A stretch of 59,170 nucleotides of DNA, filler included, from Sphacelaria rigidula (lineage: Eukaryota), in the NCBI GenBank assembly GCA_964200075.2. It is 9 parts of 9 records of this genome, joined end to end, with 100 filler letters (N's around TTAATTAATTAA, not from the genome) between each part and the next. Parts side by side here need not be neighbours in the genome. Positions count along the whole stretch, not along the records: positions 46,101 to 52,585 come from CAXNAA020019801.1; 8 more parts are not named here. One strand, given 5' to 3'. The position numbers and the translations under genes were made by a program. The notes beneath the pieces are model-generated. The model had not been told where the DNA came from. It was given only the letters and a program-made list of their open reading frames with translations, and did not search any database. The number at the start of each line of letters is the position of its first letter. Within the stretch, counting starts at the first letter, position 1. Below, piece by piece: positions 1 through 59,170 of this stretch.

Positions 1-131
1 TGCTTCAGCAGCTGCGGCGGGCAGTAGGCATGCCTTGTGCTGTCACGAGACTGTCTTCTGCTGCCGTTGCAAAAACATGAAACGCCTCGTACTCTGGTAG
101 TGTACGTCAAGGCGCGTACATCACCTAAAAA

Positions 132-405
132 AAATCGGGGGCATTCACGATCTCGGAACGATTTCCCCCTTTTTTTTCGAAAAATCGGGGGGAACTGTTC
201 CGAGATCGTGACCCCCCGATTTGGTCCAAATCCGTGTCCATAAAATGCGTTCCCCGGTTTTTGTTCCCCCGCTTGTGGAAAAATCGAGATTCGGGCCTGA
301 CACAAAAGTGGGTCTAAGGCCAACTTGTATGGCAACGAATCTCGATTTGTTTGACACCCCGATTTTGACGGGGCTAACTCAAATTCGCGAACTCAAAATC
401 GGGGG
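132..405. repeat. Cluster of short inverted repeats (foldback/MITE-like)
   Basis: Three consecutive hairpins: tcacgatctcggaac/gttccgagatcgtga (~146-211), aaatcgagattcg/cgaatctcgattt (~280-348), ccccgattttga/tcaaaatcgggg (~357-404). The motif aaatcggggg recurs. Confidence 0.6.
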
Positions 406-944
406 AGGCGTTTTATGGTACAGACCGTACAGTATCACAGATTTGTGAAACAGTCCTGTACACAGACGGTCATTTTCTGCATGAGTGAGGTATTGCGTAC
501 TTGTGCATGAAGCCGAAGAGCAGGCAGGCGGTAAAGAATCCTTCGAGTACAGTGTCGTACCTTGGTAACCTGAAGTGATACAGTGCAGGACACTCCATCA
601 GTACCCAAGGTAAGACAAGACAAGTGAACGTGCGACGAAACGCGTACACCGTACTTCGTAGAAAAAGGTTTTGAAGAGTAAGGGACGCGGGCTAACACAG
701 TTTTCACTTTTGGGGGTCGGACGTTTAACTGCACACGCCGGACGGACGTTCTCTCCTTTCATGACGGGACAGCTTTCTGAAATTTTGAAAACAAAATAGG
801 ATCTTTTGGTTATTTCAACTTTGGAGGGACATATGCGCCTGGCAAGTCACTTTCCAAATGTGAACATGATGCCGATTCATTCAACAGATGGAGCACACAC
901 ATTCCACCCTTTGACGGGAAATCTATGTCTCTTGACTGAAAGAT

Positions 945-1298
945 GGTCGCGGGGGTCGCTCAGTTGGCAACCTCGAAACCTTCTGACGGTTGGGTCGTGG
1001 GTTCAATTCTCGGAGCGATCTGGGATTTTTTCCCATACCATGCCCAACAGTGGAGGGCGACGATGTCGTGGGTGCACAAAATTCGACTTGACGGTCTACG
1101 AGGGAAAGGGACTTCTGAACCCCCTTCTCGAGAAAAAAGAAAGGCAAGCACCGCAGAAGGAAGGTGGGGTACTAAAAACAAATGAAAAAGAAGAAGCGCC
1201 AGTGTTGACCTTCCTCCTGTGTGACCCCAGCTGGTGCGCCCACGTATACCGAAATGTGTAGATCGGCGTCCAGAATAGATGGGACAACACACACACAC
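945..1298 (+). mobile_element. tRNA-derived SINE, full-length copy (family 1)
   Basis: A-box-like tcgctcagttgg and B-box-like ggttcaattct in the first ~75 nt, a ~280-nt body, and a tail agatgggacaacacacacac. Clearly homologous to 16050-16399, 8557-8735 and 47285-47449. Confidence 0.85.
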
Positions 1299-1393
1299 TG
1301 CAGAAACGAAGCCGTACATCGAAAAGCATGCCACTGGGAAACGACCACAATATTTCGCCGCCAAAGGGTTAATTAACTCCTCTTTTTTTCCAA

Positions 1394-1496
1394 GGGGGGT
1401 GTACTCATGATCTTGCATGTCATAGTCAGATGACAATTGACCTCGTATTCCTACAGAGCCGGAACGGAGCACGCCGGGTTTTCGCCGGATCAGGCC
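1394..1496 (-). mobile_element. 5'-truncated LINE 3' end with C-run tail (subfamily B)
   Basis: Reverse complement ends ...gaggtcaattgtcatctgactatgacatgcaagatcatgagtacaCCCCCC. Flanked by the direct repeat tttttt(c)caagggggg at 1383-1399 and 1498-1512. Confidence 0.75.
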
Positions 1497-1858
1497 CTTT
1501 TTTCAAGGGGGGAAGGGAGGGCAAAAAGGACTGAAGGAACAGAACGCCGCGCAATTATGAAATCGGAACTAGTACTGCCCTTGCGCATTTGTTGAGTTCG
1601 GCGCATGTTTTCCCCTATCGACCGCTCCCATTGCAGGTGTAGGCATGCGAGTAGTAAAACAAGGTAGCATTCGAATCAAATGTCCGCATGTCTCTCCGCC
1701 TCGAAACAAATTCCCCCCAACCGCTGCTTGCCTCCCCAAACCTGTCCACTACACCGGCGATATTGTCCCGAATGTCGGCGTCGCGGCCAAAGACTTGATG
1801 ATTATTCATGAACACCCCGCGTGCTGCTCTCTCGTCGTTGGTTCGAAATGTTTTTCAG

Positions 1859-4346
1859 ATTACACCCCAGAAGCCCTTGCGGATCAAGTAGATTGGTCCG
1901 CGTTGCCTGGCGCCGGGAATCTTGCGGTGAAGGACACCTTCAACCATTTCGCCGGTTACATCAACATCGACCAAGAGAATGGTCGAAGAATTTTCTACTG
2001 GTTTTTTGAGGCCCAGGAAAATGCGGAGGATGCACCAGTGGTGAGCTAGGTGTATGTTAACCCTTTTGGAACTCACTGACGATTTCTATTTTTGTGAATC
2101 GGCATCACTCCGGCTTGAAAATGACTCAAAATGATGCCGATTCACAAAAATAGAAATCGTCAGTGAGTTCCAAAAGGGTTAACCCTTGGACAGTGACCCC
2201 CCGCTGGTGGACGGAGGTTGACACTTCACTTCCTGGGTTCAGAATCATTCCCTTGTCACAACTCTAAACGCCTACTCTACCGGGGAAGGGACCGGGAGTG
2301 TATAAGAGGCACACAGTTGTGAGAGTCATGACATATCATATATCATGACACCACGGCGGGACCCCTGGGGGGTCAGTTAAAGTGCGACAATCAATCAGTC
2401 AATCAGTTGTGAGAGTCATGACACAGACGGTGGAAAAAAATGTGCCAAGACACGCCCTTGAGTGCCGTCTTCACGAGACGAAAAAATTGAGAACGCATGG
2501 TGAAAATGGCAATGATACTGGCTATTTTCGTCTGTGAATGTTTTTGTTTTTTTTTGCCTTTCGATCGGTTGAGGGCTGATGACTCATGCTCATCGCCCCC
2601 CGGAATCACTAGGCCCTGTCTCCGCAAATTATTGTTCGATCGACAAGGTGCCGCGATTTTTCCCCCCCCCGATCTGATAAGTCGACATTCGTGTGTCCAC
2701 GTCATTCATGTTGAAATGACGACCTATCAGATGGGGGAATTTCCGTTCCCACCCCACTTCTTCGATCGAAAATGTACGGTGGAAAGGAAAGACTTCGATC
2801 TGATAGGTCGTGGTTTCAACTATCGTATTTCATTTCGAAGATGGTTGAATTTACGATTTATCACATTGGGGGGGTTTGGTTCCCACCCTACTCCTTCGAT
2901 CGAAGAGTAATGTGCCAAGACACGCCCTCACAAAAAATGATCATTCGGGAATGAAGAACGGTGAGAACGCAGGAACGGTCCGATGGGAATGCGCAGGGAA
3001 GCATCGAATGGTTGCCACGCTTGAGCTGTTTGGTGCATCATGGGGTGCACAGCCGGCATTCCTACATCAGTTGCCACTGTTGGCTCGTTGACATGTCACG
3101 TTTCCAATGTCCTTATTTTACTTTCGGTAAGAATGGCGAATGATTATCGTGTTCATGAGGTTGCGAACCGTCAGGATCATTCTCATCAGACTTCTACTCA
3201 TTATGCTAGCACGGCTTTTGAAGAATTCGTTTATCTTGAAAATAATGTTGGGTCGCTATTTTGTAAAACCGTGCGAGCATATTAAGTAAAATCCTAATCC
3301 TCATCATCACGAAGCAACCTCTCTCTCTTTTTTTTCTTGTCTCGTCCACGACGGGGCCTCATGCGAAGCACTTTACATGAAAACATTGTTTCCTCAGTTT
3401 TTGCTGTCAAAAGTCAACGTGAAGAAAGTATATGATGATGTCGGAGCTTTGGCATGCTTTCGCTTAAGCTGTGTGCGCGTGCGCACCGTTTGCATGAGTA
3501 AAAATCCAATTTGGTCTGCGATTGTGTCATCATTATTTTTTTCTTACGGCTTGAAATATTTAGGAAAATCAACACCAAAGAAATGGTATTCAATGCATTA
3601 GTAGATGGTGTACATGATTACAGCAGGCCACACTGCTTGTTCACTCAAAAAAACAGGTGGAGCTATATTGAATGAACGGTCGATGGAAAGATGGCTTGGA
3701 GGTTAGCTGGCCATGCTTGCACGGCTCAGGCGTTGAGGCCAGGCGGCATGTGTTTGCGTTCGTGTATTTATATTATGGATAACACTCTGGCGTTAACTCG
3801 CCATGCTTGCGCCAGTCAGTCGTTGACTTCGTGCAGTATGTATATATATATATATATATATGGTGATGTATTATATCAGGACGATACTCCGAAGTTAACT
3901 CGCCACACTTCATGATTTAGTCGTTAACTTCGTGTGGCATATTACTTGTATTGGCGTATTTTATAAGAACGATATGCCAAGGTTTACTTGTCGCGCGTCA
4001 TCAGCCAGTCGTTGAACTTCGCGAGGCATACTTCTTCGTTTTGTATTTGCACTTTTTAGTATTGATGTAATTTATTTGGACGATGCTCCCAAGTTAACTT
4101 ACCGCACTGTAAACGTAGTCGTTATCTTTTCTCAGTATGTTGTGCTGACTTGATATACTATACAATGTGCGTGTGCTTCCAGTGATCAATTGCTTCGATT
4201 CCGGGACCGATTTCCACTGACATCATATCCCCCTCTTGTTTTCTCGTTTTTTTTTTTTTTTTTCGTGGTTCAAGATATTGTGGACCAACGGTGGGCCGGG
4301 GTCAAGCGGCATGCTTGGTCTTTTGGCGGAACACGGGCCGTTCCAG
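1859..4346 (+). CDS. Serine carboxypeptidase (peptidase S10), two internal exons
   Basis: Exon 1859-2040 (DYTPEALADQV...HFAGYINID...IFYWFFEAQ...DAPV) and exon 4275-4346 (ILWTNGGPGSSGMLGLLAEHGPFQ). Both are bounded by ag/gt and join in phase 0. GY..V/I, FYWFFE, WxNGGPG and ExGPF are S10 family motifs. Confidence 0.9.
2061..2178. mobile_element. piggyBac-like MITE (118 bp)
   Basis: 47-bp perfect terminal inverted repeats CCCTTTTGGAACTCACTG...GAATCGGCATCA, a 24-bp spacer, and TTAA on both sides (2057-2060, 2179-2182). Confidence 0.85.
2314..2423 (+). mobile_element. Short retroposed 3' end with (CAAT)n-like tail and 20-bp target-site duplication
   Basis: Exact direct repeat cagttgtgagagtcatgaca at 2314-2333 and 2404-2423, around a 70-bp insert ending gtgcgacaatcaatcagtcaat. 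Similar to the minus strand of 50690-50760. Confidence 0.6.
3702..4130. repeat. Degenerate intronic tandem array, five units of ~90-110 bp
   Basis: The core gttaact...agtcgttracttc recurs at 3702, 3792, 3894, 3982 and 4093. Confidence 0.6.
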
Positions 4347-4891
4347 GTATTTGTAAATAAATAACACACAGGGCTACCAGATGAGGCGTGTTTCGGAGCA
4401 TTATTCATGAAACATTGAGACAATACCGTAGTATGTAAAAAAAATAAATACAGAACAAAAAAAACAGATTTGAAAGTGAGGGCTGTACAGGATCATGTGA
4501 TCCTGTGGAAGAGAGCAACGCATGCGGTTTATGCATACCTAACGTGACGTGACTAATCCCGCGATGTTGAAGCGACTATGCGGAAGTTCACTATGGCAGC
4601 ACTGGCTACCTTTCTGCGAGGTGATGATACAACGCGCAATACTTCAGCATTTCGGAGGCAACTTTCCTCTGAGATCGGAGTTACACGACTGCGCTACTTC
4701 AGGGTAAATGACTTGGTCTGCTGAATTGAACCCAAATAATTGTTTCCCGTTTTTTGTCCGTACGTTCTGTTTCACTTCAATATCATTCTCGTATGCGACA
4801 GAGAATGGTTCATACGACATTGAAACGTCCTTAGCTCACGAAAAATAAACATATGCCCTCGCGATTCTCCACAACGAATTTCAAAGCACTA

Positions 4892-5584
4892 GTACGAGCG
4901 GGGCCAGCCTAGAAACGGTATTAAGCTCTAAAAGCAATATCTCATCGACACAGACGAGCTGGGCCGTGATCCGCATATCGTACAAATCGTCTAGTCAAGG
5001 GGAAGGTGCCCATCTGCTCAAAAGTTTGGGCCGACATTTTCTCCTTGATTAAATCCCATGTCTAGTGGTTCCTATACCTAAGGGAGATAGCGCCAATACT
5101 AGAGTCTCTATGAAACTCCCGATCGATGAATTTAGCGGATAGCGACGAATTTCGGTGTGGAAAACCACAAAAGAGTGCCGAATAAAAAACAAAATGGGCC
5201 TTCATTTTTTTTTTTCATGAAGGTTAGGGCGTTCTCGTGAAGAAATGGTCTTTACCATAGTAGAACGCCCTGAACAAGTGAAAAAAATTGAACAAAAAAT
5301 CAACCTGACCTACGTTTTTTGTTGATTATGCCTTAGAGAGCGCGCACACAAAAATTCAATGCACGAAAACCAAACGTGGGCCGGTGAGTGGCTTGCGAAA
5401 TACTGTTCTGAATTTCTACCGACCCGGTTTTTGGTAGGCCAATGCTCTTTTATACCGTAAGAGTTGGACCCTGAAATTTGGTATGGACAATGAATAAGGC
5501 ATGAAAAAAAAATTACCTTGGTACCAGAAGTTTTTTTTTCATGAGTTAAGGGCTATGATCAGTTTTGAGGTATCAGTAAAATGC
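4892..5584 (+). mobile_element. Non-coding interspersed repeat (non-autonomous element)
   Basis: Colinear similarity to 34204-35207 on another contig (gtacgagc.gggccagcc...aagcaatatctc.tcgacac.gacgag...gagttggaccctgaaatttggtatggacaatgaa). Confidence 0.8.
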
Positions 5585-6421
5585 TAGGGCTGTGAACTGG
5601 ACCAGTTTGTACTGGCAGTTTAACTGGAACTGGTGATGAGGACTCCAGTTTTTCCAGTTTATTTGAAGTGTGCCGTTACCGGCTATGTACCGTTTTCAGT
5701 ATGGTTCGTTTATAACAAAGATGCTTACATGATTACGAACAAAATGACAATATTATTGAGGTCTGCACCTGACAACAACAGTACAGGTACAGACAGTACA
5801 GTACAGTACTCGTGGTCACTGCACCTTGAAGTGATATTGCGGATATCTGGATATATGCCAGGTTTATCGTCTCATCGCACGACATACATCTGGAATAAAA
5901 AATAGCACACAAACGGTAATCCGCCACCACAAAATGCAAAGTACACCATGGCTTGCAAATCAACTGCATGCGTGCTTGTGGGTCCGGACGTCAATCATCT
6001 TGCGCTCTAAATCTTATACATGGTTTAAAAAAAAGAAAAAAAATAACATACAAATACAAAAGAATAAATGGTATATAAAAAATTAAAAACTCGTGTCCAT
6101 GAAGCTTTAATTTTTCGCATACCTTCGGAGCCAAGTAAGGCCAAGTTATATTTATGGGTTTCAGCCATACATTGCACATCACACTTTCACGACAACAACA
6201 AGACCAAACAAACACCGCAATTGTCTGCAATTCTGCAATGCTTGCTCAATCAAGCTAGGAGCAACTATCCGCACCATCAATTTGCGCCCAATGTACGTCG
6301 CATCTTGTGGTGGAAAATAGAGCCAACAATCCTGGGCGCTACCTCACCCAAGTCGCCCCCAAATGGCTATTTATTGAGTGTTTCTTAATATGGAGAAAAA
6401 CAAATCCTACGATCGCCGCAG

Positions 6422-6486
6422 AGGGGGGAGGGAGTGTACTCATGATCATGCATGCCATCAGGGGGGGGGGGGGGGTACTCATGATC
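6422..6486 (-). mobile_element. Two tandem C-tailed LINE 3' ends (subfamily B) at the contig end
   Basis: G-rich tract + gtactcatgatcatgcatgccat, immediately followed by a second G-run + gtactcatgatc. Confidence 0.7.
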
Positions 6487-6586
6487 NNNNNNNNNNNNNN
6501 NNNNNNNNNNNNNNNNNNNNNNNNNNNNNNTTAATTAATTAANNNNNNNNNNNNNNNNNNNNNNNNNNNNNNNNNNNNNNNNNNNN
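6487..6586. other. Artificial contig linker
   Basis: N44-TTAATTAATTAA-N44, with stop codons in all six frames. Confidence 0.99.
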
Positions 6587-8334
6587 AAAACAAAAAACAA
6601 AATCTTTTAAAAAAAAAAAAAAAAAAAAATTTAATAAAGAAAAAAAAAAAAAAAAGCGCTAACAATACCCACACGACAACCGCCGTAACAGCGACAACAA
6701 ACTTTGCTCGGTGGCATGCGTACGGTCACCTGTTCAGTAGCTAATCCATGAGTTAAATCCACCCTGAGGCGCTTCGCTAGACCTGGGATTCCGCCAAAAG
6801 TCTCGTCGAGTCGTCTCCGGTTATCATCGTGCTCCTGTACCGTAACAGGGCCACGGAAGAAGGGGGGGCACAAAGCGACAGTTGCAGGTGAAAACAACTG
6901 TAAAAGTTACCGTCGACACCCACCCTACCGAACCTGGGCCGGCAAAAGCAGGCGTGCTCCGTACTGACTCTATGGAGTGCAAAGTCAATGGTCTCATGAA
7001 TACGTCAAGAAGAATCATGAGTACACCCGCTTCCCCCCTACTACAGTGTAGGGGGCACCATAGATACCGTGTGTGGGTAGGTAGAAGGGTAGGAAAACGA
7101 ACCACCAAGGACTCAAACCACAGTTTCTCGCAAGAGGTAGGTCGGTGCGAAAAAAGAAAAAAAAGGGTAGTCAAGACGACAACAGCTCAAGGACAAGACG
7201 ACCACCGCAAGCAGTGTTGACACCATCACAAAATCAAACGGAACAGCAAGACCAACAACGCCAACAACGCCAACAACGCCACCCACCATTTACAACACCG
7301 ATACCAAAAACAACGAACGCAGCAGCAGCAGCATCTGAATATCCCCATATTGAGGCCCGTGGCCATCGCTTACACGGACAAAGACGCCTTTGCGTGCTCA
7401 TTACGCGGGGGTGGCGGGAGGAAAAAGACAGCTTTTTGCATGGGGATACATAGGTGATACGGTGTACATACGTGGTACAGCGTACATGCGTGCTTCGGTG
7501 TACATGCGAGATACAGTATGGGTACATGATACGGCATATACACGTTATACGGGTAGGGCTTTTACGAAACAGCTGCTCTGCATTCAATTATATCCGTTTA
7601 TGCCAAGCACATTCCGGAATCACCAGTAAAACAACGTAATACAGTAAGCGCGAGCGCAAATTACAACAACATTTCACGTACTTGTTCTACTCCGGTCCGA
7701 ATGCCATGAAATGTTTAGTGCATAACATCCACCAGAATCTTGTGGGATCGGTACATGCAGTGCAGCGATCCCGCTTCATGAAATGGGCTCTGTTTGGGTA
7801 TGTGTCCGCATAGCTGATTCCCGTGGACTTGGATGACAACCATGGCGTCTCATGCCTCCACATTATCCTGAACATTACCCCCTGAAATCCCGTGAAGATA
7901 CCTGACGCAACATTTTTTGCACGTTGAGTGCGCATGGTACGACCATACCTGAGCCGACGAAACCATTCCGATCAGCTTCTCTTTTGGAACCATCTCCAGG
8001 GAAGCGTACGCCGTACTGTGTGACATATCTTTCGACCCTGCATATATCAAGCCGCAACAAACAAAAGGGCACACAGAAACAGCAACAACAAACGGAGGCA
8101 GCAGGCAGGAAAACACCCCCAAGTATGTGTTTCCGTTCGTGAAAGCAGATTCATATCATGGTTTCGGTTGGACATATCTCTTACCGTGTCAGAGGAACGA
8201 CACAGCATCGCGCACAGTAGTCGAACATACTGGGAACATAATTTTTTTGTTTGTAGATGACTCAACACTCGATACCTTGAGCTGTCAAGCCTCATTTCGG
8301 AACAATATCATCGAAGGATATCCTTCCCCAACAC

Positions 8335-8397
8335 AAGGGATGCGTGGTCAATGGTCAAACGACTGAGGCAAGCAACAATAAAAGCACGCCCCCTCCC
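8335..8397 (+). mobile_element. 5'-truncated LINE 3' end with C-run (subfamily A)
   Basis: aagggatgcgtggtcaatggtcaaacgactgaggcaagcaacaa...ccccctccc matches the 3' end of the LINE at 46101. Flanking repeat ccttccccaaca (8322-8333) / ccccctcccaaca (8389-8401). Confidence 0.75.
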
Positions 8398-8556
8398 AAC
8401 AGCATTATGTGTGTTGCCGTCATCCACACCCTGGACAATAGAATACACGGCCAAAAAGTGTACTGCGTACAGTAGCGACGATCGCGCCTATTGCAACAGA
8501 CGAAAGATTCCATACTGTACGCAGTACATTTTTTACAATAGAATCTTTTGTCCAAG

Positions 8557-8735
8557 GTGTGTTGTCATCTCATTTATTCTGGACACCAGTCTACACGGTT
8601 CACCTTCCGGTACATGTGGGCGCACCAGTCGGAGTCACACAGGAGTTTTTCTTTTTTCTTCTTCATTTTTTTTTCATTTCTTCACCTTCGTTCTGCGGCC
8701 TCTTTCCGTCGTCGACTGTCAGGTCGAATTTTGTT
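8557..8735 (-). mobile_element. SINE family 1, 3' fragment
   Basis: Matches the body and tail of the 945 and 16050 copies (ttctggac.cc.gtctaca...gggcgcaccag...gtcgaattttgt), with internal deletions. Confidence 0.75.
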
Positions 8736-9954
8736 TTGTTATGTTTGCATTTGCACCGGTCCAGCTGAACGGCTCCTCAACGTTTACAAAAACATCACAT
8801 ACCGCGGATCTACCTTGAGTTATGCGCGTCTATATTTTGTATCGATCACCACCGCGGGCTTCAGAGCAGATAAGTTGCAATGTGCGATAATCGAACCATT
8901 GGTCAGTCGATGAATCCTTGATCCCCATCCCCCGACAAAATATGTGCGATGCCGATGAAACAGGTGGCTAACTGTGACGAAAATTATAATTTTCTCCCGA
9001 CATACACACGGATGCATGCATTTCTTTCCCCCGAGGTTGTGTTCTGTACTCGCAGGGTCCACCAACTGAAATTCGGCTGTTCACAGCAGTAAAAAAGAGG
9101 TATATATATATTGTCGGTTAACGCCATTTTGACACCATACCGGAGTGTTTGGAACAGGTGCTGAATATCCTTCCGAATCATGCCGGAATGTACGATACAG
9201 ATCCCGGTACGGCTCAGCATGCCGACCAAGAGTCCTCTGCTCCAGGGGATACCCAACATAACACGACCTCATTTTTTCCCATCAGGTACTTGCGTGGCCA
9301 CGAATGTACTTTATTGTTATTGCTTCCAGTTCACTGTCGCGTTCATTGTCGGCTTTCCTCCCCAACCTCCTCCTTCATCGAATCTCCTGTTTGTACATCC
9401 CCCTCGTGACTGGCTGGATTATGACTCGTAGCGTATGCGCCAGCGTGGAACAACCAAGCAAAAAATGAAGTGATCAGCCAACAGACATGGTATCCAGGAG
9501 GCCCAAACGCCTCCGAAATATCAAGCCCCCGTGAAACGTATGTACGATAAGCCCTCTACCCGCCCATCCTGGTGCGTCCCATCGGTGAAATTGGCACCAG
9601 CTTTATTTCTCGAGTGGGACTCACCAGACTCAGCTGTCTATCCTTATGGCACCCGTTCTTACGGGTCTCCTGAAAAAAAGTCGTCTGAGATCGCTTTATT
9701 CTTTCCCTTCCCTTCCCTTCCCCCGTTTATCTCATTTCGCCGACAGGAAATTGCTTGCCCTCAAGAACTATCTGAGCAACGTCAACTCCACCCGAACAGG
9801 TCCACAATTTCGTTGGATCCCAAGTGTCCGTGCTCCGTTGCGAAGTACTTTATTGCTTGTGCCACCGTCGGTCAATCATCCCAGCAACCGCACCCAAACC
9901 TACCCAGAGCGGACTATAAATACTCGCGCACAGGGGACGAGGAGGGGACGAGGA

Positions 9955-10046
9955 GGGGGGGGGGTACTAATTTGTTGCTTGCCTTATTCGTTTGACCTTT
10001 GACCATGCATCCTTTCGAGACGGAGCACTGTTCCTAATCCTAATAG
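9955..10046 (-). mobile_element. 5'-truncated LINE 3' end with C10 tail (subfamily A)
   Basis: Reverse complement reads gtgctccgtctcgaaaggatgcatggtcaaaggtcaaacgaataaggcaagcaacaaattagtaCCCCCCCCCC. Confidence 0.8.
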
Positions 10047-10879
10047 TAGAGTTGTGAACTGGCTGCCAGTTTAATTGACCAATTATAGTCAACTGGTGCA
10101 ACTGATCGGTTTTGTAACCAGTTGAACCAGTTATTTCACAACGACACATGTGTCATACTCTCAAGTTTTCTGTGTACATATGTGTCATACGCAAGCCAAT
10201 ACTTACGAAATATCCTCGTACTATTAATACAATGACCGTGGAGACGCTATTGCAGAGGCGGATACATGACCGCACAGCGCACACACGTAGACGAAGACAC
10301 GAATATCGACGACACTTAATTATTCCGATATATAAAAATATAGAAATCGCGCACGGACAGTTATTGATTGAGCGGATCTGAATCGTGAAGCAAAACTGCG
10401 TTTCGTTGAAGTGTTGTGTGTGCTTTGCTTCATTCTGTCGACATTAAGCGATATAACAAGCGTTAAAAAAGCGTCCAGTGGTGGCTGGTCAATGTGATAC
10501 CGAGGCACGAGGAAGCGTCGAGATTTCTGTTAAATTTTCCTGGCTGATGAAGTCACGCTCAATAACGTTACCAAGATGTCCTGCTACTGGTAATTACTGG
10601 CACTTGGGTGGTACACACGGAACGCCATGTATGCTGCACTACTGTCTCACCGCATCGCCTTTGAATTCACGTCGCAAATTTCAGTTATATCTCTCCTTCC
10701 CCCATACATTTAGCAGTCAACATCAGAAGTATGCGGAATTCGTCAGTGTAATTTTTTTGGGATTTTCTTGCGAACAATTTTTCATCAGCACTTGAAATTG
10801 CCAGCGTCGGTAAAATTAGGGGGAAAGCGTAGGTCGCGCTCAAACTGCAGTGCCCAAGTTGGAGTTTTTGGAGCGATAC

Positions 10880-12530
10880 GGACGAGATACCCGTTCATCA
10901 GGAGGGTGTTATTGACCGTTTTAGGCCCAATCAAAACAGTTTTCCGGCTCTTTCGCAACGAAACGGTAAATGTTTAGATAAACTCATATGCAACTAGTTC
11001 TTCAAAATAACGATAGAGAGTGTCTTTCCCTCCCCTTTATACTGCACAGACCACAGTCCAGCATTTTTCGGTGGATGGCTTCTTTTCGGGATTTTTGGCA
11101 TGCTATTCTCATGAGCACTTTAAAGTGTTAGCGACGATGGTTTTGGCAAAATAAGTAGATCGTGCTGAAATCACAATATCCAAGTTGGTGTTGGTATGGC
11201 GATACAGAGTAAAGACCGAGTTTATCACGAGGGTGTTATTGGCCGTGAATGGTCCGAGAAACATAGTTTTCGGGTTCTAGCGCGGTGAAAAGGTGGAATT
11301 TTGAAGATAAATTATTTCTGTGTACTCACATATTATTTATGATCGGGATCGAGCCGGTCCACCGAAAATAATGAAAAGTTCGAACCTGCGGTTGCACTTT
11401 CGCAGGACCCCAGAAGATCTGTCAAGCCTGCAAGTCGCTCAATTTTGATCGCAGATTTACCTTCTTTCGATATTTGTCAAATGATCACAGGCTGGCCCGC
11501 CTAAGGAGCTCACTTTCTTTCAGCCCGTTTCAACTGATAATTGTATCGCGAGTTGTGCCTACCATGACACGTCGTGGTAATCGGCAAATCAGCGCCCGTC
11601 TTCAAATCCATGTAGCAGTGCGATCCGACAGGGTCTCATCAAACGAAACACCAAACCGTACTCAAGTGCGAAGGTGTGGTGAGTTGAGGGTACTATGTGC
11701 GGCGGGATTAGCCGAAAGAAAAGGCTGAGATTGGAATTTCGGTTGCAGACGGTTGTGCCGCGTGGTGCCCGAAAAAAAGTCAGGGAAAATGAAGATTTCG
11801 GTCAGAGCTGTAAGCTCACAGAGTCGGAAAAGTGTGCCGAAGAAATACCTACGCGATCGAGGGGAATTAGGGCGACGAAGAAGTGATTGATCACCATCAC
11901 TTAAAGTGTGGGGAAAACACTGTTTGGGGCTTGAACCTCATTTCATCGTACAACCTAATTTTATAGAATTGTCTGTTAAACAAGTCGTGCCGCACAAGCT
12001 GTTGCACAATTACCGAGCTCAATTTTCAGTCCTTTCCGCGAATTTTTTACATCATGTACAGGGCGTATGTGCAAACACGCCTTCGTTCTTCCCGTCTGTG
12101 TGTGTGTCTTTTTTTTCTCCGTGAGTTACTGGCGACGCAACATTTTACGACAGTTTTTCCGGAACAAATTAATAATAACTCACAGAGGAAGGAAAAAAAA
12201 AATCAAGGGAGCAAGAAGGAGTCGTCGCACATACATCGTGTACATCATGTCAAAATTTAATCGAAAATAGCTCGAAGTTGAACAGCATGAATGCATTCGA
12301 ATTATTAGTAACTGGTCAATCTTCATATACTATAGGAACCAGTTGTCGGCGGAATGATATGCGAGTCGTGCGCTCAATTATGGATTGTTTTCGAGGAAAA
12401 CTTGACACGATGTACACGGCGTATGTGCAAAGACCGAACCTCCCCCCCATGTTTTTTCTTCTTCCCTACATGAGTCACTGGCGACGGAAAACTTCAGAAC
12501 AGCTTTTTATGAACAAAATTGCCAAAAACC
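10880..12530. repeat. Non-coding repeat-derived region with internal direct duplications
   Basis: 10885-10982 resembles 11213-11311, and 12053-12170 resembles 12410-12520. The motif ggggaaaacactg...ttgaacctcattt at ~11910 is shared with 15358, 26347 and 39516. Confidence 0.55.
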
Positions 12531-13072
12531 CACGATGAACGAAAAAATGGGGGGGGGGGGGGATAGGGCATTCGCACATACGTGCTGTAAATCGTGCCAA
12601 ATTTTCATCGGAAACGATCCAAAATTGAGCGCACGACTCGCGTTTCAGCATTCCTGGTGGCATCTTGGGCGGCCCAACTTGTATAATATCTCCAGATCCC
12701 TATTTTTTGGCATCCAGCAGTCACTGTTATGAGTGGTGGCGAACGAAAGAAATCGGGAAAATCTGCAAGTAAAACCAAGGAAATAAGAATTCTGTACATA
12801 TACTTTTCGCAGCAATTAGGCGGGTCTTGGGGCCTGTCTTAGCACTCTTCTTTTCGAACGAAAAAATGAGGCGGTGGAATCAATCCGAGCGACAAATTCT
12901 CGTTTTGATGCAGTTGGGTCCGGATGGATTTGCAAGATTTTGACCGAAAAAAGACAGTGGAATTTGTTAAACAGTATGTGGTCTGTACTGTTTGCACTGC
13001 TTGCAAGTAGGGTGTCTTGAGTGCATGTGTGCGTGTTTCGTACAGGAGAAGATAAAGGGGAAGCGGACAATG

Positions 13073-13172
13073 NNNNNNNNNNNNNNNNNNNNNNNNNNNN
13101 NNNNNNNNNNNNNNNNTTAATTAATTAANNNNNNNNNNNNNNNNNNNNNNNNNNNNNNNNNNNNNNNNNNNN
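13073..13172. other. Artificial contig linker
   Basis: N44-TTAATTAATTAA-N44. Confidence 0.99.
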
Positions 13173-14681
13173 CCTCAATCAAAAGCACCATCCTCAACAT
13201 AGATGATTGGCTGTTTATAGGGCCCGCGCCAGCAGCAGCGAAGCCATCGCCAGATGTACCGTTTTGCAGCAGGCATGGCAAAAGCGTCTCATGGTCGTGG
13301 GTTTCAACTGCCCATAATATTATGATCGCGTTGCATCAAGACGCAAACTGCCTAATTTCCTCACCCGATGCAACGCTGACGGAAAATGAACATTAACATC
13401 TTGTCTACCACCGTAAACAGCAGAAAGTAGACAGGCTGTCGATAGTGTGGATGGCAGCAATTTTGTTTTCAGCAGCGTAACAATAGCGGAGGATGCATCG
13501 TTGGCGATTTTTGCAGGGCAGCTCTTTACGCTGACAACGTTACGTCGACGAAACAAAAGAGTTTCCGGAACTAGCATATTTCTGCTCGTGAAGCATATAG
13601 AATACTTTTGTCCTAGCTGTCCCCGAAGGTTCATTATCACAACGAAACCATCTCCGTATTGTACTCATATAGGTACTACTACTGTATTTGTTCCGCTACA
13701 CACTAAACCCCTAGGAGTGGAACTACAACCATTCATTGCTGCATTTTTCGGAGTCTTGTTTTCGCAGCGACCGGTTGTCGATTGATTGTCACCTCGAGTG
13801 TTTCTTCGAGAGCTGTGGGGGTACGCCCTACAGGCTACACCGCACGCAGGACCGGAGTGGTTGACGATGTGACGCGGTCAATCCGGGCACAAGATACAAT
13901 TACCGTGCCCAACGTAAATGAATATTCGCTGAAAGAAGGTCGCCCTACGCGCCCCGTTTCCCCTTTTCTTCGCTTTTGCTCGCAGCTCCGACACTCTACT
14001 TTTCCCTCTCACCTCAACGAAGCTCCCAGCGAGGAGCGGGCAACAACCCAGCTGACTCGGAAACTCGAGGGCATTGAAATCGGCGTACCACCCCCACCCT
14101 TCCCCCCCATCCCATTGATGAAAATCAGCTTTGCAGTCCTTCCCCAGCGAGTCTACTGAATAATCACGCGGACATCTGTCAAATGTTTGAAGCATAAAGA
14201 TCCCTCGATGGTTAACGATGCAAGAGTCTTCGCAGTCACGATAACTTGGTGTTGAAATGCGCCATTTGCGACTTATTTGGCTGCGTAATGCTGTAAATTT
14301 CCAGGCAACACCGAGCACCATCAGTGCGAGCATTATTTGACTTGATTTTAGTGTACGAGAGATCCTGTAGTAGTGAAAGATCCAAAGAATTTCGCTCTCA
14401 ACGAAAAGCAAGAGCATCCGCGATGGCTTGCGTAGTGGCTCACGTATGCTGACGTATTTTCTCACTGGTCCCCAGATATCCTCAATACGAGGACGTGCTA
14501 CTTTGTTTCGGACTTTACTGTACAAAAACACATGGAAAAAAACAATAGGAGAATCCTCGCAACTGGAGTTGGGGAAAAAACAAACGCGGTGATCTGATCA
14601 ACTCGGGGATTATTATGACGGGCTCAAACGGTTCATGTTCGTCCTCTGGATCTCTTTTCTTGCCGCACCGTGCATGCACAG

Positions 14682-17600
14682 ATCACCGCGAACAGCCCGG
14701 AGTTCCGCCCATTCGTGTGCGGCAGCGTCTTCGCAGAAGCCCCGCTTTTCCCCGGAGAAACTTTCTACGGCACGATGGATGTGTTCATCGAAAAATGCAA
14801 CCCGAACGAGATCGTTTGGTCGATGGTGTCCATGATGCGTGAGGCCCCAGCAGCAACAGAAATGCCCCTCAGACCGTAAATATAGAAGAAAAATCGGTAT
14901 GACATACGGACCATGCGTATTACTCGTAGTCTTTCATTTCCATTCTTTTTTTTTTTTCGCGCTTATATTTTGATATCCATGTTCCTCTTTCTCCCTTTTT
15001 CTCTTTTTTTTTCTCTCTCTCTCTCTCTTGTATTCCCTTTCCCGATTTCCCTTCGGTGAACAATTTCGATGAGTTCATGACAAATGACGTTCATATGGAC
15101 GACCCCATCCCTCCCGATCTGCCTAAACTATTTGGGGGAACTTCTAGCCTTCCCTCCCCCCAAATGGGTATGTGCGAAAGCACGACTTTTTGGCTAAAAA
15201 GTGTCCATTTTTCACCCCGAAATCGAGGCACAAGTGTGTTTTCGCACGTACCCTTTGGGAGAACGGAAGGCTAGAAATCCCCCACAATAGTTTGAGTGAG
15301 GACGGGAGAGACGAGATCGTCCGTGTATGAAGGTCACTTGTCATGAATTTAGGTCAGGGAAAGCACGGCTTTTGACTTGAACCTCATTTTGTTTTACAAC
15401 CCCATTTTAGAGAATCCACCGTCGACTGTCCATTCTGCACTTGATAATGTTGTAATCGAGCCCCCCCCCCTTTCCCGCGCATGGTCAATCTCGCGGCGCG
15501 TTTCCCGCCGCCGGGATTGTGGCAAAAAAAAACCCGATTCAAACGCAGTCAGCACCAACGACGGGTTTGTGGGCGTCGACTCCGAGAAGCTCGTGACTAA
15601 AGGTGCATCCAAGACCTTCGCAGTGGCCTTCGACGCAGGTGAGGGGTAAAGGTTTTTGTTTCTTCAGTTCTTCTGTGGAAAAAGACATGTGCAGCGACCA
15701 ACTGTCATCAACAACAATATCAGGGAAGGCGAGCTGATCCGAATACTCCTGAAACCATGCAGCTCCCGCTCCCACGGACCTCTCTGTCAAGGCGTTGCAG
15801 CATAGTTTGTCCAAATGAAATCCTTATCTCGGTTGGCTCCAACTGAGATTAGGATCAAGCTAAATAATCTTCTGGATCCACAGTTGGCAAAATGATGCGC
15901 AGACAGCCGTGCTATTCACGGGGCGGAGAGGCAGAGGTGGGAGGGGGGGAGGAGTTGACACCTTTGCCTTTTCTTTTATATCACTCTCAGTTTCCCTATT
16001 TGTAGGGGGCGAAAACGTGGTCTCAAGGGATCAACCCGTCACTCCCCCAGTGTTGTCGTCCCATCTGTTCTGGACGCCGGTCTACATCTTCCGGTATATT
16101 TGGGCGCACCAGCCGGGGTCACACAGCAGGAAGGTGAACACAGGAGCTTTTTTGTTTACTTATTTGTTTTTGTACGCCACCTCCCTTCTGCGTTGCTTGA
16201 CTTTATTTTTTATCGCGAGAAGGGTCCAGCAGTCCCTTTCCCTCGTCGACCGTTGAGTCGAATTTTGTGTACCCACGACATAGCAGCTCTCCACTAAAAG
16301 GCATAGTGTGAGAAAATCCCAGATCGCTCCGAGATTTGAACCCACAACCCAACCATCAAAAGGTTCGGAGGTTACCAACTGAGCCACCGGGGCGACCGGC
16401 TTCCAGTGCCCCCAGTGCGCCCTTAACATTGTGAACAGAGGACTGGGTCAGGACTCTCGCACCCCGTAGACTCCCGTCAATTCATTCGTTGCTGTTTGCG
16501 TCGTCACGCCTTCAAGGACGAAAACCGGCGTGTTCTTCGAAAGACCGTATCGATCGGGCTTCGAACCCGCATCCTTCCGCCGTAACTGGGAGACTTGCTG
16601 GATCACGGAGGCGCGTGCTATGGTAGTATCGATACTTATCATCTCTTCTTTGTTCCTGGAACGGCTGAATGACCTTGTTGGCAAAAAGGCAAAAAGGCAC
16701 TAGTGATGACTCACAGAGCATAGATGCGCCTGAATTACGTAAATGAGTCATGCTACGATACGGGGGGTGTACTCATGATCATGCATGCGATAGCCGTAAG
16801 ACCATTGACTTCGCATCCCTTCAATGCCGGGACGGAGCACGCCAGGCTCGCACTCAAACCACCAAGCGCGAAGCGCCGTGGTGTGCTCGGCGAGTCGCAT
16901 GAAGGGTGAGCTGCATCCTGCTAAGGTTGGTCGGCCCGAAGCCTACTGATAACCTACAATGAGTTGCTTTATTTTCTGGTATCGTCACTTACGATAGGGG
17001 AGGGGGGGGTATTTTGGGCCGTTTCCCCCCACAAAACTCCACTTCAATCGCCGTTGAAAGCAGCCAACAGTTGTTCGAACGCGCTTAATTCCGGAAGATA
17101 ACGCTCATTCATACTGCTTTACAACGCTTTTACCCATATACAAGCTCACCGCGAGTGATCTATGAGCACATTTTTTTGTGAAATCGAATACCCTCCCCCC
17201 CCGTAGCATGGCTCGTATATGTTGCATGCGGGAAGATAAATATTGTACGGTACTCCTATTCTTCAATGGTTTACGAGCCATTCTGGAATTCAAATGTGGC
17301 CTGGTGGCGTTACCCAATCGCTGCGGTGTAGGGAAAAGAGCAGCGTACGTAAATTTTCGCTCGATTGCATGAAAATGAGCGGGCGCGTGGAAACGGCGAA
17401 GACAGGCCCAACGATTCTTGTTTTATTCTCTACGTCGCCGTCGTTTGACCTCGTCGTCGTTTGAGCGTTACACCCGGAAACAATACTGGCGGAAACATCC
17501 ATAGAAATGTATGGGGCTTCCATACCCTTGGTAATATCATAATATCTTGAATTCCCTATGCGAAGTGTTTCAGGGTGTGGGACTTGAATTGTTGACGAGG

Positions 17601-19372
17601 GTGCGCATCTTTGGTACAAATACACACCACTATTACAGTAATTTTTGTACCTTTTTTGTCATACTCCAGAGATTGGGGCGGATATTACGTCGGAAGTTAA
17701 GCCAAATACTGCCACCCCCCAAACCCCAACACGATGAAGATGATCTTCACTTCGTCGAAGCGCACATCTCCGCAATATTCCACGTTTTAACGGCCAGAGC
17801 TCGCATTAGGAAGACCCGAGAAACCTTTTAAGATCAAGCAATCTGTCACGTCTTGACCTATTGCCCCCTCTCTTCCTCTACACGGGTCTGTTGCCTCTCA
17901 AAGAACTCAGCCCCCGACCCGTGCCTAGCATTTTGGTATCGCGGGATGAAATAGCACTCCCGAACCTCATCGCATTTCGTCGGCACTCCTTCTTACTCAA
18001 CCCTGACGTTTTTCAATGAGGGAAATACAACTCTTCTCAACATCACCGCATCTATCGGGTTCCGAAGCTTCATCTCCTACCAAGTAGACCATCGGAGCGC
18101 GGCCACGATCTTGCATTATTGTACGACACCAATGCATTGTCGAATAACATCCACGTGGGGTGTCCATCCGGGATATTCCTTTAAGATCTGACATCGATCC
18201 AACAAGCTCATTTGTAATTTCACATCTGCCGAGGATACGCATCTGAGACATTCTGACTCGGGGGAAAGCTCAGGGGAAACGATGACCGCCCGGTGTCTCT
18301 GGTGAGCATTGATGGCGTTCCAGGCGAATAGCCATGAGGGTAATTGCAGGTTTAGATGGGCATCCCACATGGATATGGCGTCACAGATGGACTTCCGAGG
18401 TGATCATCTCACGTGAATGTCCACGTCTCAGAGGAATATCCATGTCCAACACGGATATCTCATTTGGGCATCCCACTTGGATGTAATTTCCAAGGCATAT
18501 TTCCTAGGTAGATACCTAATGCGAGCTTTTCGACTTTGGTTTTGTCGCGGCCAAGTTAGTCTTGTCCCAAGTGAAGAGCAAGAATAATCGTGTTGATTCA
18601 CAAGAAAGTGTACTGTTGTTGGTTTCCCTCTGATGTCGGTTCGTTATTTCTGTGGCTGCCACAACGTTGGAAGCGTATCTCAAATTTTATTATCGTGACT
18701 AGAACTGTGAACCTCGGTACAAACATGAGCAAGCTAGCATCTGCTAGCTTCACCCTCCAATCATCACTCGAGGGTGAATCTCGGAAACACGATGACGATT
18801 ATTTGTGAAATGATATCACCACCACCACCACTTCTACGACTACGACTACGACTACGACTGTTACAATTACAACGACAGCGAAGAAGATGAATAATCATAT
18901 CGACACTTGTAATGAAATAATCCCTGGGTACCGCGCACGGCGATACACACAAACGTCTGCCGGTCATTCCAATATTTCATGTTTGACTGCGCCACGTGCT
19001 TCTGTATTGATATCACGTACGTTCCTTTTGCGCTCCAAAGCATACGTTCCTCCTGCGATTGATTTGAGGTCACTTTCTCGTGTAGATTGTACACCATGAC
19101 TTGCAGTCTTCGTTTCGAGGTTGGCCATGTTCACGTTGACCTTGCTTCATGTGGTGGATGACCAGTAATATTGTTTCCAGCATCACACATGAATATTCCA
19201 CACGAATGCATGAAATCACGCCCGGGAAGCAAAACTACTCCGTCCCGGAAACTCGACCGCCCCCCCTACTCCTGCTGTCTCCTTGTTCTGTCCAACAGGA
19301 ACCGAAGTGAACAATGAGCTGTGCACCCACGTGCCCGGCCCGGCGTGTCCCGATGGCAGCGGTAACATGGAG
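14682..19372 (+). CDS. Spondin_N-domain protein, three internal exons
   Basis: Exons 14682-14838, 15549-15638 and 19299-19372 (all ag/gt, junctions in phase 1) splice to ...APLFPGET...WSMVSMMLSTNDGFVGVDS...AFDAGTEVNNELCTHVPGPACP. SM..TNDGFVG and DAGTExN are spondin-domain motifs. Confidence 0.85.
15074..15347. mobile_element. Foldback/MITE with ~80-bp imperfect inverted arms (intronic)
   Basis: ttcatgacaa.tgac.ttcata...ttctagccttcc versus ggaaggctagaa...tatgaa.gtca.ttgtcatgaa. Confidence 0.7.
16050..16399 (-). mobile_element. tRNA-derived SINE, full-length copy (family 1)
   Basis: Reverse complement starts ggtcgccccggtggctcagttggtaacc...gggttcaaatctcggagcgatc and ends agatgggacgacaacac. Confidence 0.9.
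16762..16989 (-). mobile_element. 5'-truncated LINE 3' end with C-run (subfamily B)
   Basis: G6 + tgtactcatgatcatgcatgcgatagccgtaagaccattgacttcgcatccc...gacggagcac. Flanking repeat tacgata(c)gggg at 16754-16767 and 16990-17000. Confidence 0.7.
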
Positions 19373-19658
19373 GTGAGAGCTTGGACACGGAACAATAGAT
19401 GATAATGATTGAGACGGTTACACGGCGTGGAAATATTTTGCTGATATAATATACCACAAAACGAGCCGCAGTGACGACTTGGATGTACTATACCCCAAGG
19501 TATATTAGCGAGAGTAAGACGCTCGCAACAGGACACCTCGGTCCGTTTCGACAACAGCGTGATCTCATCAAGTGTGATACCACGATAGCCTCCCCCCCCC
19601 CGCCCCCCCCCCCCCCCCCAACCCCCAACCACAGCCCGCACCCCCCCCCCCCCCACAC

Positions 19659-19758
19659 NNNNNNNNNNNNNNNNNNNNNNNNNNNNNNNNNNNNNNNNNN
19701 NNTTAATTAATTAANNNNNNNNNNNNNNNNNNNNNNNNNNNNNNNNNNNNNNNNNNNN
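19659..19758. other. Artificial contig linker
   Basis: N44-TTAATTAATTAA-N44. Confidence 0.99.
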
Positions 19759-19838
19759 ACACACTACCCCCCCCCCCCCCCCCCCCCCTCCCGCCTCTTC
19801 TACAGCACATATACCCCTAACTCATACGCTGCACTCAC

Positions 19839-22800
19839 CTCGGCTTCCACAGCATAAGCGGCGCGCTTTTTTTGCGCAGTTTCCCGTGCCTTGGGCATCC
19901 GAAAGTTCACCAGGAAGTAGCGGAGCTGTGTGCAACAGGGCGGGAGGACAGCGGCACAAGCGGGTTGACCTCGACTGGCGTCTACTTCCCCACTGGACTC
20001 TGGCCTTCAAAATCTATACTACCTAATCATCACCGAAGTCGTGACACGATTTTACATGAAGGCAAGCCGTGGCACCAACAGTACTTCAGTCACGTACGTC
20101 AACATACGCCGTCACGTGTGGGAAGCTCTCACAACATGCATGTGCTAAAGAGAACAGAAGATCGATCTCGACGGGCTGCGTGCTGTCCCAAATCTTGATA
20201 AGTAAGTGTCAAGCAGATATCTGGGCAAAGATGGCTTCATCCCTCGAAACTACTCATACAGACTGGTTTGGAACGAATGAGGGAAGGGGTGTGTGTCTGG
20301 AGTATGGCAGAAATGGATAAATCGTTCTGACCTGGTGTCGTTCTCTGTCGGAGATGATATCTTCCTCGCGCATGGCATCCACAATCTCGTTCCATACGTG
20401 TGCGAATCGCGTGTGCAGGGTAGACCTCATCATATCGTGCCTCAAGTAGCTGAGCGTTTCAAAACCATTTCAACCATGACAACAAACGCGGAGAGGAGGG
20501 AAACGGACAAGATACAACTTGCAGCGGTCAGCCATAATCTTCCTTAAAATGAAAATCGTGTGATTGATCACTCCACCCGCGCATTGCCGTGCTTGTCTTC
20601 CCGCTGTACGTTAGCGTTCCCTGGTAATTCGAGTATCGACCGCAGCTGGATCCCTTGCGAATCACTTCAGCTAATACGAACAAAAAAGTCAATTCATCAG
20701 CCAGCCACGAGACCTTCATGCGCAGCTCAGGTGCAGAACTCTCCCGAGCCTCCTCACTGGGAACAAGTTGAACTTTCAGAGCCCAAACTTGCCCCACTCT
20801 TACTTTAAACCGCCCCTGGAACTAACGGTGATCGATTGGATATTTGTCCGTCTCAGCTACCGTAATCTGAATCGCTGACTTGGCAATCAACGACTTTTGT
20901 GATGTGCCAGCAAACAGTGCAAGGAAGAACCGTATAGGTATAACCTTAACCTGAAAGCCAACAACAAGAGAACGAGGCACTTGCGGCAATCCAACTCACT
21001 TGAAGAACAGCTTGTACAGGTGGCTGAAAGCACGCACCACCTGTGCGCTATCGTTCACCTCTCCCACACGACGCCGCACACCTTCCACTGCCGCGGCAAT
21101 GTTGGCCCAAATCACGAACCTGGAGCAAGACATGAGGAAAAGAGGGAGTAAATTGAAGCAGGCGCGTGTATGATCTCAGGAGAGATGCAACGCTAATCTA
21201 CAAATACCAGCCGCCTCGTACGGGAAGGGCAAGGAGCAGTACGAGCGCGGCTGCAACGCGACTCAGGATTTCGACTCCAAACGATGACGGGAAGAGGTGA
21301 ACTTTAGATACATCTCAAGAGGCGTGCTCAGTGTCGTACGAATCTGCGCTTGGGGCAAACCAGAAACAGTGGTACTACGAGACCAATACAGACAATTGTC
21401 GAGCTTCAGCCCCCCCCCCCCCCCCCCCCCCCCCCCTCCCCTCACCTCTATGCGCCAATCCCACGGGTACTAACCAGATCTGCATGTCCAGGAAGTAGAT
21501 GAGGCCGCTGCCCAGCCAGAGGGCTACGATGTAGAGTAAGTTGTGGCTATCGTTGATGATTAGTTCAACGCCGAAGACACTGAAATCGTATTCCGTGCCG
21601 TCGGCGTAGTACAGGGTGTACGTGGCCAGAGTGAGCTTCTTCAGCACGACGAAGTAGCTGAACGCCACCTTTGTCGTCAGGACCAGCAACCAGAACAGGG
21701 TGTACCGGACCCGCTTTATGATGGGCGGAAGAGAGTGCACCTGAATGGTATTACAAGGAAAGAAAAAAGTCACGAGTACCATTACGGAAAAAAAAAACGA
21801 GCGTTATTATAGAAAATACGGGGGCAAGCGCTGTCTATTGGCGGGGCGGGAGGGGGATCCGGATATTTGGTGGGACTGGTAGTCACAAGTTTCTGTCTGA
21901 ATCGGCGCCGATTTGAGGTCTGCCAACGCCGCACGTGCCCGGGGAACACCTTGCATCCCCTTGCCCGACGGTTCTCGTATACCTTCGTTGGGGTTAAGGT
22001 TGGCGTTAGGGTTAGTCTTATCTGAGAATCATGAATTTCCGAGAAATTTCCAATCGACCACAAGTGGTAACATGACCTCCTAGTTCTTGCGTAGAAAGAC
22101 AACGGTCATCTGCGAGCAGCAACACACACACACACACACACACACCTCCGAGAACGATATGCTCCCACGTAGCGCCAATGCCATAAAAACGATGTCACAC
22201 AAAGCAATACAAGCAGCGGAGCGAACTAGTGACCAAATCGCGCCACACCCTTCAGGCGTACGGCGGAAAGTCACCGTGAACAGTCAAGAGGCCTATTTTT
22301 AGTCCCCAAAATATGCGTAAGGATACATTAGTGACAGAAGCAATAGCCGCTGCTCTTCCACCCCTTTCGTCCCCCCGAACGGGCAAAAACCCCGCCTCCA
22401 CAACCGTACACCCAAAGCTATACCTGAGTGTAAAGATTGACCGCATTGATACCGCAGATAGATCCCACGAACCCCCAGCTGAGCTGCCGCAGGCGGGCCG
22501 GAACACACGCCGCGAACCCACCCCCTGAGCAGCTGCGCTCCGTCGAGGCGCCCCACTTCCCGTACGACGCGATACCCCACCACAGCTCGGAAAGCATAAT
22601 TGCCTGTGTTTACAAGATAGTGGGAGGCGAGGGTGAACGTGTGGGGGTTGGAAACTGGCCTTGAAATACGCGTAGGCATTCATCACATGGTATACTCGAC
22701 CAGCATATGACCGAACAGTTGATGCATCTCTGTGGAGAGATTGAAAATGGAAAAAAAGGGAAGCTCAAAACGCGGTGGGATTCTGGTCCATCTTGTCACG

Positions 22801-25482
22801 CGCTTTGTTTCGTGTCGTCTTCGAAACGTGGAGGCGTTCTTGTGTATACAAAAATAAACTCAGGGAGTAAAAAAGAGTGCTCCTCCTGAACCAAGTGCTC
22901 CCCAGGTGAGTTCGAGCAAAATGGTCTCACAAGATGGCTGACAAGGTGATGTCAACAAGCTACTCTGCATCCGCGCCAACACGTAGACACAGGAGTGTTA
23001 TGCGTTGTTGTCTCACCTCGAAAAAGATGGCGAGTAAACCAAAACCAGCGGCGGCTGCATAGAACGCTCCGTCGCCGACCCGATACGTTACCACTGTCAT
23101 GGGTTTTGTCACGATCCAAATGTTGTTGCCATCACACACGACAGGAAGTCCAACGTGGAGATGGCGGTTGATTACCCAGCGTAGCCCACCGATGCGCAAC
23201 GTCCCAAGAGGGACAGAAAAGCGAACAGACACAACGAGAAAAAATAATAAGAAAGGCAGGAGGATGCAGGTAAGGATCAGCGACAACAGGCGACACACAC
23301 AGAGCACAAAAGTCCACTCTCAATTCCCCCTCCCACCCACCCGCTGCCCCGTGAAGTCAAAATAATCCAAGCGATACAACACCGAGGAGAACTGCACCAC
23401 ATACCGAGTATGATAATAATGGCGGCCTTCATGGCAGCGCGCACGATGTTGAGAAATAGCTGCCCAAACGGGCCGCGGTGTCCCGCGAACACGTACAGGG
23501 CCTGTTGCACGTCCCACAGGTCCTGATCGAACAAGGGAAAACAAAAAGCACGATTCAAACACCAGAAGCGAACGCTCATCAACACGTCACACACCTTAGT
23601 ACGGGAATAGTGGAAAACTATCGTTCCACAAATATCACGATGCTACCTGTCGTACTGAAGTCTAAGCAGCGGACACATCGTTCGGGACGTTGACATTCAT
23701 GTATCAGGCGCCGGAGAATGGCATGGGACGGGGAAGGGATATTGGGGGGAAGGGGGGGGAAAGAAGACCTGGGTATGTTGGGCCAATGCTGAGCGTGAAT
23801 TATGCTGGTGAGGGGTGGCACCCAAAGGCGCGTGCAGTACAAACAGCAGCTCAATTCTTCGGGTGCAGAGCGCCGGAACTAGTCATTGCCCATCTATGTA
23901 AGCGCCAACTTTTCGTGACTTGACAATCACGTGCAAGTGCTGCAGCAGTGAGTATACCACAGACAGCTTCATAGTCCGGAAGCTCAACATGCGTGTGTTT
24001 GCAGTGTCGTGACTTACCCTTACGAAGGAGCACACGTAGAGAGTGATTACGGGCGCCAGCCAATTCTCTGCGTCGCACAAATTCTCTCCGAATAGCTGAT
24101 CCTCATCGTCCTCATCTTCCTCTTCCACGGATAGCTGGCATTTCGCCCCTACGATCATCAGATGCAGCCCGACTATGTGCAGGACGTGGACCTGTGCATG
24201 CATAAAACACAGAAGATTATATTTACAGTCAGAAGCGACCATGTGTACGAGTATCACACCATATCTGTGGGCGGGGAAAATTCATCTGATAAAGCAGTCA
24301 AGCTTCCACCAAGGCGTGCAGACACGCTGATCAAATTCGAGCAAACATCACGGTCTCGACACATGCCAGCCACGACGTCTTTGAGTTCACTCGATTGCTT
24401 TCCCGTCAACCACAGACAGGCAGGCCCGGCGAGGCTACCGTCGCTACTGCGTCATTCGACATTTCGTCCGGGTCATGCTCTGATATTCACATCGTTTCAA
24501 AACCGCAAAACCTCACCCTCCAAAAGGAGAAGATTGGTACCAGCCAGCTCTGCCGCTCCACAAACGTTTTCTGGAACCTGATGCAGTGAGTGACACAGCG
24601 AAACGGCAGCGGAACGGCGCCGACAAGCACCAAAAGACAGATACGGAAAGGAAGACACGGAAGGAATTAAAGGAAACGAAGGAATTAGTACAAAAACAAA
24701 GCAAGGTTGAATCGCACGCATAATATTCCCTTTATCCTCGAGCAAGCACATGTACATATATATACATGATAAAAACGAGAAACAGGTGAATGAAGTGGGA
24801 GGGCAGGAGAAACTGAGACAAACGACGTACAGTAGGCCCAACCACACGCACAACGTATATAACGCAGGGATAACATAACAAAATGCACCACATGTGAGCG
24901 TTTCGCTCATGTCTCGGCCACGAAGGTCAATCGACGTGTGAGGTCCCAGCAAGCGGGCTCCATCCGCATCGTCCGCGACCACGAAGCCGGGCATGAATTG
25001 ACGGGGGCTGGGGGGGGGGGGGCGGACCCCTTTTTTGTTGCCTTAGTCGTTTGACCATTGACCAAGCATCACTTTCGAGACGAAGCAAAACTGACGGGGG
25101 GAGGGGGTTGGAGGCTAGTTCGCTTTAGAAATCCGTGTCGACAACCTCACAGGCTCGCAAATTTTATCGACAACAACCATCGACGTTCACTTCACATGAC
25201 CAACCAACTCACTCAGCTCGAGCCACAGTGCTCGCTTACACTGCTGCTTATCTTACACGCGGACAATGTTTGCGGTGGGGGTACCCACCTCTTTGTGAGG
25301 GTCTTCCCGTCGAACATGGTAGTGACGTTAAGCGACAGGCAGGCCTCCTGCCAGAAGATCTCGTTGAAATCGTCGTAGTTTCTGACTTCGGTGTGGTCGA
25401 TCACCCCGTGCCCGATGTCCGCCAGCTGCTTCGCGAGGATATCATACGCCGGAGTGATGATATCGTCGAGGTATACGGGGAT
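19839..25482 (-). CDS. 1,3-beta-glucan (callose) synthase, GT48/FKS1 family, ten internal exons
   Basis: Phase-consistent exons 25482-25289, 24577-24517, 24191-24018, 23522-23405, 23093-23017, 22603-22424, 21740-21475, 21119-21000, 20449-20332, 19925-19839. Motifs RNYDDFNEIFW, KTFVERQSW, RYTLFWLLVL..K.AFSY, IYFLDMQIW and FAHVWNEIVDAMREEDIISDRE. Confidence 0.93.
25010..25088 (-). mobile_element. 5'-truncated LINE 3' end with C-run (subfamily A), in a glucan synthase intron
   Basis: G13...ttgccttagtcgtttgaccattgaccaagcatcactttcgagacgaagca. Flanking repeat aa(t/c)tgacggggg at 24996-25007 and 25089-25100. Confidence 0.75.
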
Positions 25483-26073
25483 CTGCGTGGGACAAGAAGA
25501 GCCAAGAAGTGCAACGATGGTTCGGTGATCAGTCACAACACACCCGACTCTTGGTGCTAACGAAAGCTCACCAGTGAAAACAGCGTTACTTGGCCCTGCA
25601 CGCTCAAAACACTCGAGACACGTTTGTGCTGAATGTACCAAGAAGCACAGAAACCCACCTCCAAGGTACACACTTGAGATTAGTGCTATTCAGCTGTGCG
25701 AGATCAACCGGGTTCCTCACACCCATCATTCCGTAGGTGGTGGATAGTGCGTGTCCTACAAGCGGAGAAAAGGGTAAGTATACCGTGAAACACAACGCGG
25801 TGCCTCAACCCTTTTGGAACTCGCGAAAAATAGTCCAAAGTCCCATATGCAAGCTTTCCTAACCGGAAAAACGTCACTTCATGTTGGGTGCACGAATCTG
25901 TCACATTAGTATACTCGAACTTGGAGTAATTCACCGTTTTGGTGGTCTGCATCATCAACAGTTGCTGCGAGGGTCGGACAAATAATGATTCGTCTGGAAA
26001 TTACTTGGTTCTAGTATAGTTGACTCGACTCGTACGAATCAACCCCTCGGCTTTGTTTCCAGCGTTGCAAGTC

Positions 26074-26215
26074 GCCGCGCCCCGGTGGTGTAATGGTCCG
26101 ACTGTCGCCGTTAGGGTGGAGAGAACGGGAGTTCGATTCCTGATGCGTTGGGTTCTTTTCTTCGTGATGTATTATTCCCACCGTGGAAAGCGTGAGAACG
26201 TGAGTAAACAAAAAT
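26074..26215 (+). mobile_element. tRNA-like head, probably a second SINE family
   Basis: A-box tggtgtaatggt (26086-26097) and B-box gagttcgattcc (26129-26140) at tRNA-like spacing, but no clean cloverleaf. Confidence 0.5.
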
Positions 26216-26244
26216 AGTCAACTGGGTTTGTGTGACGTGAGTTG

Positions 26245-26344
26245 NNNNNNNNNNNNNNNNNNNNNNNNNNNNNNNNNNNNNNNNNNNNTTAATTAATTAA
26301 NNNNNNNNNNNNNNNNNNNNNNNNNNNNNNNNNNNNNNNNNNNN
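26245..26344. other. Artificial contig linker
   Basis: N44-TTAATTAATTAA-N44. Confidence 0.99.
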
Positions 26345-26426
26345 TGTGGGGAAAGCACTGTTTTAGGCTTGAGCCTCATCTCGAAGTTAAATCTCAATTC
26401 TCACAATTTGTTGTTATCTGTCGCAG

Positions 26427-29400
26427 CCTTTGCTGGTGTTGTAGTGGGGGGCAGGGGTGGAGAGCATAGCTAAATTGCTCGGTGGCGACGACAAGCACGC
26501 GGGGGCGGGGAAGAAGCACCGGAGGACTCATCACTTCCTCACCGTTAAGTTCGAAGCCATGTGGTGTGTGATCGTCGAGAAATACGAGGCGGAGAAGGGT
26601 GTTGATGCAAGCCGTCAGGGAGAAGACGTGGTGTCGTGGCTCCGGGAACGGGCCTCCAACCATGTGACCCTGAGATTTTGGCTGCCGTTCCTCGTGAATC
26701 ACTACCCGGCGTACCTGGGCTTCCGGATGGGCAAACGGATCAGGGATTACGGCCTGAGGACTGCGGCACTGCGGGAGGCCGCGCCCATATTCACCCTCAC
26801 CAAGAAACTGCGATACCAGCGTCTGTGCGCAAATCACCTCTCCCATGTGACGAGGATGACAGACGGTGACTTCCACGCGGCGGGGACATTATTCTCGGTC
26901 AGTTTCGGTAGGGGAGAACATCACAACGTAGCCCTCGACGAGTACCAGGAGATGACGAATAAGGTGGTGAAATCAGCGATCGGCAGAATCACCCCCGGCT
27001 TCATAAACAAGCTGGCTCCGATTTGCGAGAGTCGGCAAGCAGCCGTACACGCGGTGGACGACCAGCTGTATCCAACTCCGAAAGAGCGCGCCAGGTCAGC
27101 GGAGGTTATCAGGGACAGGGCGGAGGCGGTGGAGAAGGTCTTGCCATTCGTGCGGAAGTGCACCGCCTTCTCCCAGGATGGAGCAGAGAAGTTGAAGTCC
27201 TTCAGTCTAAGGGTGGTGAATGCAGAGGACCAGAAGAAAATGTTGGCGGCGAAGAAGATATCGTCAGAGAGATGGGACGAGGTTCTGACGGTGGTGGCAA
27301 AGGGGGGTCCGCACGGAGAACGGCTGAAGAAGACCACTTTCCCCGTATTCAAGGCACAAAACACGACCACAAAAGCTTCGAAGAAACCACAGAGGAAAAG
27401 TGCGCTGCAGAAGGACTACAAAGACCTCACCCTCCAGGGCAAGGAATATCACGCTGTACTGGCGGATATACTGAGCAGTGCGCGCCTGCGAACGGCGGAG
27501 GAACTGGCGATACTGAAGCACAGTCTCGGGGCGGTGTTGCCTCTGGCGATGGCACACGCTGGCGACGGGGGCGGCCGCAAAGCGAATAAGTCAAAGGGAA
27601 TATGACAATTCATGCTGCGCGAGTGCGCGGATGCCGTCCAACCGTCGCCGCATGCCTCAGTTGACGCTTCTGTTGTAGACTTGGCGACGGAACTCCATCG
27701 AACACCCCCATCCAGCGTCCTCAACGCCGATGCGGTGGCGCTGCTGCCGGAGTTTAGGGATAAAATCCTCACCGAGTATTCGGCGTTCGGGGCCACTTTC
27801 GTCGGCTTGTGCTATGACTACTCGCCGCTCGTACCGCCAATTAAAGCTGCAGAACAAGCCAGCCGAAAGGCCGGCCTCGCCGGTTCACATGGCGTGTTCG
27901 ACCCCGCCTCTTCCGACGAAGTCCCGACCGGCGGCGATTTTCAGGCATATCTCCGCGCGCACAATAACAGGGACGATATTGCCGCGGCCATCTGTAAATA
28001 CTTCGTAGGACACAGGGACGGCAAAGGCCTAAGAGGGGACACGACATTCATCTTCACCGGTATATCATGGCCTCGTCCACTGCACCCTGTCCTCCCAATG
28101 CCAGAAGGAACTCTGCCGTCAGCTGCCCCCGCGGACCCCCAACAACCGTCGCCAACATATGAGCACTCTGTAATTATTGCAGCGCCCGAGTCGGAGAACA
28201 TCCCGCCAGGCGACAGTGGTACGAGAGGGACTAGACCTGCGAAGGGTGTAACCTCCCTCCGCGCCCCCATTTGTGGGTCGATCGTCCGAAACACTCAGAT
28301 ATATGGGTCGGCCTCTGGCGGCGCCGCCCGGGCCCCCACCCCCCAAGTGCTACGCGCGCGTAGCGTGAACGTGGCCGCAGCCCTTGCGGCAGGTGATCTC
28401 GGGCGGCGGTTTTCAGACGGCGAGGCCACCAGCGTGCGGCCCGGCGCGGCCTCCCGCGTCCAACCTGGAGCAGCACTTTCCGGCTAAACGGGGACGGGGA
28501 CGGCCGGACGAGGTGGCAGTTGCGCCGCCGATATGGCACTTCCACGACATGCCGCGGGCGACAGCAGTGTCTCTGGTGGTGCCAGCGCCGCAGACTCGTC
28601 GGGAGTGGGGCAGGGGAGGACTGCCGCCAGTCACCCCGGCGATGCACCTGATACGCTGGTTTGGGGGCATGGCAGCCCGAGGCGTGTGCCTGGCGCCCAC
28701 ATCGGTGAGGGGGAGCTGGCCATGACTCACAGGATTGTACACCAATGGGAGTATGCACCCGTTTGCGACCTGCGTAGCTGGATGGTGACGTCCATAGACA
28801 CTGATCAAGTTATGCATGTCTTGTTGGCTATGGCGATCGGTGCTATACCGTGGAGGGGAGACCACAATGTGGATGTTCAGGTCCGGCAGAAAAGAATCAG
28901 GGAGCTGAGGAGTTCATCCTAGTCAATAGAGTCTACGAGGCCGTATGCAACAGCGAGGAATGGGCAGCGGGTGCAGCCGCAGAGGGGAGCGTGGTGCCGG
29001 CGTGGCTGTCGGACGCGGCCAAAGGGGTGCTATTCGTGGTTGTGTACTTCTTGGCCGGGTGCGATTTCTTGCCGGCGATGTACAACATGGGATTCAAGAC
29101 CATGCTGCGTCACGTGCGAATGACCATCGCCATGCCTCGCCTGTTCACCGAGCCCATCGTTTTTGTCCACGATGGCACATGGCGGGTGCGCACAGAGGCC
29201 GCCGTGAAGATGCTGTGCGTATGTTACTTCAAGGAGCATGTGGATGTATTCGACACGAGTTTTTCGCGCGGTGCCGCGGACCTATTCGAGTCTACCGCGA
29301 TCAATAGGGATGCCCAGAAATTTGCACATGTCGTGCAGGAAACGATCTGGACCGCCAAAGGAGCAATGGGTAAAAAGAACTGCCCGAGATGGGATGCGCT

Positions 29401-29818
29401 GGACCTGCACGTTCGCAGGGCCGACGCCGTCTTGGAATATTGGCAAGGAGCCATTCAGCTACCCACCCCTCCGACCTCGTTCGAAGGCCGCGGCTGGTGC
29501 ACAAGTGACGGCGATGACACAGCGCCTCTGACGAAGGAGAATGTGGTGTTCAAACTGTCGCCGCATGCTCTCCTCATGCAGGAGGGGCGAGTGAAGTTCC
29601 TCAAGTGCCAGTGTAAACCAGACACGGCTGCGAGGCACAAATGCAAAAACTGCAATTGTGGCAAGAGGGGCAAGCAATGTGTATATGGGTATTGTGGATG
29701 CAACGGTGCATGCGGACCTGCCGCGATGGGCACAGATGACGCAGCGGCTACGACCATGTCAAGGGGGCATGCAGTGGGTACTACATCGAGGATGGCGGGG
29801 CCCGCAGACGGTCAGTGA
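26427..29818 (+). mobile_element. Decayed AcademX-like DNA transposon gene (transposase C-half + XPG/PIN nuclease + Cys-rich zinc finger)
   Basis: ORFs 26457-27605, 27612-28487 and 28533-28922 share one frame and are separated only by single stops; one frameshift near 28900 leads into 28850-29818. Motifs in order: GKKHRRTHHFL...EAMW; NVALDEYQEMTNK; VVDL...CYDY...IKAAEQASR; HIGEGE...SIDTDQ; LAGCDF...GFKT; LHVRRA...W...P.P....GW; CQC...CKNCNC......C....CGC...C. Confidence 0.75.
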
Positions 29819-30577
29819 AGCACCACTCTCGAACGCAAATTCGGTCATCTTATTCACTCGCACCGCCCGATAACACCAAGTTTCACTGGCTTGGGCACTG
29901 TGTGTCGAGGATGATCTATTTATTGCACCTCAATCTACCGGCGCTGACAATTTCGAGGTCTATCGAAGAGTACTACACGAGAAAAAACGGGGGACACTCG
30001 GCATTACTTTGACCGCCCAGTTGTTTGTGCAACATTTCAGCATGGAGTAGAGGAGGTGGGGCAAGACGACAAACCCTGGCCAAAGTATTTAAGTTGAGGA
30101 CTGGGGTATGTTCACCGTCACTGGTTACAATGTGAAGTGGGTCTGCTGTCGCGCCGAAATGTCGCAGACAAAAAATGAGCAACCAATATGGGCAACGTGT
30201 CGTCGTTACGGCTCAGTCTAAGAGGGGAAGTGTGCAAGACAACGGGAGGGGTGGTCTGATGGTGCTCCAATGTGTGCGCTTCGCAGGTGACAGCAGCGAC
30301 TCGGGGGGTCTGAATCGGCGCGCAAGGGACAGGCAATCAGGCGAAGAGGGGTCGGACTCAGGTGCAGGGCATGTGCCGCAAGTAGGGTCGGTTGGCATGC
30401 GGGTTACATGGCAAGGGTGTGCGGCTATATGGGTGTGCAACACTAACGGTTGTTACCGATATAGGCTGCCTTTTCGATTGGAGCCCACAACGTTTTTGTG
30501 AGGTTGAGAGTAGAGCGCGGATGAAAACTGGCTCTAATCAATCTTTCATTCATGTATGCTCTTATTTGCCTCCATCA

Positions 30578-30730
30578 CCGCCGTGTGCTTACAGCTACAT
30601 GTCGATATCCTACTCGGGGATATAGACCGAGTCAGTGGCTAGCAACGGTAGACAGAATATCTGACCTCGTGGAGGGCTATTTGGGAACTGAAACGATCCA
30701 TTCACTGACTGCCTTTCACTCACAATCGTA
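30578..30730 (+). pseudogene. Decayed exon-like segment shared with 42960-43120
   Basis: Both copies follow a ...cag acceptor-like site and read LHVDILL.D...SG.....Y..SWR.I..LKR. Both contain in-frame stops. Confidence 0.45.
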
Positions 30731-32830
30731 TACAGATTTCCGTCGGCGACCGATAACACTGTATATTGCCACTGACGTGGGCTTCATCACCAGCCAACCC
30801 CTGCTCTCAATGTCCTCACCATGTTGTTGTAATCAGATGGTAGCGCGGTAGATAGTGAGGAGGAGTCGGATGCGGACAGCTTGCCGGAGCCCGGCGATTG
30901 ATGAGCGGACAGGAGCGCCCGCTTGCAGCGGCGTGGTGAGTACTCAATGGTTCTTGCTTTTTGTAACATGTACACGAGGTTAGAATGGAACGAACGTACG
31001 CGCTGGGAGCAAGACGGCGCAGAGCATCCAGCGGCGAACGACACGCCGTGTCCGTATCACCCGGCAAAGAGTAATCGAGGATGGCGTCCTGTGCCCCGCC
31101 TGCTGCTTGGAATACCTGTCGCATGCTGATGAAGCATTCATTATTTTTTATGCAAAAAATAAAATCATCGCGGAATGACTAGCAGTAGTACCGCTTTTGT
31201 TCGCGTTATTACCACTAATAGTAAGTCGTTTATTCACGGAGTCAGATACACTTGAAAATGAAAACACACGAAGCAAAGGTGAAATGAGGATGAGGATGGA
31301 CATGATGCAGAGGGAGGCGCCCCCCCCCCCACACACACACGCACACACATGGTAATCTCCGTGACGTAACACACATACTAGCACGTGATTTTTTGTCCGA
31401 CGAAGTGTTCCGGAAGATAAGGAACTAGTATCATTACTGGCATAACTGTCGGGCAAGGGTGTGGGAGGCGTGCGAAACTCACGGAAAGTGTTGGCAGGAC
31501 GTGGACACCTCACGGCAGACCGTACCCGCAGGCGCGTCTGTTATCAAGGGCGTACCCAGTCCCCTCGTAACGGTACGGGACGCGTACAGAACTGTTGCAA
31601 TTGTGGGATGAGGCTATGAAATCGCCGCAGAATTTGCAGAACTGTCGGGTACCAGTATGAATTTGTTGGGTATGGTAAGTGATTGCTTGGTTGAGGTCAT
31701 TGACGCACTTGACCAGACCCCCCAGTCATTCGGCGGTGTTGGCCTGATGGACGCGCACAAGGCCCAACAGAAGTCAACACCGCCCCTGAAAACGGTTACA
31801 AACAGCGAGATATTATAAGGGAGCAATGTAATAGACGAAGACGCGCAAATTATAGTGACAGAAAAGGGGAAGACTGAAAGGTAGTACATACCCGGGCAAA
31901 TGCGTCGGGTACACAGAAAATCGTACCCCACAGAACACACATGGTAATCTGCGGCGACGTCAGGAGGTGCGCGCGCGAGTCATGGACGATCGCCGCAGAT
32001 TGGAGTATTTACAAACGTTCCCGGCAGGAGTTAACATTGCAAGTGACATCCAACTTGATGCTGAAATATCACCGGATTGAAGATGCCACACCACTGTCGT
32101 GCGCTCTTGTTACTGGGACTGGCGCAGGTACTGGCGTCGGACAGGTCTGACGTTTTACTGGTGGTCCATGGCACGAAGGGCGCAGCAGGACGGCAGGGCG
32201 TGACGGTTGACGGCAGGAAGTGCGGCCGTAGGGGCGGGGCCAATGAAGTAGAGGCATTTGTGTGGGTGCGTAGGCGGGTAGAGGCGAGGGTACTCATTTA
32301 GCGCAATGGCGCCGCGATGCAGGGGCGTCGTCAGTATTGTTGGCGCGATGCTGTACGGTAACACTCGTTCCAGGTTGTATCACTCATGGAGCGGTGCGAT
32401 GCCTTGAGGGTTAGGGCGGGAGGTTTTAACGGCACGCACTGGTGGGGAGATGAGCGCGAGGGATGGTGGGACATGGAAAACCTCTGTCGCGTCCCGCGAT
32501 ATGCATGCTCATGCGGCGTGCACGGCTCGCGACCGCCGAGCGATGGCGTGCGCACCGACAATCCGCTGTATTTCTGTCTCCTTTTTATTCTCGTTGTAAT
32601 GTTACCAATTTTATTCCACTTTATTATCTGATTTTGTATAGCATCTGCGTAAATGTTTTTTTGTTTTATTTATTATACGATTATTTATTGGAAAAATATC
32701 CCCAGGTAGCTCGCAGAGACGAAATTTGTACAGCGCTGGCGTTTGGGCGTTACTCGTTGATTGACGGGTCAAGGTCGTTTTATTTGCATAACACGCACTG
32801 GATACCAAAATCAACTCTACCTCAACCCGT

Positions 32831-32930
32831 NNNNNNNNNNNNNNNNNNNNNNNNNNNNNNNNNNNNNNNNNNNNTTAATTAATTAANNNNNNNNNNNNNN
32901 NNNNNNNNNNNNNNNNNNNNNNNNNNNNNN
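32831..32930. other. Artificial contig linker
   Basis: N44-TTAATTAATTAA-N44. Confidence 0.99.
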
Positions 32931-32996
32931 GGGGGGTTACTCATTTGTTGCTTGTTTTAGTCGTTCGACCATTGACACGCATCCCTTTCGACACGG
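32931..32996 (-). mobile_element. 5'-truncated LINE 3' end (subfamily A) with G-runs on both sides
   Basis: gggggg-ttactcatttgttgcttgttttagtcgttcgaccattgacacgcatccctttcgacac-ggggggggagggggg. Confidence 0.8.
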
Positions 32997-34189
32997 GGGG
33001 GGAGGGGGGTGAGCCTGGGGATAAGGTGTAGGGATATAGATCTGGTTTACTCAAACCTAGGTTTGAACCCTGAGTAGCCCTACGTTGAAAGAGTTGGATC
33101 ACGTAAGGTTTTGCGAGGAGGAACCGAGCATAACGTGGCTAGATTCTTGCGTGAACAGGTACATGTAACTGCAGAAAACATTCTGCACACAAACACACAA
33201 TTTACAACCCTGGACACACTGCTGGCGTTTGCATCCTGTCGCCATCCTGTCGCTCTACTCTTGAAAGCTGCCCCATGTCCGTCGTGAAATTCGGCCGATG
33301 ACGTACACATACACATACAGTATAGTACATCACACGGTACTCGCCCGGCACAATTTTTGGCATCTAAAGTTACCGTTCCGACCGAAATGTTGAATATATT
33401 GATCTGGGAGCGAGAACAGTTTTGCGTGTTACTTTGCACGGCCAACGCTAGAGTCTCTGTGTCGGTACGTGTGAGCTGTTGAGTAAGATAATTCCATGGC
33501 ACACCGAGCACGTGAGGACATAAGGAGACCAGTTATTTTAGGCTCTCAGAGATGAACTTGCTAAATTGGAATGAGGTGAGAGCTCGCTCGACTGTCCGAA
33601 TCTAGCTGACGGAAGGGGACTGGCCGCATTCAGAGGTTGGGGCAGGGGCGCCGAGTTCGTGTTGCACTATACAGACAGCGCCGTACATCACTAAATATCG
33701 TTGGTCTGTGCAAATCCAGCTTGGCTTCGCGTGTCGAGTGGAGGGGGTTGGGCTCCCTCTCTATCGGTCCGAATGGTCGTCGCGGCACCGGATATTTTGG
33801 GGTTGGTATAATATCATTTATTTTCATTGTATCGCGTCTGTGTTTTTTTTTTTTACCCTGTTTTATTTTACTTTTATTTCCTTCTACACCTTATTTTGGG
33901 TAGTCGGCCCGTGACCACAGAAGACGTCCGCATCAGATGCCCGCTATGGAAGTAAGATGGTACTGCGCAAAGACCGGAACGATTGTTTATCTGAAGACAA
34001 CATCAACGACAACATAGGGTGCTCGTAGCGCCTTCCTGTGCTTCTGACGGTACTGTACTGTTTGTACAGACACTACAGCAACATCACGACATCTCTTTTG
34101 ACTGTGCAAACCCAGTTGCCGAGGGGGAGCTCGTCGCGTGTAGAGTTGCAGCAGGGGTACTGAGCTCGGTAGGGGCTTTTGGTTTACCT

Positions 34190-35412
34190 GCACGGCACTG
34201 TCTGTACGAGCTGGGCCAGCCTAAAAATGGATTTAAACTCTCAAAGCAATATCTCGTCGACACGGACGAGTTGGGCCATGATCCGCATATTTTATTAATC
34301 GTCTAACCAAGGGGAAGGTGCACATGCGCTCAAAAATCTGAGCCAATATTTTCCCGTTGATTAAACCCATGTCTAGTAATTCCTACACCTAACCGAGATA
34401 GCGTCCACACTAAATCTATATGAAACCCCCGATCGATACATTCAGCGGGTGACGACGATTTTGGTGTGGACATTCCCTGGAGCACAGGGAGACGATAGAC
34501 ACACTCACTCTCACCTAGTTTGTCATCTATCTCGAGATATGGCGCACGTAAGTTTCCATACTAAAATCAATATATTGCGAGCAGAGGCACTATATGAACC
34601 CAATCTAAATATTTCGTCTCAGTTTTTGAGAGTTATGCTATTAGATTTCGTTTGGAGTACTGATGGCGCAAAATAAAACTAACAGAAACAGCTTTTTCAT
34701 TTTTTTCGGGTTTTTTTCCCGTTTTTATAGCAGTTTCGAGGAGAAATGAACACTGCTCTTCAGCCACATCTCAATTTTTTAGCTCAATTTTTAGAATTGT
34801 GATTTGAAACTCAGGATAAAGAACCACAGAGGTATGCTGGATAAAAAAAAATGGGCCCTCGATTTTTTTGGGGGGGGGAAGAGGTTCGGGCGTTCTCTTG
34901 GAAAAATGTTCGTTTCCATACGAAAAAGCCCTAAACCAGTGGGGAAAAAAACTGGCCCTCTTTGTATTGTCAATCATGCCCTAGCCACGGCTTACACAAA
35001 GTTTCAATACACAAACACCAAACGTGGGCCGGTAAGTGGCCTGCAAAATACTGTTCCGAATTTCTTGTGACCCCGTCACTGAACGTCCCATTCACCGACC
35101 AATATTTAGAGTTGGATCCTGAAATTTGGTATGGACAATGAAAAGGGCATAGCATAATAAAAACAAATACCAGTGCACACAAGTTTTTTTTTTCTATGAG
35201 TTAAGGGCATTTTACTGATACCTGAAAACTGATTATCGCCCCTAACTCATGAAAAAAAAAAAACTCGTGTGCACTGATATTTGTTTTGATCATGCCCTAC
35301 TCACTGTCCATAACAAATTTCAGGGTCCAACTCTAAACATCGGCCGGTGAACGGGCCTGCAAACTTCAAATTCGCTTCTCGGCTGGCCCGGCTCGTACAG
35401 AGCGTGCCGTAC
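34190..35412. mobile_element. Tail-to-tail pair of the 4892-5584 repeat family, forming a large inverted structure
   Basis: Forward copy ~34190-35207 and an internally deleted reverse copy 35207-35412. Outer ~30-bp inverted match (cacggcac..tctgtacgagc.gggccagcc) and an inner hairpin with ~115-bp arms (35090-35352). Confidence 0.75.
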
Positions 35413-36443
35413 ACAAGTTCATGTCGAGGTGGAACTTGTGCCTGAGCACCCGTAGAACTTGTGCTAGGATCATCTTGTGATACTAGAACCGTGGCGGTGA
35501 GCTCGTTTGACGTTACAAAGAGAGCCCTAATAGCTCAACACGCTCTCATTCGAGAAAGGTGGGTTGAGCTGGGTCCTAGCTTTCCTTGTGCTGCATGAAT
35601 TACTGCACCGTTGTACTGCGCAATAAAGCTGTGGTATGGTGCGATGTGGCTCGCTCCGCTTCAAAACCCCAACACGCTTCAGAACCCCAACACTGAAAAA
35701 CAGCTGATGAGGTGTAGAATGTAGGGTTTACTCTTGATGTTGCGACTCAACCCTACGAAACATTCGTGGGGTTTTACAATCCAGGGTGTAATGAGGGGAA
35801 TCTTCCATATCCCATTGCTCAAGCTTAGCCTCTCGTCTTATCTCTAGCTCCGTTCCCCCTCCCCCCTCCCCCCCCAAAAAAACTCTCTTTAATGATCCCG
35901 GAAGTGTGCGGGCGTTTTACCATGAGCGTTGGTTGCGGGTCGTGGTGTTCATGTTGCGTGTGCGTGGGGCACTGTCGAATTTCACCTGTTCTTGAACCCG
36001 TTGATTGTGGCAATGACTACATCTGTGCTGGGTTTGTGCGTCGGCAGCCTGCTTGCGAGGCAATACAAAAGAGAGTGCGCTGCTGGGGACACGTCTGTGT
36101 GGAAAACGCGGGTGGGGAGGGCCTAATCGTATTCGAGGATGTATTGTGTCCTGCAGACAGTACATACTTTCGAAGTCCTAAACGTATGGTGAAGGGTTAT
36201 GCCGGACTCTTGGTTGCGTACTGTGCTGTAGCGCTCAGCTGGCGCGTAGTGAGTCGAGCACACGTGTATCTTTTCAAAGAATACACACACAGATACTTAC
36301 TCGCCTAAACGTTTCGGGAGGAGTTACTGGAGAGACAAAACGGCGCCTAAAATGTGGCTAAATCACTGCCGATTCCCCTCGGGTTGCGCTGTTTTCCATT
36401 AACTGTTCCGTGCGCTTGTCCTATTTTTCCCGTATTTTTCCAG

Positions 36444-38590
36444 TGGGAAATCGTTCCTGGAAAGACAAATGTCTGCCGACCAAAGGGTGAAAAGCCGAAG
36501 CCTGCGGCATCGGGTGCAACAGGCAGCTCCAAGGAAGAGGACAAAAAGGCCGCGGCAGCTCCTACTATCCCCGGAAAGCCGGTGGTGATCGACGGACGCT
36601 CGGTACCCGCCTTAGAGATCACGATACGGCATCACTTTAGCTCGAAGCTTCAGCGGATGAGTACCGTTGCAAGGACACAGGTGGGGTGTATCCTGGTTGG
36701 ATGCTGAGAGCTGCGTAGCAATGCTCTTGGCGGCGTCTCGAGGGGTACGCACATCCCATGTTATCTAGCAGGAGTTTGGTCATTAAAAGGCGGTCAGTCA
36801 CATGGGGTCAGGGTCGAGTAGGTTCAAAGCTCATTGTGGTGATTCAGCCGGTTTGGCTGTCTTTCAAACGCTGGATTCCCTGCCCCACCTCGAAATTGAA
36901 TACAACGACTGCTGTTGGAAATGTTGGCAGGGTGGAGGAGGCTGGTGGGTCCTGGTCAAGGGATCCCCGGAAGCGATCGGGGCGCGACTAGCGGCAGGTC
37001 AAAGACCCGTAGGGTACGACGATCGAGCGGCAGCTCTCGCAAAGGGCGGCATGCGCGTGTTGGCGCTCGCCTACAAATGCCCGAAGTCAGATGCGGAGGG
37101 GAAGGCATGCGAGGAGTCCAGAGCGCTGGCTGAGAAGGATCTGCTCTTTGCAGGATTTGTGGCGTTTTCGTGCCGAGTGAGGAAAGACACCAGGAAAGTT
37201 GTCCTACAGCTCAGGGAGGGCGCGCACGATGTGGTGATGGTTACCGGAGATGCCATTTTGACCGCCGTGCACGTGGCTATCGAGGTGAGCATCCATGCAT
37301 TGTCCGCCTGGGTTCAGCATCCGTTTCTGTTTTATGTGTCGATATATTTTTGTGTGGGAATTCAGGATTTCTCTTGACGCTACATTTTGTGATTCGTGCG
37401 CTTGGCTAGGAGTCGGCTGATCGCGACTCGCCCTGAACAGCATCCTGGCGAGTAGACTCGTGTGGGAAGGATCCCCGTGCCGTTCGAGGCAAAAGGGTAT
37501 ATTACATGGTTGTGATGGATGGATCGGGGAGATATACATCACATGCCTCACGGCTCCATGCTATTCGGAACAAAAGGGCATAACGATAAATCTGATGGAG
37601 GAGTCGGGGATATACACAACATGCCGTAGGCGGTTGTTTTTCAACCACAATCTGTCCGAGTCAGTTTGCCATTCCCTTCATAACAGCGCCAGAGGTGGTT
37701 GAATTACTCTTGCTATTTTTTTGTGTGCGCCAGGTGGGCATCACCCTCCAAAGTGCGACCCCAGGTGCCCCCACCCAGCCGGTCCTTATTCTGAACAAAG
37801 AATCTCCCGAGGAGGGCACCGGGTTCGTGTGGACGAGCTACGACACTGGATTGGTGGAGTGTCCGCTGAGACCTGACTTTGTGCCTCGCTTGGCGCGAAC
37901 GCACACGCTGGCGATCACGGGCAAGATCCTGTCTGCCGTGCTGGAGGAATTCCCCACGATGTCTAAGCACCTGCAGCACATCAAGGTACAGTGGAGCATG
38001 ACTTGCTGGCTAATCTGGAGGTCGCCCAGCCACTCAGCTGCGCTTTGCTGGATTTTTTCATGTCGTATGTTTGGATGGGTGAACAGTTGTCATGAGTAAT
38101 GGTTGTGATTCTTGTAGATAAAAGGAGGTGCTGTGATGTTCTCATGTATTGGCATCGGGGAGGATCGCTGTGGTGTGGGGTTGTGTAGTCTGAAAAGGAA
38201 ACTGCCCGCGCCACAGGAGGACGTCGCGACCTTGGCCACGCTGACTGCTGCCGCGTGCGTGTTACAAGCACATCCCCTCTCTTGAAATGGTTTGGCAAGC
38301 AAACATCCAAATACTGCTTCCAATCCTCGTGAATCCTTCTGTAGCCCGTTCGTGCGCCTCATCCGGCATCGTCGTAGTGAAACTCGCTGGGGCACTGCCG
38401 TGCTGTTGTCATGAAGCCAAATGCGCCGATCCTGCATATGTATCGTTTTTTTACACCTTGCGTCCAGGTGTTCGCGAGAATGACCCCCGACGAGAAGGAA
38501 AGGCTATGCTTGGCATTGAAGGACTCGGGAAGGACGTGCATGATGTGCGGAGATGGAGCCAACGATGTGGGAGCATTGAAACAAGCGCAG
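36444..38590 (+). CDS. P5-type (probably P5A, Spf1/ATP13A1-like) P-type ATPase, four internal exons
   Basis: Phase-0 exons 36444-36680, 36931-37284, 37734-37985 and 38468-38590. Motifs [33 protein letters not shown]...[17 protein letters not shown] and [15 protein letters not shown]. Confidence 0.93.
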
Positions 38591-38902
38591 GTAAACAACG
38601 ATTGGGATAGTCTACGTCATGCTATCCATGATGCTCGCATGATGTGTACACCTAGCCAGGGGTGTGTGTGTGGTTTCGAGATCTCATGATGATTCGGGTG
38701 GGTTGCTCGATTGTCTTCCGTGCCCTGTGCTGTGAAACCCCCGGAGGTCGGTTGCCAGGAGCATGACTGCGCGCGTATGTTGGTGCCTGTGTTGCGTGTA
38801 AGAAGTGAAGCGAGTGTGTGTGTCGTGTGTGGTAGCCTTACACGTTTGGGGTTGCACGCGAACCGACCAACCCGACCGACGCAACTGTGGTCTGTGAGGT
38901 TT

Positions 38903-39371
38903 AAGAGACTACCAACTAGACTACTCACCAGTCAGCGCTGACTGGTGAGTAGTCTCGTTGGTAGTCTCTTTACCCATCACAAAAAGTTAGTCGCTGGTTC
39001 GATTCCCGTTGGACGTACTTTTTTTTAAGACAAAGAGGAGAGAAAACCTCTGTAAAAAATTGACCCAAAAAAGAAAAAAGGTGGGGTGTAGCCTGGTGGC
39101 TATGTTTGGAGTGTACTGCTAAGGGTCCCAGTGCACACACTCTTGGAATGAGAGGGGGAGACGAGTAACTCTAGGGTACAGTGAGAGTGTCAAAACTAGA
39201 GGTCCTGATGGCAGTCGATACAGCGCTGGCAAGGGGAGTCGCCCTCCTCAGAGTGAAAGTGATGTGGATTGAACCCCCACGACTAACTTTTGTGACGGTT
39301 CAAGAGACAATCAATTAGACTACTGACCAGTCAGCGCTTACTGGTCAGTAGTCTAGTTGGTTGTCTCTTGA
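38903..39371. repeat. Element with ~105-bp inverted arms, each a loopless palindrome plus a tRNA-like A/B box
   Basis: Palindromes 38903-38970 and 39300-39371 are both centred on AGCGCT. 38965-39007 is the inverted match of 39265-39306. Confidence 0.8.
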
Positions 39372-39415
39372 CCCTTGGACCGCGAGGATACTCTTCTGTT
39401 GAATCGGCATCAATT

Positions 39416-39515
39416 NNNNNNNNNNNNNNNNNNNNNNNNNNNNNNNNNNNNNNNNNNNNTTAATTAATTAANNNNNNNNNNNNNNNNNNNNNNNNNNNNN
39501 NNNNNNNNNNNNNNN
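39416..39515. other. Artificial contig linker
   Basis: N44-TTAATTAATTAA-N44. Confidence 0.99.
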
Positions 39516-39953
39516 GGAAAGCACGGCTTTTGAGTTGAACCTCATTTTTTTTTTCAACCCCATTTTCGAAAATCGGCTGTTAGTAGCTGGAAAAAAGACG
39601 GGAAAATATACCATGACTTGACGAATCAAATATCCCATCAACTAATGAAATATGGGTCGTTGTGCAAAAACAATTGAAATACATGAACTTATCCTCAACC
39701 CCCCCCCCAAACAAAAATACGAAGTAAAAACAAAAATAGAACCATAGGTCACTGTGAAGGGAGGGATCAAAGGCGACGAAACACTAAAGTAGTTGAAGGG
39801 TGGACAAAACAAAATCAAGGCGTAAGCCCCGCGTATGTTATCGTACACAGCCGTCATGTCAACTGCTGCTGAGCAACGGCATTGGTTGCCCCGAGTTCGC
39901 CGGCGTGAAGAAGCCACGATGCCCCCGCAGTGAATTGACGATGGGTTACCTCA

Positions 39954-40030
39954 TGAAGTGAAGTGAAGTGAAGAACCGTTGCCCCATGATGTGAAGTGAA
40001 GAGACGTTGCCCCATAACATGAAGTGAAGA
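39954..40030. repeat. (GTGAA)n-rich short tandem repeat
   Basis: Runs of tgaagtgaagtgaag interleaved with two copies of cgttgccccat. Confidence 0.6.
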
Positions 40031-43000
40031 TACCGCTTGTCGAGTAGATATGCTGTGTCGAATCGTTGGCCGATGTGAATATACCAGTGTAGTGGCGACA
40101 TCTTGTGACGGGTAGCGGAAGCGAATCTAAACGACTTGACCCGCACAATGACTTTTCACAATGCCGTACATCAATCAATCATACTGGCGGCTTTTCATCA
40201 TTGCCGAGCGTTACACATTTTTCGCCCCCAAGGTGACTCCGGCACAGAGCTCCGTGGTCGCCGGTCAGAAATTCATACGGACACACAAAGAGTCATCCGA
40301 ACAATTTCTCGAGCAGTCCTGTGCTTGCTCTCAGTGTTTGGTACCAAGGAACAGACAGCGCAAACACGCTGCCGCCGCACCCAGTGCAGTTCAAACATCA
40401 TGCGATCACGTACCTGGCTAACATGGGCAGGCACACGGGCACCGGCTCTACAGGAGCTTTTTCTTTTACAGTACACACCTGAATGATGAACGCAGATTGT
40501 AGTCTCGCTATACCTCCCGGCACCCAATACACACAACTGCCAGCTATGCGCCTGGTACTCACGCATGCACGAATGTATCAGCCTCATGACACTCCATTCT
40601 TTAGTAGTGGGTCAACAGCACTCACCTCCAGCATACGAAGCGCTTTGTACAGAAGGTGCACGTTGTAACATCCAGACCTGCTATGGGAGAATGTTTACTG
40701 TACTGTAGTGAGAGCCTTGAACAGAATTTTCAGAACTCGCTCATTTTCCGGTGCAAGCTTGTGTGCAGGCGAACGCATGCTGTCTGCAGCGTTTTGTAGT
40801 GATGGTGTGCGTGGGTTACCACGCCGTGAACACGCAGGGCCGTGTATAAGGGTGCGGGACAGGATGTACTTACAGTGCCACTTTGGCGTGGGAAATATCA
40901 AAGCACGAGATAGCTGTGTGTTACAGCGCTGATCTGTCCAGCTCGATGGTTGCCTCTAGAGACCAACCGGTATGTACATTTTTGGCACCTACAAACGCAT
41001 GACCGGCGCTTGGCGGACCCCACGCTAAAATATAAAGCACGATTGCTGCGCTACACCGTATGCGGACACAACGCGAAACAGTGCAGCTCTACAGCGATGC
41101 GACTATGCAGTACTGCTTATCTCCTCGATTGGTCACCATGTCGTGGTCTGGCCACGAGGTGATACTGGTATCACTCTCAAAGAACATACCAGACCAGGGG
41201 TGACACGATGTCAGCGGCTGGCCGCAGTGAACAATCGCAGAAGAGAGGAGCGATCCTCGAACTCGTGAGTAACAGACCCTTGAGTCCGATCAGCACTGCA
41301 TCTTAAGGCCAACCAGGGGCTCACTTTCACGTGCAGAAGAGTGCTCTCTTGACTTGTTTGCAAGCGAGATGTCTCCAGATGGTGGCTGATAGCTTTGTTA
41401 TTGGGCTTGCTAGGTAGGTAAAACGATGCTGCTAGGTAGCTGGAAAGTTATGACAGACTGGGTACGTAACACATCAAACTGGATCATAACATTAATATGC
41501 GAATGGAATACGACCTATTGCACATACCATGCGTGCTTCGAAACGCCTACTATATGTACAGCCGATATCTGCCGTAACAGTGCGTATCACTTTTTTCCCC
41601 CTGCATTGCTTCTTCTCCCTCTCGTGCGGGAGGCAGTCCGCGTTTCGACCTGCGACAATACCCATATCCCCTTGCGCGGGACTGCCGCCCTCCTTGAAGT
41701 CGCTGATCTGTTCGCGTGCTGCTTTACCGTCTCGGTATCACTTGTTTCTCGCCCTAGCTTGCTAGATTAGAACGGCGCATGATTTCTCGTTATGCTCCTT
41801 TTCCATCATAGGAAAAGGAGAAAAAAAAATCGAAAGCGTGATGCAAAGCCGAGCAATCTATATGTGCATGTATCATTTCACAATTTTCACCACTTTTGCC
41901 GAGTTTTCTCTGGCAGCAAGGCATCTTATCCCGCACTTTCTTTTGCAGTGCACGAAGAAGGTGCAGCGGTACATTATCTCTCAGGTTTGGGTGTCATCTG
42001 ATACCTGTGGCGCATTTTCTGGCCATCGAAAATCGCCCACACTGGCTCTTTTTCGCGGGGTGTCGATCCCGAACCAAAAACGCCTTCTCAAGATCGTGGA
42101 AAACTTTAAACAGCAACCACAAAAGCCTGTTCATGGCGGTTATATCTTCACCGTGTAATTTTCTTTGCGTTGTCGACGATTTGGGAGCACGAAGACAGCG
42201 GTTATGCACCGAGTGTCAAGAGAACATGAGAACAAAGAAGTTAAAAACAATCGAACATTGCCTTGCCCTCAGTCAGCAACAAACACAAGTCGAATGATCT
42301 TAGATCCTCTGTCGTGAAGCCTCCAGCACCGTCATATCTAAGTCATGGGGGTCCCAGTTGTGCGAACTCAACGGTGCACGAGATCATGTTGAAGATTATC
42401 AATCCTGGTTTGTTTTGTCTTATTTTTTCAAGTCAAAGTGATTTCGATTCATCAGATGATGAAATCCTTTGACCGCCAGCGTTCAGGTCCTCCTACGAAT
42501 CGCGATCACTTTGACTTTAAAAAATAGTATACAACTCAGAGCCATCGTATAAACCATGAAGCCGGGAGCCGCGTTTGAGATACCTCTAAGAAAAATATGT
42601 TGAAACAGGATGACGGTGTTGATCCTTTGACCTCGAGGACAGATCACCTGCTGAATTAGCATGAATATTTATTTGAAAATAGTTTGCGTGATCTAGATGG
42701 AGTACCAGCACCGCGGTCCAAGGTTTGAAACCGTACAGACATGCGAACCCAACAGTCGTTATCGTTCTACGTTGAGCAGATCCACGAGTCCTGTCCATAG
42801 GAAACTTCTGACCACAAGGAAAGTTCCTTGGGTGTCGGCTAGACTGCTATAAACGACGTTTACGTGAGATTGAGAGAACAGCGCTGATTGAGACTTGCGT
42901 CGATCATTCGTTTTAACTAAGCCAATTTTTCATTTCGTGTGTGTTTTTCTTTATCTCTATCGCTGGCGTGTGCTTCCAGCTACACGTCGATATTCTACTC

Positions 43001-43726
43001 AGGGATGCCAAGGGCCTCAGTGGCAAGCTACTACAGAGATCATATCGGGCCTCGTGGAGATGCATTCCGGGACTGAAACGATTCATGCTCTAGTTGACCG
43101 CCTTTCGCTCTCAATCGTAACCTCTACTCTCAATCTCACGAAAAAATTGTTTATAGGAGGTTTTGTTGAAATGTCTGTGTACCTTAGTAGCCACGGTACT
43201 ATGAAGAAGTCCTGCATGCCAAGCTACACCATTTGTACATGGATCAGTCATACGAACTGCTACATATCCATCGACAGAGCACTCTCCCGTGTGAGAGACT
43301 GACTGGTAACAGGTGAGCTAGACATAGTCCTGTACACAGGGCTGCACCTACCGTGCTGTTAATGTACGGCAAAGGGCTTGGGTCTGGTGAAACAATAATC
43401 ACTGTAAGCAGGTAAACCAGAATGTCCTCCATGCGGGGCTACAACATCAGACGCATTCCAATACTCAATACTTCGGGAAGTTGCTCCCGTTATCATCTGT
43501 TGTTGTCACGGGAGCTACCTGGCACTTTGCCGCCGGCCTCAGTCCGGCTGATCATGTTTCCAACAGACGTGTATCCGAGTGTTCCACGCACCAGAATATC
43601 TCGGGACGTTGCTCTCGTCTAGCAAGAGAGCTACTTGACACTCTGGCACCACGGGATTACCACACATGTTTTACGCGGTAGATTAAGCCGTCTCTGGCCA
43701 ACGTTAATGGGAGCCATTCAAAATTT

Positions 43727-44137
43727 TGTCGAAAACTGTCTTTTGAGCCCTACTCCGTCGATTTCCCCCCGAGAAGAGGGGTAGGCGGATGTTGGCACCT
43801 TGGAATGACTTGCTCTTCTACTCGTAGAGACCGTTCTAGGGCAACTTTGCATTTCCCGCTAGCCGCACTTTTGTTTTTGGCCAAATGACGCCAAACATGG
43901 ATTTTCAGTGAGAAACGGTTACGTGATCGATTTTCCCCCCTGTTTTTTGAGCGCTTAACCGTTTTTCACTGAAAATCTGTGTTTGGCCAAAAATAAAAGT
44001 GCGGCCAGCGGGAAATGCAAAGTTGCCCTGGAACGTTCTCAATGAGTAGAGCAAGTCATTCCAAGGCGTCAACATCCTCCTAGCCCTTTTTTCAGGCGTA
44101 AAACGACGGAGAAGGGCCCAAAAGGCGGTTTCGAACA
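43727..44137. mobile_element. Foldback element, ~185-bp imperfect inverted arms
   Basis: For example ccttggaatgacttgctct...agggcaactttgcatttcccgct versus agcgggaaatgcaaagttgccct...agagcaagtcattccaagg. Loop of ~37 bp at 43921-43957. Confidence 0.85.
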
Positions 44138-44454
44138 TGAGTTGTCAAGTTTCAGAGACGTTGTCAGGGTTGGGTAAGTTTATATTACATTGTTTCGTCG
44201 CAGTCATAATAACAACTAAACTGCTTCAAGCGACAAGAATGGTGGTGCTGATGAAAATACGCGGGTGGCCACTGGGGTGCCTGAAACCTCGAAGTTGGAC
44301 GCCACAGACGTTGTGCAAGGTCTGTAACGTCCAAACTTTAGGTTACAGGCACCCCAGTGGCCACCCGTGTAGCGGTGACACAATCGCCAACAGCGGTGAC
44401 GGTGACAGCCACGATGTCGACACCCATGCTTACAATGACCAACAGCATTCGCCA

Positions 44455-44860
44455 GGTACTTGGAAATTTGTGAATGAAATTGGAGACGGAGCTTGCCTGC
44501 TACAATGTATTGCCCGTCATGATTTCACCGACCCAAATGCGCACACATTAGTGAGAATGCAACTTATCCAATACATTTCCGAACACGTTCATGATCCAAT
44601 TCCGAATTTCGGGGGAATTACTCTGCATGCTTCAATCTCTGCTGGAACTGCTCACGAACAGATACGAATTGCTGGTAACCCCGACCAAACATACAAGAGC
44701 GTTCAACACTACATTATGCTACACATGTCGAAATTATCGCCGCCCAACAATTGTACAACCTTCACATCGGTGTTGTTCAAGTTAATAAACCTAATCCGGA
44801 GGCACCATCCGATGAAACATGCAATGTTGTTTTCAGCCAGGATCACCATTGTACATTGCG
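44455..44860 (+). pseudogene. OTU-like cysteine protease (deubiquitinase) domain, frameshifted
   Basis: GDGACLLQCIA...H.LVR..LIQYI in ORF 44137-44883; after a frame change near 44725 it continues VEIIAAQQLYNLHIGVV...VVFSQDHH. Cys and His boxes occur in OTU order. Confidence 0.65.
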
Positions 44861-45926
44861 AGATACAAAACAATCCTCTCTGAACTACATATTTTCGACT
44901 CGCGTTACCCCCGGAAGGCCCGTACCAACCTTCCGAAGGGGAACCTTGTATATTTATATATATATATGTCATGTTTTGAGATTTTCTTGGAGACAATGAA
45001 GCGACACTGCATACTTTTCGTGTCATCATCGTGAAGTAATGCATGCCAACATGTATTGGACATGCACTTGCTACGGGGATAAATTATTCACCATATGTTG
45101 TTCATGCCGGCCGTATATTGAAATGTCAATATACATGGAGTCAAAGCGATGCACAACATATTGTGATGATGCATATTGAACACAAATCATGCAAACTAAT
45201 TGTTTCCCCGATATATATTTCGCACGCTCGTCGCGTAGCTATTGTGCAGCCAATATACATTGGACACCCTCGCAAAGAAATGTATTGAGTGTTTTCGGCA
45301 TCTGGGGATACAGCTTTCAATCGTGTTCGCGAAAATAAAAGTGCCCATCCTACGAATTCCTACACAATCTTCAATGAACAAACTGAACCCGTCATAGATA
45401 CGGCTCCACCACGTACATTGTGACGGTCGATTCCCTCGAGTTTTGTTCGCCCAATATATCGGACGCATTGACGCACGATATGCTGGAGCGGCAAAGCATG
45501 TTGCCGCTTCGCGTGTCGAGCATATCGAATCGTCGACTTCTCTTGACCTCGTTTGGCAGCCAATAGACTACTCGACATATATATATTGACACCTTACCGC
45601 ATCACGACGTTACTCGACCAATGACTGTTCAGGTGCACACGTGGACAAGTAGCACCCTGCGGGGCACGTCTACAGGGTTCAGGGAAACTATGCAGTGTTC
45701 CTCTCGGGGATCTGGCTGTAGTTTTTGTTTGCGCCTCACAGGACGCTTCACAGGATTTCAGGAAAACTGCGCAGTGTTTCTCGCGGGGATTTGCCTGTAG
45801 GATATTATTTTGTGCTATACAGGGCACTTCACAGGGTTTCGTCACTCCGTGTAGAATTCATCACTGTTAATATGCTGTACAGCCTTTACCGTGAACATAC
45901 AATATACTCCATACAGCATGGGCATG

Positions 45927-45928
<2 letters not shown>

Positions 45929-45959
<31 letters not shown>
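45929..45959. repeat. (TAT)n microsatellite
   Basis: About 10 perfect TAT units. Confidence 0.95.
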
Positions 45960-46000
45960 TCCGCACATTAGCCGATCTCGCGAACCCGTGGTCACAGACG

Positions 46001-46100
46001 NNNNNNNNNNNNNNNNNNNNNNNNNNNNNNNNNNNNNNNNNNNNTTAATTAATTAANNNNNNNNNNNNNNNNNNNNNNNNNNNNNNNNNNNNNNNNNNNN
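46001..46100. other. Artificial contig linker
   Basis: N44-TTAATTAATTAA-N44. Confidence 0.99.
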
Positions 46101-47150
46101 TGTCTTAATCGTTTGATCATCGACCACGCATCCCTTTCGAGACGGAGCACCGTTCCTCCTCTCATAGAGACAACTCCAACATCCCGGCGCTCATTACGTT
46201 TCTTCCATACATAACACAAAAACCTTTTACGTATCTCATCCCCGTCTGTTTCGCCGTCTCTGGCCACCATCTATCTCCTAGTATAGCCATAGTTTTTCCC
46301 CTACCGTCTAACGCATCAAACGATTTCATGCCACCTTAGTTCACGTCCCGTATTTTCCCCTCTAGCACGTCCTGTTCCTCCTTGTATAGTTCACATTCTG
46401 TCACTATATAACTTCTGCTCTCTATTGCTTCACCACAGGGGCAATTCTGTGCATATACTTCCTCCTCCTTCCGACGACTGGTATATCTCTTTCCTCTTTC
46501 TGGCAGGTGCAAGTCCCCCACCCGGAATCGCAGTTTCATATTTTTCGCAGCGTCCATTGGGCCACGTAAACATGATTTCATCCCTATCCCCTCTCTCAAC
46601 CCCCCGTGTATCTTCAGGCGTTCTTTCCCGTCTACTTTACGTCTGAGCGTTCTTTTCTTCCATATTTCTATAATGTCTCTTACTTTTGTCTTGTACCTCG
46701 CGCCTTGAGATATGGACAGTATTTCGTCTTGGTTTCCTCCTTTCTTCTTCCCCACTTTTTCGACGTTTTTATCCCACCTTATGGCACGTCCTTTCGTACT
46801 TTTTTTCCTAGCTGGCAATCTCTTTCTCGGCATGTTCTTTAAGCTATATTGCCATCACATTTTCCTCGTGTCTCTATTTGTTTCAAGCCAGTGCATTCCT
46901 AACTCTGCTCTCAATGCTGTATTACTCGTCGTTTTCGAGAATCCAAGTAGCTTCTCAGCTGCTGCCATCTGTACTGTTTCCGCTTCTTCACCAACTTCAC
47001 GTTCCCCTCCCATACTTCCGCACATCACAGCTTTGGTACGATCACGTTCATGAGGATACATCGCTTAACCCTAGTGTCTAGCGGGTCTCTGAGGATCACG
47101 CCCACCCTTCCTATCTGTGCCGTACCCTTTTCCATTACTTTGCTGATGGG
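46101..47150 (-). mobile_element. Decayed non-LTR retrotransposon (LINE), 3' ~1 kb of ORF2
   Basis: RVKRCILMNVIVPKL / EVW / AAAEKLLGFSKTTSNTALRAELG resemble the region downstream of a LINE reverse transcriptase; KLRFRVG...CPCGEAIESRSYIVTEC is a degenerate C-terminal CCHC knuckle. Several stops and frameshifts. Its 3' end matches the short C-tailed repeats. Confidence 0.85.
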
Positions 47151-47284
47151 GTGCAGGTCGCACCTTCCTGATGGGGGGCGCACAATGCTATAGTTAGGTT
47201 TGCTGAAAAAATACAGATTTGGAGATGCCCATGGAATACTATATGTCAGAGTCATACCTACTGAGAATGTTCACGGAGAAAATG

Positions 47285-47449
47285 CCCATACTTAAGTGGA
47301 GAGCGACTATGTCGTGGGTACACAAAATTCGACTTTACGGTCGACGAGGGAAAGGGACTGCTGAACCCNNNNNNNNNNGCTGATGCGCCCATATATCTCG
47401 AAAGGGGTAGACTGGCGCCCAGAATAAATGGGACGACAACACACACACT
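47285..47449 (+). mobile_element. SINE family 1 fragment spanning a 10-N gap
   Basis: agtggagagcgactatgtcgtgggtacacaaaattcgact...gagggaaagggactgctgaaccc N10 ...atgggacgacaacacacacac. Confidence 0.8.
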
Positions 47450-48469
47450 CAGAAAATAGTGTGGGAACGTTTGATATTTGCTCTCAAAATTGTCCGCTTT
47501 TCCTCAGTTTTTCGACGTTTGATCGCCCAGTACTCACCACAACCACGGTGAACTCTCCCGTACAAACCTCCTTCCGTCGTAAACGGAGCGCCGGAGAATC
47601 ATTGGGCCACCGATATGCCATGGCGGTGGAGATAGCGCTGGCCATTCTGGCAGGCGACTCGATGGCACCGAACGGATCTCTACGTCCACTCATGGAGCCC
47701 TACGGTGTTGGCTCCGAGTACCCGAAAAAGCTATGGAAAAGCTGCAAAGATCTGATGGACGACACCGGGGAGCTCGACCCCTTGAAAAATGTCGGAATGG
47801 GCAGCCGTTGCTTCTTACTCCAACAACGGCCGCGGCGCTCCGGACGGTCAACAAGCACAATCGGCTGTTTCCGCTACTGCACCCCCCCCCCCTCGCCACG
47901 TGACTGCGGCCTGCAAGATCGTGAGAACACCCTGCCCCCTCCCGGAACAGGAATAGGGGCGGAATACTGCCATTTTCGGGCCGACTGATTGTTTTTCGGC
48001 CGTTTGTCCATGCAGGATGGCATGCAAACAAACATTACAATAGAGACTTCAACTCAAGAAGCGCAAAAAATATGAAAAAACACGATCGCCTACGGAATGG
48101 GGCACCCGTAAGGGCTCTCGCAAACGGAACGGACTTCACTCATGGCACAGAGGAACTACAGATATATCAACCACATCCATGAGGTCTTGAAATTCGACTC
48201 TGCAACACGAGAGAAAAAGCGCGCTACCAAAATATCCCGTACAAATACACCACAATACAACTCCACAATATATGTATGACATTCAGACTTCTCTCCCCAA
48301 GACATACCTCGCTAGGGGCGGTGTGAGATATGGTCGCCGAAATTTATGAGAAATCTCGGGGCGGATTCTTTATGCCAGAGTGGAGGGGGCGATATACTCT
48401 GCATACCCAGACGGACAGACGTACGCAGACAGAGAGATGACATGGCATGTACGGTAGGTAATGGATCAC

Positions 48470-48626
48470 CTATCGCGCCGGGAATGGCCAGACACACGAG
48501 CCGACACAGGAGTACGCCATCCTGGAACGTGTTCAAAACGTCCGCGCCCTCGGGGTCTAACGGCAGCAAATGGTTCAGGAACGCGTCCCCTGCCAGATGG
48601 ATGTTTAGATATGACGCGAGCTCCTC
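48470..48626 (-). CDS. Calponin-homology domain exon (fimbrin/plastin-like first CH domain)
   Basis: 157-bp exon bounded by ag/gt: EELASYLNIHLAGDAFLNHLLPLDPEGADVLNTFQDGVLLCRLVCLAIPGAI (LP.DP...DG.LLC.L motif). Confidence 0.75.
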
Positions 48627-50689
48627 CTGTATGACATCGATCGAATGCAGCGCGGAGAAGGCGCGCGGGGGGCAAGGGGTAAGGGGTAAGGGGAGGTGTA
48701 ATACGATGCCAGAACGATCTTATAGTATGCGTAAGTCGCCCCGGTGGTCCATTGGTACAACCTGCAGCATTACGTCGGGGAAAATGTGGCTTTGATTCCC
48801 AGTGCGTTTGTTTATTTGTTTGTTTTCTGAGAAGGTGTTTCATTTCCGTTGTCGAAAACGTCAGTAACAGTGAGTGAGAACCTGAGAAGCAAACAACCTT
48901 ATTTGACGACCGGAATTCGACGCGCGGTGCGGGAGTGCTGATCCAATCCGCGATTCCAAAATGCAAGGCGAGTACCGGAGAGAGATGGATTATTGATCCC
49001 TCAAGACCGCGGACTCGTCTCGGGAAAATGGGGGGTTGAAAGTGAGCCCCTCTCCTTCCCCCCAAAGAAGGTATTTTAGGGCTCTTGTCCTTGTTCTTCT
49101 GCACTGCTGTGGCATAAACACAACAAGCTCACTGCACAACTTCGTTTCCCTTTCTGAGTTCCAACGATACAAAACAAAGCTCGTACTTGCTCTGTGCCAA
49201 AAGTAAAGGTAGTTATGACTATACAGACCCTTAACCGTCGCTGATGCAAAAGGCGATAATTTTCCGAAATCTTCAGTGTTTCTTTATTCAAATATAATAT
49301 ATATATATATATTCTGCGCGCACCTTTATGCATGCATGAACGGCCGAAAAAGATCAGTCGGCCCAAAGAAGGCCGCATTTTGCCCGTTCCTGGAAAACGG
49401 CGAAGAACATTGGAAACTCCCCAAAACTCCAAAAATCGCGAAAAAACGTCAAAATAACCACATGCCTCCGATTCATCAGCTTTGGACGATATCTACGCCT
49501 CGTCCAAAACCACTTGGTCACATAGCTGCCTCCAGTTGGTTACAAAACAGGCAAAACAATCGAAATTTCGCGGAAAATGGTAGAATGTGGTCGAAGTTGG
49601 TCGAAGTTGGCCACGTTTCGACCCACTAATTCTCGGTAATTTCGGCTCAGTTTTTTTTTTTTTGCGAGCATCAGCACATCAGTAGCTTTCAAAAAAACCT
49701 AACGATAGCATCGTGGGCAACTCCGTCGGCGATATACCATCTGCCCCCGATAACGGACTGTACTTATGGCACAGAGGAAGTATGTATGGACCATGATCAT
49801 GGCCTTCTCGGGCAGGCTCTGTTGTGCCTCCCACCAATCCCCTTACTCATGTAACTGTGATTCGGGCTCTGGTTCCTCTCCCTACGCTCGCACTGCACCT
49901 ACCCCTTATCTTTGTCATCCTGTGATAGGAGGGAAGAGCGAGGGGGGTACTGTACAACGCTTTGCACCTGTTGGCGTTGCCAGAGAGTGGCCCTTGTTCT
50001 CACTGTTGCTTGGTATGCACTGATATCTCTACTGCTGTACGCCGAGATTAGAGAATAGACAAATTGTTTCCAGTTTTTGCGCCTGTTCCAAGTTGTTTTC
50101 CTCAAATCCTTGGACGGATGTGAGGTACCACAGGTCAACACAAGATCGACTGGTGGAAACAGATGGAAGAATCAAACTACGTCGGTTGAACGATACATGA
50201 CGAGTCGGGGGTTCGCGACGTCGGAGCACTCCACGGTATTTTGTCACCGACATGAGAGGGTGGTAGAGGCGATGCTCTCGTGGACAAAGAGAATTGCTCA
50301 GCTGTAGAGCTGGCGGCTACCGGTGTTCAAGAGCAACCATGTGCATGAACGCCGCAAATATAGGGGCACCGCAGAAAAAGTACGGTTGTATTCATAGGAA
50401 TACAGCTCGGGAGGGGGGTTAGTCGCCCAACAACTTCTCACTGCAGAAAGCCTTACGACCCATCAACCTTGGCTATATTCAGTTTCGCTCTTTTGCTCCA
50501 CTCATACTCGACTTTTGTTCAGCGAATGTTTTCGCCAACGGTATTTGACCTCCGGCTGATCTCTATATCTGGCGACTACGGCTGGGTTCGGAGCTAATCA
50601 TGTGGTGTGAGACAGTTAATGAGTCAATCAGTCAATGGGTCGAATCAATGTCCGTTGAAAATTGCCGCCTGGGCCATAAGATGTGCTCT

Positions 50690-50780
50690 CTATTTGATTT
50701 ATTTGATTTGATTAATTGACGCACATCAACTCATCCCCCAGACATCCAGCCTTACCGTAGTAACATCATACACGTAGTCG
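50690..50780 (-). mobile_element. Retroposon 3' end with (AAATC)n-like tail
   Basis: Reverse complement ctgggggatgagttgatgtgcgtcaattaatcaaatcaaataaatcaaata resembles ctggggggtcagttaaagtgcgacaatcaatca at 2365-2397. Confidence 0.5.
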
Positions 50781-52585
50781 AGAAAAACAAAACGGAGACT
50801 CGCTGAAGGACACTGAAGAAAACAGGGAAGTGGGACAGACACGAAGGGTAGACTGAAAAAAATCATACAGAGACATATACTGTATATATGCAGAGATAGA
50901 GAGATGGAGAGAGAACAGAGAAGACGGAGGCTGCAGAAGTGATGAAGCACGAGAACATAGTACAGGAGAGTAGCTGCAAACACACAGACCGGGGAACATC
51001 GCAAGACCGCCGGCCAGGGAAAAAATCAAGGACGAAACTCACAACTCATAGGAAAAGACAGGGATACATCGCTTCCCGTGTTTTTGCCTATCTTCCCCCA
51101 TTCATCGCTAGTCGGGTATGCAGCGGGCCTTTTGAGAAAGTACGATATAAAGTAGCACAGAGTCGACCCGGCTTGGTACACACGCAGATGGAACATAATG
51201 CGCAGCGGCCAGAAAAGAGTAAGGACTACAAGTTGGTCACTACAGGGTAAAAGTGGTCTGCGAGATTCCACACTTGCGACTGGATACAAGATATATATAT
51301 ATACAATACCTGTCCTCGTCTGCGAAGGAGTGAGTCACTGCCCTAGAAGAGGCACAGAAGTGACCAGAATCCTCACAACTGTGGTCAATAAAAGGTGATG
51401 ACTGCGGCAAGTAGGAGCTAACAAGGAGACCTTGCCACCTCGGGCCAGCTTCAAGTATAGAAAAAAAATGATGGAACACCTACAACCGTGAAGCCGTGCT
51501 AACCACCATGCTGCTCTGATCAAAAGCCATAGCTAGTATCACGAGCGAGAAGGAATGATGATGCCACGGGTGAGTTGTAGAGTTGGCGGCGAAAGGTCCA
51601 AAAAGCGAAATAATATCGTGTCGAAGAGGCCAATGAAAGAACAATGTATTTGGCGTCTAACGTGAACTAGGCTTCGACAGGGGTGAGCCAATAGAGTTGC
51701 GGGTCCCGAAAAGAACGTTATCGTACCCTGCTGCCAAAGGATCTTCAGAGCGAGGCGTGATTCTCTCTTTTGTCATTTAGGCAGGGATGCGACCGTGACC
51801 GATGGTAGGCAAGGAGAAGAAGTGAACGAGGTGGTGCGGTAGTACCGGCTACGTTCTACCAGGGCTCAGACGGTGGCCTCGTTATTTCGGGATCTTGTAC
51901 CGGAGACCCTGTTTGCCTAGGTTGCCCAAGATCCAGGTTGCACAGGTTTGAACGTTTCGGGTCCGCTCATGTGTGTCACATCTTGTGAGATCGTTTTTCG
52001 TGAGGCTGTCGATTGCGCCAGCCACACGAGTGAAAGGCTGAGGGCAATGTGCCTTGTGATCGACACAGTGGACAGCTCTGCGAAACACGATCCAGCAAGA
52101 TGCCCTGCGATTTTGTTGAATTAGACTCTGAGTCCCATGTTCTTTCATCGATTTCTCTGCCACAACACGATTTCACTTTTTGGGCCGTTCGCCGCCTACA
52201 CTCTCATCTTCATGTCGGTGGATCTCAAAATTGCCAATGGACGCACAGCGACTCCCTTGAAGTTCAAAATCCGAATTTAAGAGAAAGGCAGCATGTAGGT
52301 GTACAGGTTGTCGTGCAGATGGACAGAAAGGATCATCACAACAAAAATAAATCGTAGAAATCGGTATCCATCCACGTGTACATGGAGCCAAGACACTCCC
52401 GGCCAACGTCGTACTGTGAGAGGAAACAGAGTAGAGGGATGGGTGGCGCTCTTTGGACGCTAAATATCTGGTTGTAACACGGGATATTACAAACTGAAGA
52501 TGGTATTTTTCACGGTAGATAAATCATCACGACTCAAAATCACCAAATTCACGATTTCTTCGGCCTGATTGCCCAAAAGGGAGAA

Positions 52586-52685
52586 NNNNNNNNNNNNNNN
52601 NNNNNNNNNNNNNNNNNNNNNNNNNNNNNTTAATTAATTAANNNNNNNNNNNNNNNNNNNNNNNNNNNNNNNNNNNNNNNNNNNN
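52586..52685. other. Artificial contig linker
   Basis: N44-TTAATTAATTAA-N44. Confidence 0.99.
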
Positions 52686-52740
52686 GCGAGGTCAATAGTC
52701 TTATGACTATGGCATGCATGATCATCAGTACACCCCCCCC
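52686..52740 (+). mobile_element. LINE 3' end with C8 tail (subfamily B) at the contig start
   Basis: gcgaggtcaatagtcttatgactatggcatgcatgatcatcagtacaCCCCCCCC. Confidence 0.75.
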
Positions 52741-54654
52741 GTCCCGTCCCGTCCCCTTCCCCCCTCTCCACACACACACGCACGCATGGTGCCCATGGCA
52801 GTATCATGACGTTGCTTTTTCAACTTTTTACTGATGTTGCATGCGCGCTCCGTCGCGACAGCAAATCTAGACGACGACGGTCGTGAATGCTCTCAAGCAC
52901 ATAAAGCACGTTGAGCGTAAAATCAAGATAAACGGTGCCGACACTTTCCACCAACACTGTGTTGTCCAAAAGCTAATTCATTCGTCAAGTGTCGGTTGTG
53001 CACTATCCTAATCTCTACCGAGACATTCGTGCCTCTCTCTAGCCCTCTCTCCCTCTATTTTCACATGCACAACACAGCACAACAATGGATGACACGATCC
53101 GCTGTTCGTCAGGTCGTCCGTCCTGTAAAACAGAACATACGCACATATTGTGTCGAATAAAATAAAATAAAAATAATGATTTCATAATTGATAGATAGTT
53201 AAGGTCAATAAAAGCGAATCCAAAAGGTGAAATACTAAAACTGTGGAATATGAAGTAGCCGACTACATCATGATGAATGATCACAATAATTGTCGTATCA
53301 CTGAACGAACACCCATCGGATCACTACACAGTACTACACATTCCACCATCTATACACTCTGAAGGTCATCCTTCATGCCCAGAGAGAGAGCGCGCTTTCT
53401 CACAAATGATCCAAGATACAGCACGCCTGGAATGTTGGTACGAACACAGACGCACATGAAGAACTGTTCCCTCCCCCACTAAAGGGTCAGTCATCCTGAA
53501 ATAATAGTATTTTACCGGAGTTAGTCAAACCGAAAAACCGGCTCGGCTCCACCGGTGGACCATCCCACACCGTCAAAGGAACAGCTCGCACTTGTCGTGA
53601 TATACCACTTATCGCGAGGTACATATGTTCCAGGGCAAACACCCCCCGGCGATGAAGCGATCACCTCTAGCAGCCGGTTTCGTGATAGCTTGGGCAGGAG
53701 AAGAATCGAGAGGACGAACGGACTGTTGGAAAAATGCCATCAAATTCATGGGGAATAATACTGCTGCCGATACCGTTTGCTTTCCGCCCACAGCGGTTCA
53801 GTCTGAAAGGCCCAACCTTTCATCTTTTGTGGAGGATGGGTGTTGCTGATCTTTACTCTCGGAGTATAGATGACAACCCCCGGTTTCCGGGATCACCAGG
53901 AGGAGGTGGCACCGGCTGCGCTTGCATCAAAGCAACAGTTCAACAACGTACATGGGGCACGAAACACATCGAGCTTAGAGCAGTACAGCGGCCGGTTAAA
54001 TTAGGGGAGGAGGGAGGGTTATCAAGGGGAAGGCGAATGTAGGGTTTCCTTCTCGCCGAGGGTAGGCTTGAATTGCCACGACCAGCCAGAGGGCGAAGAA
54101 TCGAATGACAATTCTTGGAAGCACACCCTCCCGTGCATGACGCATCTCTACCCACCTCTACTCCGTCCATTGCGCGGCACGCATCTCAACTAACTATGCC
54201 CTTGCACGGGAACTCGACTCGGCAACAGAGAGAGGTTAATCTCACCACTGACCCCTTGCGGGCGACGCCGCGTCACGGAAAAATATATTCCGGATGAATT
54301 TTGACGCTGGTAATCCCTAATCAAAGAGTAACGGAGTAGCTCCTTCTCGAAATTTCGAGCACCACCCCCAACGATTCACAAGAACATAAATGGACGCATG
54401 TATGTCGTGTGTTCGTGACACCCCATGAAATTGACTCATGACCTACTGCTTTAATCCAGAGCGGATGTTGAAGACTCCCCTTCAGTGGTTAATCCGGTCC
54501 CAATACGTGCCATACAGGGTGATTTCATTCAATATACCACGACCACGTGACTGAACGGGGGGAAATATATGCGGTTTACAGAGAGTAGCACGAAAAATAG
54601 GCCATCACTCAGCACGATAATCCACGAGATTACAAAACCGCGGGCGAATGGTCG

Positions 54655-57600
54655 TCAGAGATTGGCCAAGCTCGTGAATAACAAAAACAGAAGCAGCAAC
54701 AGCAGCAACAGCATCCGCGAACGAAAAACGCGTTCATTACTCACCCCAGCTGCACCGCACAGCATGCTCTTATCGGTCGCTCCAAGGACTAGTTCATTTT
54801 TAGCAAGACCAGCCGACACCTGGGACGACTGAGGCAGAGGCTCGTTGGCGGGTACCATGAGCGGTTTCGGCCATCTCCATGTTGAAGATCCCTCGCCTCC
54901 ATCAGCACTTTCCACTTCCACTTCCACCTTCGCCCGCGGCACGAGCTGAGCCGATTCATCGCTGCTATTTTGGCCGCCGCCACCACCCTGTGCGGGAAGT
55001 ACGTCACAGGCAGAAAAAGCTGCTACAAGAGTGTCGTCGGCGCGAGGAACGGCACTCGCGGTAGGCACAGCGGAAGTAGATTGATCTAGAACGGGAGTGG
55101 CCATATCCGACTTAACACTAGGCCAGAGCTTGGTCAACGAGCGGGAACTTCTGCTGATCATGTCGCCCTCCGAAGCCATGCTCCAGTTTCTCCCACGCTC
55201 GGAATCTTTCTTCACCAGCCCGCCGCTTCTCGAGGCCACGGGAACGTCGGCCGCCATTTCGGTGGTTCCTTGATTTTTGTCATTGCCACTCGCCACAGAG
55301 TCTCCCACAGCCTCAAGAGCGCAGGCAGCGCCAGGTGGTCTGTCGAACGCCGGCGCAGCTAGCGCCGATCTCGCTGGCGCTGTCGCCGCCGCCGATTCCA
55401 CGAGGTTCTGAGCCCGAGCTTCCGCGATCAGAGCGTCAGCGATTGTCTCCCGCAAGCTCTCAAGCGCACCTTTGGCTTGCAGGAGACGGCAGTTACTGCT
55501 GGCGCAACGCGAGACTTCGCTGCCGCCGGTACTATCACATCGGACGGTGCTGCTACCGCAATCGCGTGTAGCATCGCCCTTGCTGTCATCGGGAGAAGCG
55601 GAGTCATATACACTGCTGATGATAAAGCTGAGCGCGGCTTCATCCGGCGAGTTACCATTCTTTGGTACGACCGCAGAGCTCGACGACATCCGGACCGACA
55701 ACCGGTTTCCTCCGGCCTCGGAGAGAGGCGGCGCCGGCCCCGACGCGACGGAGGGCGCCGGCGCTGGGAGCAATGTTTCATCCTCGCCGTCATCGCACGT
55801 GGCGCCGTTGTTATCATTGCCGCTGAGCACTGACCTGAACGAAAATTTCCTACTAGGTTGCGTAGGGACGGATGCCGCGCCGCCTGTGCTCACGGGGCGA
55901 TCTTCCTTCAGCTTCAGCGGGGGCACTGACCCTAGCGTGAACGACAAGCCTTTTTTGGTCCGCGCGCTGTTCGTAGACACTCCATCTCTGCCTTCGCCGG
56001 AACGGCTGGCGGTAGAAGAGCTTGGGACCCCAGTCGAAGTGCGCCGCCGCGTCAAGGACGGGAGCGGGATTGAAGCGGCAGCGAACGACGACCGTCGCAG
56101 ACTTGCTGCGGTAAGTTCGTCCTTCACGGCGCGCAGAGCTATGACTACTTCTTCGGCGGTAGGTCGAGCGGTCAGGTCCTCGCTCCAGGCGGATGTCAGC
56201 AAAACCTTGAGGACCTCCGGCCATTCCTTGGGAAGTGGCGGCCGTTCTCCTTTGAGGATAACCCGCTATCGGTTTGTTCGTTTGGGTCGGGGATTGGGGA
56301 CGGAGGGGAAGGGCGTTTTTCGGGGGTGTAAGTCGGGCGAACACCAACAGACGAGGAGATATGCCAGAAAAAAAGGATGAGGATTGTCTGAACGTGGAAG
56401 GCGGCGGTCAGCATATTACCAGCACCCTTTCTCAGCACCACGGAAGAGGGCATATGAGCGCCGGAGCGTCGAGAAGGATGGAAAATGACATCATTGAAAG
56501 ATGTGTGCCCTATCCTTCTCGTTGGGAAAAAAAGGATAGGAATATCCGTCATATATATATAGAGAGAGAGATGTATTATATACTTCGCATTGTTTACGAT
56601 GCCAGGTGTTCTTCGTCCTATTGTTCCTGCGACCATGATGGAAAAACGAATGATTCCCGTAGCTCCACAGTCTGTAGTTACTTCAAACACTTGCGCAGCC
56701 ACACACGTAGACAGGCAGGGCGTAAATTACCTCAACGAAAGTCGTTTCGTTCATCGAGGAGTAGGGTCTCTTCACGGCCAGGATCTCCCAGCTGATCACT
56801 GCCCAGCTGTAGATGTCTGCTTTGACGTTGTAGGGCTCGTGCTTGACTAGTTCGGGCGCCATGTAGCGATAGGAGCCGACTTCCCCAGTCATCTGTGACG
56901 AAGAGGACGGACGAGGCACATATATTTTCTTTGTTTTTTTTATCGTTGTTTCCCTCCCTTGGAATCCTATTTATTTTCAATCTTCACACAAAGGCTCTAG
57001 CTACATATATATATATATATATATATCGATATTCCAACACGCAACCCATTTCGCCCCGAAACATGACAACTGGTGTAACGGCTGGACGGCCGGGGCGCAG
57101 TGGTACATCTTTTTTACCTCGTACTTGTTTACAAAACCGTACAGGTAGTGTTGACGGTCAGCTACCATGCTGCGAAAAATCAAATGTTGGCGAAAAAAAA
57201 AGTACATATTTCAAATCAGGCAAGCTCACGACAGGTCAATTTCTCGCAAAGCGAAAATTCTCGACGGGCTCGCGCACACACACACACACACACATCCTGC
57301 AGGATATCATGGGCATGTGATACCATCGCCGACACAGCACAAAGTTAGATTCCGGGGCGGAACACTCCGTCCGGCGTTGGTGTTCATGGTAAACCGTGCG
57401 GAATGGGAACAACGCGAGACATGCAAAAAGTAGATTCCTCCTGCCGAGGACATCGAGACAAGACATATTTTCACCACTGTAGTGATGGATTCATTGCCCT
57501 GAACCAAAACGGTACGCGAACCCGGTTAGTTGATTGTCCGTCTACGTTCGGTATTCTCCCGAGGGTATTGCACGCATACATCACTGTACCATCCCCCTCT

Positions 57601-59056
57601 CCTCCGCTCAACCCTTAGACCGGGAGAGTAGTCAGTCCAGTTGGATCATGCATAATTTTTTCACACCCTGTACAACTACAATAGTTGGTCGCTGTTTCTC
57701 AAACAGGTAACTGTTCAGAATCGTGTGCAACTAGTTGTTTCCTAACAACGAACTATATTATTTTTTCAAGTGATATTGACGGCGATTCAAGAGATGACCG
57801 ACTCTAGCCGTGCCAGGGTTGAAAATGCTCCGTTGCATATGGACACAGCACACACCATTTGTGAGGCAAACCCAACGCCAACCCGAAAGAGACAACTTTA
57901 GCGGCTTGCTGGTAGTAGAACTAGACCGACGTACCCTTAGCATTTCCGAAATAATCACTGTAGGAATTCGCGCTCGACTCTCATCTCTCAGGGATAACGA
58001 AGCGCAAAAACCTTCATCTTCATGAAAAATCGGACGGCCCTTGCACGCATAAAAAAGAGGAAATCAACAATAAGAATAGGAACCAACGACATTGTGCAGA
58101 CAGGAAATTCTGACCCTCAGAAAAAGATTTTTTGGGAACTGGATGGTAGTGTGGTTTTCGGTAGAAGTGCGTACGTAGCCGAGAAAGTTCGAAACATCAT
58201 CTCTTTCAAGTCAGTGCTGTGATGCCCCTCGCAAGAGATGCGCAACAAAGGTCCTGGAGGGTGCACGCGGGGCAATGTCCATCGGGTTCGTTTCGGTGCT
58301 CTCTCCGACCGCACCTGATATGTTTCATTCTCCGGCGTGCCAATTGGCCCCACCACTTTCGCCAGTCCAAAATCTGCAGTACGGGGTGTCGGTTGCGGTA
58401 GGCAATGCTATGCGGTTACCGAACAGTGCAGCACTACCATCAAGGTAGTAAAGAATGATCTTCTCAAGCAGGATACCATTGAATCGTACACAGCCAAGGC
58501 CTACGCCCCGGTAACCGGGAGAGCTTACTACTGAGAGCACATAACAGACACCGAGTACACGATACAATGAAATGCAGAGGCACGTAATGCAAACGTTGAA
58601 CATCGAACAATGCCTCGAAGGAAAATATGCCATGTTCGTATGCCGGACAAATTTTGACCTATGGAAAATGACTCGAATGACAGAAAATCTAATCGAAAGA
58701 GGGAGGGGGGAGGGGGGGTTATTCGTTTGTCGTTTACCCAATAACCATTCAACACGCACTCCTTTCGAGACAGGGCACCGTTCGTACCACTAATAGATAC
58801 CTCCAACAGTTGAGCGCTCATTGAGTTTCTTCCATACAGTTCACAAAAGCCCTACACATATCCCATCCTTCATATTTCGCCGTCTGCGGTTAAAAGCCCG
58901 AAGCCCCCCCCCACCCTCCCCCTCCCCCGGAGAAGACAATTTCACCAACTGAAATTTACCATTCTTGCTACCATTCCTGCTACTGCTGCTGCAAGTCTAC
59001 TCGAGAAGCTCACCGATCAACTTGAGGTTTCCATTCTGTGCGAATCCGATGTTCAC
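54655..59056 (-). CDS. TKL-type protein kinase, 3' four exons with a long low-complexity C-terminus
   Basis: Exons 59056-59014 (VNIGFAQNGNLKLI), 58373-58315 (DFGLAKVV...YQ), 56892-56731 (MTGEVGSYRYMAPE...KADIYSW) and 56265-54655 (GERPPLPKEWP...AWSEDLTARPT, then a Ser/Ala-rich tail). Phases are consistent; the 3' end is uncertain. Confidence 0.9.
58700..58888 (-). mobile_element. 5'-truncated LINE 3' end (subfamily A), ~180 bp
   Basis: G-rich tract followed by sequence colinear with 46101-46260 (ctttcgagac...gcaccgttc...ctccaaca...gcgctcatt...tttcttccatac...tttcgccgtct). Confidence 0.8.
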
Positions 59057-59103
59057 CTGCGGATGAACGCGGACGAAATACGCATGCATATGGTATACAC
59101 GAT

Positions 59104-59170
59104 GGGGGGAGGGGGGGGGGCTGTACTCATGATCATGCACGCCAAAGTAATCAGACCATTGACCTCGCAT
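59104..59170 (-). mobile_element. LINE 3' end with C-run (subfamily B) at the window end
   Basis: G-tract + ctgtactcatgatcatgcacgccaaagtaatcagaccattgacctcgcat. Confidence 0.75.

Follow-up and report, generated by a model that had tools for sequence, protein, structure and literature searches.

The window (the whole stretch of Sphacelaria rigidula DNA that was analyzed, 59,170 nucleotides) consists of nine unlinked ~6.5-kb contigs, which were sorted by size and joined by artificial N-TTAATTAATTAA-N linkers every ~6.57 kb (6487-6586, 13073-13172, 19659-19758, and five more). Its insertions of two element families, designated A and B, are listed in Table 1 together with a host MITE. Several contigs begin or stop within these elements or within G/C runs, which makes the family a likely cause of the assembly breaks. 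The original prediction described five copies in the window as insertions targeted to G/C homopolymers. These copies are real and come from two families: those at 1383 and 16754 belong to family A, and those at 8322, 24996, and 32931 belong to family B. Four of them had been described as bracketed by direct repeats containing the homopolymer, and inspection confirmed all four pairs to the letter: the pair around the 1383 copy, the pair at 8322 (CCTTCCCCAACA) and 8390 (CCCCTCCCAACA), the pair at 16754 (TACGATACGGGG) and 16990 (TACGATAGGGG), and the pair at 24996 (AATTGACGGGGG) and 25089 (AACTGACGGGGG). The 8322/8390 repeats match at 10/12 positions and their C-tracts are interrupted, the longest pure run on the far side being 4. 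The G-runs reported on both sides of the 32931 copy cannot be judged as a duplication, since this copy starts exactly at a linker and one flank is missing. No duplication was seen around the family B copy at 9955..10046.

Table 1. Element insertions, flanking duplications, and host MITE in the window.
Position	Strand	Feature
1383..1399		TSD copy at element 3' end, T7-CC-AA-G6, TTTTTTTCCAAGGGGGG
1400..1497	-	Family A copy, ~95 nt, 5'-truncated, RTEX-N1-like, non-coding; 88% to library copy
1498..1512		Far TSD copy, T6-C-AA-G6, TTTTTTCAAGGGGGG; then rest of G-rich tract AAGGGAGGG
6423..6486	-	Two very short family A ends, head-to-tail, each behind a G-tract; second meets contig edge
6929..7038	+	Degraded family A copy, C-tract downstream
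8322..8401	+	Family B LINE 3' end, 52 nt, ...HKGCVVNGQTTEASN; interrupted C-rich TSDs 8322-8333, 8390-8401
9955..10046	-	Family B LINE 3' end, 82 nt; G10 at 3' junction
16745..17214		Host MITE; TIR GAGTCAT(C/G)CTACGATA + G-tract at both ends; left terminus interrupted by insertion
16754..17009	-	Family A copy, 221 nt (16768-16990); TSD TACGATA(C)GGGG; near tract G6, far tract GGGGAGGGGGGGG
24996..25101	-	Family B LINE 3' end, 63 nt; TSD AA(T/C)TGACGGGGG; near tract GGGGGCT-G13
32931..33009	-	Family B LINE 3' end, 59 nt; G6 at contig edge; far tract G8-A-G6
46101..47249	-	Longer LINE fragment, 5'-truncated; C-terminal ORF part, CPC-x8-(H/Y)-x4-C motif
52686..52740	+	Family A 3' end with C8; contig edge cuts 5' part
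58705..58868	-	Family B 3' end, diverged, behind G6-A-G7
59104..59170	-	Family A 3' end behind G6-A-G10; cut by window end

Among the other fetched sequences, no flank match crossing the junction provided a paralogous empty site for the 1383, 8322, or 24996 copies. Contigs of 4/7 public runs were also compared with positions 1-6486, and the matches listed, which were dominated by repeat-derived contigs, included no joint skipping 1394-1512; likewise, the listed pieces from this swamped comparison included none bridging the site. The window holds several further features. Another high-copy repeat of ~220 nt occurs at ~950-1300, 85 nt from the 1383 insertion, and again at 16050-16316, and was present in ~30 fetched loci. 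Three long consecutive open frames (386, 293, and 337 aa) occupy 26445-29818 on the plus strand; they are GC-rich, end with a cysteine-rich CxC motif, and are possibly part of a large DNA transposon. Two 78-nt copies, each with an internal palindrome (ACTCACCAGTCAGCGCTGACTGGTGAGT), are located 399 nt apart at 38898-38975 and 39297-39374.

Using the 16762-16990 copy as a query, we fetched 30 genomic copies and found that one end is fixed while the other is variable. A position table on the C-ending strand (n=143) gives the fixed end as ...ATGAGTAC(A/G)C, which leads into a C-rich tract. This C-ending strand is the sense strand, and the G-runs that had been assigned to 5' junctions are located at the 3' junction of the element. 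Families A and B share this 3' end: family B comprises the ends, truncated on their 5' side, of an APE-RT LINE that has a CCHC motif at its C-terminus, and family A is its non-coding partner of ~550-600 bp. Three full-length-looking family A copies (491-552 nt) have a common 5' end, 36/49 (~73%) of the last 49 family A columns match family B within a shared 3' stretch of ~50-65 nt, and the family also occurs as tandem copies. Rfam searches of four long family A copies, which are old, yielded only 2 chance-level hits and no match to a Pol III head (tRNA, 5S, or 7SL) at E<=0.5. For family B, an RT domain (PF00078) is contiguous with the element end in L151, L153, and L156 (E=7.9e-27 in L153). 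Its closest full-length relatives, P0002 (1,360 aa) and P0003, each carry an APE endonuclease (PF03372) and RT in a single ORF with a C-terminal CxC-x8-H-x4-C motif. The APE domain is shown via this homologue because the local copy (L156) is broken: residues 1-1360 of P0002 map onto L156, with residues 112-535 at 52%, and its last residues (GCVVNGQMTKASNK) are those encoded by the family B ends in the window. The longer fragment at 46101..47249 aligns at 50-78% to P0002 residues 965-1356 and has lost its 3' end at the contig edge. The homologues are single ORFs of 1,328-1,360 aa on contigs of 4.9-5.6 kb. In L156, the ORF spans ~4.5 kb, no 5' boundary was found, and a search for the far duplication of this near-full-length copy did not find one. 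In family B, the anchor contains the stop codon, TGA, which leaves about 5 nt before the element end, so that the RNA would finish with ...AUGAGUAC(A/G)C(C)n and lack poly(A). At the protein level, all named close relatives are from Ectocarpus sp., which makes a brown algal host probable. Among the best hits, the Ectocarpus sp. proteins are 54-60% identical to the family B RT and have the same C-terminal ...GxVVNG.... A second LINE group in this genome (L154, L155, and L162), which we take to be RTE-like, is only 25-33% identical to the family B RT, compared with 70-73% within family B itself; one of its copies, L154, has a C-rich tract into which a 63-nt family B end has inserted.

The assembly comprises 244 Mb in 27,214 contigs; homopolymer lengths are unstable and were read from this fragmented assembly. 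An unselected sample of 60 stretches (600 kb), picked by contig number alone and drawn only from contigs >10 kb, contained 50 copies, which roughly extrapolates from this contig class to 20,000 genome-wide. Overall, the copies exhibited the traits of a LINE, having a common 3' anchor, lengths of 26-1,812 nt (50 unselected copies), variable 5' truncation, and TSDs of variable length. The lengths are also clustered, with a hot spot of 5' truncation in family B: 15/30 family B copies from the unselected sample and the window measure 59-69 nt (e.g., 25025-25087 and 32938-32996), and family A lengths cluster near 41-51, 94-103, and 265-305 nt. These clusters could reflect either RT stops or microhomology, or else a separate ~65-nt mini-element. 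Other structural variants include full-length family A copies with a second occurrence of their 5' ~45 nt about 50-100 nt before the 3' end (L022, L025, and L029), a longer ~890-nt family A form (L013), and inverted arrangements in which a pair of element 3' ends stands back to back (L181, L016, and L165), the first two of which have the same flank on both sides. The inverted arrangements resemble 5' inversion or twin priming. At L201 (G000:C35:3630-4255), TAACCCTAACCC lies between the element 5' end and the far duplication, and we presume it to be telomere-like, as a TTAGGG repeat.

Comparable elements have been annotated in Ectocarpus, where RTEX-1_Ec32 and RTEX-2_Ec32 are described as single EN-RT ORF elements of ~5.5-5.9 kb with thousands of copies (Dinatale et al. 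2025, PMC12477816). The supplement of that study (MOESM3) labels them "(C)n 3'" or "(C)n termini/TSD" with a "C-rich" TSD, and family B similarly has a (C)n 3' end and a C-rich TSD. Family B is nonetheless a different family from another alga, and is likened to these entries by annotation rather than by sequence. RTEX-N1_Ec32 is described as a 607-bp non-autonomous partner with an unknown 5' head, a shared 60-bp 3' end, a tandem arrangement, and a C-rich TSD (PMC12477816). Family A is like the ~600-bp RTEX-N1/N2_Ec32 entries of the same study in its size, its shared 3' ~60 bp, its tandem copies, and its lack of a meaningful Rfam match, while its 3' identity of ~73% compares with the 83% reported there. 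It differs from them in the repetition of the ~45-nt 5' segment near its 3' end and in its ~890-nt form. More generally, LINE/SINE pairs with shared 3' ends are described in PMC3747384. From these annotated features, the element behaves as, and probably is, a brown-algal RTE-X LINE with a non-autonomous partner. The A/B element is not a new kind of element, and the novelty implied by the original prediction was overstated, as the portions of the literature covered already annotate C-rich ends and TSDs in Ectocarpus RTE-X elements and (C)n targeting in Chlamys elements (PMC12477816, PMC8557442).

We compared the junctions of the unselected copies with the background of the same 600 kb. On the 3' side, a C run of at least 5 occurs within 20 nt in 38/49 copies against a background of 1.7%. 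On the far side, the 30 nt upstream of the 5' truncation point contain such a run in 29/47 copies against a background of 2.4%, while G runs of at least 5 are found there in 0/47; with 5 head-to-tail copies removed, the far-flank value is 25/42. The runs at the junctions are clearly not at background level, as had been anticipated, but 18/47 far flanks lack a C run of at least 5. Among 146 distinct copies, 119 had both flanks usable for a duplication test, and 25/119 have an exact duplication with at least 4 non-C letters, compared with 2.1% of swapped pairs. A few of these 25 are due to chance or inverted structures, and the automated count also missed some visible duplications (e.g., L167 and L176). 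Most copies thus have no cleanly recognizable duplication, either because they are old or because their duplications are mostly C. The use of runs at the far junction increases with their length, from 13/2,573 for C4 to 13/682 for C5, 13/296 for C6-7, and 15/133 for C8 or longer, and this smooth rise indicates a tract preference rather than strict site specificity. Tract interruptions are T on the C strand in 21/26 cases, compared with 177/425 in the sample, and (CA)n is present at the 3' junction of 4/146 copies. Strict homopolymer specificity consequently did not hold, since interruptions of the tract are common, as few as 2-3 G can be sufficient, some insertions are in (CA)n, and one empty site (L030, below) has no run at all.

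Several copies, including the one at 16754, have the same flank, which belongs to a MITE of 190-360 bp and forms its terminal inverted repeat. Its terminus consists of GAGTCAT(C/G)CTACGAT, one more base, and then a G-tract, and has 2,155 exact matches in the genome. Among the first 100 listed of these matches, nine uninterrupted pairs of inverted matches represent empty MITEs, and a G-rich tract is present in 18/18 of their termini (median 12 nt by the script's measure). A 4-bp TSD is exact in 5/9 of these MITEs and agrees at 3 of 4 letters in 3 more, and the termini begin with GAG. The MITE may be Sola2-like, a group with GRG termini and a 4-bp TSD; the termini of Ectocarpus Sola2-1 differ. 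The 3' anchor of the element is located 2-22 nt past the terminus in 161/2,155 exact termini, compared with 3.2 expected from the anchor frequency in the unselected sample. At the same distance on the outer side of the terminus, the anchor is present 6 times, and the opposite-orientation pattern inside the MITE tract has 1 match genome-wide. Empty sites were also rebuilt from uninterrupted paralogues for three other insertions. The C-rich tract occurs once in each of five distinct paralogues of the L154 site, and a paralogue of the L034 site has C5. At L030, however, no run is present in any of four paralogous empty copies despite the C7 of the filled one, and this is evidence against a pre-existing tract. 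The claim that the G-run was present before insertion is accordingly well supported by the empty and filled MITE termini together with the far-flank enrichment, with L030 as the counterexample. The G-tracts of MITE termini and the tails of earlier copies are insertion hot spots.

The filled MITE termini are also informative about where the target is opened. Among the 161 filled termini, the 100 that were listed have near tracts of 2-19 nt (median 9; at most 5 in 27/100), which are shorter than the empty tracts with their median of 12 (p=0.001). Given that a near tract of only 2 nt can occur, no long C tail must be copied. We fetched 31 filled loci (33 junctions) located away from contig ends, and the MITE interior resumes in 27. 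In these, the far tract exceeds the near tract in length (p=0.017, n=27), and more of the unique terminus is duplicated where the near tract is shorter (rho -0.50, p=0.008). The near tract plus the duplicated flank has a median of 15 nt (range 5-24), as measured by a script that scored some visible duplications as zero. This pattern fits a G-strand nick at varying positions within the tract and a stagger of ~15 nt. Thus, insertions enter pre-existing G/C-rich tracts in one orientation and generate ~11-18 bp duplications that start inside the tract. Mechanistically, the G strand would be nicked at variable positions inside the tract, and the resulting primer 3'-G end could pair with the terminal C residues of the RNA, for which 2-3 pairs may be enough. 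The paired end would then prime reverse transcription, and a second nick ~15 nt away would yield the duplication. The geometry is as predicted for a C-rich RNA end priming on a nicked G-tract, whereas the annealing itself is inferred, in analogy to how L1 poly(A) is proposed to pair with T-tracts. Overall, the preference for G-tracts is real and strong, and the originally proposed mechanism is largely supported. It is very likely that short 5'-truncated insertions of an APE-RT LINE and its partner into G-tracts explain what we observed.

We considered whether the C/G runs could have been made by the element, by copying of an oligo(C) tail, by slippage, or by untemplated addition at the two junctions, rather than reflecting a choice of target. 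L030, which is one of the three paralogous-site cases, would be explained in this way, as would the near tract plus flank reaching 20-24 nt, where part of the G may have been templated by the RNA or gained by subsequent expansion, and 33/150 of the C runs of at least 8 in the sample are at junctions. However, the full tract in all 18 empty MITE termini largely refutes element-made runs as the sole cause, the shortest near tracts exclude an obligatory long tail, and the two sides sometimes share the same interruptions (L167 and L063), leaving this explanation quite improbable. We consider it very improbable that G-quadruplex DNA is the target, whether because the structure draws the endonuclease or because it supplies breaks. 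A four-tract motif is present in 12/47 far flanks and use does rise with G content, but when runs of matched length were compared in a crude motif test with small numbers, the motif changed their use only slightly (at least 8 nt, 6/44 with the motif vs 9/89 without; 6-7 nt, 1/17 vs 12/279; 5 nt, 1/26 vs 12/656). The quadruplex involvement raised in the original prediction was not upheld by the runs of at least 8 nt, and the MITE terminus, a 51-fold hot spot, usually has a single tract.

A variant of our preferred explanation places the specificity wholly in annealing, such that an unselective endonuclease or host breaks would open the DNA and only priming would select 3' G nicks able to pair with the C end of the RNA. 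The variable nick position, the graded dependence on run length, and the short 2-3 base pairings are all consistent with this variant, as are the (CA)n insertions, which match the ...ACAC end of the RNA (e.g., L014). Pairing of 2-3 bases alone would nevertheless use short runs far more than the value seen for C4, and the steep rise with length points to longer pairing or a nicking preference, and we regard it as less likely than not; sequence data cannot separate specificity in nicking from specificity in priming. It is extremely improbable that the copies are Chlamys-type Penelope-like elements. Chlamys elements insert at (C)n and (CA)n repeats according to the sections of Craig et al. (2021, PMC8557442) covered here. 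Such elements also insert in tandem and inverted arrangements, and the head-to-tail arrays, the inverted ends (L016 and L181), and the ~45-nt terminal repeat inside family A are reminiscent of them. Chlamys elements nevertheless have a GIY-YIG endonuclease and a telomerase-like RT and are unrelated to the A/B element, whereas the family B end encodes the C-terminus of an APE + RT protein and family A shares that end in 36/49 columns; in addition, Ectocarpus Chlamys-1 is annotated with an (A)n 3' end in the PMC12477816 table. For family B, a Chlamys identity was rejected outright, as only APE and RVT_1 were found, with no GIY-YIG.

With G-tract insertion by an APE-RT LINE and its partner as the preferred explanation, a functional comparison can be drawn with LINEs that target simple repeats. 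Waldo, Mino, Kibi, Koshi, and Dong have ACAY, AC, TC, TTC, and TAA targets, and the same passage of PMC3812793, which lists no G/C mononucleotide target, presents pairing of the L1 RNA poly(A) with a T-tract at the nicked target as its proposed priming step. The A/B element is like these LINEs in having a simple-repeat target and an RNA 3' end that would pair with it, and unlike them in its G/C mononucleotide-rich tract, purine-rich nicked strand, lack of poly(A), and graded preference. Nicking of a G-tract would fall on the purine strand, the reverse of the T-tract rule of L1. The PMC12477816 table gives the C-rich label without an empty-site test, a rate, or a nick position. In the literature covered, we found no published test of G-tract targeting by an RTE-X element, which does not establish its absence from print. 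Given that C-rich ends and TSDs were already on record for relatives, what is new here is the empty-site test and the placement of the nick inside the tract. A one-word annotation of a C-rich TSD is thereby converted into a tested statement of a pre-existing tract, a fixed orientation, and an in-tract nick, which also covers the absence of an obligatory tail and of any sign of G-quadruplex dependence.

We also entertain, tentatively and as a possibility we would not favor, that the APE endonuclease nicks G-tracts itself and that a tail-less RNA, ending shortly after the stop codon, borrows its priming C from the target duplication of its own donor copy. If true, target and tail would perpetuate each other, seeding G/C tracts through brown algal genomes. 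For studies of the reaction itself, the MITE terminus provides about 2,000 near-identical natural substrates for nick-site mapping, and priming by a LINE on G instead of T would broaden the range of chemistry known for APE endonucleases and for priming. For the genome of this alga, the preference helps to explain many of the G/C runs, tandem arrays, and contig breaks in its assembly.

Follow-up and report, generated by a model that had tools for sequence, protein, structure and literature searches.

The terminal sequence of a LINE recurs throughout a 59,170-nt stretch of Sphacelaria rigidula DNA (hereafter the window), and its copies end in a genuine poly(C) tail. The family is a LINE, as a homologue carries both an endonuclease (EN) and a reverse transcriptase (RT) domain, and the copies are 5'-truncated with a common 3' end and target-site duplications (TSDs). 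With considerable confidence, we attribute the copies to a brown-alga-type LINE and to short elements with a 3' end taken from it, both of which inserted into C-rich sites by target-primed reverse transcription. The C-run that closes a copy is partly tail and partly duplicated target. The tail itself is not new, being known already from the table entries of Ectocarpus relatives.

The window consists of nine scaffolds, five of them 6486 bp long and four 6485 bp, separated by spacers of the form N44-TTAATTAATTAA-N44. As the pieces are near-equal and descending in length, which fits size-sorted whole scaffolds of a fragmented assembly, their ends are real scaffold ends. We took a census of copies by self-BLAST, per-site inspection, alignment and an nhmmer profile built from the 3' ends. 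The profile had 11 matches in the window with E-values of at most 1.8e-8 (Table 1), namely the long copy at 46101, nine sites listed in a first-pass annotation of this DNA, and one site that had been missed (6951-7023). An additional 23-nt copy (6458-6436, minus strand) had an E-value of 0.17 and an 11-nt stub (6476-6486) was found by eye, while five more matches with E-values of 0.6-6.8 were discarded as noise. The recurrent 3' end that the first-pass annotation had put at about 11 short copies was thus recovered, and site inspection and alignment agreed with its description of a common 3' end with variable 5' ends, the 5' limits ranging from 25 nt to about 1.07 kb. It had also placed five contig ends within copies; these are five of the 18 scaffold ends (6486, 32931, 46101, 52686 and 59170), and two further scaffold ends fall in C-runs (19658 and 19759). 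Tandem Repeats Finder reported no array of about 74 bp in the window.

Table 1. Copies of the LINE 3' end in the window. Profile matches are nhmmer matches with E ≤ 1.8e-8, given in the direction of the copy; L001 is the marine metagenome locus described in the text.
Feature	Position	Strand	Profile match	Basis
Long degenerate type-A copy	46101..47180	-	46158-46101	ORFs, 75% nt identity to L001 940-2007
Type-A copy, ~82 nt, C10 tail (9955-9964)	9955..10046	-	10036-9965	90% identity to L001 1940-2032, nhmmer
Type-A copy (25023-25091), C13 tail (25010-25022), then AG	24999..25100	-	25090-25029	Site inspection, TSD
Type-A copy, ~60 nt, C6 tail (32931-32936) cut by scaffold start	32931..32998	-	32998-32938	Inspection, nhmmer
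Type-A copy (8334-8388), C5 tail (8389-8393)	8326..8401	+	8334-8384	Inspection, nhmmer, TSD
Diverged type-A copy, ~170 nt, C7 tail (58712-58718)	58712..58889	-	58786-58729	71% identity to L001 1843-2040
Type-B copy (1400-1494, ~95 nt), C6 (1394-1399)	1379..1512	-	1475-1402	Alignment, flanking TSD
Two head-to-tail type-B ends	6423..6486	-		Inspection, nhmmer
Type-B-like copy (6929-7026), then CCCGCTTCCCC; newly found	6923..7041	+	6951-7023	nhmmer, inspection
Type-B copy (16768-16989, ~222 nt), then C6	16754..17000	-	16843-16770	Inspection, TSD
Type-B 3' end, 5' side cut by scaffold start, C8 tail (52733-52740)	52686..52740	+	52686-52730	nhmmer
Type-B 3' end, 5' side cut by scaffold end, sense tail C10-T-C6 (59104-59120)	59104..59170	-	59170-59124	nhmmer

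We examined how each of these copies ends. Twelve of the 13 ends could be evaluated; the remaining one, that of the long copy at 46101, is lost to a scaffold end 17 nt short of the tail, and the first-pass annotation had likewise described this copy as cut just ahead of it. On the sense strand, a C-run follows within 0-1 nt at 10 of the 12 evaluable ends, with lengths of C10, C13, C6 (cut), C5, C7, C6, C15, C6, C8 and C10. The other two ends enter broken C-rich tracts (CTCCCTCCCCCC and CCCGCTTCCCCCC), and an A-tail is absent at all 12. Across the window, a run of at least five C within 3 nt downstream is found at 459 of 116,892 positions (0.39%), so that the association of the ends with C-runs is far beyond chance. 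Because the sequence that follows the C-run is different in every copy, the element ends with the C-run. For instance, a C-rich 11-nt repeat lies beyond the C10 tail at 9955, and TCCCCCCTCCCTC follows the C7 tail of the diverged copy at 58712..58889. The description of copies that end in a C-run without an A-tail thus holds.

It had further been suggested that the family seeds the many G/C homopolymers of this DNA. The window contains 23 C/G runs of at least 8 bases, of which five are the tails of recognisable copies and two more lie at 5' junctions. The suggestion is therefore borne out in part; beside the other 16 runs, no terminal motif was seen by eye. C/G runs of at least 10 bases are in excess (14 observed versus 0.08 expected in the window), and A/T runs of at least 10 bases are likewise excessive (12 observed versus 0.09 expected).

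The copies had been pooled, but they are of two kinds, LINE-derived copies (type A) and short non-autonomous ones (type B). Type A, at 46101, 9955, 25010, 32931, 8335 and 58700, is the coding end of the LINE itself. The long copy in this group is bounded on its 5' side by a C6 run (47172-47177, G6 on the plus strand), and the 5' flank of the copy at 32931..32998 reads CACCCCCCTCCCCCCCC. Type B, at 1394, 6423-6486 (two), 6951, 16762, 52686 and 59104, is about 95-222 nt long and has in common with type A only the core ...GTGCTCCG...GGATGCG..GTCAATGGTC... and the terminal ..ATGAGTACA. The two TSD-bounded type-B copies measure about 95 and 222 nt, and from these lengths we take type B to be a short non-autonomous element that uses the LINE 3' end. 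In the head-to-tail pair at 6423..6486, the first end is the 11-nt stub cut by the scaffold end, with C15 at 6461-6475, and the second is a 26-nt copy (6435-6460) that runs into the first of the two broken tracts given above. A tRNA scan and an Rfam search of the window returned no match for the type-B head.

The core GTCAAT.GTC is invariant between types A and B and lies inside a conserved stretch of about 45-65 nt that precedes the tail. This stretch is a likely, if putative, recognition signal for the enzyme. The consensus of the 3' ends is predicted to fold into a weak hairpin in the conserved core (-3.5 kcal/mol), and none of its eight pairs showed compensatory changes; the hairpin was given no weight.

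TSDs could be sought at the seven copies that have both ends, the remaining copies being cut by scaffold ends or arranged in tandem and therefore outside the tally. Three TSDs are clear, two are plausible, and none was found for the copies at 9955 and 58700. The clear ones are CCCCCGTCA at 25092-25100 and 24999-25007 for the 25010 copy, CCCCCCTTG(G)AAAAAA(A)G.. for the 1394 copy (with the C-first start CCCCCCTTGAAAAAA..), and, for the 16762 copy, CCCCTATCGTA on the 5' side (16990-17000) against CCCC-G-TATCGTA on the 3' side (TATCGTA at 16754-16760). The plausible ones are TCCC(C)AACA for the 8335 copy, with an exact core CCCAACA at 8327-8333 and 8395-8401, and CCCTAC at 6923-6928 and 7036-7041 for the 6951 copy. 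The duplicated target sites are C-first. At 25010, C13 and AG stand ahead of the duplication, and at 8335 a separate C5, then T, does so; these separate runs indicate that C arrives with the insert. In the type-B copies at 1394 and 16762, the entire 3' C-run can be explained as TSD, so that for type B an RNA-borne tail is putative.

Pfam searches covered 94 of the window's 97 ORFs that reach 110 aa and revealed no RT domain. The only Pfam matches among these 94 ORFs were to exons of a serine carboxypeptidase (1573-2049) and of an FKS1 glucan synthase (25213-25689). A search among longer proteins with the FKS1 exon gave no match. When the 172-codon ORF at 46336-46854 was used as a query, four longer relatives were found, one of them a Sphacelaria rigidula gene model. 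One relative, P0002, is 655 aa long, contains an RT domain and has the C-terminus ...KGCVVNGQMTKASNK. A search with P0002 led to P0005, a protein of 1360 aa that starts with M, is 90% identical to P0002 and has Exo_endo_phos (residues 170-392) and RVT_1 (residues 740-989) domains. The window remnant aligns to residues 996-1360 of P0005, beyond the RT domain. Accordingly, the copy at 46101..47180 encodes the C-terminal ~365 codons of an EN-RT ORF, including a CCHC motif, with two in-frame stops and one frameshift. The label 'ORF2' given to this remnant in the first-pass annotation probably has to be dropped, as the full-length homologue P0005 carries EN and RT in one protein. Ectocarpus sp. CCAP 1310/34 has a homologous protein, P0007, with the C-terminus ...GQMTTASNK; its identity is 70% to P0002 (with 69% of the query aligned) and 51% to the window ORF. 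Further relatives (P0008-P0016) are 40-45% identical.

The ORF of the family ends in KGCVVNGQ(T/M)TKASNK-stop, and the C-run begins 4-5 nt later, which upholds the earlier remark that a 3' UTR is all but missing. Searching metagenome contigs with the C-terminal 172 aa turned up a single locus, L001, from a marine metagenome. Here a 672-codon open frame ending in ...KASNK is followed by TGA, GTACG, C8 and then unrelated DNA, and no A-run is present downstream of the C8. The 3' end of L001 is 88-90% identical to the four short type-A copies at 9955, 25010, 32931 and 8335.

We also determined how abundant the family is beyond the window. For this, four public runs (X1, X3, X6 and X9; Logan contigs) were aligned to L001:1300-2100 at 85% likeness. 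Public runs that contain 74-80% of the sampled words of window positions 47379-52585 have labels that include 'algae metagenome'; X6 and X9 carry an 'RNA?' label that is a guess, and both were treated as contigs. The numbers of aligned contig pieces were 91,345 (X1), 71,020 (X3), 4,215 (X6) and 3,798 (X9), in agreement with the earlier characterisation of a very abundant retroposon. Summed depth in X1, which for contigs is not a copy number, reached 18-26 million over positions 1948-2028 of L001 with its peak in the last ~80 nt, was uneven upstream of 1921 (about 5e2 to 2.3e6 per bin) and was 0 from 2056 on, in the flank of L001 itself.

A tabulation of downstream sequence across the genome, as the first-pass annotation had proposed, was obtained indirectly from the same runs. 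Among the loose ends listed, those behind 2029-2032, within the C8 of L001, comprised 303, 333, 322 and 1466 contigs in X1, and X3 was similar. They run on as C, with no A-run: the listed consensuses have 13-19 extra C in X1 and 6-21 across the four runs, C-run lengths from short-read contigs being unreliable. Past the extra C, the listed consensuses turn heterogeneous (agreement about 0.4). On the other side of the unit, loose ends before 1959/1961 are poly-C in 385 contigs of X1 and 350 of X3, among those listed. At least 14 joints lead back by 66-77 nt, linking 2023-2032 to 1956-1963, and involve at least 242 X1 contigs; one of them, 2032->1959, was found in 53 X1 and 47 X3 contigs. These back-joints indicate head-to-tail arrays. 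Units of about 65 nt followed by a C-run are thus extremely common; they often have another C-run ahead of them and are often arranged head to tail. Separately, 5' ends cluster sharply at L001 1956-1963, and simple random truncation does not account for this clustering. A poly(A)-tailed, L1-like LINE was considered as an identity for the family and ruled out, with no A-run at the 12 window ends, in L001 or in the loose-end consensuses listed.

The first-pass annotation knew of no described poly(C)-tailed clade, and had named an existing description with this tail as grounds for refutation; the tail is indeed on record. Supplementary table 1 of a 2025 catalogue of Ectocarpus transposons (PMC12477816) annotates RTEX-1_Ec32 (5867 and 5511 bp) 'single EN-RT ORF; (C)n 3'' and gives its TSD as 'C-rich', while RTEX-2_Ec32 is entered as '(C)n termini/TSD'. 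The Ectocarpus record amounts to three table cells. The same catalogue records two non-autonomous elements that have 3' 60-100 bp in common with the LINE and C-rich TSDs. Of these, RTEX-N1_Ec32 (607 and 604 bp) 'can be present in tandem' and is annotated '60 bp 3' end 83% RTEX-1_Ec32/RTEX-2_Ec32', and RTEX-N2_Ec32 measures 188 bp (PMC12477816). Other Ectocarpus LINEs have different tails, (CAA)n in RTE and (CA)n in CRE, and RTE-X is the most abundant LINE group of that genome, with 16,418 copies making up 3.41% of it (PMC12477816). The term 'C-rich' has 0 occurrences in the main text of the catalogue, in the form in which it was available, and the tail is not discussed there. An 'RTEX-1' is also reported from Saccharina, with no tail mentioned in the available part of that source (PMC4421812). 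Literature searches found no paper on a poly(C) tail in combination with a retrotransposon, and none on RTEX/RTE-X that treats the tail.

The family resembles RTEX-1/2_Ec32 in its probably single EN-RT ORF, (C)n 3' end, C-rich TSDs and high copy number, and P0007 from Ectocarpus ends in ...ASNK as does the family. It differs in its host and in that the window copies are degenerate or truncated, the comparison being one of table descriptions. As every listed trait matches and a close homologue exists in Ectocarpus, we file the family as the counterpart of the RTEX elements in another host; among these, RTEX-1 and RTEX-2 are the most likely equivalents of the LINE. From the Ectocarpus curation and the homology to P0007, we infer membership of RTE-X. 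Type B is like RTEX-N1/N2_Ec32 in being short, in its common 3' core and in its tandem pair at 6423-6486. The Ectocarpus elements are 607/604 and 188 bp long, whereas type B measures about 95-222 nt; the comparison covers lengths, 3' ends and tandem arrangement. Beyond the Ectocarpus record, the present data contribute another host, detail at the level of TSDs and counts at genome scale.

How might such a tail be made and used? The autonomous element would encode one protein that combines an endonuclease of the apurinic type with a reverse transcriptase and has a CCHC motif in its C-terminal part, in an ORF that stops 4-5 nt ahead of the terminal (C)n. The endonuclease may nick within a G-run of the opposite strand or next to one, and the freed G-run would then pair with the terminal (C)n of the RNA and prime cDNA synthesis, much as a T-run and poly(A) do in L1. 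Target-primed reverse transcription of this kind at C-rich sites would leave a variable C tail, C-first TSDs and frequent 5' truncation. The (C)n would not come from polyadenylation, and could instead be templated by the master copy or extended by slippage. Since old tails are C-runs, they could serve as new targets, and copies landing in them would build head-to-tail arrays. On this basis we tentatively propose, as a possibility falling somewhat short of an even chance, that (C)n is the working equivalent of L1 poly(A) and that each new C-run is a preferred target, a loop that may have made the tens of thousands of ~65-nt 'tail-only' units, their arrays and part of the G/C homopolymer excess.

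Alternatively, the element could have no C tail of its own and be a site-specific LINE that enters pre-existing poly(C)/(G) tracts, much as certain LINEs target microsatellites, all flanking C then being target. The C-first TSDs, the 5' flanks that are frequently C-runs and the poly-C loose ends before 1959 in the public runs would all be expected of it, as would the copies at 1394 and 16762, where the whole 3' C-run is compatible with TSD. C-tracts also exist independently of the family, given the 16 of 23 C/G runs of at least 8 bases that have no recognisable copy adjoining them, and the annotation '(C)n termini/TSD' of RTEX-2_Ec32 can be read in the same way (PMC12477816). However, the C13 at 25010 is set off from the TSD by AG and the C5 at 8335 by T, and the curators gave RTEX-1 a '(C)n 3'' in their table (PMC12477816). 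Having a C tail is, moreover, compatible with targeting C-runs, and the two are expected to go together; we regard an element that has no C tail of its own as unlikely.

For the arrays, a further explanation is that the ~65-nt unit with its C-run is a satellite derived from the LINE tail, which spread by unequal crossing-over or replication slippage and not by retroposition. We judge this quite improbable, despite the many joints that go back 66-77 nt (including 2032->1959) and the sharp cluster of 5' ends at 1956-1963, both of which a satellite could produce. The short copies in the window are dispersed, their 5' ends are unlike, at least one of them (25010) is flanked by a TSD of its own, and Tandem Repeats Finder detected no such array there; besides, a satellite origin would touch the arrays only and not the tail. 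It is scarcely credible, finally, that the C-run lies inside an extended 3' UTR ending in poly(A), or that it is an assembly or sequencing artefact. Scaffolds do break in copies and C-runs, and homopolymers are error-prone. Nevertheless, the sequence past the C-run differs among the window copies, L001 and thousands of contigs of four runs, no A-run follows, and matching ends are found in independent data sets as well as in the table entries of the Ectocarpus curation (PMC12477816).

The reading that we prefer, retroposition of a C-tailed LINE and its short relatives into C-rich sites, has parallels in better-known elements. Mammalian L1 has a poly(A) tail that comes from the polyadenylation machinery of the cell, and its TTTT/AA nick site supplies a T-run that pairs with the poly(A). 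Like L1, the family would pair a homopolymer at the RNA end with a homopolymer at the nick site, and it has tail-base-first TSDs, 5' truncation and, probably, old tails as targets. In contrast to L1, its tail is C, its 3' UTR is nearly absent and its ORF is probably the only one. LINEs that are specific for microsatellites exist in the R1 clade. A plant RTE element has been described with a (TTG)n tail (PMC3747384). The family is like such simple-repeat-tailed or microsatellite-targeting LINEs in its non-poly(A) tail, its short 3' UTR and a tail that matches the target sequence, and unlike the simple-repeat-tailed ones in that its repeat unit is a single C, giving a G/C homopolymer. G/C priming, tails as targets, the 65-nt unit with its arrays and the 5'-end hotspot are in no paper that our literature search found.

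Since the family and its C-runs break short-read assemblies, the family should be masked and modelled in the annotation of brown-alga-type genomes. A homopolymer tail made of a base other than A also provides a natural test of primer choice in target-primed reverse transcription. If the pairing of G-run and C-run replaces that of T-run and poly(A) in this family, it would be the match between enzyme and target, and not polyadenylation, that sets the identity of the tail.

The 5' ends of short type-A copies, the 3' ends derived from the LINE, form a sharp cluster roughly 65-75 nt away from the tail, and the clustered ends are preceded by C-runs; both features are found at positions 1956-1963 of L001, the metagenome copy of the LINE used as reference, and at 25091 and 32996 in the window. 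This hotspot of 5' ends is not accounted for by random truncation.

Long C tracts also occur at or near scaffold ends (19588-19654, C10-G-C17...C14; 19767-19788, C22; and 21410-21436, C27), where no recognisable element end adjoins them. Such a tract may mark an extremely truncated copy, the tail of a different family or a native target. Directly after the C10 tail of the type-A copy at 9955 lies an 11-nt C-rich repeat of 2.5 copies (9932-9958; sense CCTCGTCCCCT), which may be a slipped or variant tail. A G-rich tract at 58890-58930 (CCGGGGGAGGGGGAGGGTGGGGGGGGG on the element sense strand) closely precedes the 5' end of the diverged type-A copy at 58700 and may represent the tail of another copy in the opposite orientation.

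The window (1-59170) comprises nine entire scaffolds of 6486 or 6485 bp each, joined by N44-TTAATTAATTAA-N44 spacers (6487-6586, 13073-13172 and so on). It is therefore no single contiguous locus, and spacing measured over the spacers is meaningless. Scaffold 52686-59170 carries a copy of type B, the short non-autonomous copies, at each end; the two are mutually inverted and are cut at a near-identical element position (GCGAGGTCAAT... and ...ATTGACCTCGCAT), the pattern expected of an assembler halting at a high-copy repeat. In the GC-rich region at 26345-29818, where GC content reaches 0.60, the + strand carries long open frames (386, 293 and 337 codons in length), for which a Pfam search gave zero matches.

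Two public gene models join the C-terminus of the LINE to unrelated protein sequences. In the Sphacelaria model (P0004) the partner is a class-3 lipase domain, and in that of Ectocarpus (P0007) it is a Gypsy polyprotein carrying a NADAR-type domain. Both fusions are probably annotation chimeras that arose from insertions.

Host exon fragments near element copies
Feature	Position	Strand	Pfam E-value
Serine carboxypeptidase exon fragment	1573-2049	+	8.6e-8
1,3-beta-glucan synthase FKS1 domain exon fragment	25213-25689	-	1e-12

Within the window, a few hundred bases or less separate element copies from each of the two host exon fragments. This proximity suggests that the copies near the serine carboxypeptidase and FKS1 exons are intronic or gene-proximal insertions.
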